This document shows, piece by piece, positions 1 through 64,000 of a stretch of DNA of 64,000 nt; positions within the stretch are counted from its first letter, which is position 1; every line of letters starts with the position of its first letter. The notes below the pieces were generated by a model that worked only from the letters and a program-made list of their open reading frames with translations, was not told the origin of the DNA and made no database searches. The stretch spans positions 672-64,671 of the forward strand of contig JAUCBJ010006790.1 in the NCBI GenBank assembly GCA_032718475.1, given 5' to 3'. Made by a program: the position numbers and the translations under genes. The stretch comes from Nemertoderma westbladi (taxonomy: Eukaryota; Animalia; Xenacoelomorpha).

Positions 1-19
1 GCACGACGAGCGGATCAAG

Positions 20-90
20 ACCTTCGAACTCGGCGGCGCTCAGCTTGCAGAGACGCGCTATCGACACCTTCTAGGCTAGCGCGCCCGATC
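20..90 (-). repeat. possible tRNA-derived SINE head (degenerate)
   Basis: Minus strand reads GGGCGCGC-TAGCCTAGAAGG (A-box-like) ... GAGTTCGAAG (B-box-like). No complete cloverleaf. Confidence 0.3.
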
Positions 91-3000
91 ATCGCCACCC
101 TCCGGCCCCCCGGCCGATCGTTCCCGCGAACAATCGCTAAAGATCAATTTATCGGAACGCGAGCTCACAACGAAAGACAACTCACGTAGGGCAGATAAAA
201 TTATTATTTTTGTTACACTTGACAAAGATATTCACAATATTTTAATAAGTACGGGATAAGTAGTAGCTGATAATACGCAATAATCTTAATATGGATAACT
301 TCTGCCATTAAAATATTATTGCCTTTATTATTTTATTAGGGCGTTCTTATGCAAATTGATAAGAAAGCTGCTGAAGCTGCTGTTAAGTTGCTGAATTCTA
401 TAATTTGCATATATTACACATCGTCCTGCACAACTTCTACTTATCGTAGAAAGGGCTCTAAGGAGTTTGGACTGCATATAAATTGTTCTAAAACATGACC
501 GTTAATGTTAAATCAAGCTTGATCACCATCTTTAATAATAAACTAAACAAACACGATTGACCATTTTCATTCCCAGAATCTTGCGGTTTTTTTTGGAGGG
601 GTCAGGTGAAGCAAAGGCTGATACAGCGCCTTCTGTAGTTGACTTCCGCTCTGGATTAGGTTGCACAAATCAACCGAGAAATCCTTCTCAAGCTATTTAG
701 TATTTTGATGTTGAAGAAAACGCCTAAAGTGAAGATTAACCCCGAGGGAACTATTTTCAACTCCTCGAGTCGTTACAGGACCTACATTAATTACATTGGC
801 GGCGATTGGCATCGGGTCACTTCCATTCGAGAAACATCAATAAACACTGAATTACCTTTGAGATAATGATGGCTAAACATTTCAGAGGTTGTGTCGTGAA
901 TTTATAATGTTTTAAGATAGGTTTACTCCTTAGCGTAAAATAATTAAATCTAATTAATAATTGAATTCGTAGTAATTGAGTCTTTGGTGGTAATGTTCAG
1001 AAAAATTAGTTACCATAACACAATTTACGTTAAACACAAACAGTTAATCAGAGAGTTTTTAATCAATAACGAAGGGGACTTAGGTTTCCTTTTCACTCCA
1101 ATTGGAAGTGACTTCGTACATTTATAAATATCGGTGTGTCGTGTAGGCCTAGTGCCTGTTCCGGGCACTATCCGAGCTTCCAGAAGAAATGCACAGCCGT
1201 ATTTTCCTCTCAACCTTAAAAGTTGCTCTTCTACACTTTCTGTGGTTGTTATGTGTGATGCCAGCGCGGCAGCCACAGTATTAAATATTTTACAAGTTAA
1301 TCGCGCGAGTAGGTCTATATTACATATTAGATAGTTCACGGATTCAAGTAACGATTTTATTATGTAAAACTACTTTTTCTGATTGGTGTACGATAATCTG
1401 CTCGAAGAAATTTTCACCTCTGTTGCAGGCGGACGGTGCAGAAAATACACTGACAGAGCATGGGCTACATATCTACCTACTTAATGTTTTCGCGGTAACA
1501 TACAGACCTAAAACAGGGAAAACATGTGTTTGTAGCGAATATGTTTAACTCCAGTTCAGCAGATATTACTGATAAATTAAAAATTAGTCATTCTTCCACC
1601 ATAAATGTTCATTCGACCACCAAATATGCAGAGATGGCAGTAGAAAAATAACATCTAGTGCTTTCTCGCGTTTAGATTTAGTAAGATATTACGATTAAAG
1701 AAATCTGATTTTACAATTCCGCGAAAATACGGATTAAAAAGTCGGACAAAAATATTTTGTAAAAGTAATAGTTATTTATCGGCATTTTTGGAAGATTGAT
1801 TGGATAATTACCGGTACATTAATGTCTTTATTCCCCGCACATTATAGTTTTCAGATTATAGTCTTCAGAAATTTTAATTTTTCCAGATATAAAAACTCTG
1901 ATATTGTATTCGAAAATCATGAAATGAGAGTGACAGTTGTAATGATGCGACGCCGTTTTCCAAGTGCCTTGTTTGTCTTCTTTACAGCTCCTCCTTTTGT
2001 CAACATCTTGAGAAAACTACGAACTGCGTACCAGAGTTTGAGAAATTGGTCATTAAAATTAAACGGTAATGCAATTGTTCAATTAAGCGTGTAGGATCGT
2101 GCCAGTTGACAATAGCTGGTGTAAAGAGAACCTATGTATTCCTACATCCCGCAGTACAGGAGCAGGTTAGGTCCAAATTCCGAGAGACTAGTACGCAGGA
2201 CCGGTGCCCTCCCGCCTAAGGTTAATTGACAATTAGGCAGTGTTCCTGTCAAGGAGAATGTAGTCCAGGCCACTAACATATGAAGTGTATGGCACGCACC
2301 ACTAGCAAATTAACGAGGTATGGGGACACCTAATTAGAATGCATCCACAGACCGGTCACCATGCATTAGGATAAATAACAGTAACAGTTAATGTAATTAC
2401 CGTGTATTTCAATTGCTGTGTTTCCTAGACGCAATTAGAATGAAACTAAACCAATACGTCAGGAACTCGATTTAATGTCACGCCCAGCAACTGGAAATTG
2501 TAATAATATTAATAATAGTTTTAATCTAAGTCTTCGCGGTGTTCAGGCTTTGAAAACTAGGACGTGGAATAAAATATATATTAAAAAATATAACTTTCTA
2601 AAGAGATTTCAATACTGTACTGATACGTGTGTGGAGTAGACCTATAGTATGCTTGAAGTATTATACTGAAAGTATTATTCAATAGTACATATTTTTCCCA
2701 ATTAATGGGGGTACTGGCTTGCAAATTTTTTTCCATTCCTATTCCATCTATATGATATTTTTATTATCAGGATTAAAAATGTAAAAACCGTTATATCTGT
2801 TAGATCTCTTATACTACTTAATGTCCCTACAACTAATTAATGAACTGCAATTCAGTCGAGGGCGGTTAGTTCAATTAATGTGCCTGCATTCCTTCAAGAC
2901 CTTCAAACAGTGATATGTTTTCCAGTGATAATTGTAAAAATTCCCTTGATATCTAATTATATTAATCTAATTATGTATCTAATTATGAAAATGCATGTAG

Positions 3001-3099
3001 GTTTTAGACAAACACGCCCCCTGCAGAGATTGGTGAAGCAAAAAGATAGAAGAGGAGTCTGGAGCGTCAGTTTAGGAAAACAAATCTTGAGGTACATTT

Positions 3100-4760
3100 G
3101 CTTATTAGGGATCAATGTTTATCAGTTAGCCTACTGTACTAATTTGGTTGAAATTGCCAAGAAAAACTACTATAAGTCAATTGTTCAAGTTCAAGCTAAT
3201 AGTGGAAATCAAAGACAGCTATTTAAATGCGTTGGTCAACTAGTTTCTGCTAATCTGAATGGTATTTTGCTTCAAAGGGATAATGATTTAGACCTAGCGA
3301 ATGATTTTGCTGAGTTTTTTGAGCAAAAGATCGACAATATTCATGAGGAATTGATTGATATCAATAATGCAATTCAGGTTAATCCTTGGATGAATTCAAC
3401 CCAGTATGATACATGGATGCATTGGATTGCTGTTACCATTGTTTGTAATTATAATTATTCTGTCATTGTCGGTAAGGCAAGTCCCACAACTCTTAAAAGA
3501 TAGTGTATTGCGTCCATTGATTAAGAAGAGGCGTCTTAACCCTGACATATTAAATAAATTTCGCCCGGTATCAAACTTGAAATTTCTTGCGAAGATAACT
3601 GAAAAGGTTGTTGCACAGCAATTAATAAATTATTTACACTTGCATTCTTTATAGGAACCATTTCAGAGCGCAAATATAGGGGATCTCATAGTGTGGAAAC
3701 GGCGCTGACTGCGTGTAAATAATGATATTCTCAACAGCATCGATAATGGGTCCTGCGTTCTCCTAATTATGCTCGACTTAAGTGCCGCGTTTGATGCCAT
3801 TGGCCATTCCATACTATTACAAATTCTAGAGCATAATGTTGGTGTAACTGGGAATGCTTTAAATTGGTTTCGCTCATACCTTAGTGAGCGTTCTCATCGA
3901 GTACTTGTTTGGAGATAGTTATTCACAAAAAAAATATTTGAAATATGGAGTTCCACAGGGTTCTGTTCTTGGGCCATTATTATTTTCAATGTATTCGCAT
4001 ACATACGCCTTCCTTTTCTAACGTAATTCGGCGACATGGTCTAAAATATCATCTGTATGCTGATGATACTCAGCTATATGTTTCATTTAAACGTAGTGAG
4101 CTTTCGGAGGTCATTGATGTTAGGCAGATTGCATTGCTGATATTAAAATTTTATGAATATGAATGCTAATCCGAAGAAAAGTGGTGGAAGGTACTAAATC
4201 TGCCAGGAATATTGGTTTTATTGAGGATAAACACCTGAGGATGGATGGATAAACACCTGAGGATGGATGGATAAACACCTGAGGATGGATGGATAAACAC
4301 CTGAGGATGGATGGATAAACACCTGAGGATGGATGGATAAACACCTGAGGATGGATGGATAAACACCTGAGGATGGATGGATAAACAAATAGCTCACGTA
4401 GTTAAGGAGTCTCTTCATTCTACCACATTCGTAACTTGTCGAGGATTACGAAATATTTGACCAAAAAAGACTTGGAGACTTTATTCTCATCTCGGTTGGA
4501 CTTGAACAATTCATTATACTTTGGGTTACCACACAGAAATATATGAAGAAGCTGCAATATGTACAGAACTGTTCTGCTATATGGCTCTGTAAAGTCAGAA
4601 AAAATGACCACAAACCTCCAGTCTTGAAAAAACTCCATTGGCTACCAGTTCATAGACGAATTGACTACAAGATAACGGTTCTTACTTATAAATGCCTACA
4701 TGAAACGGCTCCGGATTACTTATCTGAATTACTTTCACTTTACCATCCAACACGTAATCT
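3100..4760 (+). mobile_element. decayed L2/CR1-group LINE, reverse transcriptase region
   Basis: Frameshifted peptides FRPVSNLKFLAKITEKVV, MLDLSAAFD, GVPQGSVLGP, YADDTQLY, KLQYVQN and LHWLPVHRRIDYK occur in the canonical L2 ORF2 order. Confidence 0.88.
4225..4387. repeat. 22-bp minisatellite (GAGGATGGATGGATAAACACCT, ~7 copies)
   Basis: Direct tandem copies visible inside the LINE remnant. Confidence 0.95.
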
Positions 4761-4970
4761 ATTCTCTGTAGCCCTGTTAGTGTGGAATGCGCACTTTTTA
4801 TATTTTTTTATATTTGTACTTTTCATTATTATTATCACTATTGATATTATTATTATTATGCAAGCACAAACCATTGTACTATTGTACCATTGTACCACTG
4901 TAGTAATGTAATTATAATTAGATGTAATTATAACGGTATATCATGGGAGGAGGATGTAGTGGGGAATATA

Positions 4971-5025
4971 GGGGGGGGGAGGGGGGGAGGGGGGGGGGGT
5001 AAGGGGGGGGGGGGGGGGTAAGGGG
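4971..5025 (+). repeat. G-rich low-complexity tract
   Basis: Several long G runs interrupted by A or TAA. Confidence 0.85.
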
Positions 5026-5522
5026 TGGATTTACCAATTACCCTACTGTATGGTGATTGACTTTACTACAGTATTACCGATTTTAAACTCTACTTGGTTC
5101 ATTGCATTCTAAATTTTGAGTTTTTAGAGCTGTTACTTATGATTATATTTTATTTATATTTAAAAGTTAAGCGACTAATAGTAAAAACCGCACCGGTAGG
5201 TATGTACAACAAGCAAGGACTACTGAAGCAAAGACTGACACACAGTAAATACAGACTTCGCTAGCGAAGGCCATGTTGTTTATGTTACCTGTAACCAGTT
5301 TGAATGATAAACATACACATTCTGGGGTAAAATATTATGGAGAATATATTTCTGGTATTAGTGTTTCAATTATCTGTTGCTTTCATGAATTATTTTCTAT
5401 ATTTTTTGTGTTTAAATGGCAATTTATTGGATATGTGTCAATGTGCGGCACGAAAAATACAATGTAGCACAAATTTCATAATCAAAAATCATCACCAAAT
5501 CAACCTGATTTTTCGACATTAA

Positions 5523-5811
5523 GGGTTTTCTGGGACGCTGATCACGAATATAACACTCAAAAATATCGTATTATCCAACCCAATTCAATTTTTGACGTTT
5601 GGAATTTTTTGCTACTTGTACTTTTCGTCTTGGGGTACAAAAATAGCACCAAAAATGATAGTTGCATTGCTAGAAAATATTTTTAACAAGTTTTATCGTG
5701 ATCAGCGACTTCGATAACCCTTATATATGAGCCAAGATCTAAAAAATTCTAAAATGACCCCCTTAACCGGGCCAATTACGTTGTAAAATGGCCCGGGCCA
5801 GATAGGGTTAA
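5523..5811. mobile_element. possible end of a non-autonomous DNA transposon
   Basis: Imperfect inverted pair GGGTT..CGCTGATCACGA (5523-5548) / TCGTGATCAGCG..AACCC (~5696-5720). Ends in GGG-TTAA, like piggyBac. The other end was not found. Confidence 0.3.
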
Positions 5812-6852
5812 TGGATAGCCTTGTATTGCGACCATATATAATCAAGCTTTGGGGCTATGAGTATGTCTTTGTACTTCAAGTTGTCGAGTCATAAACTCCA
5901 ACTGACTCTAGTGTTTCGAATTCCCAGAGCTGCAGAGTCGACGACCTTCCAAATAAGGGATTTGGGATCTGTGTCCCTTTTCACCGTTGTCACAACTTAT
6001 CTCAATTGCGACCAATGGACAGTTGGTTATTTGGTCCCAGGCAGTGTCGCAACGACAGACGATCTGCAGTACATGGCATATCGTGCACCCAGGAGTAGAT
6101 CCCAGCATCAAGTTCAACAAACCCAGCTACCAAGTCCAGAAGTCCTTCGAGTTCCATGAGCTAATCTGTCGTTCTTCAACAGACGGAGTTTGACGTGGCA
6201 TCCATCAATTCAATTCAATTCAATTCAATTTTAGTGTAGCTCTTCTAAAGGTCTAGATTACTGCATGAGATACAAATTAATGAGTACTTACGACAATAGA
6301 CATAATTAAACCAGTGTTATGGAATGGAGAGATCATTAAGTATGAAACTTACGGAAATATTAGTTGAGTACGAGATATACTACTGAGGCGAATAATTGGA
6401 TACACACACAGTTTATTATACACACACAATAAGACTTTATACATACAGTACACGCACAGATAAACAGCAATAGCTAGAGTTAACCGAAGTACTCCCAAAT
6501 AGCATAGCTAGTGCGGGCAATTCTTGGCTTAATTTGAAGAACAGTGGGCTGCAGATTTGTAGATTTGATTTAATTGAACTTTTAGGTAATGTTATGGTTA
6601 TGGCAGTTTCTAGATGCTGTTAATTGCACTTTTACTAAAGAAAAAAAAGAAAGTAAAATATAGTTGCTGTGCTCATGATGTGTGACATACACTTATTAGA
6701 TTTAAAATAAACTAAACTCGAAGTACTGAAGAAACTAAAGTCGAAGGTATACCAGTGTACATGTTGTTGGTACTCCGGGAAATTCATTTAGTGTAACAGT
6801 TTGTTGCAACGACCCAACCGGGAACCGGCCACAGTACCTTTGCTGCAGTACC

Positions 6853-8122
6853 TTGATCTCGATTGCTGCAAAGCTATACAATAGGATTCTATTAAATCGC
6901 ATCAGGAATCCCATTGAGAGACTGCTCCGTGGAAATCAGAATGGGTTCCGTAAAGGTCGTGGGACCATGGAGCCCATTTTGGCACTTAGAAGGATAATTG
7001 AAGAGTTATCAAAAAGGAAAGACAGACATCTGGCTGTTATGGGGCGTCCTCCAAGGAGACACACTTGCACCATTCTTGTTCATTATTGTGGTTGACTATG
7101 TTCTACGCATGTCCTTAGATCATCATAATAATGATGGGGTGATGATAACTCCACCTACTGGCTCCAGAAGTCGAGGAAATCCTGCCAAGTACCTAACTGA
7201 TCTAGACTTTGCTGATGACTTAGGAGTACTCTCAGAATCATTAGAGGGAGCCCAACGGCTCCTCAGCTCATTAGAACATGCTGCTTCTAGTGTTGGTCTT
7301 TTTATTAACTCCAGAAAGACCAAAATTTTGACAGTTAACTTTGAAAGTCCTCAGCAAGTCTCTGATCGGATGAGCATAAGCTCAAAGGATGGTATGCTTG
7401 AGCATGTGGACGACTTCTGTTACCTGGGATCATGGATCCGGAAGTCAGGTGAGGACCTTCGAATACGTAAGGGAAAGGCATGGGCAGCCTTGAATAGGCT
7501 TTCCAGGATTTGGAAGTCACCGAGAATTAATCGGAAACTTAAGGTCCGATTATTTAGAGCAGCAGTAGTTCCAGTACTCCTCTATGGGAGTCCATGCTGG
7601 GCTCTAACTGCTGAGGACACCAAATCTCTGGATGGCACATTCACAAGAATGCTACGCTGGGTTCATTGTGTCAAGTACAATGCACACATCTCCAACCAGA
7701 CACTATATAACATTGGAGGTGTCTCATTGGTTCCCCCAAGCATGACACTAGAACAAAATCGCCTCCGCTTTGCAGGACATTGCTTTCGCCGTGGGGACTA
7801 GCCAGTGCATAATCTTGTACTTTGGCAGCCTCATGGAGTGAATAAGCATGGTGGACAGCCCATGACTTTCTTGAGACGCATGTTAAAGGACACTGGCCTT
7901 GAAGATGCGGATGATGTAGCAAATGTCATGGGTGATAGGGAGTTGTGGCGTGCTATTTTGTCGATAAGCCGGCAGAGCATTCTTAAAAATGCAGCTGCAA
8001 TGCAGCATGCCGATCCTAGTAGTAGTACAGTACCTTGCTGTGCGGAACATCCTCGGGAAACTCTAGCCAGTCAGCCAGTGGGTGATGCAGATGACCGCTT
8101 TCTACCCTTCGCCCTTAGATGA
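6853..8122 (+). mobile_element. 5'-truncated, internally deleted RTE-clade LINE (RT region)
   Basis: SIAAKLYNRILLNRI, NQNGFRKGR, GVLQGDTLAPFLF, LDFADDL, FCYLGS, LRFAGHCFR. The DFxKAFD segment is missing at ~7040. Confidence 0.9.
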
Positions 8123-8339
8123 AAGCGAAAGGCGAACCATCATAGTGTCATCCTGTCATCGCCGAGTCGCATTGGCAATGCGGCAAACCAGCTACTAATA
8201 ACCAAATCAAATTAATAGTTACGGTCTGACGGTTGTGTGGCGAAATGTCGTTGGTACTGTACGTGCTTGTGCTACCAGGCTACGGCGCTTCTGAGGGTTA
8301 CCCGAACTAGGGGGTGTGTACAAAACAAAGACCTAAGAC

Positions 8340-8760
8340 CTCACAAAAGTAAGACCCCCCTGGTACAAATGTAAGACCCCCTGGTACAAAAGTAAGACCC
8401 CCCGGTACAAAAGTAAGACCACCCCTGGTATAAAAGTAAGACCCCCCTGGTACAAATGTAAGACCCCCCTGGTACAAAAGTAAGACCCCCCTGGTTCAAA
8501 AGTAAGACCACCTGGTACAAAAGTAAGACCCCCCTGGTACAAAAGTAAGACCCCCCCCCCCCCTGGTACAAAAGTAAGATCCCCCTGGTGCATATGTAAG
8601 ACCCCCCCTGGTACAAAAGTAAGACCCCCCTGGTACAAAAGAAAGACCCCCCTGGTACAAAAGTAAGACCCCCCTGGTACAAAAGTAAGACCCCCCCCCC
8701 CTGGTATAAAAGTAAGAGCCCCTCAGGCTGCCAGGTACAAAAGTAAGACCCCTGGTACAA
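8340..8760. repeat. minisatellite, ~24-25-bp unit GGTACAAAAGTAAGACCCCCCT
   Basis: Tandem copies with variable C-run length. Confidence 0.95.
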
Positions 8761-10271
8761 CCCTGTCAAACACAGTAGAGTACACGTTCGTGGGGCCTTC
8801 GCGCAGCACGAGGCCCAGTTATGAGATACAAATTAAAATTGAGCGACTGTATCACAAAATCAGGTTTTGAGAAATTTACCCACACCACCAATCAATCAAA
8901 GAAAGGGGGACAGTACGTGTTCACCCCTTTTAATCCCCCCCCCCCCCCACCCTTCCCAACCACCAATACATAACCGCGACATCTACCACCCAGGGAAGGG
9001 TAACACGAACTTATTTCCAATCGCACGTTCAATATGCAAAGCCAGGTGGTTTATAGGAATATAATAAACGCAGTACTCGTATTCATTATAAGCCTCGTTG
9101 CGTTCGTCCTGTTTTGTATTTAAATATATTTCTTAAACGCAGGCTAGGACGTTCTTTATAATAATAATAACTAGGGATGCGATCAATATGTGAAGCCAGG
9201 TGGTTTATATAATAATTTAGTCAACGCAGTACTCGTCTTCATTATATGCCTCGTTGCGCTCGTCGCTTGTCCTGTTTTGTTATAAAATATTTTTCCTAAA
9301 CGCAGACTGACGATCTTTATACAGTTATAACTATGCGAAGTTTCGAAACTGTGCGAGTAACTGTTGATACATCTATGTGGATATGTGTGATATGTGGAGA
9401 TGTGTGATACAACGCCAACGCATCTTATGCCGATGTAGTAATATGGGTATTGAAATAATATTAAATTAATGTACACTCTTAAAGCTGCAGCGAAAAAATG
9501 TAGCTAATTTCCTAGGTTACATATAAAATAATAATATTATTTTTAAGAACATTAATTTTACTACTTTGCAAAAATTCAATTAAAAAATAACCAGACATAT
9601 ACATTGTGGAATAAACTAGTTCAGAAGCCTACACAACAGCCATGCCATGGATAGTATTTATGTTATGATATCTGTCATTCACCTGAGATAGCAATACAAC
9701 ATTTATAGTGAATTTAAAGAATGCTGTCTGGGCTGGAATAGCAATACTGGTTGTCTATTACTATTCCTCTCTGGTTAGTCTTAGCAACAACTCCCAGCCA
9801 GCAGCAGAGACTTGACCAATAATCATTCCCAGCAACTGGGAATGACACACACATCCCATCTATGTACCAGCATGTTGGCCAATAAATGAGCAGTATTTAA
9901 TGAGAATAAATTTTTTTTGCCGTTTTAATTACTTTAGATCAATTAAAGACACAATTATTAAAGCAAATCACTTGAACTAATTAAAAACTATAATAGAATG
10001 GCGTATGGGGATTACATCTGTATAATTTTTAATTATAATTATTTAAATCTTATACTGTAAAACAATTAATTTCCTTTAAAAGGCAGGTTGAAAATGGTGT
10101 TTTTACCGTAATAACTTAATTAACTAATTAACTGCTATTATCTTAGCTTCTCGAAGGCCACACTGAAATTCTACTTGGAAAATTTCTAAACTTTTGCCAA
10201 ACAACATGTGTACCAAGTTTGGATAGATTTCATCAAAGATTGGCCGAGTTATTAACGTTTAAAATTGAACG

Positions 10272-10341
10272 CGACAGAACGACAGAACGACAGAACGACA
10301 GAACGACAGAACGACAGAACGACAGAACGACAGAACGACAG
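10272..10341. repeat. (CGACAGAA)n microsatellite, possibly part of a HINE-like element
   Basis: About 8 perfect 8-bp copies. GACA-type microsatellites are common in Helentron-derived non-autonomous elements. Confidence 0.85.
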
Positions 10342-10809
10342 GTTGATTAATGGTACCACTACGCTAAGGCTCACTCACTTCGTGGCTCGCCCCACAGCCT
10401 GACAGCAGTACCATGCTGCCATGGTATTTCAGTCAGTCTGTAAGTAAGTACAGTAGGCCTATGCTGTGCTGGTGCTGTATGATGACTGGTGGCGGGTTAT
10501 CATTACCGCATTACTGCTGTACGCGTACGGTACTGGGTACTGGTGCGCGGTACGTAGCAGCCTAGCATTACGCATTATGTCTCTATGTATGGTTTTGTGT
10601 TCTGGTTTTGTGACATTACATCCAGACATCCTAGTTCAGCAGTTCAACGTTCACCATTTTAAGTAAAATATCATGTTTGCCTGTCTGCCTGTAGCGCTGT
10701 AGGTGGTAGGACTACGGTAGTTTAACATTAGGCCTACTATAAGATTTAGGTTAACTGTAAGCAGTAAGAAGAGTTTCAGTTTTCAATTCTCAGTTTTTTC
10801 AAAATATTA

Positions 10810-11394
10810 GGGTAGGCTGGGGTTGTATGGCCATTTTTTTAACTTTTTTTAATCCCACGGGAGCACAGTTACATGAAACCATCATGGTCAACCCTAGGGA
10901 GAAACCTACACATCTCAGCTAAACTTTTGAAACCTATGGTAATTTTCGATTCCAGGTCCCCAGGGGGGATTTTTTTTTAAACTGGGGTGGCCATACCACC
11001 CCAGGGCGGGGTGGTATGGCCACCAATATTGTATAAATTTCAAATGCCTTAGCACCTCTCTCATGGGGTTGTATGGCCATTGGAATGACTTTACATTACA
11101 ATATGGGCAAGCATTAACTTGTTCCAGAAAGGCACCTGTTAGTGTGTGTTACTCTAAATTCACAAAACCTAAAAGTTGTACTTTTTCATGAACTGGAACT
11201 TTGCCATGTCACTGTAAAATAATGGAATCATTTGACTGTTTGAAGATATGGTTTAGCTGTCATTTTATTGGAAAATTATTCAGCTTCATTTAGAAGTAAT
11301 AAAAACTGACCGACATTAAAATAAAGTAAAGTTATAACACTTTATGTCAAGGGTGGCCATACAACCCACATGGCCATACAACCCCGGTTTACCC
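10810..11394. mobile_element. MITE with TA target-site duplication (Tc1/mariner-pogo type)
   Basis: TA|GGGTAGGCTGGGGTTGTATGGCCAT ... ATGGCCATACAACCCCGGTTTACCC|TA. Internal copies of the TGGCCATAC motif. Confidence 0.8.
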
Positions 11395-11572
11395 TACATT
11401 TTGTTCGCATCTGAAGGTTCCCCCATTCCCACAGATTTCGTAAACTGCTAACGCCAATTTTCCTCAGTATAGTCCTAACTTTTCTTAAACTTTGAGGTGC
11501 CGGCAAATACATTATTGTACTAACTATTTTACACATCAATGTCGCAGCAACGAGAGAAAGCCGCCCCAATAT

Positions 11573-13288
11573 CCACGAAGCTAAGGAAAATCAACTACTT
11601 TCGCTAAGAAAGATTTTCCTTAGCTGAGATGGTCTATTCATAGTGGGCTATTTTACTTGTGTGAGGCAGATTTAGTGTTTTTTGGTCGGGGAAAAAACTA
11701 GCCTTTAAAAGTACCCTGAAATTTTGCATGTATATACTACTCATCAAGGCGCGTCGTGTGGGATGGGTCTCATATCCAGGAAAAATCTGGTTTCCATGGC
11801 AACGGACTTAGAATAAAGTCTATGTATTTCAAGTCAATATTTATAACTCTATTTGTAGGAAAACTATAATAGATATAAACTTGGGGTTTCTCAACTCAAC
11901 TATAAGGTCCATAGCAGAGCCGATTGAGGTTAAATATAAAATCCAGTTACCTTGGCAACCGGGCTAAACAGATGTTAAAATTTATAAAATGTTAATTTGA
12001 AGCCTAAGGTTAAGGTGTTATGACTTGGGACCAACCCCTACCCCCACTATATAACTTATTCTGCGTCCGAATTTGATTGTTCTATTTTGCAGTTACCATG
12101 ACAACCGCTGAAAACATATGTTTTTATATAAAAATTACTCATTTGGACATAGACTTCGCGATAAAATTTTACGAAACTGGGAATGCGTTATTTGGACCAC
12201 TAGTTCGAACTTTTAGTGAAACTCAAATCATTCCAGAAATATATAGTTACCTTAGTAACTGTATATTAATAAAGTCTATATCATTCAAGTCTATATTCAT
12301 AACTCTATTTGTAGAAAAACCACAATAGATATAAACTTGGAGTTTCTCAACTCAACTATAAGGGCCATAGCCGAGCAGATTGAGGTAAATTAAAAAATCC
12401 TGATACCATGGCAACCAGGCTAGACGATGTAAAAATTTACAAAATGATAATTTGAAGCACAAGTTAATAGTATTATGACTTGGGACCAATACCTACCCCC
12501 ACTATATGACTTATTCTGCATACGAATTGGGTTGTTATATTTTTCAGTTTCCATGGCAATCGCTGAAAACAGATGTTTTGACACAAAAATTGTTCATTTT
12601 GTACATAGACTAAACGATAACATTCCCTGAAACTGGGTATGTGTTATCTGGACTCCTATTTGGAACTTTCTGAAAAACTCAAAACTTCTAGAAATATCTA
12701 GTTACCATGGTAACTGGAGTTTATTAAAATCTATTACATTAAATTCTATATTATTAACTCTATTTGTACAACAACCATAATAGATCGAAACTTGAAGTTT
12801 TTCAACTCAATGATAAGGACAATAGTTGCGCTTATTGAGGTCAATTAGAAAATTTAGTTACCACGGCAACCAGACTAATGTTCAAATTTATAAAATGATT
12901 ATTTAAACCATAACATTAAGATATTACGACTTGGGACCAACCCCTACACCCACTATATCATCAATTCTGCATCCAATTAACGTTGTTATATTTATCAGTT
13001 TCCAAGACAACCTCTGCAAACTGATGTTTTAACAAAAATACATCTTTAATTTTGGACATCGACTACTCAATGAAACTTCCTTGAAGTCAATTTGTGTCAC
13101 CTGGAACCACAAACTTGATCTTAATGTAAAACAGAGCAGTTCTAGAAAACTCCAGTTGCCATGGTAATGGGAGTTTAATTAAGACATATGACTTTTAACT
13201 AGGTAAACCAATGAACTGATGAGTCAAAGTGTGTTTAATTTTCCTTAGCTTCGTGGTTGCATTTCCTTAAGGAAATGCCTTTCTAGTT
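11573..13288 (+). mobile_element. Helentron/HINE-like non-autonomous element with internal ~455-bp tandem repeats
   Basis: Sub-terminal inverted repeat CCACGAAGCTAAGGAAAAT (11573) / ATTTTCCTTAGCTTCGTGG (13238-13256). 3' palindrome GCATTTCCTTAAGGAAATGC (13259-13278), then CTAGTT. Three diverged units start at ~11816, ~12271 and ~12727. Confidence 0.75.
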
Positions 13289-14769
13289 AGATTATTACAA
13301 CAACATATCCATTGGGTAAGAAAGTGGAGGAGAGCCAGCCCGGCTCTTAATTTTTTACTTTATATTACGCGATCAATTTTCACTCATCTCGTCATGAACC
13401 CAACATGTATGTAACCTTTTGTTAAATTTGTTGGCTATGCGTTTGCGGTTGTTTGGGCGGTGTGTGGTAGGCCTACACTTTTCACACTTACATATTTTGG
13501 TTGTGAAATGTTACAGGGCATAGCGATCTGAGATATTTCATTTATATTTTATTATGAGAGGAAGAAGAACATACAACGTTATTTACTATATATGTAACAA
13601 AATAATTGTTTTCGGGTTTAACTTGGAAGCCTCCCCAAATAGTTGATATACAATTATATTTAAAATTATTTCCATGGTAATGGTCATTCACCCGTCTTTA
13701 ATTAGAAATTTGTTTGCATGAAAGACAGTTTAGTTTAGTTTTTACTGATTTATTATCTCTTATCTGACTGGGGTAATAATAAAGGATAGTATAAATGGAA
13801 GCAAAGTGTGACAGTAACAAATGTTTCCCCGTCACCCTAGCATGTCTTAAGTATATGATATATCAAAGGGGGAAGTTTGGATTCACTGCATAAATGCAGT
13901 TCACCAAACTTCCCCCGAATGCACACTGTAACTTTCCCCTTCCCCCAAATATCCACTGTTGAATTAATTTGAAGCGATATAATAAGTACAAAATTGTGCG
14001 AGTTTTTAATTGTGTGGTCCATTTGTTATTTGATCTCTATTTATTATTTAAAGTGCATTTAATATCACACTGGTTTTTAGAATATTATACTATACAACCT
14101 TATGTTTTATTAATTTACCCAATCGAAGCCTCATAAGGGCCGGTAATTTGTACGCATATCCCCTAATGCGCTCAGTAAGGTCCAAACAACATATTAATAT
14201 GAAAATAAAGTATCTGCAAAGAAAATAACCCAATACTATATAATTTGACCTTATTAAAAAATTTGCACTTTTGCACACTTATTTGTACAAATGCACTTTA
14301 GCAGATCGTAATGGTGGCTCTTATTTAACAAACTTATGTTTATCCTCTACCGATCTACGATTTCGTATGATCAAGTGTCAGTCGCTAAAAGTGTCAAAAA
14401 TCCAATTTAATAAATCTGGATTTGCGATTTTGGACCATATTCATGGACATTTTAAGTCACTTTATAGACATAAAAAGTTAAACAAATGTTACGATTATAG
14501 TTAGAAATCATTCCAAACTACATTTTAATCCAAAAAATAACATTCTACGATGAATAGAACTGGAAATAGTAGTGTTTGAAATATCAAAAAATGTTCACTA
14601 TTTAAGTGCATTTTCACTAAGTGCACATAAGTCTTTTCCCAAGTTTTATCCTATTTCACACACTACAATCTATCCTCTATCCAATGAAAAAAGTTTCCGA
14701 TCAAACGGCCCAGTAGAACCGAAGTTATTGATGTTTAAAAATAGTCACTCGAAAATTTCAAATTCTCTT

Positions 14770-14843
14770 GGTCACATAGTCTAGTGGTTATCAATCACTT
14801 TAATGAAACCTAAGTTCGCGGGTTCGAAATCCAATATTGACCA
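14770..14843 (+). pseudogene. degenerate tRNA-like sequence / SINE head
   Basis: GGTCA...TGACCA acceptor-like pairing, A-box-like TAGTCTAGTGG and B-box GGTTCGAAATCC. The anticodon arm does not pair. Confidence 0.45.
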
Positions 14844-16373
14844 TTCTTAATTTTTTGCAAAAAAAATTATTTTTATTTTTTCACTAAAATCGCTCTAACT
14901 TCGGTTCTGGTGGTCCAAATTCAATAAAATTGGTATATTCTTTGCCGTAATTTTTTTCTTAATCTTTTGAGAAGGGGTTATTTTTGGCCCCAAAAAAATT
15001 AAAAAAAAGGGCCAAAATAACGCGATATTTTTCGACCCTTAAAATTCGTAATTTTGATTATATATGTTAAGATAAAAGATAGCGGAGTTAATTTGATACT
15101 TTTTACAGGTACAGTACTTTTGGCGCAATACGCTAAATTATAATGGAGTAGCAATTTGTTAAAAAAAAAATTTTTCGTCCCTTTTTATAAATATTAAATT
15201 TCACACGATCGCCTGCCGCTCCAGTTGTATAATAGCTTCGGCGCTGTAATTAACGCTGTTAGATAGATAATTTAACGCACTATAAGTCTGTGTAAACAAA
15301 TCTCCCCTAAGTTAAGTTGTTTTCGAGCTAGACGATTTCCCTGGAAGCAAGTTTGAAGCGCGAAATTATAATTTTGTCCCTCATTTTTTTAATATCATCC
15401 TTGGAGCAAAACCGATAGCATATTTGAATTCCCCGTATGGATATTGACTGTATAGAATGTACCTTAACCAACTAAAGTTAAAAATAAAAAATTATTCGAT
15501 AAAAACTACTTTACAAATTCTGGCCCTTTTTGGCCCCTATTGCCGACATATTTTTTGTACCCCCATTCGATAGGAACGTAGCCCCAATGGTCTTCTACGA
15601 ATTTCATAAAAGAATTAGTGGATTCCTACCCGCGTTGTCGAATTAAACATTTCGGAAATAAGTTTTACAAAAAAGACGGACAAAAACGTAGAAATTTACG
15701 GCCCCTTTTTCCACCCGAAATTTTAATAAATATCTTACCCCCATTCGATATGAAGGTAGTACCACTCTTCCCCTTTCCAACCGCGTTACTTTCGTCCCCG
15801 TACGATTAATATTAGCCGAGTTGTAGCGGATCCCGCAAAGTCATTTTGTCCGTTTTTTCAACTTTGACGGACAATTTCGGGAAAAAGGCGTGGTAATCTT
15901 TTTTGAAAAAAAAAACGAATTCACTAATTAATCCCTTCTATCGTATCCCGGCGTCGGCTAAGCAATAACCTAGGGTTTTTTCGAGCTACTGTAGAGCGCC
16001 TTTCAAAAAAAATTTAAAATCGTCGAAAAAATGGCGGTTTTTTTGTCCGCTTTTAGACCCCACTTTTTAATTATTGTGGAGAAATCTATATGATAAATTT
16101 ATTTATATTAATTTCTGAAATAGAATTACTTGGAACTTTGACTGGGATGGGGGGGGGCAATGAGGAATGGTCCGCGGCGTACAAATAAAAGGTATGGAAA
16201 CACAGGGACCATTATAAATAAAACGATAGAAAGACTCGTCCAGGAAGCAGGTTCCTTAGGAGACCCACAAAATATCCAGGAGTTCTCAGCATTTCAAAGC
16301 TGGGTGAGGGGAGCCAACAACTCGATCACGCATCCCCACCCCAGAACCCCGTTTTCTTCAACCCGTCAGTACG

Positions 16374-17706
16374 ATGGCTATCTACATGTCGGAAGAAGAA
16401 GATGAGGATGACGATGATTTGGAAACGGCCGAAGAATGGGCCTGTTTCTTTGCTAACTGGGCCCCAAAACGAGAGAGAATCCCAGAAACTTTCTTATGTA
16501 TATCCTGCAGCGAGATCCACACTGTCGAATTCTGTCAAAAGTTCAAGTATGCAGACTTGATACCCCGCTTCCAAACCATCATGAAGCATCAAGGATGTTT
16601 CAAATGTTTGGGAACAGGTCATTACATGCGAGAGTGTGAAAAAAGATCATATTGCGCCATTTGTAGCGACAATCAACACCACACGTTATTACAAATCCCT
16701 GCAAATTTCGACTTCTCTACTCTCCCTTTTAGAGGGGAAATGAGGAGGGCAAGAAGCACTAAACAACATTAAATCTGGCAAGCCATCATACCACTCCGCA
16801 TCCAAGGAAGGGGCAAAGAGAAATATAGAACTTTATAACTATAGACCAATAAAATATATCACCAATGTTTCACATGTGGTAAACATGGTTCGAAAAAACT
16901 ATGCGGTATTCGCAAAGGTGATCTCCATCCGGATCGCCCGACAGTTCGACTAATAGATCGCTAATGACTCTCGCGTTTTTGGACAATGGATCTGATGGAA
17001 CTATTGTTGACAAAGAGTTTATCAAACAGCTCGGAATACAGTACGAACCTTACAAGAGGCTGATACAAACGATCAGCGACCATAGAGAAGTCGAATCTGG
17101 TGAGGTAGAGCTACAGATTGGCGGTCTAATGCGTGGATATGAGGGCGTGAACCTCACAATACGAAATGCATTAGTTCATACAGATCTATGTGTACACTTT
17201 CGACAATCGGGGGACTTCGCGTCACTTATACAATTAGACAGAGCCGATGTGGACCTTTATTGTCCAAAGTTGGACGTAAATAAAATCAGCATTCTGATTG
17301 GACTCGACACACCAGTATTCCACATACCCACAGGCGATATAGCCAGGTCCATCAGACCAAACGATGGGTTCTACGCCGAAAGGACAGTTTTGGGATGGAC
17401 TCTATGTGGGATCAAAGAGGAAACTGTCGACACATATACATATCTCCCAAAATGCCAGATTGAGAATAAACTGGTTAACATTAGACATTGTTTAACGACA
17501 TTCGAAAGTCAGGATCTATTCCTAGAATCAGAAAGGACCCAGAAGGAGATGACGAGGTGCTTCAATTTCGAAACCCAGGAATTCGCGGAAAGGGATGAAG
17601 CACTGTCCGAGGAAGATCGATTCTGCATGAAACTCATGGACCAAGCCGAATTCAAGGATGGACATTGGAGATCTCCGATGCTGTGGAAAGACCCGGACAA
17701 AGTAAT
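16374..17706 (+). pseudogene. BEL/Pao element H, 5' part: gag zinc knuckles and aspartic protease (disrupted)
   Basis: CFKCLGTGHYMREC knuckle, protease AFLDNGSD, RTVLGWTLCG and GHWRSPMLWK. The frame resumes at 43409 after the inserted element A. Confidence 0.85.
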
Positions 17707-18785
17707 TGTTCGCGCTTTTAAGACCTTTGGCAGTTTAACCCGCCAAATCTATATGTCTTCTAGGTTATAAATCTACTTTAGCCTAGGACAAGTATTCAAC
17801 ACCTATAATAATTCTAACATTAGCCGAAGCCAGTCTGTGCGCGACCATTCACCCGCTGGATATACCCGGGAGACTGGATTCGGATGCTTTAATTTGATTG
17901 CGGTGCAGGCCTACCGTACTATTCGATTGATCGTTAATATATAATCTCTGACAAATATTATTCACTTTCGGGAAATATTAGCAGTTCCTTTAGGACGTGG
18001 CGCTCTATCTATTTAAACAGAGCTATGACTTACACTATACACAACGGTATGTCTTATAGATCACCAAAGTGCATTCTTTAGGAAATGCTTTGTTACTCGG
18101 TCAAGCACACACAGACTATTGCACATAACTGCACACTGAATTGCCGATATTCACTGATTTTAATCATATATAAAGAGAATAACAACCGACATTTGTAGGG
18201 CCTATTAAGTAGCATTGAACTCATTACAAACCACGATAATGTATGTCGCAAATTGTTATATGTAACCGGTCTCTCTAACCTTAGTGTATCAAGAAGATTG
18301 GGGTTTCGGATCGTTATCAATATTCTTCCCAATAATAATATGTAAATGAACGATACAATTAACAACACAGTAAATAGCAGTAAATAATGCGGCGAAAAGC
18401 AGTTTACGTCAGGGTGCTTAATCAGGTGCCTGACAAGCAAGAGTACTTAACCAAGATAACAGTTTGATGATCTTATAATTAAAGACGCTCTAATGTTAGA
18501 AAACATTCCACGGCCGGTGTTCTTAGGCATGGGGGAAACGTCAGTACTGAATCATGGGATTCTGCTGTACAGCTTTTACACAAAGGGAAAATCTCTGATT
18601 GGTCGAACTGACGTGGACACAGCTGATAGATGTCGTCATTTGAGCTGAGCAGAACAAAGAACCAAGGCTCCGTGCAGAGGCTCCACGTGTACAGCTCAGC
18701 TATTAGCTGTCGTCATAGTAACTACACTGTTTCAAGAGTATTTCGGCTTTTGCGTCATAGAATTGCTAATTATGTCCGCTAAAGT
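17707..18785 (-). repeat. LTR of element A (truncated 3' LTR)
   Basis: Near-identical to 42195-43273 (about 8 differences by eye). Lacks the last ~135 bp. Confidence 0.9.
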
Positions 18786-18830
18786 CTTCTACAATTGGAG
18801 GGAAACATTGTATGATTTCCCTTGGAGCGG

Positions 18831-21024
18831 TGTTACGGTATATGGCGCTGTATCCATATTATTAGTCATCATGCAGTATGTAATATTAGTCCGTTATGCA
18901 GTATGCAATATTAGTCCGTTATACTGTACGTAATATTAGTCCATTGTGCAGCATGATATTTTAGATAAGGCATAATAACGCAGTGGTATTTAGGTAGGGA
19001 AATCAAAACGCCCATATATTTGAAACCATCCATTTTGTATAGTATGTAGCCCTACCTACGTAATTTTGTATTAGGATATATGTAGATAGTTCCAGGGTAG
19101 CGAGTTTATTCGGACCCTGGATTTTGTGCTTGCTGATATTAGTTTGATAGGGCTAGCATATAGGGACGCCGTCCTGGCCATTCAGCAGCCAGAGACGTGA
19201 ACCATTACCATATATGGTAATAATTTGAGCAATAGGGCTACAATCCGGCCTCCTTATTGGATTAACTGCTTCCAGGTTGGTCTAATGCTAGCATGGACTG
19301 GAGAGCCAATAGGAGAGCGATTGAGTCACCCTATTGCATCATCCCATCCGGATCACCTATAAATTGGCGGTGTGCCGGTAGAGCCTATCAATCGATTCAA
19401 CCTTCACTGCTGTTGTACTTGCTGAGCTGTCTCTATTCAATTTTGACGGATTTTAGAGTATTTTTGCAATTTGATTAATTTCTTGAAATGATTTGCTAGT
19501 GCGATTACTCTTGCTTGTGTTTCTCAATTAATTCCTTCGATTACTGCTAATTACAACTGAACTATGATTTCTACTTTTGATTAATGGTTCTATGTGATTC
19601 TTTCCTGCGCAATAATCCTAAGGGATTTCTGAGACTGTCAGACTTTGTGATTTGCATGCGCCGCTACGGTAGCTATTAGCGTAATGGAGGGCTAAGGCGC
19701 CAGCGGGCGGTGGGCACATCGGGGGGTTGGGCGACTAAGGGAGAGCGGAGGATTCAAAGCGAGCAACGCTGGCGTGGGGTCACCGTTGCGGTCGGGAAGT
19801 TAACGCTGTGGTACGCAGACCAATCGCCGGTACGGTAATTAGGGGGCTGATGATCCAGGTTTCGTCTCTATTTAGTATTAGGGGGGCAGGAATCAGGTTA
19901 GTTAGGAGTCCTATATGTACCCGGGAGAGGCCTGCACGTATCATAACGTTTCGAACGTTGAGCGTGTAGTACGAATAGTGAGTCGCATAATTGTGGGCTA
20001 TACAGTAGTTAACTGCATAATTGCGAACTGTGATTGCTGACGCTGATTGGTGTGTTACTGAAGTGTGCCTATGATTGTGAATGTTTAGGTAGGCGCTCTT
20101 TTCTCTTTGATTGATTTCTATTTCTTAGTTACAACAATTAGTTACTGATTAGGTCAAAGTAATACGGCAATTTAGGCTATTACTAGCGAAACCTGTTGCG
20201 TGATAAATTAGAATTACGTATTCTGGAACTCTTAGTAATTAGTACGCTGTTAAATATTTGTGACTGTAATTGATTAGTAAAATTAAGAATTAGTACGCAG
20301 CATAGCGGAGAGTAGCTAAAGTAATAATTAAGAGTACTGTAAACTATTCACGCTGAGCGGTTATTTGCATTAGCGGACAATCAGCTAGAACGCACTATTC
20401 GGTACGCACGAAACGCTAGTGATTTGCTGGCCTAAAGCCAGCTGCAGGCAATTTTAGACCCAGAGTGGTACTATCCACGAGAGACAATTACTGTACCATT
20501 TTTGATATTTTAAATATTCTCGCATTCACACATTACGTTAGAGAAACCCCCAGTATTCGCGATTAGAAAAGACGTAGGTAATAGCGTGCTTTAATAGTGA
20601 TAGAATTAGGCGTAAGAATACTCTGAGTGCAAGGCCTCTCGCACTCGTCTTAAGTAAGCTTAGGGAGCCGACTCGGGTTTATTGTTTTGGTTATTCCTGC
20701 GTGGCTCATAGATTCGAACAGTTAGCTCTCTATTGAGCAATCGGTAGAGAAAGGAACAAGCGATTTTGCAGGAGTTGTGTAAAATTAGTAAATATATTAG
20801 CGGACGGCAGATTAGCGCCATCCAACGGTAAGTAGCGGTTTTGTATTTAGCAACCTTTACAATTTAGTAATATCACGCTCCTGATCCCCTTTACTTAACA
20901 GTAGAGCAGTCTTTGTGTCTTATTGGTTAGGCGAGAGCTCATTAGGTTGGCAGAAGGATATTAACGGGTATTGGTCTGTTCAACAGTTCTGCTGTTAGTA
21001 TAGAGGTCGCGGTTGTTTATCAGT
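18831..21024 (+). repeat. 5' LTR of element B (probably continues to ~21150)
   Basis: Starts TGTT after GGAGCGG. Direct repeat of 39011-41204 with about 3 differences seen. AATAAA at 21101. Confidence 0.8.
19300..19364 (+). promoter_or_regulatory. putative LTR promoter of B (CCAAT and TATA)
   Basis: GCCAAT at ~19305 and TATAAAT at 19358-19364 inside the LTR. Confidence 0.45.
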
Positions 21025-22298
21025 GATACGTGTTATTGGCTGTTGCTTGCAGCGGTCAATAGAGTATTCTTAGGCTGATAGTAGTATCATAGTATTAGGC
21101 AATAAATTAGAGCACGTGATCGTCTGCTGTAGGCTATAGGCTAGCGTACAGTAAGACATTGAGTATATTCCTTTAGGCTGTTAGTTTAGATTACTGTATT
21201 CACTGGCTGCGTACACTAGTACAGTAGTACATTAGGCTGATTGCTGTTACTGCGTACGGTAGAAGGGACATTTGTTTTGCCGTACCACACACAGTATCAT
21301 TAGGCTGTTAGGTTGGTGTACTGTTTTACTTACTGTACTGCATACAGTGGATGTACGGTAGTGCGTTTTTGCTAATTGCGAATACAGCAGTTCCTTAGGC
21401 CTTAGGGCAAACTGTAATTAGTAAGTTTTTTGAAAATTATTAGCTAGGTTTGCGAGAATTCAGTTTCGGTCAAAATTATTTTGTAAAATTCTAGAGTTTT
21501 GTACCGGTATGTTAGGTAACCGCTTAGTTATTTTATACCATCTGGAGATACATGGCAAGACGGGACTTCTGAGTTTGGGGTTCGTGTGGGTCTGCGGGTT
21601 CGGTTTGCAATCAGCGAAGGGCCTGAATCTTTGGACGCGGACGTGGAATCTCACAGCAAACAAGGTTAGTTGTTACACACAAATCCGGGGTTAAAACAAC
21701 TGTGCAATGGTCTTCTATGGGAAATGTTGTTGTTTTCCCTAGGGCAAAACAACAGAATTTTAGCAAAGCAACTGTCAGACTCATGATTTACCCAAGGTGG
21801 CTGTTATAAAGCCCGAGGCGAAGCCGAGGGTTTATAACATTCACCGAGGGTAAATCTTTGTTACAGTACATATCATTATTGAAACTTTAGAATACGCTAC
21901 CAGGCTACCGGCTGACCGGTACCTAAGCTGCCCTGTATATCCTGTAAGGCTGTAAGGGTAAGCTGGTACAGTGGTATGGCTGTATGGCAGTGTGGTGAGG
22001 TATTGTACTGCAGTTTGCAGTTCCTGAGTTCTGAATTCAACATTATGATATTTCCGTACTGCAGTTGCAGTACTGATACCTAAAGTCAGACTGCGTGTGT
22101 TTGATTGGTATAGGCGGTAGGGTAGTTGTGTGTACATAATTCTAGACCAGTAGCAGAGTAGAAATATGTACATACCGGTACCTGTCACAGTGTCACCTGT
22201 ACTGCAGTACTGCTGTGCCATTTAGTGGATACTAACTAAACTAACCTGTTACCTCTGCCATCCTCCTATATACTGATTCTATATAATACTGAAACTGA

Positions 22299-23738
22299 AT
22301 GGATATGGATGATTTAGACCTTTTGTCTTTTTTTGCTGAGTTTGATACCGGTAGTCCTAGAGAACCTGCACCTGAGATGACCAGTACGGCGGCGACAGGA
22401 AATCTGATACGTGCAAACTTGTTGAGAATTGAGGAATCGGAAGATGGTAGCGTTAAAGGTTGTCCATTGGTGGCTTCATCCCCAGTAAATCCATGTCTCT
22501 CTCAGGAGGATACTAGCGACAATGATTATATTATGAATAATAGGAATCAACACACGAAAGACAATACAAAAACAGCTTTTAATTCCTTTAATACTTTTCT
22601 AAATGCAATTAAATGTGAGGTTCCGGTTGATGCGATGGCCCATGCAGAGTTGGCACACTATTTTAATAGCTTCCTAAAGCGGTACAAGAAGCAGAATGGT
22701 GAACGTCTCGAAACAACGTCATTGCACAGTTACTATTATGGCTGTCTCCGCCATTTTAAGGATCTGGGACGGGGAGATGTACTTCAACTGACTGAGTTTA
22801 AAGATACGAAAGACATATTTCGTGTTCGAATGGAGCAATTAAAGAAATCCGGAAAGGGCAATTTGCCTAACGCGAGTGATGCTTTTGAAGAGAGGGACTT
22901 TCAGGTTTTTAAAGATAAAAACCTTATTGGATCTTCAACGCCAAAGATGCTCAGTGAAACACTCTATTTGTTGTTTGTGCACCACTTTGGTACACGGCCC
23001 GGTCACGAAATGCGTGATGTTAAGGTTGGCGACGTTGTAAAGCATTACTCCATACATGATGAGTTGTATTTCCTAACCTTAGTCGAGCGTGATACTAAAA
23101 CACGTCGTGGCTCTAGCGGCCCTAGACACTACCAGATCAAGGCGTTTGAAAACAAGGACGATCGCGACTGTTGTATTGTTACTCTGCATGATTTATATAT
23201 GAAGCACAGGTTCCCCGAAGGCAATGTAGATAGTGCATCGGAGTCTCCATACTGGGTTCGGCCAAAACAAGATGTACCTTCAGATGGGGGTAACTGGTTT
23301 TCCATTCAACCAATTGGCAAGAATTCATTCAGCACATTATTCCATAACTTGGTTTCAACGGCTGGAATTAACAAAGACGGACGCAAATTAACCCCAATGA
23401 GTTGCCGAAAAACGGCAGCAACGGCCTTGGTGAAGGGTGGCCAACCAGTCAATTATGTCCAAAGCCATCTTGGACATAAACGCCTTAGTACTACCTCAGC
23501 CTATCTTAAACCAACTTCATCCGACCAGGTGAAGATTAGCGGCACGTTAAACAAGTATCTTTCTGGAACAAGCAGTACTACAGGTAGTCATAACGTTAAT
23601 GAATCAGGTGTCATGTTGAAACCCGGAGGGAGTATCTTTAAAGATGTTATATTCAATGCTCCTGTTCAGGTCTTTATTGGAAATGATTCTACCAAGCAGA
23701 GCGCGATCTTTACAGATGAAAACGAAAGGCCCTCCTAA
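22299..23738 (+). CDS. Crypton-type tyrosine recombinase (DUF3504/ZMYM-related)
   Basis: Intact 479-aa ORF: HFGTRPGHE (R), TKTRRG (K), PMSCRKTAAT (HxxR position), LGHKRLSTTSAY (H...Y). Confidence 0.88.
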   Translation: MDMDDLDLLSFFAEFDTGSPREPAPEMTSTAATGNLIRANLLRIEESEDGSVKGCPLVASSPVNPCLSQEDTSDNDYIMNNRNQHTKDNTKTAFNSFNTFLNAIKCEVPVDAMAHAELAHYFNSFLKRYKKQNGERLETTSLHSYYYGCLRHFKDLGRGDVLQLTEFKDTKDIFRVRMEQLKKSGKGNLPNASDAFEERDFQVFKDKNLIGSSTPKMLSETLYLLFVHHFGTRPGHEMRDVKVGDVVKHYSIHDELYFLTLVERDTKTRRGSSGPRHYQIKAFENKDDRDCCIVTLHDLYMKHRFPEGNVDSASESPYWVRPKQDVPSDGGNWFSIQPIGKNSFSTLFHNLVSTAGINKDGRKLTPMSCRKTAATALVKGGQPVNYVQSHLGHKRLSTTSAYLKPTSSDQVKISGTLNKYLSGTSSTTGSHNVNESGVMLKPGGSIFKDVIFNAPVQVFIGNDSTKQSAIFTDENERPS

Positions 23739-24339
23739 TTTATCAAAATGTAATCTAAAGACGCGATTTTATTCTTTTTTCTAAGCTAAGATTCAAATTA
23801 ACTCCCAATTTAATTTTATATTCATTATTAGCAGGGAATTTAATTTTATAATAATAATTATTAGCAGGGAATTTAATTTTATAGACCTTAGAGTTCTGTG
23901 AGATAAGACTTTATTTGTTTACGTCATTTATTTGCACTACAGTACATAACTTGAGAATTTAAGTTAACAAATTTATATTTGATTTCGTTGCAAAGTGTAC
24001 TCCTGATGTACTGGTGTAGGCCCCATAATTTGTGCTATAAAAAAGTCAAATAAATTTGGGAATTGTATTTCATTAATGGGCTGCATTATTATTATGCAAT
24101 TGATATATCTGATTTTTTTTCTTGAATTTGCGAATTGTTATTTCAGGCACCCCAAAGACTAATCCCAGAATACCTACAATGGTACAATCCCCAACATATC
24201 CTATTATCTGAGCCCGATTTTAGTCCTGGTGGTGTACAACTTTATTGCTATTTAACTATTTAACTGTCAACTTTATTTAACGCTATTTGGTGTTTTGACT
24301 AAAATACTTCGTAGAACACTACGAATCGATAGATGCTTT

Positions 24340-24725
24340 GTTTATTTTGACTACGTACTAACCCCCAAAATATCCATGCCCCATTTTAATACTTTACCCC
24401 CAAACAATGCCCTTTTAGAACACTATCAATAGTTGTTTTGTTGTTTTGACTACTGTATTATCCCCCAAAATATCCATGCCCCATTTTAATACTTTACCCC
24501 CAAACAATGCCCTTTTAGAACACTATCAATAGTTGTTTTGTTGTTTTGACTACTGTATTATCCCCCAAAATATCCATGCCCCATTTTAATACTTTACCCC
24601 CAAACAATGCCCTTTTAGAACACTATCAATAGTTGTTTTGTTGTTTTGACTACTGTATTATCCCCCAAAATATCCATGCCCCATTTTAATACTTTACCCC
24701 CAAACAATGCCCTTTTAGAACACTA
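24340..24725. repeat. 100-bp tandem repeat (~3.8 copies)
   Basis: CACTA recurs at 24421, 24521, 24621 and 24721 with identical intervening sequence. Confidence 0.95.
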
Positions 24726-25450
24726 GGGAATCTCTGGTCAGAATGTATGTAACAACAAAATTATTACCCTGTCATTTTGTTATTTACCCGGTTAATTTGA
24801 CCCTCAGAAATGTTATTTAACCCTTGGAACAAGTTATAAACCCTCGGCTTCGCCTCGGGATTTATAACTCGTTCCTCGGGTTAAATAACATTTCTTCGGG
24901 CCGTAGTTGTTCTGTTGGCACCATTGTGTTTGTGGAAGCAGTAAAAAATTATCGGTTGTTTAACTGCGAAGCTGAACTCAATTTATTAGTTAGGATATTT
25001 AGGTTTAGCCGGCCATGGTTTTTTGAATCGCTCAAGTTAGAGAGAGAGTTAGAGAGAGTCGCAACCCGAAGATGTAGCCACGCGCTAGTGGATACATATA
25101 ATATTTGAAATTAAAATTACGTTGATTAGAGCTATATATATAAAATTAGAAATATTCGGGCGGCAAGTATATTTTGAATATTTTGTATTAGATTCAAGGT
25201 TATTTTGTGCTATACCGGTATTTAATGCTATATAGTAGCTATATAATAATATTTTTGTTTAAATATTGTGCTAGTATTTGCTATAACTATATACCCCGGG
25301 GCCATTAAATTCACAATATTGCATTGCGAATTTATTTGACATTTGGACCAACTGATTATTTGACAAATAATTTGACCGTATTTCGGTTAAATTATATTTA
25401 TATCTCGAACTTTGCGAGATTTTTGCCGGAAGGCAAACATTATTTAGACT

Positions 25451-27394
25451 ATGAGTGTCTCAGACAAGGAGGCACTAGAGGACAGCTATGAGACGGCGGC
25501 TGGACCGCCGACTGACGATAGCGTCAATATTACTGTTGACGACAATGCCGACTATGACGACGCAGCGAGTGACGCTGACGTAAGTGAACAGGAGGACGAG
25601 ACAGTGACTAGTGAGGAAGAACAGCAACCTCAAGTAATAGTATTAGGATCCCCTACCGCTACTGTAAGGAAGGACTGTACGGCAGCCCGGACAGAGGTGA
25701 GTGATAGGGAGGATAGTGTAGCAGAAGCGAGAGCCCGGAGCCCGGTTTCCAGACCTGTGGGTATGGTAAGTGCCGTGGTCCCAACGGCTGTAAGGAGTAC
25801 CCGTAGTTCCCGAAATAATCCTTCAAGTCCACCGAGTGTAAGTCAGGTAAGTGATAGAGAACTTGATATCGCGATAAAGAAGAAACTTCGCGCGCATGCC
25901 GGACATATAACTCGGACGGCGGACAAGGTAAGGAAAATGTTAGCTGACTCAGCGAACATCGGGAGGGTAGAGTTAGTAGAGGTTAGAAGAGGATATAATT
26001 CAGCGTTATTCAAGCAGACGGAGGAGCTTGCAGTCCTAGCAAAGAAGGCAGTAGAGTCTCAGTCGAGCGACGTAGCAACGAGGATTTACGACAGGGTTTT
26101 AGCAGCCTTGTTAGAGCACCGCGAGTTATCGGAGCGATTCCGACGAGTTAGGACGGAGAACTGGCTGCTATGGGCATCACAAGCGCAGGCGACTCAGGTG
26201 AGTGACGCTGAGTTGAGAGACTTAGTGGAGCGAGAAGAGATCCAAGATAAGGAAGAGCGCCGTTATCAGAGGGAAGTTACTAGCTGGCTGATGCAGAATG
26301 GAGTGGTTGTACCAGGCCAGGTGCTACCGACGACGGAGAACATTCAACAGAGGACGTTGACTCCACCCGACGATGCATCCAGAGACAGCGGCGATTCCCA
26401 GGTTAGTCACGCGCGAGGGAAAGTTATATGTGCTAGATCCCTTGTTTCTCACAACTCGGCGGAGGAGAGAAGACGCCGACTAGACGAACAGCAGGCGGAA
26501 GTTTTGCGTGCATCGGAAGCACGGAAGGAAGCTGAGCGGGAACGGGAGCGCGCACGTAAGTTAGACGCAAAGTTGCGGGAGTTGGAAGACAAAGGTAAGC
26601 GTGAGCAAGCGGAACGCGAACGAAAAGAACGCGAACTCCAACTGAAACGCGAACAGAAAGAACGCGAACTCCAACTTGAACGCGAACGCGAAGCGAAGAA
26701 ACGCGAACTCCAACTCGAACGCGATCAGGAAGCGAAGAAACGCGAACTCCAACTCGAACGCGAACAGAAAGAACACGAACTCGAACTTGAACGCGAACGC
26801 AAGGAACGCGAACTCGAGATTGAGAAGGAGCGACAGATGTTGTATGAAGAAAAGGCGCGACTGGAAGAAGAGAGCGTAGCGAGACGAGTGAGGGAAGAAG
26901 AAGAACGTAAACTGGCGCAGTTGGAAAGTGCGAGATTAAGTTTAGAGAGCGAAGAACGGACTAGGAAGGCGAACGAAATCGCCGAGAAGGGGATGCGAAT
27001 GATCGAAGAATGTGGGGCGAGTGTAGGGACAGAGTTGCGAGAACTGTTCGCACTGCAGAAGGCCGAACAGGAAGCGAGAACTCCGGCTATACGCGAGTCG
27101 ACGACGACCAGAATTCCTATACCCGGTCCAGCTATTACGAGTACACGGATCGCTAAACCGTTCTCTACATATCGCACGCCAGTTGGTATTAGTGCTTCAC
27201 CTATCGCGCAGGATCTACGTCATCGGAACACCGCACCACTATACACCGAACGAGAGAATGAAGAGTTTAGAGAAACTCCGACGGGACGAGTACTTGGCGA
27301 ACCGCCAAGTTTGGTTTGCGCGGTTGAACTTAGCGAACGCTATTTCGAACGCATTGGACATCTTGAGGACGGTGAATCTACCTCATCATGGTGA
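25451..27394 (+). CDS. gag: BEL/Pao Gag N-terminal part (acidic and long coiled-coil region)
   Basis: Long ORF upstream of the knuckles and pol. E/R/K-rich repeats (RELQLERE) at ~26600-26830. Confidence 0.75.
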   Translation: MSVSDKEALEDSYETAAGPPTDDSVNITVDDNADYDDAASDADVSEQEDETVTSEEEQQPQVIVLGSPTATVRKDCTAARTEVSDREDSVAEARARSPVSRPVGMVSAVVPTAVRSTRSSRNNPSSPPSVSQVSDRELDIAIKKKLRAHAGHITRTADKVRKMLADSANIGRVELVEVRRGYNSALFKQTEELAVLAKKAVESQSSDVATRIYDRVLAALLEHRELSERFRRVRTENWLLWASQAQATQVSDAELRDLVEREEIQDKEERRYQREVTSWLMQNGVVVPGQVLPTTENIQQRTLTPPDDASRDSGDSQVSHARGKVICARSLVSHNSAEERRRRLDEQQAEVLRASEARKEAERERERARKLDAKLRELEDKGKREQAERERKERELQLKREQKERELQLEREREAKKRELQLERDQEAKKRELQLEREQKEHELELERERKERELEIEKERQMLYEEKARLEEESVARRVREEEERKLAQLESARLSLESEERTRKANEIAEKGMRMIEECGASVGTELRELFALQKAEQEARTPAIRESTTTRIPIPGPAITSTRIAKPFSTYRTPVGISASPIAQDLRHRNTAPLYTERENEEFRETPTGRVLGEPPSLVCAVELSERYFERIGHLEDGESTSSW

Positions 27395-30300
27395 TCACGC
27401 CGAAGTTTTGAAAAGCGTAATAAGACGTCTAAACATGCGTTACAGACAGAAATGGCGCAAATTAGAGAATAAGTTGGAGGGCCAAGGTAAAGTATTGACA
27501 CTTCAGCATATTCATGACATGATAGCCACAGACGCAGTAGCAGAGATGAAATCAAACTTCTCAGAAGAGAATATGAGGGAGTCTAAACCTGTTACCGGTA
27601 AGTCTATGGTAAGTTTTGACGATGACAGGACCACTGTGACATTTAACTCAGTAGACAGATATAATTCGAGTACCCCAGCCTTTAGATCAGACTCGCGAGT
27701 ATGGTCAGGTGAGTGGTTAGATAGACCTAGGTTAAAGCAACAGGAGTTGCCGGATGGATTTGTAGGTTGCCAATACTGTTTACTAAAGGAGGTAAGATCT
27801 GACGACCATAAGTTAGATAGTTGCAGACGGTTCAAAGAATTAAATTCGGAACAGAGAAGAGTTCAAGTGCGGACGTTGGACACCTGTTGGGCATGTCTTG
27901 CGCCAGGCCATGTAAGGCGGCAGTGCCCGAACAGCAAGGACGGATGCATGGAATGCGGCAGACTACATCACAAGTTGCTACATGCGGATTTCCATACCCC
28001 AACGGACCGTTACTTACAGCGAAATCCTCAAAGGAAGGGGAGCAAAGAACCCGTATCGATAAGGAGGAATACGTACACTGGCATCCAAGACGATGGTTAC
28101 CAACCAGGTTCGTCGGATGAGGATGGCGAGTCGAGCGCAAGAGAGGTGACCTGCCAAGGTTTCACCGCGGATAGTTCATCAACCAGCGCGCGGACGTATT
28201 TATCATCGGCCACGTCGGAAATATTTAGCGTGATTCCGGTGAAACTCACTGGAGATAAGGGATCGAAACGAATATATGTGATGTTGGACACTGCGTCCAC
28301 ATTATCTTATATCGACGAGGAAGTGGCGAGAGCTGTTTCTAGCTTCCAGAACGCTGAGGAGATCCAAATAGAGTTGAAGTCTATGCATGGGGTAGGAGAC
28401 CTCAAGGGACACAGAATTTCGGTAGAACTAGACTCCCTACTTCCGAGAGACCAACATACTCGACAAGAACAGAAAGCTTTGCCATTGGACGGATTTAAGT
28501 GTCTAGCTATGAAGGGATTCGGCAGGCAGTTAGGTAAGGTGCCGCCGATGAGTCCCATAGCACAGGAGTATTTTGACAAGCTCAGGATACCCAGACACCA
28601 GGTAGGTTATAGGAATGTTTCTATGTTGATTGGTGCAGAACAGCTGATCGCACACCAGATATGGGAAACGAGACCAGCTGAGCCGCATGTCAATGGACCA
28701 CATGCCCATAGGACCATACTAGGTTGGTATACACGAGTACCCATGTCTTATGAGTTTACAGGTGGCGACAAGCCAATGAACAGATACGATGAATTACAGC
28801 CTATAATTCAACCACCGTTAGTAGAACCACCAGACATAGACGAGTTTAGGAGAACCTGTATTGACCACTATAGTGACTTTAGCGAGTCAGACGAGGAGTT
28901 GATTCCCGATAATGTTAGGTTGTCGGAACCACTTCATAATGACCGGACAGATAGTGAACCCGAGGACTACTGTTATCAGACCCGTGGGTCTGGTTCAGCG
29001 GCCCACGCTACCTATTTGACTAACGTTTTGACTTATACAGACATAGTGGAGGGTCAAGTGGCTAAATATCGAGACCTAGACATTTTCCAATACAGTGAGG
29101 AGGAATTACAAAAGGAATTGATACGCCAGGACCTCGAGACAGGAGCTAGAACCGTCGAATGGCTGGATAGGGACGCAATGGAACCCGGTGGATATGACCT
29201 AGCCATGTCTACTGATGAGAAACGGTCGTTGGAGATGATGGAAGATACCATACGTCTACTACCGACTGGACATTTTGAAGTTGGAATGTTGTGGCGTCGA
29301 CAACCACCTAAGTTGGAGAACAACTACAACTTAGCCTTGAAAAGATTGAACGGAGTAAGGGCTCGGTTGTTGAAGAATCCGGACATTAGGGAGAAGTATT
29401 GCGCCCAGATCAACAACTATTTCGCCAAGGGATTTGCTGGGAAGGTAGAGGACCCTGACTTAGTGACAGACCAGACTTATTACCTTCCACACCACTATGT
29501 GACTCACCCTGACAAGCCAGACAAAGTCCGAGTAGTCAACGACTGCGCAGCAGTCTATAGAGGTATGTCCCTGAATTCAGAGTTGATGGATGGTCCCAAC
29601 CTGAACAATTATTTGATTGGAATACTGTTGCGTTTTAGACAGCGGCGATTCGCATTTACTTGTGACATCGAGGCGATGTTCCACCAGGTAAGAGCATGTA
29701 AGGCAGACCAGGATAGCCTTCGCTTTCTCTGGTTTGAGAATGAAGACTTATCCGGCCCAGTGGTTACATACCAGATGTACGTTAGGATATTTGGCGCCCG
29801 CGATAGTCCAAATGGCACGCTGTTCGTTTTAAAGAAAACGGCAACAGCCCAGATTGGTAAGTATCCAGTAGAAGTAATCGAGTCTATATTGAGAAACTTC
29901 TATATGGACGACGGATTGGTGTCCAAGGACACAGCGGAACAAGCCATAGAAGTGGCTCACGGCCTACAGGAGTGCTTGGCTACAGGGGGTTTTCCTCTAA
30001 CCAAGTTCACTACGAACTCGGAGGCCCTATTAGAGTCGTTCCCGGTAAAGGATCGCGGGAGCGGAGACATAGAATTGGGGGTAGAACCAATCCCCATGGC
30101 GCGAGTACTGGGACTCGCTTGGAACCCGAACTCAGATAAGTTCCAGGTAAGCGTTAGATTTGAGCCCAGTAGCCCAGACAAAGTTTTGACTAAGAGAATT
30201 TGCTTATCGACATTGAGTAGACTATTTGACCCGATGAACTTTATCAGTCCGGTTATATTACAGGCACGAGCGTGCATGAGGAAAATTTGGTTGTCCGACT

Positions 30301-31355
30301 TAGAGTGGGACGAACCAATATCTCCTATACATGCAAAGCAGTGGAGGGAGTGGGAAGCCGAGTTGCATCTATTGAAAAATATAGATGTACCCCGTTCCTA
30401 CTTTCCGAATCAGCTGGTATTCCCAGCTGATTTAGAGCTCCACCTATTTAGTGACGCAAGTGACACCGGCTTTGGTATGGTAGCCTACCTTCGCCGAGAG
30501 GTAAGTCAGGACAAGTTTGAGACGGCTTTTGTGACTTCTAGATCAAAGACAATGCCGGTCAAATACATGACTGTCCCTCGTGCAGAGTTACAGGCGGCTG
30601 TAGTTTCGGTCGAGGTAAGTAAGCAAATAACTGAGGAGTTAGACACGACATTGACCTTATTCTATTGGACGGACGCATCCTTGGTGTTAGTATACATTGC
30701 GGCCGACAATATTGCACTAAAGACATTTGTGGCCAATAGACGCGCTCAGATCGTTGATTTTTCGACGAAGGAACAATGGAGACATTGTCCGGGAGTGTTG
30801 AACCCGGCCGACATAACTTCGAGAGGTGCAATGCCGGCGGAATTCTGTCAGGAAGAGTCGCAGGAGTTTTGGTTGCATGGACCTGATTTTCTAACGAGGA
30901 CACAGGAACATTGGCCAGAGCGACTAAAGATTGTGACCAATCCGATGCCTGAAGATGCAGAAGTCAAGGTGGAGAAAGTCTCTAAGTCGAAGTCTAAAGC
31001 CAAACTCAAGTCATTGGAGCGGCCTGAAAAGTCATTGGAGCGGCCTGAAGAGTCATTGGAGCGGCCTGAAGAGTCATTGGAGCGGCCCGGAGACCTGTCA
31101 GACCAACAGACTTACGTGACTACTAGGTCAGGAAGGGTAAGTTACGACGTAAAACCACCCTTACAGACTAGACGACAGTCACAGTTGGTAAGTGACGGAC
31201 AGAAAATGACCGACACAATGGATCCTTTGGTTTCCAAACCTGTGGGTTTTGATTCGAAACTTCCATTAGTTAGCGGACAACCGTCGCTGGCATTAGAGTC
31301 ATGCAGTATTTATGACAAATTACTAAATTCGTCTGCCTCTTGGCTGACAATTTGA
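27183..31355 (+). CDS. pol: BEL/Pao Gag C-terminus, protease, RT and RNase H
   Basis: Knuckle CWACLAPGHVRRQC, protease VMLDTAST, RT YYLPHH / DIEAMFHQV / FYMDDGL, RNase H LHLFSDAS...PRAELQAA...FYWTDA. Confidence 0.95.
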   Translation: MVLVLHLSRRIYVIGTPHHYTPNERMKSLEKLRRDEYLANRQVWFARLNLANAISNALDILRTVNLPHHGDHAEVLKSVIRRLNMRYRQKWRKLENKLEGQGKVLTLQHIHDMIATDAVAEMKSNFSEENMRESKPVTGKSMVSFDDDRTTVTFNSVDRYNSSTPAFRSDSRVWSGEWLDRPRLKQQELPDGFVGCQYCLLKEVRSDDHKLDSCRRFKELNSEQRRVQVRTLDTCWACLAPGHVRRQCPNSKDGCMECGRLHHKLLHADFHTPTDRYLQRNPQRKGSKEPVSIRRNTYTGIQDDGYQPGSSDEDGESSAREVTCQGFTADSSSTSARTYLSSATSEIFSVIPVKLTGDKGSKRIYVMLDTASTLSYIDEEVARAVSSFQNAEEIQIELKSMHGVGDLKGHRISVELDSLLPRDQHTRQEQKALPLDGFKCLAMKGFGRQLGKVPPMSPIAQEYFDKLRIPRHQVGYRNVSMLIGAEQLIAHQIWETRPAEPHVNGPHAHRTILGWYTRVPMSYEFTGGDKPMNRYDELQPIIQPPLVEPPDIDEFRRTCIDHYSDFSESDEELIPDNVRLSEPLHNDRTDSEPEDYCYQTRGSGSAAHATYLTNVLTYTDIVEGQVAKYRDLDIFQYSEEELQKELIRQDLETGARTVEWLDRDAMEPGGYDLAMSTDEKRSLEMMEDTIRLLPTGHFEVGMLWRRQPPKLENNYNLALKRLNGVRARLLKNPDIREKYCAQINNYFAKGFAGKVEDPDLVTDQTYYLPHHYVTHPDKPDKVRVVNDCAAVYRGMSLNSELMDGPNLNNYLIGILLRFRQRRFAFTCDIEAMFHQVRACKADQDSLRFLWFENEDLSGPVVTYQMYVRIFGARDSPNGTLFVLKKTATAQIGKYPVEVIESILRNFYMDDGLVSKDTAEQAIEVAHGLQECLATGGFPLTKFTTNSEALLESFPVKDRGSGDIELGVEPIPMARVLGLAWNPNSDKFQVSVRFEPSSPDKVLTKRICLSTLSRLFDPMNFISPVILQARACMRKIWLSDLEWDEPISPIHAKQWREWEAELHLLKNIDVPRSYFPNQLVFPADLELHLFSDASDTGFGMVAYLRREVSQDKFETAFVTSRSKTMPVKYMTVPRAELQAAVVSVEVSKQITEELDTTLTLFYWTDASLVLVYIAADNIALKTFVANRRAQIVDFSTKEQWRHCPGVLNPADITSRGAMPAEFCQEESQEFWLHGPDFLTRTQEHWPERLKIVTNPMPEDAEVKVEKVSKSKSKAKLKSLERPEKSLERPEESLERPEESLERPGDLSDQQTYVTTRSGRVSYDVKPPLQTRRQSQLVSDGQKMTDTMDPLVSKPVGFDSKLPLVSGQPSLALESCSIYDKLLNSSASWLTI
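31008..31088 (+). repeat. in-frame 21-bp tandem repeat (SLERPEE x ~4) in pol
   Basis: AGTCATTGGAGCGGCCTGAA tandem copies. Confidence 0.9.
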
Positions 31356-31415
31356 AAAAGAACTGCGTGGTTAAGCCGATACGTTTCGTACCTTTGTTTA
31401 AAACATTCGAAACAT

Positions 31416-32897
31416 TTGAGAGAACCATTGAGCACCAATAGTGAGCGAATTCGGAAATTGAAACAACCTCTGACAGAGGATGAGATTGATCAAGCGGAAT
31501 TAAAGCATTTGAAACATTATCAAATGTGTGCCTTCCCGAAAGAATTCCATCTATTATCGGCTCATCGACCAGTTCTCTATAAACCCCTTAGAAAATGGAG
31601 TCCATTAATCCATAAGGATTTAATTTGTCATAGATCGAGAATCCAGACTGTCGACATAAACTCACAGTTTCGGTTCCCAGTGATAATCCCTAGTCACCCA
31701 ATAGAATTGCAAAGAGCGATTCTATGGGATATACATAAGAGGTTGCATCACGCGGGAAAGTTACACTGTTTGTCGGCAGCGAGACAGCGATTCATTCTAT
31801 TGCAGCCAAGCAGGGCAGTTGGCACTATGTACGACGCCTGTCTGGTTTGCAAGAGAGTGAACGCCAGAGTATTGGAACAGGAGATGGCTGAACTCCCGGA
31901 AGCGAGAGTGCAGGCATATGACCCACCCTTTACGAATACAGGGGTGGACTGTTTTGGTCCGATTGAAGCAAAGAGTGGACGGCTGACCCACAAGCGATGG
32001 GGTCTGCTACTGACATGTATGGCGAGTAGAGCCATACATATCGAGCGTGTGGCAGACATGTCGACCAAATCTCTGCTCCTGGCCTTAAAGAGATTTATGG
32101 CCAGGAGAGGACTAGTAAAGGCGTTCTACTCTGACAAGGGTACAAACTTTGTCGGAGGGAATAGCGAGTTGAACGCGGCTCATAAAGCAGCACAGAATAA
32201 GGAAATTTCTGCAGCACTTTTGCCGCAACGAGTAGAATGGAGATTCAATACTCCTGAAAGTCCTTGGAGAGGAGGAAGTTGGGAGCGTTTAGTTCGCTCT
32301 GTAAAACAGGCCATTGCCAAAACATTGCCTGTGAACAAACAACTTACCGACGACGAACTGGTCACAGCTTTCATTGAAATCGAGCATACCCTAAACTCGA
32401 GGCCGATAGCTATGTTGCCAGACGGTGTTGCATTAACGCCGAATCATTTGCTAATGCAGAGTCCAGCATTTCTTGTGCCGGCATCAGAACCCATTAGTGC
32501 CGACCTATATAGTCGTAAAAGCTGGAAAGTAACACAGTTTGTGGCGTACACATTCTGGGAATATTGGCGGGAATACTATCTTCCCACCATATCCACCAGA
32601 ACAAAGTGGTACAAAACGGTTCGGAGTCTCCAAAAGGGAGATTACGTGTTGATAACCGAACCCATTGTCAAGAGAAAGTATTGGGAGACGGGAGTGATCT
32701 TGCACACACACCCAGACGTGCAAAACATAGTGCGCACAGTCACTGTGAAAATTAGATGCAAGTGTCCGCACCCAAAAAAGTGTAAAACTAATGGTTTACA
32801 CACCTTGGACCGACCGGTCCAAGATATTGTGTTATTAGAGGAGACACGTATCGAGACGGGAGATTATAATTTGTCTCCTGCCTCAAAACAGAGTTAG
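31416..32897 (+). CDS. BEL/Pao integrase (same frame as pol, behind a single TGA)
   Basis: HHCC (IHKRLHHAG...CLVC), GVDCFGP, YSDKGTNF, GGSWERLV, LTPNHLL and the C-terminal RPVQDIVLL motif. Confidence 0.93.
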   Translation: MREPLSTNSERIRKLKQPLTEDEIDQAELKHLKHYQMCAFPKEFHLLSAHRPVLYKPLRKWSPLIHKDLICHRSRIQTVDINSQFRFPVIIPSHPIELQRAILWDIHKRLHHAGKLHCLSAARQRFILLQPSRAVGTMYDACLVCKRVNARVLEQEMAELPEARVQAYDPPFTNTGVDCFGPIEAKSGRLTHKRWGLLLTCMASRAIHIERVADMSTKSLLLALKRFMARRGLVKAFYSDKGTNFVGGNSELNAAHKAAQNKEISAALLPQRVEWRFNTPESPWRGGSWERLVRSVKQAIAKTLPVNKQLTDDELVTAFIEIEHTLNSRPIAMLPDGVALTPNHLLMQSPAFLVPASEPISADLYSRKSWKVTQFVAYTFWEYWREYYLPTISTRTKWYKTVRSLQKGDYVLITEPIVKRKYWETGVILHTHPDVQNIVRTVTVKIRCKCPHPKKCKTNGLHTLDRPVQDIVLLEETRIETGDYNLSPASKQS

Positions 32898-33667
32898 TGC
32901 TGGACGCAACTCACTTCGTATGCATTCCTCGTATGCAAATACAAGGAAATGCATAGGAGCGGGGTTGTGGTGATTTGCGTTGAGTTTTGTCTGGTGGGTA
33001 TCAAAACAAAATTTTATTTTCAAAATTTTTGGAAAATTAGAAAATTTTAAAAAATTAAAAGTGAACCCAAGACAATTCCAGACGCTGTGTATAGACGCGT
33101 TTTAGAATTCGTCTATAGATAAACAGTAATTTGAAAAGTCGTGAAGCCTGGAAAATAGCATTTAGAAACCATGGTGACGGCTATATTACGTAGGAGTGTA
33201 AATTGAGTCTAGCAACTTCCACAGATTGGTGCCAACAGTGCAACTAAGGTGCTAAAGGTTAGTAGCACCAGAGGCGTACATGGACCCCACTCAGTAGTTT
33301 GCAGGATGTGTGATGTTCGATTATCAAACCTGTGGGTTTGGTATAGTCGAGTATTGTGGCTATAGTCCTTTCTAACTACTGTAGTTTAGTACGAGTAATG
33401 GGAGTAGTTTGGGCATCAAAAAGTGAGTTGGTCACGGCCAGTTTATCTCCAAAGTTTTTGCGCTATGCATGGGAATAGGTTAGAGGATAGTTAGTTAGGA
33501 AGAGACGGGATCTAGAGAGTCGAACCTGAACTGCTGGAAGGCGGGGGGGGGGGGGGGGGGTTCGGGAGGTCTGTCCTTCGGCGACATCTAACTGATTTAC
33601 CCACAGTGTAGTTGGTTACGTAACGGCACTTATTGGGATATATATATATGTATATACGCGTAACATA

Positions 33668-36600
33668 ATGGAGAGGGATATTAGAGCGCAACCGCGCAGA
33701 GGATTTACTGCCAGAGAGGAGGCGGAGCTACCATTCGCGCGACCAGGATGTAAAGACTCTAACGTTTACTACCATGGGCGGTCCGTGATGGAGCTGAACG
33801 GGAAGTACAAACCAAGTTATGATAAAGAATTACGGAGAGAAAGAATGAGAGCGTTGGGGGACCGGATGGAAGTCTTGCGGAGAGAGTATCGCACGCGGTA
33901 TCCCTACGACTTCGCTTTGGACGTGTGCGACATTAGCGCAGATCCGGACGAGGAAATCGCACGACTATACCATATGAATATGTATTTACGACATGAGGAG
34001 CCTCTACCTGCAGTCCGAGACCAGTTCGACGGAATGCATCTGTATCGGAGGACTCGAGGTGAGGATCAGGAGACGCTGAAAGTCTTCAGCGTGTACAAGC
34101 TCTTCTACAAGTGTGGTGAATGCATGAATAAACAGGACGTGGCGATTCCCGACCGATTAGACGAGCAACATCCGGAACCGATATTAACGCGATGTCCAGC
34201 TCACCAATTCCTTAGATACAACGAGGGAGGTTACCCGATGAGCAACCCGATGATCAGTATCGACTTCAGCAGAAAGCGACCTCCGAGACTCATTACGCCG
34301 ACCATTACGACATTAGATCCGTATACGGAGATTAAACCCTGTTCGACACCCAGTTTGATAGAGACGGCAGCAGCCATTTCGCTGTACCGAGCCTACAAGG
34401 ATCTAGAGGCGCGGCGCGAAGCGGCGCGGGACTCGGGTACCAAACCCGCGGGTTTGGAGCTCTCGAGTCCCTGGACTACGTTTACTTCACCTCACCGAAT
34501 GAGAAGCCTCACGCCTGAGCATCAGGACGACATAGACGCGTTGCGGCAGGAGGAGCGAGCGGCGAAGGCGAAAGAGTTATTTGAGAACAGGATAGCGGAG
34601 TATAATAAGACCGCGGATAGACATCAAGAGGAGACGAGGAGAGTGACCGGATTTGTTCCACAGGTCGTATCTCAACCCGGACCGGTGTATTATTCCGACG
34701 GCACCGAACCTGCGATATTAGTAGATCATCCGGAGTCGCGAGAAGCGATACGATTCTTGCCGATGGTAAGAATGGCGGACCATTGGAACGTTGACTGTCT
34801 ACGGGAAGTTTTATGCGCGAAGTTCTTGCGTGATGTCCCAATGCAGATCACAGATTATGACACGTTGGATAAGATTGGAGCTCCGGGGAAGGAGAGTAAG
34901 CTATTCGGATGGTTGGATAAGTACATCAAGGTATGGGTCGCGGTGGCTACATTCCCAGACGACGAGGAGGTAGACCAGATGTGGCTGAGGAGGAAGGGTT
35001 CTTATACCCGATATGATGACCACAAGGCTATCGAGCGCATGTGGACCCCATCAGACGAGATTCAGCGTCAGTGGAGGAAGACGGAGGAATCGCTGCAGGA
35101 TTGGAGGGTGATGTTCTACGACAATGAAGGAGGGTCCCATCAGGAATGTTTGACCAGCAAGTGTATTCAAATTCGTGCGGCCGATGGTGTGACTCATGTG
35201 TTTATGCGTGTGAGGGCGGATCGAGAGAGACCGGAGCCCATCATAACGACACAATATCGGAAAGGGAAGGATCCTAGGGAACAGATTTTGGAGGTATGCA
35301 GGCGAGGAGGTATGCACGGAGCGGAGCGTATCGACGCCAGGATGTTACCAAAGAAAGTTAGAGAGGCTATTCTCAACCAAGATTACGTCAAGGTGGGATC
35401 GGGAGTCCAGAGCGATTTGGAGAGCGACTTCAACGCCATGACTGATCTGGAAGATAGATTGCCGAGACCGTTTGTCGACACCAAGCTATTGTTGCTATGG
35501 GCACAGGATATTGGAATTTATAGGGAGTATCCCAACTCTGCCAAGACTGGTATGGGCTTTATAGCACACTTGTTGTATAATTGGGACTTTAAGTTAAAGA
35601 CGCAAAAGAAGTATGAGGAGGCGTATGGCGAATACAACACTCCACCGGGAGCGGAGTTCAAATCCCACTTCAAGCGGCAAGCGTTAGTGTATTGGAACAT
35701 TTGCGCGCCACCCCGTGCGTCGCTACAATATTATTTGGTGCTTGAGTCGAACACGGTGACTTGTTTATTAGCGGATATCGTTGCGCGAGTTTTGAAGTGT
35801 CATCCATTGGTATTTGGAGGAGATCAATACGTTCGCTCGAAAGGGGGAATCCAATCCGACGTGATGAAGCGTTTCTTAACCCCGTTCTTCAACCAATCGT
35901 TAGAGAATACGTCGATGATTAGGAGAGGATTAGCGATATTCGAAGGAGTATATCGACAGAACATCGGAGATTTGGGAGACCGACCGTCGATGGAATATCC
36001 GACGCCAGAAGCTTTGGAGAAGTGGTTCGGGAATCAAACCCGCGGGTTTGGTACTCCCTTCCACTCGGAGGCTGATAGACCTGTTAAGGAGGGCTGGCCG
36101 GAAACGTTAGTAGAGGTGTTCGGAGTAGATCTTCCGGTGGAGAAGACATATCCGAAACGAACGCGGGAGGAAATATTGGAGATAGAGGACAAGGGCGAGG
36201 ATGTTTACTTTGTTCCGGATCGACAACCGTTGACTGGAGAGGACGACATCGTATTAGACATTGGGAAGGAAGGAAGTGCGAAACCGATTGGAGACCTCAT
36301 ATACGAGAGGGCCTGGTTTCCACAAGCGCGTAGGTGCAAGTTGTGCGGCAGCACAAGGCACAATCTAAAGTCGTGCGACGCGGTAGTGGAGGCGGCACAT
36401 AAAGTCTGTCGTTGGTGTAATGAGACCGACCATTCGTTTCACACGTGCACCGTCTTCATTTCTCAATGTGGATATTGTGGGGTAAAGGGACATCGTAGCG
36501 CGAGATGTCAGCTGCGAGATGATTCCTTTCAAAACCATAGCGCTAACCTACTTCGTGAGATGTTAGACAAGTGGGAGAGTGTGGCGGATTACCATATTCA

Positions 36601-37108
36601 AGCGCAGATGCGTTGGTTACCATTTAAAGCGGGATATGGGTTTTGGGCGGTAGACCCATCGCATGTTGCGTACGAGCCATATCTACAATCGCTACCACAA
36701 TATCAGGAGCTCATCCTAACTGCTCAAGACCTTCCACAAAACACTGGAGTTATCGTAGTTCGAGAGTACTTCAGACAATTGAACATGGACAATAAGTACA
36801 CATGGAACTTCGTTGCTATTTGCGATCGCATCACGAAGGGTGTATTTACGGAGACTAGAAAAGTGGTACGCGCGCGAGGTGATTGGAGGATGGCGGCTAT
36901 ACAATACCGCAACGAATTCTTGTTGACTCATGTGCCAGTGGGTTCATTGACCGCCGAGAGGATACAGGAACAAAGGATCGCAGCGACCACAGCGACGACC
37001 GCTGGAGCTCAAGGCTCGCGGAAAGAACCAGGAGGAGGGGTCCAAGACAAGCGTCAAGTCAAGGACGATCACTACCATTCGATACCTAAAGAGGTGAGGT
37101 CTCTATAG
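33668..37108 (+). CDS. accessory ORF3 of element B: CxxC..CxxH N-terminal domain, DEDDy-like 3'-5' exonuclease, 3 CCHC zinc knuckles
   Basis: Intact 1146-aa ORF between pol and the 3' LTR. FYDNEG, KVGSGVQSD, FVDTKLL and YYLVLES resemble ExoI-III of WRN/EXD/Mut-7 nucleases. Knuckles CKLCGSTRHNLKSC, CRWCNETDHSFHTC and CGYCGVKGHRSARC. Confidence 0.8.
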   Translation: MERDIRAQPRRGFTAREEAELPFARPGCKDSNVYYHGRSVMELNGKYKPSYDKELRRERMRALGDRMEVLRREYRTRYPYDFALDVCDISADPDEEIARLYHMNMYLRHEEPLPAVRDQFDGMHLYRRTRGEDQETLKVFSVYKLFYKCGECMNKQDVAIPDRLDEQHPEPILTRCPAHQFLRYNEGGYPMSNPMISIDFSRKRPPRLITPTITTLDPYTEIKPCSTPSLIETAAAISLYRAYKDLEARREAARDSGTKPAGLELSSPWTTFTSPHRMRSLTPEHQDDIDALRQEERAAKAKELFENRIAEYNKTADRHQEETRRVTGFVPQVVSQPGPVYYSDGTEPAILVDHPESREAIRFLPMVRMADHWNVDCLREVLCAKFLRDVPMQITDYDTLDKIGAPGKESKLFGWLDKYIKVWVAVATFPDDEEVDQMWLRRKGSYTRYDDHKAIERMWTPSDEIQRQWRKTEESLQDWRVMFYDNEGGSHQECLTSKCIQIRAADGVTHVFMRVRADRERPEPIITTQYRKGKDPREQILEVCRRGGMHGAERIDARMLPKKVREAILNQDYVKVGSGVQSDLESDFNAMTDLEDRLPRPFVDTKLLLLWAQDIGIYREYPNSAKTGMGFIAHLLYNWDFKLKTQKKYEEAYGEYNTPPGAEFKSHFKRQALVYWNICAPPRASLQYYLVLESNTVTCLLADIVARVLKCHPLVFGGDQYVRSKGGIQSDVMKRFLTPFFNQSLENTSMIRRGLAIFEGVYRQNIGDLGDRPSMEYPTPEALEKWFGNQTRGFGTPFHSEADRPVKEGWPETLVEVFGVDLPVEKTYPKRTREEILEIEDKGEDVYFVPDRQPLTGEDDIVLDIGKEGSAKPIGDLIYERAWFPQARRCKLCGSTRHNLKSCDAVVEAAHKVCRWCNETDHSFHTCTVFISQCGYCGVKGHRSARCQLRDDSFQNHSANLLREMLDKWESVADYHIQAQMRWLPFKAGYGFWAVDPSHVAYEPYLQSLPQYQELILTAQDLPQNTGVIVVREYFRQLNMDNKYTWNFVAICDRITKGVFTETRKVVRARGDWRMAAIQYRNEFLLTHVPVGSLTAERIQEQRIAATTATTAGAQGSRKEPGGGVQDKRQVKDDHYHSIPKEVRSL

Positions 37109-37908
37109 GGGTGTCGAAAACAGGCGGCGGCGGACTCGTGAGGGTCTGGGGGCACGTTAAATTTGGTATATAGTGCAAGGGAGTCACTGAAGGCCCTCGT
37201 GTCTAGCGAACCATGAATTGCCATGGTGCCGTGGTTCCGTCTAGTCGGCATGTTGCCGTACTGCCAGTCCTGTACACAGTAGGGGTGGTGGCATGGCGTG
37301 ATTTGTGGTTCATGTGGTGTGAACTGTGATTTGTATGTGGGCGATCAGTGGCAGTTGCTTGGGGCTCGGATGGGTTTCCTTTGACCATCAGCTGTTCCGT
37401 TTTTTTGATACTATATGTTATTGTCTCCATGTTCAGCTGATTGGTTTTTGGGATTTGTTTGGGCCTTTGAGTTTTCTGTTGCTGTGGGTACGTGAGTACA
37501 CGTGATTGTATGTATGGCCACTGCGAGTGAGTGTGGGAAACCTTGCCAGTTGGCTCAGTCGCCGCTGGTATTAGTAGGACCATATTTTACTGCGCCCTAG
37601 CATACTTTGTGCACACAAAGTTATTTTGCCCTGACGGCAAAATAAGGTACTCTCGACTCTCATGTTCTCTCTAGTCGATACAACTAGTCCCTCTCGATTT
37701 TGACACCGATTTTGTCTTTCCCGATTATGTCCTCTGTGTGTGCATGGTATGTGTCCAATTTGTGTACTTGATATTGTGAACATCTGTTGAGTACACGTGT
37801 ACAGTGACTGGTAAGTGGTTACTTGTTCAGTAGCTTTTGAGCTACAGACAGTATTGTTTTTTCAGGTGAAAACGAGTCAAAATTCCATGTTGGGTAGCGC
37901 AAGCCCAC

Positions 37909-38517
37909 ATGGGACAAGACCGTCGGTTAGGCCCAAGGGCGACCTTGGTGCTCGATCGCTATCGACTGGTCCACCTGCCGGTTGACTCTCTGAGTTGGCT
38001 CAATGTACAGTCAGGCCACAGTAAGTTGACAGTAGCCGACCATCTGGCTACACGTTCGACGAGCTGTGCCGGTGTGATCGGGGAATTGAAAATTGAACCC
38101 GGGAAGCATCGGGCCATCCCCCGGCCCGGTCTGATAATAACATCAGTCGGACTGGCCCCAGGGGTGGTGGAAAGGTGTCCGCCTCGTGGGTGCGCCTCGG
38201 GGAGGAGCCCAGAAGGACACAAGCGTATAGAAGCGCAACGATTGCAGCGTAAGGCGCAGGGAGCGTCGGAGAAGGCGCGAGCGCAACTGCATAAGGAAGA
38301 GTTGGCGGAAGCGACCACGGGAGCGCGACAATTGGGACGAGGCCGAGGGAGAAGTACCAGCCGAGAATCTGTCGGGGCTGAGGGAACGTCGTCGCCGGTT
38401 CCGGGGAGTGACGCCTCACGGACGCCGTCAACGGAGTCGACTGGAGGTAGATTAGTGTATCTGGGAAGGGGGCGGAAGAGAGGAGCGAGCCCAAAGAACC
38501 CAGGAGCGGGTCGATAA
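37909..38517 (+). CDS. possible small basic, RG-rich accessory ORF/exon of B
   Basis: 202-aa ORF with GRGRGR and GRGRKRG, preceded by acceptor-like TTTTTTTCAG (~37856-37865). No recognisable domain. Confidence 0.4.
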   Translation: MGQDRRLGPRATLVLDRYRLVHLPVDSLSWLNVQSGHSKLTVADHLATRSTSCAGVIGELKIEPGKHRAIPRPGLIITSVGLAPGVVERCPPRGCASGRSPEGHKRIEAQRLQRKAQGASEKARAQLHKEELAEATTGARQLGRGRGRSTSRESVGAEGTSSPVPGSDASRTPSTESTGGRLVYLGRGRKRGASPKNPGAGR

Positions 38518-39010
38518 TACATTATAGCACAGGGCGACAGACTCTAGATATATACATCATCGTCGCTCTGATGTATGTTGTAGCATTTGGAAATCTTCGA
38601 CTAGACTCGTATACACTAGTTGAGCTATTTGAATTTATATTATGAAAGAGGCGAAGGAAGTGATTGGGGAGACAAACCTGCGGGTTTGGCTTACTCCTTT
38701 CACTTGCCCTATCAAATTTTTATATATTTGATTTTGTATGTAGTAATCATTATGTAGTAGAACGAAAGAGAAACAATATTTTGTAAATTTAATTTGTATG
38801 TAATAATCGTTAAACAGTGAGAGAGATAATATTTGTAAATTTAATTTGTATGTAATTCATTATGCAATATCTATAGCAATATTTGTAAATAGTAGGACCT
38901 ATAGTATCAAGTATTTAGATTGGTTGGAAGAAATTTATTTTGTTTTGTATACATCACCTTATACTCTTCTACAATTGGAGGGAAACATTGTATGATTTCC
39001 CTTGGAGCGG

Positions 39011-41204
39011 TGTTACGGTATATGGCGCTGTATCCATATTATTAGTCATCATGCAGTATGTAATATTAGTCCGTTATGCAGTATGCAATATTAGTCCGTT
39101 ATACTGTACGTAATATTAGTCCATTGTGCAGCATGATATTTTAGATAAGGCATAATAACGCAGTGGTATTTAGGTAGGGAAATCAAAACGCCCATATATT
39201 TGAAACCATCCATTTTGTATAGTATGTAGCCCTACCTACGTAATTTTGTATTAGGATATATGTAGATAGTTCCAGGGTAGCGAGTTTATTCGGACCCTGG
39301 ATTTTGTGCTTGCTGATATTAGTTTGATAGGGCTAGCATATAGGGACGCCGTCCTGGCCATTCAGCAGCCAGAGACGTGAACCATTACCATATATGGTAA
39401 TAATTTGAGCAATAGGGCTACAATCCGGCCTCCTTATTGGATTAACTGCTTCCAGGTTGGTCTAATGCTAGCATGGACTGGAGAGCCAATAGGAGAGCGA
39501 TTGAGTCACCCTATTGAATCATCCCATCCGGATCACCTATAAATTGGCGGTGTGCCGGTAGAGCCTATCAATCGATTCAACCTTCACTGCTGTTGTACTT
39601 GCTGAGCTGTCTCTATTCAATTTTGACGGATTTTAGAGTATTTTTGCAATTTGATTAATTTCTTGAAATGATTTGCTAGTGCGATTACTCTTGCTTGTGT
39701 TTCTCAATTAATTCCTTCGATTACTGCTAATTACAACTGAACTATGATTTCTACTTTTGATTAATGGTTCTATGTGATTCTTTCCTGCGCAATAATCCTA
39801 AGGGATTTCTGAGACTGTCAGACTTTGTGATTTGCATGCGCCGCTACGGTAGCTATTAGCGTAATGGAGGGCTAAGGCGCCAGCGGGCGGTGGGCACATC
39901 GGGGGGTTGGGCGACTAAGGGAGAGCGGAGGATTCAAAGCGAGCAACGCTGGCATGGGGTCACCGTTGCGGTCGGGAAGTTAACGCTGTGGTACGCAGAC
40001 CAATCGCCGGTACGGTAATTAGGGGGCTGATGATCCAGGTTTCGTCTCTATTTAGTATTAGGGGGGCAGGAATCAGGTTAGTTAGGAGTCCTATATGTAC
40101 CCGGGAGAGGCCTGCACGTATCATAACGTTTCGAACGTTGAGCGTGTAGTACGAATAGTGAGTCGCATAATTGTGGGCTATACAGTAGTTAACTGCATAA
40201 TTGCGAACTGTGATTGCTGACGCTGATTGGTGTGTTACTGAAGTGTGCCTATGATTGTGAATGTTTAGGTAGGCGCTCTTTTCTCTTTGATTGATTTCTA
40301 TTTCTTAGTTACAACAATTAGTTACTGATTAGGTCAAAGTAATACGGCAATTTAGGCTATTACTAGCGAAACCTGTTGCGTGATAAATTAGAATTACGTA
40401 TTCTGGAACTCTTAGTAATTAGTACGCTGTTAAATATTTGTGACTGTAATTGATTAGTAAAATTAAGAATTAGTACGCAGCATAGCGGAGAGTAGCTAAA
40501 GTAATAATTAAGAGTACTGTAAACTATTCGCGCTGAGCGGTTATTTGCATTAGCGGACAATCAGCTAGAACGCACTATTCGGTACGCACGAAACGCTAGT
40601 GATTTGCTGGCCTAAAGCCAGCTGCAGGCAATTTTAGACCCAGAGTGGTACTATCCACGAGAGACAATTACTGTACCATTTTTGATATTTTAAATATTCT
40701 CGCATTCACACATTACGTTAGAGAAACCCCCAGTATTCGCGATTAGAAAAGACGTAGGTAATAGCGTGCTTTAATAGTGATAGAATTAGGCGTAAGAATA
40801 CTCTGAGTGCAAGGCCTCTCGCACTCGTCTTAAGTAAGCTTAGGGAGCCGACTCGGGTTTATTGTTTTGGTTATTCCTGCGTGGCTCATAGATTCGAACA
40901 GTTAGCTCTCTATTGAGCAATCGGTAGAGAAAGGAACAAGCGATTTTGCAGGAGTTGTGTAAAATTAGTAAATATATTAGCGGACGGCAGATTAGCGCCA
41001 TCCAACGGTAAGTAGCGGTTTTGTATTTAGCAACCTTTACAATTTAGTAATATCACGCTCCTGATCCCCTTTACTTAACAGTAGAGCAGTCTTTGTGTCT
41101 TATTGGTTAGGCGAGAGCTCATTAGGTTGGCAGAAGGATATTAACGGGTATTGGTCTGTTCAACAGTTCTGCTGTTAGTATAGAGGTCGCGGTTGTTTAT
41201 CAGT
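39011..41204 (+). repeat. 3' LTR of element B (truncated)
   Basis: Follows PPT-like GGAGCGG and matches 18831-21024. Ends abruptly at the junction with the leader of A. Confidence 0.8.
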
Positions 41205-42194
41205 AGGGATAAACTTGGGGATATGAATGTTGCGAATAATCGCATAAACTCTGAATAATAAATATTACGCTACGCACACAGACTACTCAAACAAAATGCA
41301 GACCAAATACTGACAGACTACTATCAAGCCTAAACAAACTACGGTATATGCAGACTCCGAAATGGTTAGTTAGTATGCGTTCTAACCGAGTAGTACGACT
41401 TATTCTTTCAGAGGGGGTTTACCTCACAGCACTGGAAGCCCCTACGTTCCTAACGGGCACTTTATCGGACATACACTCTACACACAACGCAATCCTTCAG
41501 ACCTAACAACAGCCAGGCAAAATCCAGCCTACAAATTATCTAAATAAGAAATATTACGCTACCCGTACAGACTACATAAACAAAATACAGACCAAACGCT
41601 GGCAGACTACTATCAAGCCTAAATAAACTACAGTATATGCAGACTCCGAAATGGTTAGTTAGTATGCGTTCTAATCTAGTAGTACGACTTATTCTTTCAA
41701 AGGGGGTTTACCTCACAGCACTTGAAGCCCCTACGTTCCTAACTAGCACTTTATCGGACAGATGCTCTACACTACACACACTGCAATCCATTCAGACTTA
41801 ACAACAGTCAGACAACTATCCAGCCTACAAATTATCTGTACAATCTGGGCAGGCTTACACGGCCTTCTACTCAATATCAACTTACAGGCAAATAAAACTA
41901 ACAGAAATAAGTAAACTATACAAAGGAATGAGGGGTGATCAATCCCTAATCCCCTAGCAGCCTACAATATACAATATCACAATCGAAATAGTACTGCTGT
42001 ACCTGTACTGTTGTAAGTACCGGTCCGGGTGATCAGGCAGTCAGGCCTACTGGTCACCGGTCGACCGGTACTTTCGACGACTCGATTGCTTACGCCGCAA
42101 TCAGAAGTTTAACAAACTGTTATTGTTCTTACCAGAACAATATTAAACTGTATTTATTGCCTACACTGCAATCAAGAATTTTACAAACTGTTAT

Positions 42195-43408
42195 TGTTCG
42201 CGCTTTTAAGACCTTTGGCAGTTTAACCCGCCAAATCTATATGTCTTCTAGGTTATAAATCTACTTTAGCCTAGGACAAGTATTGAACACCTATAATAAT
42301 TCTAACATTAGCCGAAGCCAGTCTGTGCGCGACCATTCACCCGCTGGATATACCCGGGAGACTGGATTCGGATGCTTTAATTTGATTGCGGTGCAGGCCT
42401 ACCGTACTATTCGATTGATCATTAATATATAATCTCTGACAAATATTATTCACTTTCGGGAAATATTAGAAGTTCCTTTAGGACGTGGCGCTCTATCTAT
42501 TTAAACAGAGCTATGACTTACACTATACACAACGGTATGTCTTATAGATCACCAAAGTGCATTCTTTAGGAAATGCTTTGTTACTCGGTCAAGCACACAC
42601 AGACTATTGCACACAACTGCACACTGAATTGCCGATATTCACTGATTTTAATCATATATAAAGAGAATAACAACCGACATTTGTAGGGCCTATTAAGTAG
42701 CATTGAACTCATTACAAACCACGATAATGTATGTCGCAAATTGTTATATGTAACCGGTCTCTCTAACCTTAGTGTATCAAGAAGATTGGGGTTTCGGATC
42801 GTTATCAATATTCTTCCCAATAATAATATGTAAACGAACGATACAATTAACAACACAGTAAATAGCAGTAAATAATGCGGCGAAAAGCAGTTTACGTCAG
42901 GGTGCTTAATCAGGTGCCTGACAAGCAAGAGTACTTAACCAAAATAACAGTTTGATGATCTTATAATTAAAGACGCTCTAATGTTAGAAAACATTCCACG
43001 GCCGGTGTTCTTAGGCGTGGGGGAAACGTCAGTACTGAATCATGGGATTCTGCTGTACAGCTTTTACACAAAGGGAAAATCTCTGATTGGTCGAACTGAC
43101 GTGGACACTGCTGATAGATGTCGTCATTTGAGCTGAGCAGAACAAAGAACCAAGGCTCCGTGCAGAGGCTCCACGTGTACAGCTCAGCTATTAGCTGTCG
43201 TCATAGTAACTACACTGTTTCAAGAGTATTTCGGCTTTTGCGTCATAGAATTGCTAATTATGTCCGCTAAAGTACACATACAGAATGAATGGCCTTTTAT
43301 GTCCACTAAAACACTGGTACAGTAAGGAAACGGCTTTTATGTCCGTTAAAACACCTACAGAGTACTTTACGGGGAAAATAACCAGCTAATTCCGCAAAAG
43401 CTTTTACA
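42195..43408 (-). repeat. complete 5' LTR of element A (~1.2 kb)
   Basis: TGTT...TACA ends with TSD on the right. Adjacent 41203-42194 is homologous to the leader of C (57970-58652). Confidence 0.9.
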
Positions 43409-44361
43409 GTAATGGTGGACAATTCAAGCATGGCCCTGAATCGCCTTAAAGGAATCCTGAAAAGGCTTAATACCCAACCTGACCTTAAGGACCAATATAA
43501 TGAAGTAATGGCTGGGTACTTAAAAAACGGATTGACAGAGTTGGTACCAGATGAAGAGATTAAAGGATCCTCCAGAACATACTACTTACCAACACACTAC
43601 GTGATAGAAAAGCGTAAGGCTGGTAAGATGAGAGTCGTTAATGACGCCACGGCCTCCTTCCAAGGTGAATCCCTACACAGCCAGTTATACACCGGACCAA
43701 ACATCTATAGCAACCTGGTTGGCGTATTGCTTAGATTCAGGCTCAGAACAAGGTGGCTTTTACATGCGACATCAAATCTATGTTTCATCAGGTACGCACA
43801 CTAGACAGAGACTCTGACAGCTTGCGGATACTATGGACCAACAAGACACTTAATATCTCAGAAATAAACAGCCTCACGCTGAATGATGTTGACATCTTAA
43901 TAATGGTGGTACGTATCTTCAGTGCAAAAGACTCGCCAGTCGTGTGCAGTGATATGATTAAGAAAACTGCGGATATGCTGGAAGATAAATATGATCCCAG
44001 TGAAATCAGTCGTCACGCCAACTGGAAGAAATCGCAAGCGTTGGCAGCACACTGGTGGAGGGTATGGTTGCACGAATTTCTGATAACACTCAGAACCCGC
44101 CGGAAATGGAATCACATTCACCGAATCATCGCGGTTGGAGATATGGTGCTTGTCAAAGATGAACTGAAAGATCGTGTTCATTGGCCTGTGGCGCGTGTTA
44201 CCAAGATTTTCCCCGGAAAAGTCGGTCTCACCCGCACCGTGATGATCCAAACATCAAAGGGCCACTACGATCGCCCGATCCAAGCTTTATGTTTACTAGA
44301 AGCAGTTTGTGATGACGTTGTAGAGTGCCCTGCCAAGGGCCACTACGATCACCCAATCTAA
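43409..44361 (+). pseudogene. BEL/Pao element H, 3' part: RT start fused by deletion to integrase C-terminus
   Basis: DNSSMALNRL, YYLPTHYV and DIKSMFHQV, then directly WWRVWLHEFL...RPIQALCLL. Confidence 0.85.
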
Positions 44362-44790
44362 ACTTTATATTTACTAGAAGCAGTCGGTGATGACGTTGTA
44401 GAGTACCCTGAAAAGAAACACTACGACCACCAAATCCAGACTTTGTGTCCTCTCAAGGATGACCGTAAAATAAAGTAAAGGAGTCAATCAAATAAACTGA
44501 GTATTCACATACTATAATGTTGATGAAAATAATGGTGATTTAATGACAACGATTATGGACTTTCTTTGACACCCTGTTACCACGCACCTGATTTGGAATT
44601 CATTTTCCTCGTGTGATGTATGAAAAGTCCAGCGTCACCCTGCGGAATGCATCTGCGCAGACTGCAGGGTGGTTTATGTTGACGATGTACAGCTGGATTT
44701 AATGGAAATTTGTTGAATGGATATGTTAACCTCAAAAATATTTATTATGGATTTCATTGTAATCATCGCGTTGGTTTTCACTCTAGGTGC

Positions 44791-45016
44791 GGGCCCTGGA
44801 GCAGTGTAACGAGCCCGCTGCTCTCGTTGAGTTTGTCTTCCTTCCTACGTGTTGTTTTGTTCCCGATGGTTTTCTTTCTGGGGATGGCCCTGGAGCGGTG
44901 TAACGAGCCCGCTGCCATCTCTAGTTTGATTTCTGTCCTTCATGTTATCATTGTTCCGTTGAGTCTTCATACCGGGGATGGCCCTGGAGCGGTGTAACGA
45001 GCCCACTGCCATTTCC
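44791..45016 (+). repeat. three ~35-40-bp direct repeats with dissimilar spacers (period ~94 bp)
   Basis: GGCCCTGGAGCGGTGTAACGAGCCCGCTG (with single changes) at ~44792, ~44886 and ~44980. Confidence 0.85.
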
Positions 45017-46594
45017 AACTTGATTTCCCAACAACCTATGTACAATATGTTTGTCCCGAGGATGAAATATCTAAAAAGACAAAAAAAAGGTGTATAATGA
45101 GATAAAAAGGAATATAAAAAGGAAAAAAATGATTTGAAAAAGAAAAAGAAAAAAAGGCGTATAATGCGATGGAAAATAAATATAAAAAGAAAATATTGAA
45201 GTGAAAAAGATAATGATAAAAAAGATAGAAATAAAGAAATACGAAAGAACGGACAAAAGAAGTCATAAATAAAAGGACATAAAAAGTAGATCTTAGTAGA
45301 AATAGGGTTGTACTGTACAGTACAACAGTAATATATATTATTACAACAAACAAATACAAACACTAAAAAACACAAAACAAACAATGGCTGTAATACCCAC
45401 CACCAGGAAACAATCATACTTTAAAAATAACTTTTAGGTAGGAGTGGGAAAAGTCCAACAATATATTATTTACAGGTTTATTTACATGGCCAATGTTGGG
45501 AGACCGGCCCCGTCCTCAAATCCCAGACCACTACGTCACCTCGTGCGAGATCCACGCAGGCAGTGGGACATAAAGGACATAAAAAGTAATTTTGAATGTT
45601 AATTGAAAGCTTATGAATTAATGTGGAAAGTACTACTGGCCTCCAAACCAGCAATAAACCTAATTCAGCAATGCATAACAGGAAAGACAGTTGCTGAGGA
45701 ATCAGTATTTCCAGACCTTTGATTTCTTGATTTCGTAACTTTCCTATTTCACCTGCAACAAATTAACTAAATTACAGTCCCGCTCTCAAAAAGCATTCCT
45801 TTGATCAAACTTTGATGAAACATTGATCAAAATGTGCCCATAGAATAGCATTGAAAGTATATAGCAGTGACATTGAAATGACACTGATGGTATATTGAAA
45901 TGACCTTGAAATCGACGGACCGAAATTCCAGACTTTCTGTCTCATATTGAAATGACATTGAAATGTTTAACAGTTTACATCTCGCTTCTGCGGCAAGCCT
46001 TTGTACTCAGATTCCCGCCGAGAACTGGCTTTTATTGCTAATGGCCAAGTCGCTATGTGATTGACATCAGGGCGACGGATGGAGCGTGCTTGATTTTGTG
46101 GATGGACATCGATTAGATTTACAAGGTAGGGCTGTATTGTGGTAGTGTCCCAGACTGAGTCTTGTAGGGCCTATTATTACACTAAACAACTAGTTCAGAA
46201 AAACTTTTTTTGGAATATTTTTGAATTATTGCTTATTATAAATTTGTTTTAATGTTCCTTAAATCAGAATCAAGGCCAAAGACCTTCATTGGCCAGCGCG
46301 ATGACTGCCGTTGCATTGTATTTTCTTATACAGTAATTGTTTAAATTCGACAAGCTTGCCCTCTGCCCCTGTGTCTAATTTTCATAATAAATGTAAATAA
46401 AGAAATAAATAAATCCATAAAATCTATTTTTATTTATAATTTGATTATACATAACTGCTTTGTGATCATAAAAAATTCACGTAAGTTGGAAATTGCAAGC
46501 TAGAAATGTAGGCCTACGTAATGAGCGGACACCATCAAAAATCTTCTAAAAAATTTATGTAATTTGATTTTAATACTCTATCTGATGAGGTATT

Positions 46595-48433
46595 TGTTCG
46601 CGCTTTTAGACCTTTAGCAGTTTAACCTGCCAATTTTAGTTGTCTTTTTGTTTATAAATCGACTTTAGCCTATATCGATTATTTAATGTATTCTTGTATT
46701 CTTGTATATATATTTAGCGATTTAAAATTCACACGGTAGAACTCGTAGAGCACACCAAATTAAGTACATAAACCTAAAAACTGCAGTATATCAAATAATT
46801 AAGTACGGGCCTACAGTTGTAAAAATTACGCAAATAAGGCACAAAATGCACATAACTAATAATGAGAAAAAAAAAAACATTATAGTAAAAATATACATTG
46901 TATACAAATTGTGCAAAAACTGGCTAATTCTTCTGTTTAAATGGACAATGCAATGAAAGAAATGTAGTCCATTTAATTTATTTTAATACTTGTACCTTAG
47001 TTAGGGAGTTTGACTGGATAGGTCTCGAGTCAGTGTATCCAGGCGAGCCTGGACAATCTGGGACGGTGTAAAGATATGCATCAAGATGCTTTTTAAAAGT
47101 CTCCAGTGCGCAGCCTGTCAAGTCTCTTATATGTTTTGGGATGGTGTTAAATAATTTAGGTCCAATAACACAAAAACTGTTGTCTATAAGAGAGGAGACG
47201 CGACATGTAGCCTTACTTGCAAGGGACGGTATGGTACAAAGTCGACCTCTGCGGATGTTTTTTGTAGATTTAATTTTATAGGTTAGATCTGAAATATTTG
47301 GAACTCTATTTTCGATAATTTTCCATGTATATATTATTATATACAATATATTAATGTAATGAAGTTACATCCACCGAAGCCAGTCTGTGCGCGACCATTC
47401 ACGCACAGTTAAGGGAGACTGGATTCGGGTGCTTTGACGTTATTGCGTTGTAGACCTACTGTATTATTCGATTGATCGTTTACTATATAATCTCTGACAA
47501 TATATTTACTTTTGGGGAAATATTAACAGTTCCTTTAGGACGTGGCACTTTAAGTATAAAAACAGAGTTAAGACTTATACTAATCACAACTAGATGGCTA
47601 CTGAGTTTCGTAAAAAGCGCATTCTTTAGGAGATGCTTTATTAACCTTCACACTACTTCACACTACTTCACACTACTTCACACTGATCTGCCGACCATCA
47701 CTGAATTTGATCATATATAAGGAGGATCGCAACTGACACATGTAGGGATTATGAAATAGCATTTAATTCACACATAAAACAACTATAATGTAAGTCGCAG
47801 TTGCTACCGGTAAACCTGTTCCTCTAACCTTCAGTAATCAAGAAGATTGTGGGGTTTTATGATTATTCATCGGTATTCTCCAAATATATCAGCAATATAC
47901 ATTAACATAACACCAATTAATAACAGAAGCAAATAATGGGGTGAACAGTCAGTATGTGTTACTTATGCAGAGTTCCATGAGCAGCAATGTTCAATATGTG
48001 ATTCGCGTGATGCGTTAATAGTTTTACGTTCTTGTAATCAAAGCCATCAGATCTTTAGGCCAAAGTCTGAAACTTCCACAATCAGAAGTACAGAAGACTT
48101 CCAAGCAGTTCTCTCGCTCAGAAAGGTAAACAAAGACCGTAATGCATTGCGCAGTTTTACATAGGCCCTTGTTCAACATAAAGTGAAAATCGCTCTGATT
48201 GGCTGAGTAGAACAAAGAGGTTCCACATTTACAGAAAATCAGCTGACAGATTTCGTCATCTGAGCTCCAGTCTTTTAGAGTATTAGGCGCATTGCGGCAA
48301 AAATGACTTGTTATGTCCGCTAAATCACCTACACGGTACATTGCGGAGAAAAATGACTTGTTATGTCCGCTAAAGTACCTACACGGTACATTGCGGAGAA
48401 AAATGACTTGTTATGTCCGCAAAAGCTTTTACA
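46595..48433 (-). repeat. 3' LTR of C, interrupted by a LINE fragment
   Basis: Matches 58653-59812 apart from the 46691-47350 insertion. Confidence 0.9.
46691..47350 (-). mobile_element. 5'-truncated CR1-like LINE 3' end
   Basis: YIIIYTWKIIE...RRGRLC...GPKLFNTIP...FKKHLD peptide, (TACAAGAA)n tail and approximate TSD TTAATGTA. Confidence 0.8.
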
Positions 48434-48511
48434 CCGCTCCCAGAAAATGGGATTTAATTCTATAAAATATAAAAAATCACAGTTTCTAAAATATAAAAAT
48501 ACTCTAAACAG

Positions 48512-50065
48512 TTAGTCCTTCTTACGTGAACGGCATTTATGCAGTTTTTTGAGGCTAGCAAGAGTCCTTTTCTCTTTGGAGCGAGCCACTTTACTAGGAG
48601 GGCTATAACTCCTGGGTGAAGGGTGCAATACAATTGCATCAGAAGGTTTAGGGTTACGGTCGGTGTATCCGCTGGTCGAGCTACCCGGTTGATCGATATC
48701 AACCTCAGTGGAACGAGGTCGAACAACCTTCAGAGCGCGTTTCAAGACAGCAGCTCTTACTGGTCCCTGACGAGTCGTCTGCACGAGAGTGGTAGGTGGA
48801 CCGTGAGTAGTGAGAAATTTCCTCGGTTTGATGGTTCTTTCCAACTCGCGTTCTCGGGCTCTATCGGAATCGATATGCTTCTCCTCGAACTGATTTTCCT
48901 CCGCTTGTCGTTGAAAGCATTCATCCAAAACTCTTGCAGAGAGTAGGGTCGTCCAAGTTCGATATCTTCTTAGAGATTCTGGATTTCCCGATCGAACTGA
49001 GATAAAGCTAATTCGTTTACCGCTTGGACTTGCTGCTGCAATTTACGTTTCTCTAAACAATCGTAAGTTCCTTTTCCGATCTTTTGTCGAATAGTGTCTA
49101 ACGCGTTTCGTACAACTCTCTCCTCCACCTCGGTGACAGGTTGTATAGGATTAAACCGGGACGATTATACAGGTTGAACAGCGATATTAAATGTCTGCGT
49201 CCCAATCCGGCTAGGTAGGATGGGCGAATATCTAGGGAGCCCACAACCGGAGTGCCACCGACTAATTGTTCGGGTAACACTAGATCTTTGAACAATGAGT
49301 ACAGTTCAGGAGGATCCGTCATACTATTAGGATCAAGAGTCTGAGGTCTCACCAGGGAATGAGGAGGTCTGACCGAGTATTCCGGAACTCGGATCATCGG
49401 TTTATTTAAGGATCGTTTGAGTCGAGCGAGCGCGGGTGATACGTCGAACAAGTTTCGCTCGAAACTCCCGTAAGTATAACGAGTAAAACTGTGTTTAACG
49501 CAACGTCTCCGCGGAGGTTTATGTCTTTCCATTTGTTGGTTGGGTCTAGGGCATTCGTCGCAATAATACCAAAGACGCACGTCTTGTAGGGGAAACGCGG
49601 GTGATCTTTCTCCAGTTTTACAATGTTTCTCTCAAGAATTCCAAATATACGTTGAAGTCACTGCGCTTATCTGGTTCTTCAACGTCTTCTCTTTCGAGTC
49701 GGTTTCGAATATAATTTTTCGTGTTCGATTCTCAGTTTTTCGTTCCGACTCCGCTGGGTATGATATTTAAATAGGATCATTTCCCTTTCGGTGTCTACAT
49801 CGTCCGTATCGTGTAAATCGACAGGATGACCAGTAGTTAAGAAGTCCATATACGTACCATTACGATGCATATAGCGAGTGGTGAATTTTCTATAGTCCAA
49901 TTCACGCGTGAGTTGTTCCTTTGACATTGGCGGTTCGATATAACGGCCATCATCCTCCGTAGTGGGTTGACTAGCGTCGCCGCGTATTAAACTATCAACA
50001 AACGCTTGCAATGGTAGGGTATATCGCTCCCTGATACCAAGATCATCTTCTATCAACTCAGTCAT
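48512..50065 (-). pseudogene. disrupted accessory ORF(s) of C, partly homologous to the N-terminus of B ORF3
   Basis: Sense-strand ORF pieces between the pol remnant and the 3' LTR. LWYYCDEC...RCVKHSFTRY resembles LFYKCGEC...RCPAHQFLRY. Confidence 0.6.
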
Positions 50066-51702
50066 AGCTGCTATATGAGTTTATCGATATTATAATTAAT
50101 AATAATTTAGGCTAGCGGTTGTCGCTGCCTCCCCCTCAATGCCCCCGGACAGCGCAAGCTCCTCAGCGCTGATGTACTGTCGCCGCTGTGTCTCTCGCCA
50201 ACGTAGTAGCTACACAACACCAACAACAACCAGCGCGAGTCACTCCACTGTCCGTCCCAAGGGCTTAGAATTACTTCAGGTTCTTGCTACAGAGGTAGGG
50301 CAACTTTCACAACTGCGACTCGCTACTGTAAACACACTTTAGTAGTAACATTCACCTATAAATGCACAAATTCCACACAACTGTCACAAATTGTACACAT
50401 TCGGGCCATTTGTCCATTAGTCAAGTGCCTTCCAGAATGCCACGTTATTATTATGTATCCCTGGATACTAGCAGTGTGCTATTTATTTCGTATGCTATTC
50501 AGTGGGGCAAGCTTTCTGTTGTTCTTTTAACTCGCTTCTAATTCTAGCGTGGTTGTTGCTATGGTGACGTTATGGAAAGCTAGCAGTAGAATTAGGGTAA
50601 TTCTCATGCATACAGATCTGGGATGCTATTTAATAGTAATTCTTTAATTGTCAATATTCCCCTTTATACATGATTTTATGAATTTTATCGGCTATTGACT
50701 ATATATTGGAGATTCTCTCGCACTAATATATTTAATAGGGTGAATCTCCGCTCCCATGATCTATTAATTAATGGAATTTTGGGAATGTTATAAATTGTAT
50801 AAAATGACAATTTATCAAATTCATGAGAGGATATGAATTTAAATTTATTCCCGTAAATTTTATTATTTAATATTAAAATAGACACAATTTTATTCCAGAG
50901 CATGTCTGGGAACTAGGATCCTTAATTCTAGGAAATTTGTCTTTTTAAGAGTATCGGTAAGTGCTACGATATCTTAATCGACCAGAATTTTAAAGGATCT
51001 GAATTTTAACAGATTTTGGATTTCTAGATTTTCTTGGTTTACAAACTCCTTAGAGTTTATTTATATGCATTTACTCTATTATAACATTTGTTTTAATAGA
51101 TTTTTATAAATATTAAATAATTAATATTTAAGATGGGCACCGAATTATTCCAGAACTTGTCTGGGGACGTTAACCACTGATTCTAGAATTTTGTCTTTCA
51201 AGTATATCGGTGGGTGCCGCAATATCTTAATCGACTAGAATTACAGATGGTCAAAGGGTTTAACAGATTTATTTTGCGTTTTACGCTAATGTTAAAGGGA
51301 CATCACACTACTATATGTATTATTTAATATACGTTATGAGAGCAATATTGCAAGGAGCAATGTCAGTGAGAAGAGGCAAGTCGTTTCCAAGGTCTACCCA
51401 GAGCTTGGTTTAGCCGAGACACGAGGATCTGAACTTTGCATTCCTAATACTTATTATATATATACTTATTATACTAATAATTATTTCTCGCCATTGCACT
51501 AAATATATAATGTTAAGTAATTAAGTAATAAACACGAATATATATATTGCACTAATCTACTAAATAATCGCTAAAATAATATTCTACTAAATAAAATTAA
51601 AGAAAACGATTATAATAAAATTACGTAATAATACATACATAAATATAAAAATAATAAAAACAAATATAAAATAATATAGTCACACACCCACTCCAGGCGC
51701 TG

Positions 51703-53258
51703 TCACGTTGAGGAGTCCCTAGATGTTTGTTGGATTAAGGAGGTGGTCGTGGGAAGAGTATCTTGCCTTCCACAGTCTACGGACAGTTCTCGGTCTCTTT
51801 CCAGTAAACATAAACGACCAACTGGGCGATTGAGTTGTTGTGTTTCGAATACAATTCCAGGTTTCTTCTTCGTCCTAGAATAGTGATGATGGAAACACCA
51901 AGTCCGGCTTTTGGTGAGGAGATCAATTGTATTTTCCTCATCGTATGGCTGGTTAATATCGTCGTTATCTGAGGAGTATGGTGTTCCCTCAGTTGTGGTC
52001 TCTCCCTCACTGATTTCTTCTTCCCATTCACTCACCTGATGTACCTTTTCGTTAGGTAGTCTTTCCATGAGTGTTCTACGGGAAGGTCCAGCGAAGTACC
52101 AACCTACTCTCGTTCTTCCCGCATATGTTTGTAATGGTTGCGGTCGAGCAGGCCGTTTTTCTAATGTCTCTAGCGCCTCATGCGCATTTTGGCCGATCAA
52201 TATCTGTACCCCTGGGTAGTCGGTGTTGAATCTAGGGATATCATGCTGCTGGGTAAAATGGTCTTCATCCCAGTTGTAAGGTTCCACTTGGCTGGTAGCA
52301 AAGTTCTTTATCGCCACCATTTTTACTGACCTTATACTATGTTCGCCTAGTTCATCCTGGGGAGTGGACAACGCGCCTACATAGTAGTCTGTAGCTACTG
52401 TGGATTTCCAAACCTGCATAATTCCTGAAAGGTTCAACTTAGTTCGGAACTTGGGTTGTCCAGCAAAGATGTCTTCGGCTAGTTCTTTGTCGATGAATGT
52501 ACCTGTGCTGCCGGAGTCAAGGAGGGCGTTTACTATTAAACTTTTCCCTAGCCCGTGGACTCTCAGCTGCACTACAGGGAATTCCCGGAGTCCGACGTTG
52601 GAAGCCGGCGCTTTCCAAGATGGTTGCTGGTCCGGACTAGTCAGTTGTGCTTCCTTATCGGTATCAGTCTCATACGTAAGTGCTCGATACACTGCAGTGT
52701 TTATCATATGACAGGATTCGTTTTCGTCAGAGAATTCGTCCGTGTAGAATCCTTCCATCTCAGAGCTGTGGTCAGTGTCGTTCACATCACTGAATTGGAC
52801 ATGTAGTTCGGGCTCACTTACCTGACTCGTGCGGGTTCTTTCAAATTCTGTGTGCAGCAAGATATGATGTTTCGCGCCGCACTTAGCACACCTCGCACCT
52901 GAATAACAGGTCCGCCGTTGGTGTCCTTGTCTGAGACAATTATAACACAACCGCTTATCCCACATGACATTACGTCTATCCTTTAGGGATTTCTTCAAGA
53001 ATTCATCACATCCACTTAAACGATGGGGCCCGTCGCACAATGCACATTTGGGTTTGATGTTACTTACTTTAACTTGTGTTGTGTTGTGCACCCTTGTTCT
53101 TTCTTTGGGCTTTCTTCCATGAATTCTCTTAGGAGACGTAGGAGGAGTTGTTACCTGTTCTCTCCTGTCACTGGTTATATATTCTATCTTCTGTTCTCTC
53201 CTGTCACTGGTTCGAGACTTAGATTTACTTACGTCTTTCCTCGGTTTATTGACATAAT
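51703..53258 (-). pseudogene. C gag knuckles and protease fused to integrase C-terminal remnant
   Basis: CYNCLRQGHQRRTC, ALLDSGST, RTRVGWY, then RPVGRLCLLE. Confidence 0.88.
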
Positions 53259-53487
53259 TAAATAAATTGGAGATCACCTTTAATTACAGTTGCAACAGCT
53301 CATCTCCAATTTATTTAATTAATATCACCTGGCAGCAATACTCGAGCTGAATATTTATTTATTTGTACTTCCCTCCTGTTTCACTCTAGCATACTTGAGG
53401 CCGTTAGGTCCACTGTTAGAGATAGAATATATGCAACTTAAGACTGCCCGTTCAATAGAAGTGGATTAGGTGGGACTGTGAGTGTCA

Positions 53488-53588
53488 GGGGCTAGTGGCT
53501 GAGCTGGTTAGCGCTACTGATGAGGCCTGTTAGGCCGAAACGTACGTATAGCGCTGGTTCAACCCCCGGTGACGCGCTCTCATTTTTT
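53488..53588 (+). promoter_or_regulatory. tRNA-type internal Pol III promoter and T6 terminator (repeated per monomer)
   Basis: A box TGGCTGAGCTGG (53496-53507), B box GGTTCAACCCC (53556-53566) and TTTTTT (53583-53588). Confidence 0.7.
53510..53555 (+). ncRNA. type I hammerhead ribozyme, copy 1
   Basis: Stem I AGCGCTA/TAGCGCT, core CTGATGA, stem II GGCCT/AGGCC, GAAA, palindromic stem III ACGTACGT. Cleavage predicted after GUA (53548). Confidence 0.92.
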
Positions 53589-53850
53589 CCACTTCTGAAC
53601 AAACCCATTATATTACACCTTTAATTACAGTTGCAACAGCTCATCTCCAATTTATTTAATTAATATCACCTGGCAGCAATACTCGAGCTGAATATTTATT
53701 TATTTGTACTTCCCTCCTGTTTCACTCTAGCATACTTGAGGCCGTTAGGTCCGCTGTTAGAGATAGAATATATGCAACTTAAGACAGCCCATTCAATAGA
53801 AGTGGATTAGGTGGGACTGTGAGTGTCAGGGGCTAGTGGCTGAGCTGGTT

Positions 53851-53896
53851 AGCGCTACTGATGAGGCCTGTTAGGCCGAAACGTACGTATAGCGCT
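53851..53896 (+). ncRNA. type I hammerhead ribozyme, copy 2
   Basis: Identical to copy 1. Confidence 0.92.
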
Positions 53897-54190
53897 GGTT
53901 CAACCCCGGTGACGCGCTCTCATTTTTTCCACTTCTGAACAAACCCATTATATTACACCTTTAATTACAGTTGCAACAGCTCATCTCCCATTTATTTAAT
54001 TAATATCACCTGGCAGCAATACTCGAGCTGAATATTTATTTATTTGTACTTCCCTCCTGTTTCACTCTAGCATACTTGAGGCCGTTAGGTCCGCTGTTAG
54101 AGATAGAATATATGCAACTTAAGACTGCCCGTTCAATAGAAGTGGATTAGGTGGGACTGTGAGTGTCAGGGGCTAGTGGCTGAGCTGGTT

Positions 54191-54236
54191 TGCGCTACTG
54201 ATGAGGCCTGTTAGGCCGAAACGTACGTATAGCGCT
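54191..54236 (+). ncRNA. type I hammerhead ribozyme, copy 3
   Basis: Core intact; the terminal stem I pair is lost (A>T). Confidence 0.88.
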
Positions 54237-54531
54237 GGTTCAACCCCCGGTGACGCGCTCTCATTTTTTCCACTTCTGAACAAACCCATTATATTACACC
54301 TTTAATTACAGTTGCAACAGCTCATCTCCAATTTATTTAATTAATATCACCTGGCAGCAATACTCGAGCTGAATATTTATTTATTTGTACTTCCCTCCTG
54401 TTTCACTCTAGCATACTTGAGGCCGTTAGGTCCGCTGTTAGAGATAGAATATATGCAACTTAAGACTGCCTGTTCAATAGAAGTGGATTAGGTGGGACTG
54501 TGAGTGTCAGGGGCTAGTGGCTGAGCTGGTT

Positions 54532-54577
54532 AGCGCTACTGATGAGGCCTGTTAGGCCGTAACGTACGTATAGCGCT
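54532..54577 (+). ncRNA. hammerhead copy 4, probably inactive
   Basis: Core GAAA changed to GTAA. Confidence 0.75.
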
Positions 54578-54638
54578 GGTTCAACCCCCGGTGACGCGCT
54601 CTCTACTATTCTTCTGAACAAACCCATTATATTACACC

Positions 54639-56703
54639 TATTGACATAATAAGATCTTTCGGTGTCCTTACTGCTGTTTTCATCGTAGGACGTCGTCTGA
54701 CTCCCACAATCCGTATAACACACTGGTGTTACCTCTCTCCTAGTAACGGGTTTTTCACTTACCTTACTTTCAGGAGTCTTCTCTCTAGACTGTTTTAGGA
54801 GTTGTAATCTTACCTCTCTGTTTAAGAATGATAGAAGGTCCATCATGGTTGGATCTCTATGTTGTTGGTCCATCAAATAGAGAACCTTTTTGTCCCAGCG
54901 AGTACCTACTCCATCCTTTGGCAAAGTTGATGCTAAGGCTCCTACAACCATAGAATTCTGGTATTCATGAGACTTACCCAACCAGTCTAACTGTCTACAG
55001 ATCTCCTGAATCTCGTCGGAAAACTCTATAATCCCGCTGCTAAGAAACTTTCGGGGCGCCATTAATTTCGCATATAAATACCTAGCTATGTTAGTCCTAT
55101 TACCATACCTGATGTTTAGTGTATCCCAAACTTGTCTTAATCCATCTGGATGTCCAATAAACTTTAACGCCATTAACTTGGGAGGTCCTTCCAAGCACTC
55201 GATGAGGAATCTAAGTTTCTCTCCGTTGGATAGTACAGAGTTCTGTATGTTATCTTTGTAATATTCATTAAAAGGTAACCATTTCATCTCATCTCCATTG
55301 AACTTGACGATCTCTCCCACCTTTACCGCTTGACTGGCTTCAGTTCTAGCCATTTGACGCGTAAAACTTTCTTGGGCCATCGTATTATTTAATATCGAGT
55401 TATCAGTATATAAATTTCTCGGATTAGGATCAGGTCTATATGGAATATCATTATCAACAGGTTTATAATTACCCTTAATAGGGTTCACTATAGGAGTTTC
55501 TACTTCACTAGCAGTATAGATGCGTGTAGGCTCCACACCTTGCGCATGAAATACTTCAGACCTAACAGGTTGACACATTGTTACAGGGGGTGGTGGTATA
55601 CCCTTTTGTATATTTACCAATTTATCGCGTTCTAACGCGATACTCTGCTGCACTTCTTGCAACTCTAACCTACCCTCTCTTACTGTTCCCTTTAACTGCT
55701 GAACAGTCCCCTCCAACTCTCGGACCTGTTGGGAGGAATGTACATGATGTTCCCCATCTGCCCGAGCAGGAGATCCATCACCCGCCGTCGCTCATCCACC
55801 CACTCTACCGCCGAAGCGGGAGCCACCAACATAGTAGCGGGTAGACGAGGGACGACGGGCGACAAATCGTTGATGTCTTGCTCGGCGTCCAGGACCGGTA
55901 TTGATTCAGGGGCTGCTCTACTGGGCACAGGTAGTTTAGTACTGTGCAAAGGGAATTTAGAGTTAAGTTCTGGAAGTACAGGGGTCTCTATTTACAGAGG
56001 GGGTGACTTCGAAAACAGGCCTAATTATTTCAGGCTCATCTACTATAGTAGGGAGTCTGTCTACTCTAATAATTTGGTCTGTGGGTTCATGATTACCTAA
56101 GTCTACACTAGCCAGTTGCCTTCTCACCGCAGGAGGTAAATTAGGTAACTTCTGACGGTGTGGCGTTCTTCTACGTCCGCTTGAACGAGATTTATTACCT
56201 CTACCTTCGGGATCTGTTGTATCACCTTCATCGGAGGAGGCAAATCCCTGTCTTCTGGGAGTAGATCGACTCAGTAACTGCATCTGAGTAGCTGTCCTTT
56301 GTTTCTTCAAATAATCTTGTTTCGCCTGAAGGTTTTCCAGCTCTTGTTGGGTAGTCGCTTCAGGCGCCTTCCGTTCTGCTTCAGCCACTGCCGCTTTCCT
56401 TTCAGCCTCTGCTGCTGCCGCTTTTCTATCAGCCGCTGCCGCTTTCCTTTCAGATTCTGCCGCGGCCGCTGACCTTCGGTCTTCTATTTGCCGTTTCTTT
56501 AATTGTTCCTCTTGTTCCATTGCCATGAGGATGCCATGACGGTGCTGTACTAGCCTAGGGTCTGACACTACTACTGTAGGGATGACCTTTCTTACAGTAG
56601 GATGGGACTTGGACTTCGGTCTCAGATATTCTATACTTCTATCTGATTCACAGACTGTTCTTTCTAGGAGACTATCTGACAGTGTTTGCTTTGTGTCAGC
56701 CAT
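54639..56703 (-). pseudogene. gag: C gag N-terminal and capsid-like (DUF1759-type) region, frameshifted
   Basis: KFNGDEMKWLPFNEYY...KLRFLIECLEG...LNIRYG. Three ORF pieces: 56703-55963, 55949-55692 and 55716-54639. Confidence 0.85.
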
Positions 56704-56836
56704 GATTTATTTTACAGTTGAATGCCTACTACTATAACGACAGTTAAAGTAAGTCTAGTAATTCAGCATCAACTGCAAGCCTAGTGATTAATTACCGATA
56801 CCGTTACTCAGTGTAACGCGATATATTAATATATTA

Positions 56837-57081
56837 AATACCGGTATACTTATAGTATATATATAAGTATTATTACAGACTAGGATTAGTCACAGAATAC
56901 CGGTATATAATTTCAGCATAAATTTATATAAATATATATAATAAGCCTACCGTAAATACCGGTATACACCTATAGTATATATAAGTATTATTATAGACTA
57001 GGATTAGTTACAGAATCCCGGTATATAATTTTAGCCTAAATTTATAGAAATAAATATAATAAGCCTATCGTAAATACCGGT
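56837..57081. repeat. ~117-bp tandem duplication in the leader of C
   Basis: The AAATACCGGTA...AAGCCTA unit is repeated twice, followed by a third start. Confidence 0.8.
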
Positions 57082-58652
57082 AATGTCAATTATTGATGAT
57101 AACTGAATTTCGGAATTTTAGGGTTACTTTCCTTTACTTTATTACTGTTATTAAGCAGTAGTCCAACTGATATTAAGACCTAATTGATGTATAACAGGCC
57201 TACTATTTTATAAATCGGTTTGAGTTGATTTATAATATATTATGTACCCGTACAAGGGTTTCTGACAATATTTGAAATAAATGTTATTATTTCTGGGTAA
57301 GGGGGTCACTACACAGAAGCTGAACGCTCTCAGTGGAGTGCTACCTGTTAGACACTAAAACGAATAATTCTACTTTACTAAGTTACTTATCACTACAAAT
57401 TACTTACAATTACAGTGTGAGATTACAATCTCTAAATAAACACCAAAAGTTACACGTACAAATTTTAGGGTAATTTTACAAGAAATCTACAAACCAGTCT
57501 AACAAGGAGTTAGAATTTCTGGTTCTTACAAACTGACAGGAATCTACGGTATTTGAAAACAATAAAGCAGTAGTAAGTAAATTGCGTTGTCCAGATAAGA
57601 AAATACCACCGTCTGACGACTTATAGTCTTAAACTATAAGTACTACATTATGTACCCGGAGTGTCCTTACCTAGAAGTTAATTACCGCAGCCAACCAGAG
57701 CTAACATGCCTATTATACAACACAAATATACTGCCTACACACTAATTAGGCCTACTTTCGGAAAGCACTGTACGCTAAACCCTAAATTAGGTACAAGTAC
57801 TTATACAACAAATAACCAGCAGTTAAATATACTTGTACAGGTAAAAGAACCACGGTATCTGCTGGAGTGACCAGAGCACAAAATCACCAGTCTTTACCTA
57901 CGCCAAGCAGCCCTGATGTAGTACCGGGGTTAATTTAACTATAACGGTATGTATAACAAGCACAATTACTGTAGGAATAAACTTGGGGGTTATGTAGGTT
58001 GCGAATACTCGCATAGACTCTGAATAATAAATATTACGCTACCCGTGCAGACTATACAAACAAAATACAGACCAAATGCTGGGGGACTACTGTCAAGCCT
58101 AAATAAACTACAGTATATGCAGACTCCGAAATGGTTAGTTAGTAGGCGTTCTAACTGAGTAGTACGACTTATTCTTTCGGGGGGGATTTACCTTACAACA
58201 CTGGATGCCCCCACCTTCCTAACTAGTACTTTATCGGACATACACTCTACACACACTGCAATCGCTTCAGACTTAACAACAGTCAGACAACAATCCAGCC
58301 TACAAATTATTTGTACAATTTGAGCGGGCTTACACGCCTTCTGCTCAATATTACACTTACAGATAAATAAAACTGACAGAAATAAATAAGCTCCAAAAGA
58401 AATAAGGGGTGTACAGTCCCTACTCTCTTAAACAGCCTACCAATATACAATATCACAATCGAACTAATACTGGCACCTATAAGTACTGGTTCGGGTGGTT
58501 GGGCAGTTAGGCCTACAGGTTACCGTCCGACCGGTACATTCGAATTTATTGCCTACGTGCAATCAAGAAACAAAAATATATTATTGTTCTTACCAGAATA
58601 ATAGACAAAATATTTATTGCCTACTGTGCAATCAAGAATTTAAAACTATTAA

Positions 58653-59812
58653 TGTTCGCGCTTTTAGACCTTTAGCAGTTTAACCTGCCAATTTTAGTTG
58701 TCTTTTTGTTTATAAATCGACTTTAGCCTATATCGATTATTTAATGTACTGAAGTTACATCCGCCGAAGCCAGTCTGTGCGCGACCATTCACCCACAGTT
58801 AAGGGAGACTGGATTCGGATGCTTTGATAGTGATTGCGGTGTAGACCTACTGTATTATTCGATTGATCGTTAATATATAATCTCTGACAATATATTTACT
58901 TTTGGGGAAATATTAACAGTTCCTTTAGGACGTGGCACTTTAAGTATAAAAACAGAGTTATGACTTATACTAATCACAACTAGATGGCTACTGAGTTTCG
59001 TAAAAAGCGCATTCTTTAGGAGATGCTTTATTAACCTTCACACTACTTCACACTACTTCACACTGATCTGCCGACCGTCACTGAATTTGATCATATATAA
59101 GGAGGATCGCAACTGACACATGTAGGGATTATGAAATAGCATTTAATTCACACATAAAACAACTATAATGTAAGTCGCAGTTGCTACCGGTAAACCTGTT
59201 CCTCTAACCTTCAGTAATCAAGAAGATTGGGGGGTTTTATGATTATTCATCGGTATTCTCCTAATATATCAGCAATATACATTAACATAACACCAATTAA
59301 TAACAGAAGCAAATAATGCGGTGAATAGTCAGTATGTGTTACTTATGCAGTGTTCCATGAGCAGCAATGTTCAATATATGATTCGCGTGATGTGTTAATA
59401 GTTTTACGTTCTTGTAATCAAAGCCATCAGATCTTTAGGCCAAAGTCTGAAACTTCCACAATCAGAAGTACAGAAGACTTCCAAGCAGTTCTCTCGCTCA
59501 GAAAGGTAAACAAAGACCGTAATGCATTGCGCGGTTTTACATAGGCCCTTGTTCAACATAAAGTGAAAATCGCTCTGATTGGCTGAGCAGAACAAAGAGG
59601 TTCCACGTTTACAGAAAATCAGCTGACAGATTTCGTCATCTGAGCTCCAGTCTTTTAGAGTATTAGGCGCATTGCGGCAAAAATGACTTGTTATGTCCGC
59701 TAAATCGCCTACAAGGTACATTGCGGAGAAAAATGACTTGTTATGTCGCTAAAGTACCTACACGGTACATTGCGGAGAAAAATGACTTGTTATGTCCGCA
59801 AAAGCTTTTACA
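58653..59812 (-). repeat. 5' LTR of C (~1.16 kb)
   Basis: TGTT...TACA ends. Related to the LTRs of A. Confidence 0.92.
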
Positions 59813-60409
59813 GTATTTTTATTAAAAACTTAATTTCCTTTAAAGTAAACTACAGTATGTACATCTTTAGTTACTTAGTTTTTAAATCGTTTAACATATT
59901 ATTGTAATCATAATTTTTTAAATATTGAAAATCAAATTGGTTTATTAATACTTATTAAATTATGCTCATTCATTTTTAATTAATGGAGGGTTTTAACCAT
60001 CCGACAAACCATACTTTTGCTCACAGGTCGTTGTAAGACAAGACATTCAATATAACCCCAGTTTTCCCATCCCCTCTCTTTTTGTGGACTATTATTACTT
60101 GTACAAGCTGCGGACCTGCACGCGCCCCCCCCCCCCCCCCCCCCATTATAATGTGTTGTAGGTAGCCATCCACCCAACACATTGCATAACTCAGAATATA
60201 CTCCACAGCCCTTACCCGCCCGCCCTTGCATTCATTAGCGCCACATGGTGATTCAATTGTGGCTGTTTATTTTCTGATAATTGCTGTAAATTATTATAAC
60301 CTAGGCGGTCTGGTTTAAATAACGGTTACAGCTTACAAACCTATGGTATTATATGGACGTGCTGTCCTGTGTGCTCTACAGACACCCTGTACAGAGTATG
60401 TGTAGCATT

Positions 60410-60441
<32 letters not shown>

Positions 60442-60869
60442 TGTGAGGAGATTCAATTGCGGCTGTTATTTTCTGATAATCGCTGTAAATTATTATAACC
60501 TAGGCTTTAACTGGTTTAAATAACGGCTATAGCTTACAAACCTATGGTATAATATATTGAAGTGGTGTCCTGTGTGCTCTGCAGACATCCTACAGAGCAT
60601 ATGGAGCATTACACACACAGAGAGCAGAGAGAGAGAGAGAGAGAGTGAGGGCTGCTTGATTGACACACGGCTCAGTGGGAATCTAGACTTTGAAGTGCAG
60701 CGCCTTTGGTAGAACTCAATGGCAGGATTTATAAGCCTGGTACATTTCAATATTTGATCAAATATTGATCAAAGGAATGCTTTTTGAGAGCGGGACTGTA
60801 ATTACTGAATTAGGTAACTATGACAGAAAAATTACTGCACGAATTAGAACGGTATATTAAACTATTGCG

Positions 60870-61845
60870 GTATCACCAGCCCATAGTGGAGGACTTCAAA
60901 CAACATTGGAAAGAGTGACTAGCGGAGAATGTTCGAGTGTTAAAGATCACCGTTCGAGAGGATGTCGATAGGAAGAACTTGCACGCCCTGAAACTTTCCG
61001 GAGCTAGTACAAGCCTGAAAAGGATTCGGAAAGTAACGGAGGTGGATGGGCAGTGCTCATTCTGGGAGGCCTTCAAAGGAGCCGATGAGGAGACAAGCTG
61101 CATTATCTACGACAACAAGGGGAAGTCAACTGCGGTTTCGAAGGAAGTCGAACTTAGGCGCTGCAGGAGTTCGTCAACAGTCACCCAAAGTTACTCAACT
61201 ACTACACGGCGACCTTCGATAGTCGGAGGTATTGTGTTCCACGCGGGTAGAACATATAAAGTCTATGGAAGCCTACCAGGTGGAGTACAACTCACAGAAC
61301 ACCAAAGAACATCAAAGGTTGTAATCTTCGGCAACCTCGTGGGTTTAGTTTTAATCTGCCAAATTCCTCCACAATCCGAAGATAAACTGGTCGGAGCGTT
61401 ATGGATCATACCCTCCGATATAAGAAACCGAATACTGCACGATGGGATCATCAAGATCGGCTCAGATATTAAGAGCAACCTACATAGCAACTTTATCGGT
61501 GCTCTGAAAGATCGTAAACGGAAACTGGATGTCACCTTCCTAAAAAAATTCGTCGATACGCAAGTGTTGCTCGCCTGGATGAGACACGGTAACTGATGCA
61601 ACAGTTCCGAGGCATTATGAAAAATAAGACTAGCTTAGGGTATCTAGCTGTACTGAATGGCGGTATTGATTTCAAACCCTACCAGTTCCAGGAATACCTC
61701 TAATAATCTATCTCAGCCATGATGACCTATTCGTTTCATCCAAGAAAGACCCGCGTTGGTGCGATGCAGAGTGGGACTGGTCAATGTACTACCAATGGGA
61801 AAACCCCAGCGAACGACACTACATATATGTCACTATGGAGTCGTT
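60870..61845 (+). pseudogene. decayed homologue of the ORF3 exonuclease domain
   Basis: IYDNKG, KIGSDIKSN, FVDTQVLLAW, KTSLGYLA..DFK and YIYVTMES align with FYDNEG, KVGSGVQSD, FVDTKLLLLW, KTGMGFIA..DFK and YYLVLES of ORF3. Stops and frameshifts are present. Confidence 0.75.
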
Positions 61846-62901
61846 CACTGTCAGGACCCATGTCGGATGAGGAGGTAATGGTGGAGATAGAGTTACTTGG
61901 TGAGCCTGCAGTGGATCCATTCGAGGTACCATCGGCTAAGCGAATATTCATCTTCGAGGGGAACACCGACGACTGATTTCATAGCCCGGCGAGATCCACC
62001 GACGACGCACAAACGCTTGATGTGTTCAAATGGCAATGTAAGACAATGTCGCCATGCCGGCTACCGGAAGGAATGGGAATGGGAATGGGCAATGCCTAGT
62101 ACGAGCCATCAGGATATAGAACCGATGATGGTCCACGAGGGGCCTTTCCTACCACCGGCCCCCGAGGATATACTCGGCGTTTCTCGGATGGTTTACCAAG
62201 GGTAAACATTGGATTAAAAAGGCCATTGCCAGAACCCGTAACTGCCGAGGTGCCGCGCGACCCAATGAGACTTACATATTGGTATTTAGAACAAGCCAAA
62301 TGGATACAGAGACAAATCGGTTTGATCCATATCGATTATGGAATGACCGACCTTATAACCTTATAATCTTATAATATGACTTCATAACCTTATTGAATTA
62401 ATTATTATTATTAACTATTAAAACCTTATTTTATTAACTAAACAAACAAACTAGCTTTTATAATCATAACAATATCTCACTTGATCATAATACATGAATT
62501 ATATTTCACACATTGTCACACCTACCTTAAGATAGTGCTTCAATGTCTAGCTCACATTTCTATTAAGTTCTAGAACAATGTCAGTGAATCTACCTTTGAC
62601 TAAAAATAAATGTAAAATTAAACGTTGGATATATGCTAGATACTGTTTACAGTTAATAAGTTTGTGAAAAATTTTAAGTTAATATTTTTTTCTGTAGCGT
62701 GATGTTTGGTTTTTAACATATATACTGTAAGTTTATTATTTTTTACTAAAAAAATAGATGATTACAGCAGTCTCGCATTTACTGAAGAAATTTCATAAGC
62801 CAAAAAAAATTCATTCTTCTTGAAAAGCCATTCATCTTGCCCTCCAATCAATCCCAAGGAGAGAAGCATAGCTGTTCGAAACTGGGTGGTTAAGAACATG
62901 T

Positions 62902-63912
62902 ATGAAAGATGTTCGAATTACACAACCAGTATACACTTCTCAATCTGCTTCCCAAAAGAAGGGAACGGAACATCATAACACTAGAAAGGCTAGCAAGATT
63001 AACCAATGCAATCATCGTCGCACCAATTCATTAGATAACCTTCCCTGCACAAAGCCTGTTGCTATTGAAATCGGCTGTGACAGTGAAGCACATAATAATA
63101 TTAGGCTCAGGCAGCAGTTTATTTATCAAGAACCAAATCCGAGGAATCCCACTATGAATTCCCCGAAGACACAACCAAAGGAAACATCAACAGAGGCAAT
63201 GAATATGACTCTGACAAAACTCAGCAAAGCTATGACATCATATGAATTCATTGAAACAGCCAGGGCGGAGAGCATCATGCAAAATCCAAAAGAAATTTTT
63301 GCTAGGTCCCTAGTGCCACTTGGCTTAGAAAAAGTCCACAACTTCTACAACTGACATATCTAGAAGTCCACAACTTCTACAACTGACATATCTTCACCAT
63401 CAGAGACTGATGAGTATATAACAGTAGATAATATATCAGACAATTCAAATGAAACTGAAATGGATCCTACTTACTCATACAGCATAAAGGAAAAGAAAGG
63501 TGAATCCCTGCAAGGAAGTCAGGTACCAACAAACATAAGAAAAGACTCTGTAATAATCACAAACCCATCAGTGAAATGTCCCTCTACTCTAGAACAAGTC
63601 CTCAAAAACAATGACACCTGGCAAGAACCAAAAAGACCTGCCAAACCAACCTTCAAATCAAAGATCCAGATGCAGCACAACATTAAGACTGAAAACAAAT
63701 ATAGTGAACTAGATAATGATACCAAAATTACCATACTTCTACAACAACAGACTGATTTCTTGGCGAATCTAAATAATGTTTCCAAAGAAACTGTCAATCT
63801 AAGAAAATCACAAGGTAGTAGCAAGAATGAACACAACAACTTTAAGCAACATCAAACGAGATACGAACAAGAAACCCAACGAAGCACCCCTTCCAACAAA
63901 CGGAAGCAGTAG
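62902..63912 (+). pseudogene. possible LINE ORF1-like remnant
   Basis: Low-complexity N/Q/K/S/T-rich ORFs with IKTENKYSEL (like the xxNRFxxL ORF1 motif). The frame is broken by a ~31-bp tandem duplication at ~63330-63392. Confidence 0.3.
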
Positions 63913-64000
63913 AAGCAGCACAGATATGAAGCGGAATAATAAAGGGTTTGATCTACACTACAAAACCTCTAGGGATTCATACTGACACAATAACATTCAA

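Follow-up and report, generated by a model that had tools for sequence, protein, structure and literature searches.

It is still an open question whether animal retrotransposons encode a counter-defence of their own against silencing by small RNAs. The closest described elements are those of bdelloid rotifers, in which the LTR retrotransposons Juno and Vesta and the Athena/Terminon retroelements carry a DEDDy exonuclease as a third open reading frame (PMC5408684, PMC6431247), a class of domain stated in PMC5408684 to be previously unreported in retrotransposons. In a cellular enzyme, trypanosome RNase D, CCHC fingers are described as binding RNA, raising cleavage and gripping the U tails of guide RNAs (PMC7797062). 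Here we describe a frame, ORF3, that combines both features in a BEL/Pao element within a 64,000-nucleotide stretch of Nemertoderma westbladi DNA (the window).

The first-pass annotation had named a BEL/Pao host, and this assignment (Belpaoviridae) holds as judged from protein motifs and profiles. The pol gene has the motif order protease-RT-RNase H-integrase and matches two Pao-specific Pfam families (PF05380, E 3e-39; PF18701, E 1e-17), and gag has the triple Cys-His box (27768-27983; Cx2Cx9Hx4C, Cx2Cx4Hx4C, Cx2Cx3HHx2LH) that PMC554778 gives as a BEL/Pao criterion. The N-terminal part of gag, with an acidic start and a coiled coil, lies at 25451..27394 (+), followed by the gag C-terminus with the protease, RT and RNase H of pol (27027..31355, +; LDTAS 28284, YMDD 29901, FSDAS 30447) and an integrase part with an H2C2 finger, catalytic core motifs and DUF5641 (31356..32897, +). 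The gag frame is broken near 27304-27323 and pol has an in-frame stop at 31353-31355; both lesions are real here, are absent from contigs of other copies and seem private to this copy. The earlier argument that ORF3 stayed intact despite lesions in gag and pol is therefore correct about the lesions but weak as evidence.

The element measures ~19.1 kb once a foreign nested insert of 3237 bp (21667..24903, +) is subtracted; this insert has low depth, bears subterminal inverted repeats and is bypassed by a joint, 21666-24904, in X3, X4 and X6. A tyrosine-recombinase gene in the leader (22299-23738; DUF3504 in Pfam, Crypton-like) is part of this insert and lies outside the element proper. A 2240-bp direct repeat is present at 18785..21024 (+) and 38965..41204 (+), its copies differing at 3 of 2240 positions. 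The element has two LTRs and a purine tract ahead of the 3' LTR, which in the right copy stand at 39011 and 39004, respectively. In the left copy, the probable start of the LTR proper is the TGT at 18831, which follows a GGAGCGG purine tract at 18824; a purine tract of its own thus lies upstream of this copy too. The GGAGCGGTGT tract occurs five times against 0.12 expected, with two of the five inside the element carrying ORF3. Reading the termini by eye for a target-site duplication and a tRNA primer site revealed rearranged ends, both bordering another BEL family (at 41203 the right repeat adjoins such a family's leader), and tRNA and Rfam searches gave no match. We rejected the LTR identity of 99.87% as a measure of insertion age, as the left copy, with its own purine tract, may stem from rearrangement.

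ORF3 occupies the env position (33668..37108, +) and, as first annotated, is an uninterrupted frame of 1146 aa past integrase, starting at ATG 33668 in an open frame that spans 33596-37108. Its proposed location between integrase and the 3' LTR is right in order, although ~1.9 kb separates its end from the purine tract and LTR. A basic, stop-to-stop frame of 215 codons at 37870..38517 (+) is putative only and has no family match. Between pol and ORF3 is a 770-nt spacer (32898..33667, +) with a purine-tract-like GGAGCGGGG at 32956, a G run and candidate splice signals (branch point CTAAC 33588; acceptor CAG 33604-33606), and ORF3 would be expressed from a spliced or an internally promoted RNA. 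X4, which may be RNA, does not bear on expression. The highest 19-residue hydropathy mean in ORF3 is 1.46, below the usual threshold of 1.6 for a membrane segment, so none is evident, as had been claimed.

Within ORF3, the N-terminal region has a putative CxxC...CxxH metal site (residues 149-179; 34112..34204, +), which recurs in a relic of ORF3 in a second BEL element (E 5e-4 within the window); an ESM Atlas search with residues 1-300 found no match. The predicted exonuclease domain (residues 453-718; 35024..35821, +) is followed by three Cx2Cx4Hx4C zinc knuckles (residues 890-947; 36335..36508, +; starts at 36335, 36407 and 36467) and by a tail, bounded approximately by 36545..36790 (+), that is conserved in all seven relatives described below. 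The knuckles and the motifs FYDNEG (35114), KVGSGVQSD (35390) and QYYLVLES (35726) were found where the first-pass annotation had placed them.

Searches of Pfam and PDB sequences with ORF3 alone yielded nothing significant, but a family profile, from sequence alone, matched EXD2 (E 2.1e-6) and WRN (E 0.004). An AlphaFold model of the exonuclease region built with eight sequences (pLDDT 67, pTM 0.69) has a DnaQ-like fold; a single-sequence fold (pLDDT 33) was left out. Among the 12 best of 16 Foldseek rows at E <= 0.001, all were DEDD nucleases and 11 were EXD2, with low TM-scores on the query (0.27-0.33 in the top rows). The best VIA structural match was the Aedes Nibbler EXO domain (Z 12.0, 188 aligned, rmsd 3.8), with further matches to an apicoplast polymerase (Z 11.8), diDNase (Z 11.6), RNase D and WRN (Z 10.7), EXD1 (Z 10.2), trypanosome RNase D (Z 9.9) and Egalitarian (Z 9.9). 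At the top of the ranking, RNases stand side by side with DNases over a span of 1.5 Z units, so the fold does not choose RNA as the substrate. An ESM Atlas cluster of PF01612 (0.91, 157 shared features) is a lead only, and the matches from a viral fold library, exonucleases of giant viruses and phages with 9-17% identity, pointed to no donor. Together, the model and the profile and structural matches support the earlier prediction of a DEDDy domain of the WRN/EXD/Nibbler (Mut-7) type in which Glu fills the last acidic position, here placed at residues 453-718.

The acidic set comprises the ExoI D-x-E (D485, 35120; E487, 35126), the ExoII Asp (D583, 35414) and an ExoIII in which Y689 (35732) and E693 (35744) form Y-x3-E, with Glu in place of the canonical Asp. 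ExoI was assigned from a MAFFT alignment and from the first beta strand of the model, which ends at those residues. The same exonuclease-linker-knuckle-tail layout recurs in seven remote relatives, which are only 17-21% identical to ORF3. The ExoI D-x-E is present in five of the six relatives covering it, the ExoII Asp in six of seven, and an ExoIII Asp or Glu in all six covering that position (Glu in P0002, Asp in the other five). These conserved residues suggest that the ORF3 exonuclease is quite probably catalytically active. A profile from the seven relatives alone picks ORF3 out of the 1469 frames in the window (E 4.7e-21), in a match spanning ExoII to ExoIII only, so the family match is beyond chance. 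Neither ORF3 400-1000 nor alignment A1 returned any homolog from the word index, a search with P0004 470-620 found only itself and P0009, and neither P0004 in metagenome contigs nor A2 in viral contigs was found.

Across the many copies of the element, ORF3 shows strong purifying selection. Between 34950 and 36650, 30 of 33 variant sites among copies are silent, where 10.7 would be expected (p 4e-12; pN/pS about 0.05). The list takes in contigs of 85% likeness or more and sites at 15% share, and related copies in it are not independent. None of the 33 sites alters a catalytic or knuckle residue, and no indels appear in the list at 15% share. It is this silent-site excess, rather than the lesions in gag and pol, that is the evidence for selection on ORF3.

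We tentatively favour, at a little short of even chances, the reading that a multi-copy BEL/Pao element carries ORF3 as an intact accessory gene, whose predicted exonuclease and knuckles trim RNA 3' ends and thereby blunt silencing. The knuckles would grip RNA, by analogy with trypanosome RNase D; the exonuclease would trim its 3' end and host silencing of the element would weaken. The evidence does not clearly choose among the roles proposed in the first-pass annotation, which were anti-piRNA counter-defence, RNA trimming and proofreading. The targets may be precursors of small guide RNAs or 3' tails by which the element's own RNA is repressed, a proposal to which we give nearly even odds. 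The 3' ends of mature piRNAs are 2'-O-methylated and resistant to such trimming, which counts against this reading. There is precedent for repressive tails, as LINE-1 is restricted by TUT4/7 uridylation (PMC6191937). A bolder and rather unlikely version is that the element represents a clade of giant BEL/Pao elements, widespread but so far undescribed, in which env was replaced by an exonuclease-triple-knuckle enzyme that suppresses small-RNA defence in animals by stripping U tails added by the host or trimming piRNA precursors.

Alternatively, ORF3 could be a replication helper, its knuckles carrying the nuclease into the particle with genomic RNA, where it would trim primers or cDNA 3' ends or proofread reverse transcription of a long genome. 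The element does exceed the 15-kb bound for full-length BEL/Pao elements in PMC3118150, the knuckle profile hits Lin28 as well as nucleocapsids of retroviruses, structural matches to WRN and to the proofreading domains of polymerases reach Z 10-11.8, and selection on ORF3 looks as strong as on gag, where nine of the ten best-supported variant sites are silent. The DEDDy domains of Dada transposons have, moreover, been proposed to process DNA 3' ends (PMC3706591). However, ORF3 is a separate frame outside the polyprotein, 770 nt past pol, a triple Cys-His box is already present in gag itself, and silent sites diverge freely among copies (contigs 85-90% alike), and we consider this role somewhat unlikely.

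ORF3 might instead be a non-catalytic adaptor whose fold and knuckles bind element RNA for localization or packaging, without cutting. EXD1 and Egalitarian are both among the structural matches, and Egalitarian is not known to be active as a nuclease. EXD1 is inactive according to PMC5408684. The ExoIII Glu of ORF3 would suit such a role, as would two of the relatives: P0005 lacks the ExoIII Tyr, and P0001 has lost the ExoI Glu, the ExoII Asp and ExoIII while retaining two knuckle sets, so some family members persist without the acidic residues. Yet retention of these residues at 17-21% identity is hard to explain without catalysis, making an adaptor improbable.

Several observations tie ORF3 to the element. 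Diverged contigs bridge integrase to spacer and spacer to ORF3, with no single contig spanning pol and ORF3, and in diverged copies ORF3 adjoins the same spacer (pieces 27 and 29); the expected linkage was thus recovered among copies, but not at L001 and L002, short loci of the relatives (2.5-3.7 kb) with no pol in either. Of the two outcomes that the first-pass annotation had named as refuting, a fold unlike DnaQ/RNase D and the absence of ORF3 from other copies, neither occurred. L001 ends in an open, acidic frame that was considered as a gag; it has no likeness to the element's gag (E 3) and no Pfam match. Summed depth over ORF3, which here is no copy number, is ~400-490 times as high as over the nested insert and similar in order of magnitude to that over pol (0.41-0.45 of it), and many copies may lack ORF3. 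A second, divergent BEL element, C (48433-58653, -), has a decayed relic of the ORF3 N-terminal region 3' of pol, in the same slot (49101..49631, -), with no exonuclease part detected there. A decayed paralog of the exonuclease domain lies at 60919..61700 (+; ExoII region, 36% identity over 58 aa, E 5e-9), with no pol beside it within the window; likeness of the ORF3 N-terminal region to a relic at 60600 and to frames upstream in element C was no better than shuffles and was rejected. That ORF3 is not BEL cargo, being a separate nested or passenger gene or one that serves the host (antiviral or self-limiting), finds some encouragement in the nested insert of this copy, the surrounding nest of rearranged BEL elements, the pol-less relatives' loci and the host-benefit view of accessory domains argued in PMC6338049, but is very improbable given the ORF3 depth, the overlapping diverged contigs, the relic in element C and clean ORF3 removal at none of the 15 joints listed of 83.

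ORF3 lends itself to direct assay, because it combines purifying selection with an active site assigned to specific residues and a putative RNA-binding module, of which an analogue has been solved. ORF3 and its relatives define a protein family that Pfam does not cover. Juno and Vesta, hosts of the rotifer DEDDy ORF3, are Gypsy-type, and the present element adds a second superfamily to the LTR elements with exonuclease cargo. Malik et al. in 2000, or a related paper, reportedly mentioned an exonuclease-like domain in nematode Cer elements. Our literature search found no DEDDy ORF3 in BEL/Pao, nor any with a three-knuckle module. As a major BEL/Pao survey was filtered for elements of 2-15 kb (PMC3118150), elements of ~19 kb fall outside it and may have been overlooked.

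Like the rotifer ORF3s, as these are described, ORF3 is a DEDDy-type frame in the env position with no membrane segment and an altered acidic motif, which, compared by motif and description only, is DEED in the rotifers (PMC5408684) and D-E-D-E here. Variation in the rotifer frames has been reported to be near neutral, in a section dealing with env-like and GDSL-like frames, and gave no selection signal, in contrast to the strongly purifying selection on ORF3, and the text of PMC5408684 describes no CCHC knuckles on them, its mentions of knuckles concerning gag and pol. The belpaoviruses Cer7, Cer13, Tas and Atlas also have extra coding sequence past integrase, but theirs is described as a fusion glycoprotein with membrane segments, and ORF3 has neither (PMC9094657, PMC554778). 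Dada DNA transposons of Laccaria and Ectocarpus likewise carry a DEDDy domain in a protein with a CCHC finger; there, however, the domain sits inside a DDE transposase, whereas ORF3 is a separate frame of a retroelement (PMC3706591). EXD2 and WRN are the best matches by sequence profile, and Nibbler and EXD2 by structure, with motif spacing as in ORF3; identity in structural alignments with EXD2, Nibbler/Mut-7 and WRN is only 10-15%, and their other domains are absent from ORF3. Similar in layout is Trypanosoma brucei RNase D (TbRND, PDB 7C42), likewise a DEDD exonuclease followed by tandem CCHC fingers, whose knuckle region the family profile matches (E 2.4e-5). TbRND is described as a cellular, mitochondrial enzyme with four fingers after a 28-residue linker (PMC7797062), whereas ORF3 has three knuckles ~170 residues from its exonuclease and, in addition, 450 residues of N-terminal region and a tail that is conserved, and the likeness between the two is probably convergent.

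ORF3 is an intact, selected gene borne by a BEL/Pao element. Its plus-strand frame is open over 33596-37108, with the first ATG at 33668 giving 1146 aa. The three motifs described in the first-pass annotation lie in place (starts 35114, 35390 and 35726), as do three CCHC knuckles (exact Cx2Cx4Hx4C, 36335-36508), and no membrane segment is evident (19-residue hydropathy mean peaking at 1.46), also as first noted. Single-sequence queries against Pfam and PDB did not recognise the protein. Upstream on the same strand are a gag frame (25451-27394), a pol frame (27027-31355; PF05380, E 3e-39, with a triple Cys-His box, LDTAS, YMDD and FSDAS) and an integrase carrying DUF5641 (31356-32897), which bear out the BEL/Pao identity of the host element.

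The element, about 19.1 kb without its nested insert, is bracketed by a plus-strand direct repeat of 2240 bp with 3 differences (18785-21024 and 38965-41204). The window contains 5 copies of GGAGCGGTGT (0.12 expected), and we infer that it is the purine tract plus LTR start of this element and of two other BEL families. Because the left repeat also carries GGAGCGGTGT, it is either a 3'-type copy or a rearranged one, so LTR identity is not usable as age; no clear target duplication or primer site was found at the element ends. A gap of 770 nt separates the integrase stop from the start of ORF3, and about 1.9 kb lies between the ORF3 end and the purine tract. A candidate branch point and acceptor just upstream of ORF3 (33588-33606) suggest expression from a spliced message. 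A second purine-tract-like motif occurs directly past the integrase and ahead of ORF3 (32956-32964), with a counterpart in the same position (51694, minus strand) of a second BEL element, element C; it could serve as an internal plus-strand primer or be a fossil. The interval from ORF3 to the LTR contains a basic 215-codon stop-to-stop frame without a family match (37870-38517), and depth in sequencing run X6 over 37009-38340 is far above that of the remainder of the element.

The leader holds an intact, Crypton-like DUF3504 tyrosine-recombinase gene (479 codons) in a 3237-bp segment (21667-24903), which is a nested insert because contigs of three runs bridge it (empty site) and its depth, low in three runs, is about 70 versus tens of thousands over the element. 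It has subterminal inverted repeats of about 54 bp and a 100-bp tandem repeat. The region is itself a nest of three levels with rearranged junctions: the LTR pair of another BEL family (17707-18793 and 42194-43283, 99% identical) encloses the ORF3 element and splits the pol sequence of a third BEL element (16308-17770 and 43382-44361). Past the integrase end of this third element, a unit of roughly 94 bp occurs in three copies (44763-45027), two of which carry the exact purine-tract-plus-TGT motif. Element C (48433-58653, minus strand) is decayed, with a DUF1759 gag, a largely deleted pol, a LINE fragment in one LTR (near 46978-47364) and an ORF3 relic in which the CxxC...CxxH region persists but no exonuclease was detected.

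Six runs contain the stretch or part of it, and contigs of 4 of the 7 listed runs were compared over 21025-41000. Depth over ORF3 bins was about 400-490x that of the nested insert and 0.41-0.45 of pol, which, because all contigs are short, is no measure of copy number. Diverged contigs span 32043-33029 (integrase to spacer) and 33449-33813 (spacer to ORF3 start). Over 34950-36650, in contigs from two runs (at least 85% identity, sites at a share of at least 15%), 30 of 33 variant sites were silent third positions versus the 10.7 that the observed spectrum of changes predicts (binomial p 4e-12; pN/pS about 0.05; the sites are non-independent events); the comparison among copies proposed at first pass thus indicates selection. 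The 3 residue-changing sites spare the catalytic and knuckle residues, and at these sites almost every contig disagrees with this copy. No indels at a share of at least 15% were listed over this interval, and two deletions appeared at low depth. Gag changes were silent at 9 of the best-supported 10 sites among those listed (854 further rows unlisted). The initial contrast of an intact ORF3 with broken gag and pol holds for this copy but not beyond it, as contigs covering the pol stop and gag frame break do not share them. Several joints delete parts of ORF3 in some copies. Run X4, labelled as a different organism, has low-depth pol and ORF3 pieces about 98% identical to this copy (within 27323-39093), which may equally reflect a relative, a mixed sample or transfer.

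The exonuclease region is predicted to adopt a DEDDy fold. Its alignment profile matched the solved structures of EXD2 (E 2.1e-6) and WRN (E 0.004). An AlphaFold model from 8 sequences (pLDDT 67, pTM 0.69) agreed with the DnaQ-like fold first envisaged, with EXD2 the top Foldseek match (E 5e-5, low TM-scores) and Nibbler EXO leading a wide structural search (Z 12.0, rmsd 3.8, 188 aligned). The 50 structural matches listed all belong to DnaQ-type nucleases or to polymerases that carry a DnaQ-type domain. The acidic set of ORF3 is D485, E487, D583 and Y689-x3-E693.

A full HMMER search across 1.84 billion representatives yielded 7 matches at E <= 0.001, beyond which we found one extra cluster member and one extra relative. 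All seven (514-727 aa, with uninformative names) have the same layout of exonuclease-like region, variable linker, triple-knuckle block and conserved tail; Pfam gave only weak knuckle matches, in some. The ExoI D-x-E is conserved in 5 of the 6 relatives covering it, and 6 of 7 keep the ExoII D. Of the 6 that cover ExoIII, 5 have D as its acidic residue and 1 has E. P0001 has lost the acidic set; the ExoI missing from P0006 lies in an upstream frame of its contig. The N-terminal 450 residues of ORF3 are absent from all seven, their sole match being the element C relic (E 5e-4 within the window). A second relic in the window (60919-61700) matches the exonuclease (E 5e-9). No pol was found in the two relative loci obtained, both <3.7 kb; because these contigs are short and lack pol, linkage of this gene type to BEL is demonstrated within this genome only. 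On one, P0001 (79-2025), without catalytic residues, carries the complete knuckle-plus-tail module twice; a purine stretch ahead of TGT (2064) could mark an LTR, and an acidic frame still open at the contig end (3384-3683) could be the start of a gag.

ORF3 is probably an active enzyme. By analogy with trypanosome RNase D, in which finger removal lowers binding and cleavage according to the available text of PMC7797062, its knuckles would hold single-stranded RNA close to the 3' end. The nuclease would then trim RNA 3' ends, blunting host silencing of the element, and either guide precursors or repressive tails would be its targets. Mature piRNAs, whose ends are methylated, would withstand this trimming. 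We hold this role against host silencing, on precursors or tails, as a tentative reading. The predicted fold is compatible with RNases and DNases alike. A replication helper carried in the particle is a more doubtful alternative. An adaptor without catalysis is unlikely. Least probable is that this selected, element-borne gene is a passenger or serves the host.

We found no exonuclease cargo in BEL/Pao among the literature listings and passages covered, and an earlier mention may exist elsewhere. A BEL/Pao survey of 62 genomes bounds element size at 2-15 kb, and its accessible text has zero occurrences of 'nuclease' at word start (PMC3118150); the available portions of PMC554778 and PMC9094657 describe BEL/Pao extras of env type only. 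ORF3 is a real, selected exonuclease-knuckle accessory gene of a BEL/Pao family, and exonuclease ORF3s as such are already known. DEDDy ORF3s occur in the Juno and Vesta elements of rotifers and in Athena retroelements, and a later opinion paper, in the portion available, calls the DnaQ-like domain a well-known accessory of LTR elements, citing the rotifer work (PMC6338049). As described in the accessible text of PMC5408684, those rotifer ORF3s, whose activity is not demonstrated, carry a DEED motif and show near-neutral variation.

Follow-up and report, generated by a model that had tools for sequence, protein, structure and literature searches.

The four-copy tandem array described here is probably a non-LTR retrozyme that carries a hammerhead ribozyme between A and B boxes of tRNA type and is spread by a Penelope-type enzyme, with self-cleavage and transcription as predictions. 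The idea of a SINE/retrozyme hybrid is already known from SM-alpha; what differs in the present case is the placement of the ribozyme inside the promoter. The array lies in a 64-kb stretch of DNA, referred to as the window, and all coordinates are positions in that stretch.

Results

A mobile array of 341-bp units

The repeat has a period of 341 bp, its copies match each other at 98% of positions, and its G+C content is about 44%. It is framed by a duplication of the target site and by a short inverted piece of its own unit, and it interrupts the gag region of another mobile element:

53275–54638, forward strand: tandem array, 4.0 units of 340–341 bp (tandem-repeat analysis)
53247–53258, forward strand: left copy of the 12-bp target-site duplication, sole flank-to-flank direct repeat of at least 7 bp
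54639–54650, forward strand: right copy of the same 12-bp target-site duplication
53255–53274, reverse strand: 20-nt inverted unit piece, reverse complement of 53302–53321
51703–56706, reverse strand: BEL/Pao-type gag region interrupted by the array, with DUF1759, CCHC motifs and a weak aspartyl protease match

The outer 4 nt of the inverted piece overlap the target duplication. To the right of the array the interrupted element is recognized by DUF1759 (E 1.5e-13) and to its left by the weak match to an aspartyl protease (E 0.005). In contigs from public sequencing runs the empty site was found, in which the left repeat is followed directly by the sequence that lies beyond the right repeat (11 contigs in run X1, 10 contigs in run X3). 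Taken together, the empty-site contigs, the target duplication and the inverted piece identify the array as a mobile insertion, and the original prediction of a mobile array with four copies of about 341 bp was borne out. The interrupted BEL/Pao-type element is itself multi-copy, with empty sites in public contigs.

Other copies of the family have opposite-strand joints at 53298 and 53311 (among the best 15 of 53 joints), where inverted material from one region of the unit is attached to start points that vary between copies. The forward array described here starts (53275) and ends (54638) within 5 nt of the same unit phase, possibly by chance, and differs in this respect from the other copies with their varied start points. 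The inverted piece ends 42 nt past the phase of the array's right end. Penelope-like insertions carry inverted 5' copies and a tail of 30–40 bp (PMC8557442), and the array combines tandem insertion, an inverted 5' copy and a tail-sized offset in the same manner.

Further mobile elements were observed elsewhere in the window, and the elements taken together point to an invertebrate animal as the probable host. A second BEL/Pao element occupies 27027–32897 (+) and 43735–44361 (+) and has matches to Peptidase_A17, an integrase zinc domain and DUF5641, and a non-LTR retrotransposon remnant at 6998–7801 (+) matches RVT_1 and DUF6451. An open frame of 1,170 residues (33596–37108, +), which matches nothing in Pfam at E 0.01 and has two CCHC-type motifs near its end, is bracketed by direct repeats of 2,240 bp (18785–21024 and 38965–41204, 99.9% alike); the sequence of these paired repeats suggests one young LTR element of 22 kb with extra genes. 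The frame at 22299–23738 (+) matches both DUF3504 and phage integrase, a pairing that we take to indicate a Crypton-type tyrosine recombinase transposon.

Hammerhead motifs in the array

The core pattern CTGATGA-N5-30-GAAAC has three matches within the window, all of them inside the array, against a mean of 0.30 by chance; three matches were reached in 1 of 100 shuffles. A loose hammerhead match at 48767 lies outside the array. Each unit contributes one motif:

53510–53555, forward strand: type I hammerhead motif of copy 1 (core pattern and pairing), predicted cut after 53548
53851–53896, forward strand: type I hammerhead motif of copy 2, predicted cut after 53889
54191–54236, forward strand: type I hammerhead motif of copy 3 with a substitution at the first base of helix I, predicted cut after 54229
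54532–54577, forward strand: hammerhead of copy 4, GTAA replacing core GAAA, likely inactive

Each of the three matches has a helix I of 7 bp (in copy 1, 53510–53516 paired with 53549–53555), a helix II of 4–5 bp and a helix III of 2 bp within the self-complementary ACGUACGU; GUA precedes the predicted cut. Both the core pattern and the modelled pairing agree with the cut position proposed originally, after 53548. The two strands of helix I (53509–53516 and 53549–53555) are copies of one palindrome, so that helix I, like helix III, can pair between any two copies.

Rfam models, proposed earlier as a check on the ribozyme, gave no match at gathering score in the array's DNA. In E-value mode Hammerhead_3 alone was reported, with E 0.6 and 19.2 bits as compared to a gathering score of 48.5. 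Identification of the ribozyme therefore relies on its core pattern and its pairing.

The claim that every monomer contains the complete set of elements applies to copies 1–3; in copy 4 the core reads GTAA in place of GAAA (54560), owing to which its ribozyme is likely inactive, and the T run described below is lost. Copy 3 has an intact core, but the first base of its helix I is changed (54191), which qualifies the claim of a complete hammerhead per monomer in this copy also. Copy 4, the 3'-most unit, carries four clustered substitutions and a 3-nt deletion at 54600–54615, in addition to the core change at 54560, and it is this deletion that removes the T run.

tRNA-derived boxes and a candidate terminator

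The ribozyme is enclosed by elements derived from a tRNA gene and followed by a run of six T residues (T6), listed here for copy 1:

53489–53514, forward strand: tRNA-derived 5' part, about positions 1–25, with the A box at 53496–53507 (motif common to tRNA genes)
53556–53566, forward strand: B box or T-loop-like motif (consensus match; variation in four runs as given below)
53583–53588, forward strand: T6, candidate Pol III terminator, sole run of at least four T per unit

The A box is found in all four copies (53496, 53837, 54177 and 54518), as is the B box (53556, 53897, 54237 and 54578), with 48 nt between the boxes of a unit; T6 is present in three of the four (53583, 53923 and 54264). 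When the unit was shuffled with its dinucleotides preserved, an A box and a B box 25–70 nt apart, by the box consensus, occurred in 3 of 20,000 sequences. A degenerate motif of 20 nt (53495–53514), with two two-fold positions and two free positions that were picked after the sequence had been seen, gave 119 matches in viral contigs, 113 of which are tRNA genes according to ARAGORN; at both free positions the element is unlike nearly all of the matching tRNAs. Shuffles and motif thus uphold the proposal that tRNA-derived A and B boxes surround the ribozyme. By eye, the UUC bulge after helix I also exists in Schistosoma hammerheads, and part of the evidence for the B box is therefore confounded.

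In the tRNAs sharing this motif, GGTTAGCGC corresponds to G18-G19-U-U-A21-G22-C23-G24-C25, and helix I accordingly begins at A21. In this register the whole anticodon arm and the variable loop are replaced, instead of the ribozyme sitting exactly at the anticodon loop as first proposed. It had also been proposed that the AGC/GCU pairs of stem I are at the same time D-arm and T-arm bases; helix I does use bases of both arms, but the register of the D arm differs.

A tRNA gene with an intron was rejected as a candidate: ARAGORN at default settings, with or without introns, reports no gene in the array, an acceptor stem is lacking, and the D and T arms are unpaired in the predicted ensemble. With introns and a lowered threshold, ARAGORN returns a tRNA-like gene in one copy at 90% and in four at 80%; at a threshold of 70% it also reports noise on the minus strand. 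The Rfam tRNA model gave no match up to E 10.

T6 normally stops Pol III. Since it lies 34 nt beyond the predicted cut, Pol III would end before the full unit, and plain transcripts would be about 100 nt long. That a unit contains at most one run of four T is weak evidence alone, as 19% of 5,000 shuffles have this property too.

Predicted folds of short and long RNAs

In the ensemble of the 100-nt unit, helix I pairs have probabilities of 0.66–0.99, compared with 0.00 for the D arm and 0.01 for the T arm; a fold forced to contain both tRNA arms is about 4.9 kcal/mol less favourable. With these values, and with no acceptor stem, the earlier proposal that a tRNA-like fold competes with the ribozyme was not supported. 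In the model, the two tRNA-like halves, each together with about 30 nt on its outer side, pair instead as a rod that extends helix I:

53457–53596, forward strand: predicted rod extending helix I in copy 1 (z -3.2; 1 of 200 shuffles)

This z-score applies to a region that was selected after the fold had been seen. The outer arms of the rod (53457–53465 and 53588–53596) form a perfect inverted repeat of 9 bp outside the tRNA-like unit. Within the rod, GGUU of the A box pairs with AACC of the B box at a probability of about 0.65, and T6 itself is paired. Given that the boxes pair with each other and that the rod arms lie outside the Pol III unit, the boxes may be conserved for the sake of RNA structure rather than as a promoter. 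The position of the rod arms also makes it likely that the long RNA is the selected one, and indicates no more than that. The fold of the whole circle is no more stable than those of shuffled sequences (z -0.04).

A single ribozyme is predicted to form helix III with a probability of 0.02. For two ribozymes of 46 nt the double hammerhead is the lowest-energy form (-42.4 kcal/mol as compared to twice -13.9 kcal/mol), and two 100-nt RNAs are likewise predicted to adopt it (-73.2 versus -62.2 kcal/mol). An RNA of 440 nt that begins with the tRNA-like part of copy 1 and ends with T6 of copy 2 folds into the double hammerhead unforced, with a helix III between the copies at probabilities of 0.83–0.91. 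The self-complementary ACGUACGU, the instability of helix III in the single ribozyme and the predicted double form are consistent with the original assignment of the palindromic stem III to the type that cleaves as a dimer. Canonical type I motifs of animals need dimers (PMC4209133), and the architecture of the array agrees with this.

Variation across the family

A 151-nt core of the unit was compared with the contigs of four of seven public runs, one of which may be the source sample. The contigs on this core numbered 926, 712 and 51 in three DNA-type runs and 1 in the fourth (X4), figures that are not copy numbers; 393 of the 926 are less than 95% alike. Among the runs listed as carrying the array, none is entered as an RNA run, a blank with no bearing on expression. 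Variants were tabulated for contigs of at least 80% identity, among the best-supported rows (in one table the best 40 of 108), so that the tables are biased to similar copies and under-report divergence. At least 17 substitutions in the 151-nt core reach 2% or more in at least one run, and the common variants among the rows listed are structure-neutral. They include changes in loop II (48–82% of depth), replacement of a G-C pair by a G-U wobble in helix II (13–37% of depth), a G-to-A transition at the A-box purine position 53503 (39–92%), and a G-U-compatible change of the palindrome that leaves it self-pairing (2–10%; -8.8 versus -9.8 kcal/mol). In the B box no variant of 2% or more was present among the rows listed for the four runs. 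Two changes of the ribozyme core, at 5% and 8%, occurred in the smallest DNA run only.

Substitutions, indels and loose ends were found on both sides of the 151-nt core, T6 is kept in the loose-end consensus of three runs, and summed contig depth, which is not a copy number, is higher over boxes and ribozyme than over the flanks. The pattern that would speak against the original prediction, boxes varying while flanks are kept, was absent from the four public runs. On the evidence of these contigs, the array is part of a large family of variant copies that keep both boxes and the ribozyme pairing. A loose-end consensus of low agreement at 53457–53490 and 53571–53596 hints at another subfamily with compatible changes in both rod arms.

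X4, a run whose RNA nature is only a guess and which bears another organism label, holds one contig of 371 nt that closes on itself (341 + 30). This contig is no evidence of a circle, because a tandem DNA array gives the same result.

Pattern searches in other collections, none of which covers animals systematically, gave the following. The A box combined with the core was found at no fewer than 118 metagenome loci (57 of 64 parts of the collection), none of them with both helices; the exact family pattern had no match in prokaryote genomes, and the core combined with the B box had none in viral contigs, and none of these results is a measure of rarity.

Discussion

Comparison with known elements

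Non-LTR retrozymes are tandem non-coding units of 150–450 bp with a type I hammerhead (PMC7229834; bioRxiv 10.64898/2026.07.22.740005). The array likewise consists of a non-coding repeat of 341 bp and lacks LTR features; the core is intact in the consecutive copies 1–3, the G+C content of 43.7% is below 50%, the duplication of 12 bp exceeds 4 bp, and multiple genomic copies are indicated by 926 and 712 contigs, which do not count them. It differs from these retrozymes by the tRNA-derived A and B boxes and T6: retrozymes have been described as promoterless (PMC7761336), and a term search of the accessible text of the two papers on non-LTR retrozymes (PMC7229834; bioRxiv 10.64898/2026.07.22.740005) found no mention of a Pol III or tRNA-like part.

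A second group of related design comprises SM-alpha, Sj-alpha and the related W-elements of Schistosoma, which combine tRNA-type Pol III boxes with a type I hammerhead in a unit of about 335 bp and likewise need tandem copies for propagation (PMC6765202, PMC2770079, PMC8490949). SM-alpha has been described as a tRNA-Gln-like SINE (PMC2770079) in which a Pol III promoter is combined with the hammerhead, the promoter coming first (PMC6765202). In the one SM-alpha unit that we inspected by eye (PMC8490949), the core (unit position 90) comes after the A box, a tRNA-like body that is intact and the B box (41–51), whose end is about 39 nt away from it, and no T4 run was seen. The array would work in the manner of SM-alpha but does not share this layout, as the boxes enclose its core and cut and are followed by T6.

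With Penelope-like elements the array shares tandem insertion, the inverted 5' piece, the tail-sized offset and a short palindromic helix III (PMC8557442, PMC4209133), but it has no reading frame and its hammerhead is canonical, not minimal.

Two further kinds of construct invite comparison. SINEs derived from tRNAs are non-coding, have A and B boxes and duplicate their target; the array differs from them in that the head stands in the middle of the unit and is followed by a terminator, and in that no A-rich tail occurs at the insertion. In engineered ribozyme-in-tRNA cassettes, a hammerhead between the A and B boxes cuts a target in trans; these are man-made, whereas the array is natural, mobile and predicted to cut itself. 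In the full-text literature searched, a naturally occurring hammerhead enclosed by A and B boxes was not found; most subscription papers, the original SM-alpha papers, repeat databases and bioRxiv supplements lie outside its coverage, and an earlier description may exist.

A proposed life cycle

Known retrozymes are cut by their ribozymes, closed by tRNA ligase and copied by rolling reverse transcription (PMC7229834). For the array, we propose that Pol III would start near 53489, would occasionally pass one T6 and would stop at the next, yielding an RNA of 440 nt. This two-unit RNA would form the double hammerhead via its palindromic helix III, and two cuts would divide it into pieces of 60, 341 and 40 nt. 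By analogy with known retrozymes, the released 341-nt unit should have 5'-OH and cyclic-phosphate ends, it would be closed by the host tRNA ligase, and the circle would be copied several times round into a new site by a Penelope-like reverse transcriptase. The bulk of the Pol III output would be RNAs of about 100 nt, which could pair as dimer partners. With the cut between the boxes, the linear unit has its B box first and its A box last, and a usable promoter therefore arises solely in tandem or circle-derived DNA. An RNA of about 100 nt cannot template a 341-nt unit, so that either a single Pol III read-through or host transcription supplies the long RNA; we give Pol III read-through an even chance against host read-through.

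Alternative readings

An ordinary retrozyme transcribed by read-through from host promoters, in which the boxes were left over from the capture of a tRNA or SINE head and now only build a long helix I, is unlikely, though less so than the other alternatives. It would account for a rod that extends past the tRNA-like unit on both sides, for A-box and B-box bases that pair with each other and for the pairing of T6 within the rod, and it fits the description of animal retrozymes as promoterless (PMC7761336). It sits less well with a tRNA-like start, two boxes and a T run in the correct order and spacing, with the common A-box variant that stays within the purine consensus and with the conservation of unpaired box positions; that no other T4 run occurs in the unit weighs little, for the reason given above. 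If the unit were, conversely, mainly a short Pol III gene whose RNAs of about 100 nt form dimers and cleave either themselves or, in trans, long transcripts, with the array as a passenger, retention of T6 across three runs and the predicted double hammerhead of two 100-nt RNAs would be expected. We consider this improbable, as such an RNA cannot template the 341-nt unit and conserved-looking pairing extends outside it.

A switch between tRNA-like and ribozyme folds that regulates cleavage was suggested by the use of D-arm and T-arm bases in helix I and by the tRNA-like genes that ARAGORN reports with introns at 90% (one copy) and 80% (four copies). Arm probabilities of 0.00 and 0.01, the penalty of 4.9 kcal/mol, the missing acceptor stem, D-stem positions 12–13 that differ from the tRNAs sharing the motif, and the minus-strand noise of ARAGORN at 70% render it very unlikely. 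A local satellite that carries ribozyme and boxes by chance would explain why neither Rfam nor ARAGORN gives a result at standard thresholds; its formation by unequal crossing-over is excluded by the existence of empty sites, and with the target duplication, the inversion, hundreds of variant contigs and structure-neutral variation also against it, this reading has next to no probability. The mobile retrozyme with its hammerhead between the boxes is thus the reading that we prefer.

Origin of the ribozyme

A more speculative extension, which we regard as improbable, holds that a tRNA itself became the ribozyme: helix II and core GAAA would correspond to the anticodon arm of a tRNA-Asn(GUU)-like molecule and the base next to it, made catalytic by two short insertions, and the unit would be a terminator-gated Pol III retrozyme in which abundant 100-nt RNAs serve as dimer partners and rare read-through leads to the circle. 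Eukaryote-type tRNA-Asn was the best match to the middle of the unit among 102 tRNAs. Its score was equalled by 244 of 20,000 random helices for tRNA-Asn alone and by 406 of 1,500 when compared with the best of 89 tRNA middles, and with the common GAU loop variant the match to tRNA-Asn is lost (7,139 of 20,000). Identity of helix II with the tRNA-Asn anticodon arm thus has no significance after multiple comparison and can serve as a lead at most; the loop of helix II also resembles the hammerhead loop consensus of Rfam.

Implications

The layout of the array, with a cut inside the promoter and a terminator behind it, is unusual. Animal retrozymes have been described as promoterless, and in SM-alpha, the single case with Pol III boxes, the promoter is separate from the ribozyme. 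In the widespread family proposed here, a cut that splits the promoter would tie transcription to tandem or circle-derived copies. Its terminator leads to a sharp prediction, namely RNAs of 100 nt and 440 nt, the latter cut to 60, 341 and 40 nt. If true, the origin from a tRNA scaffold would provide a natural and dated example of a hammerhead that arose out of a different RNA gene.
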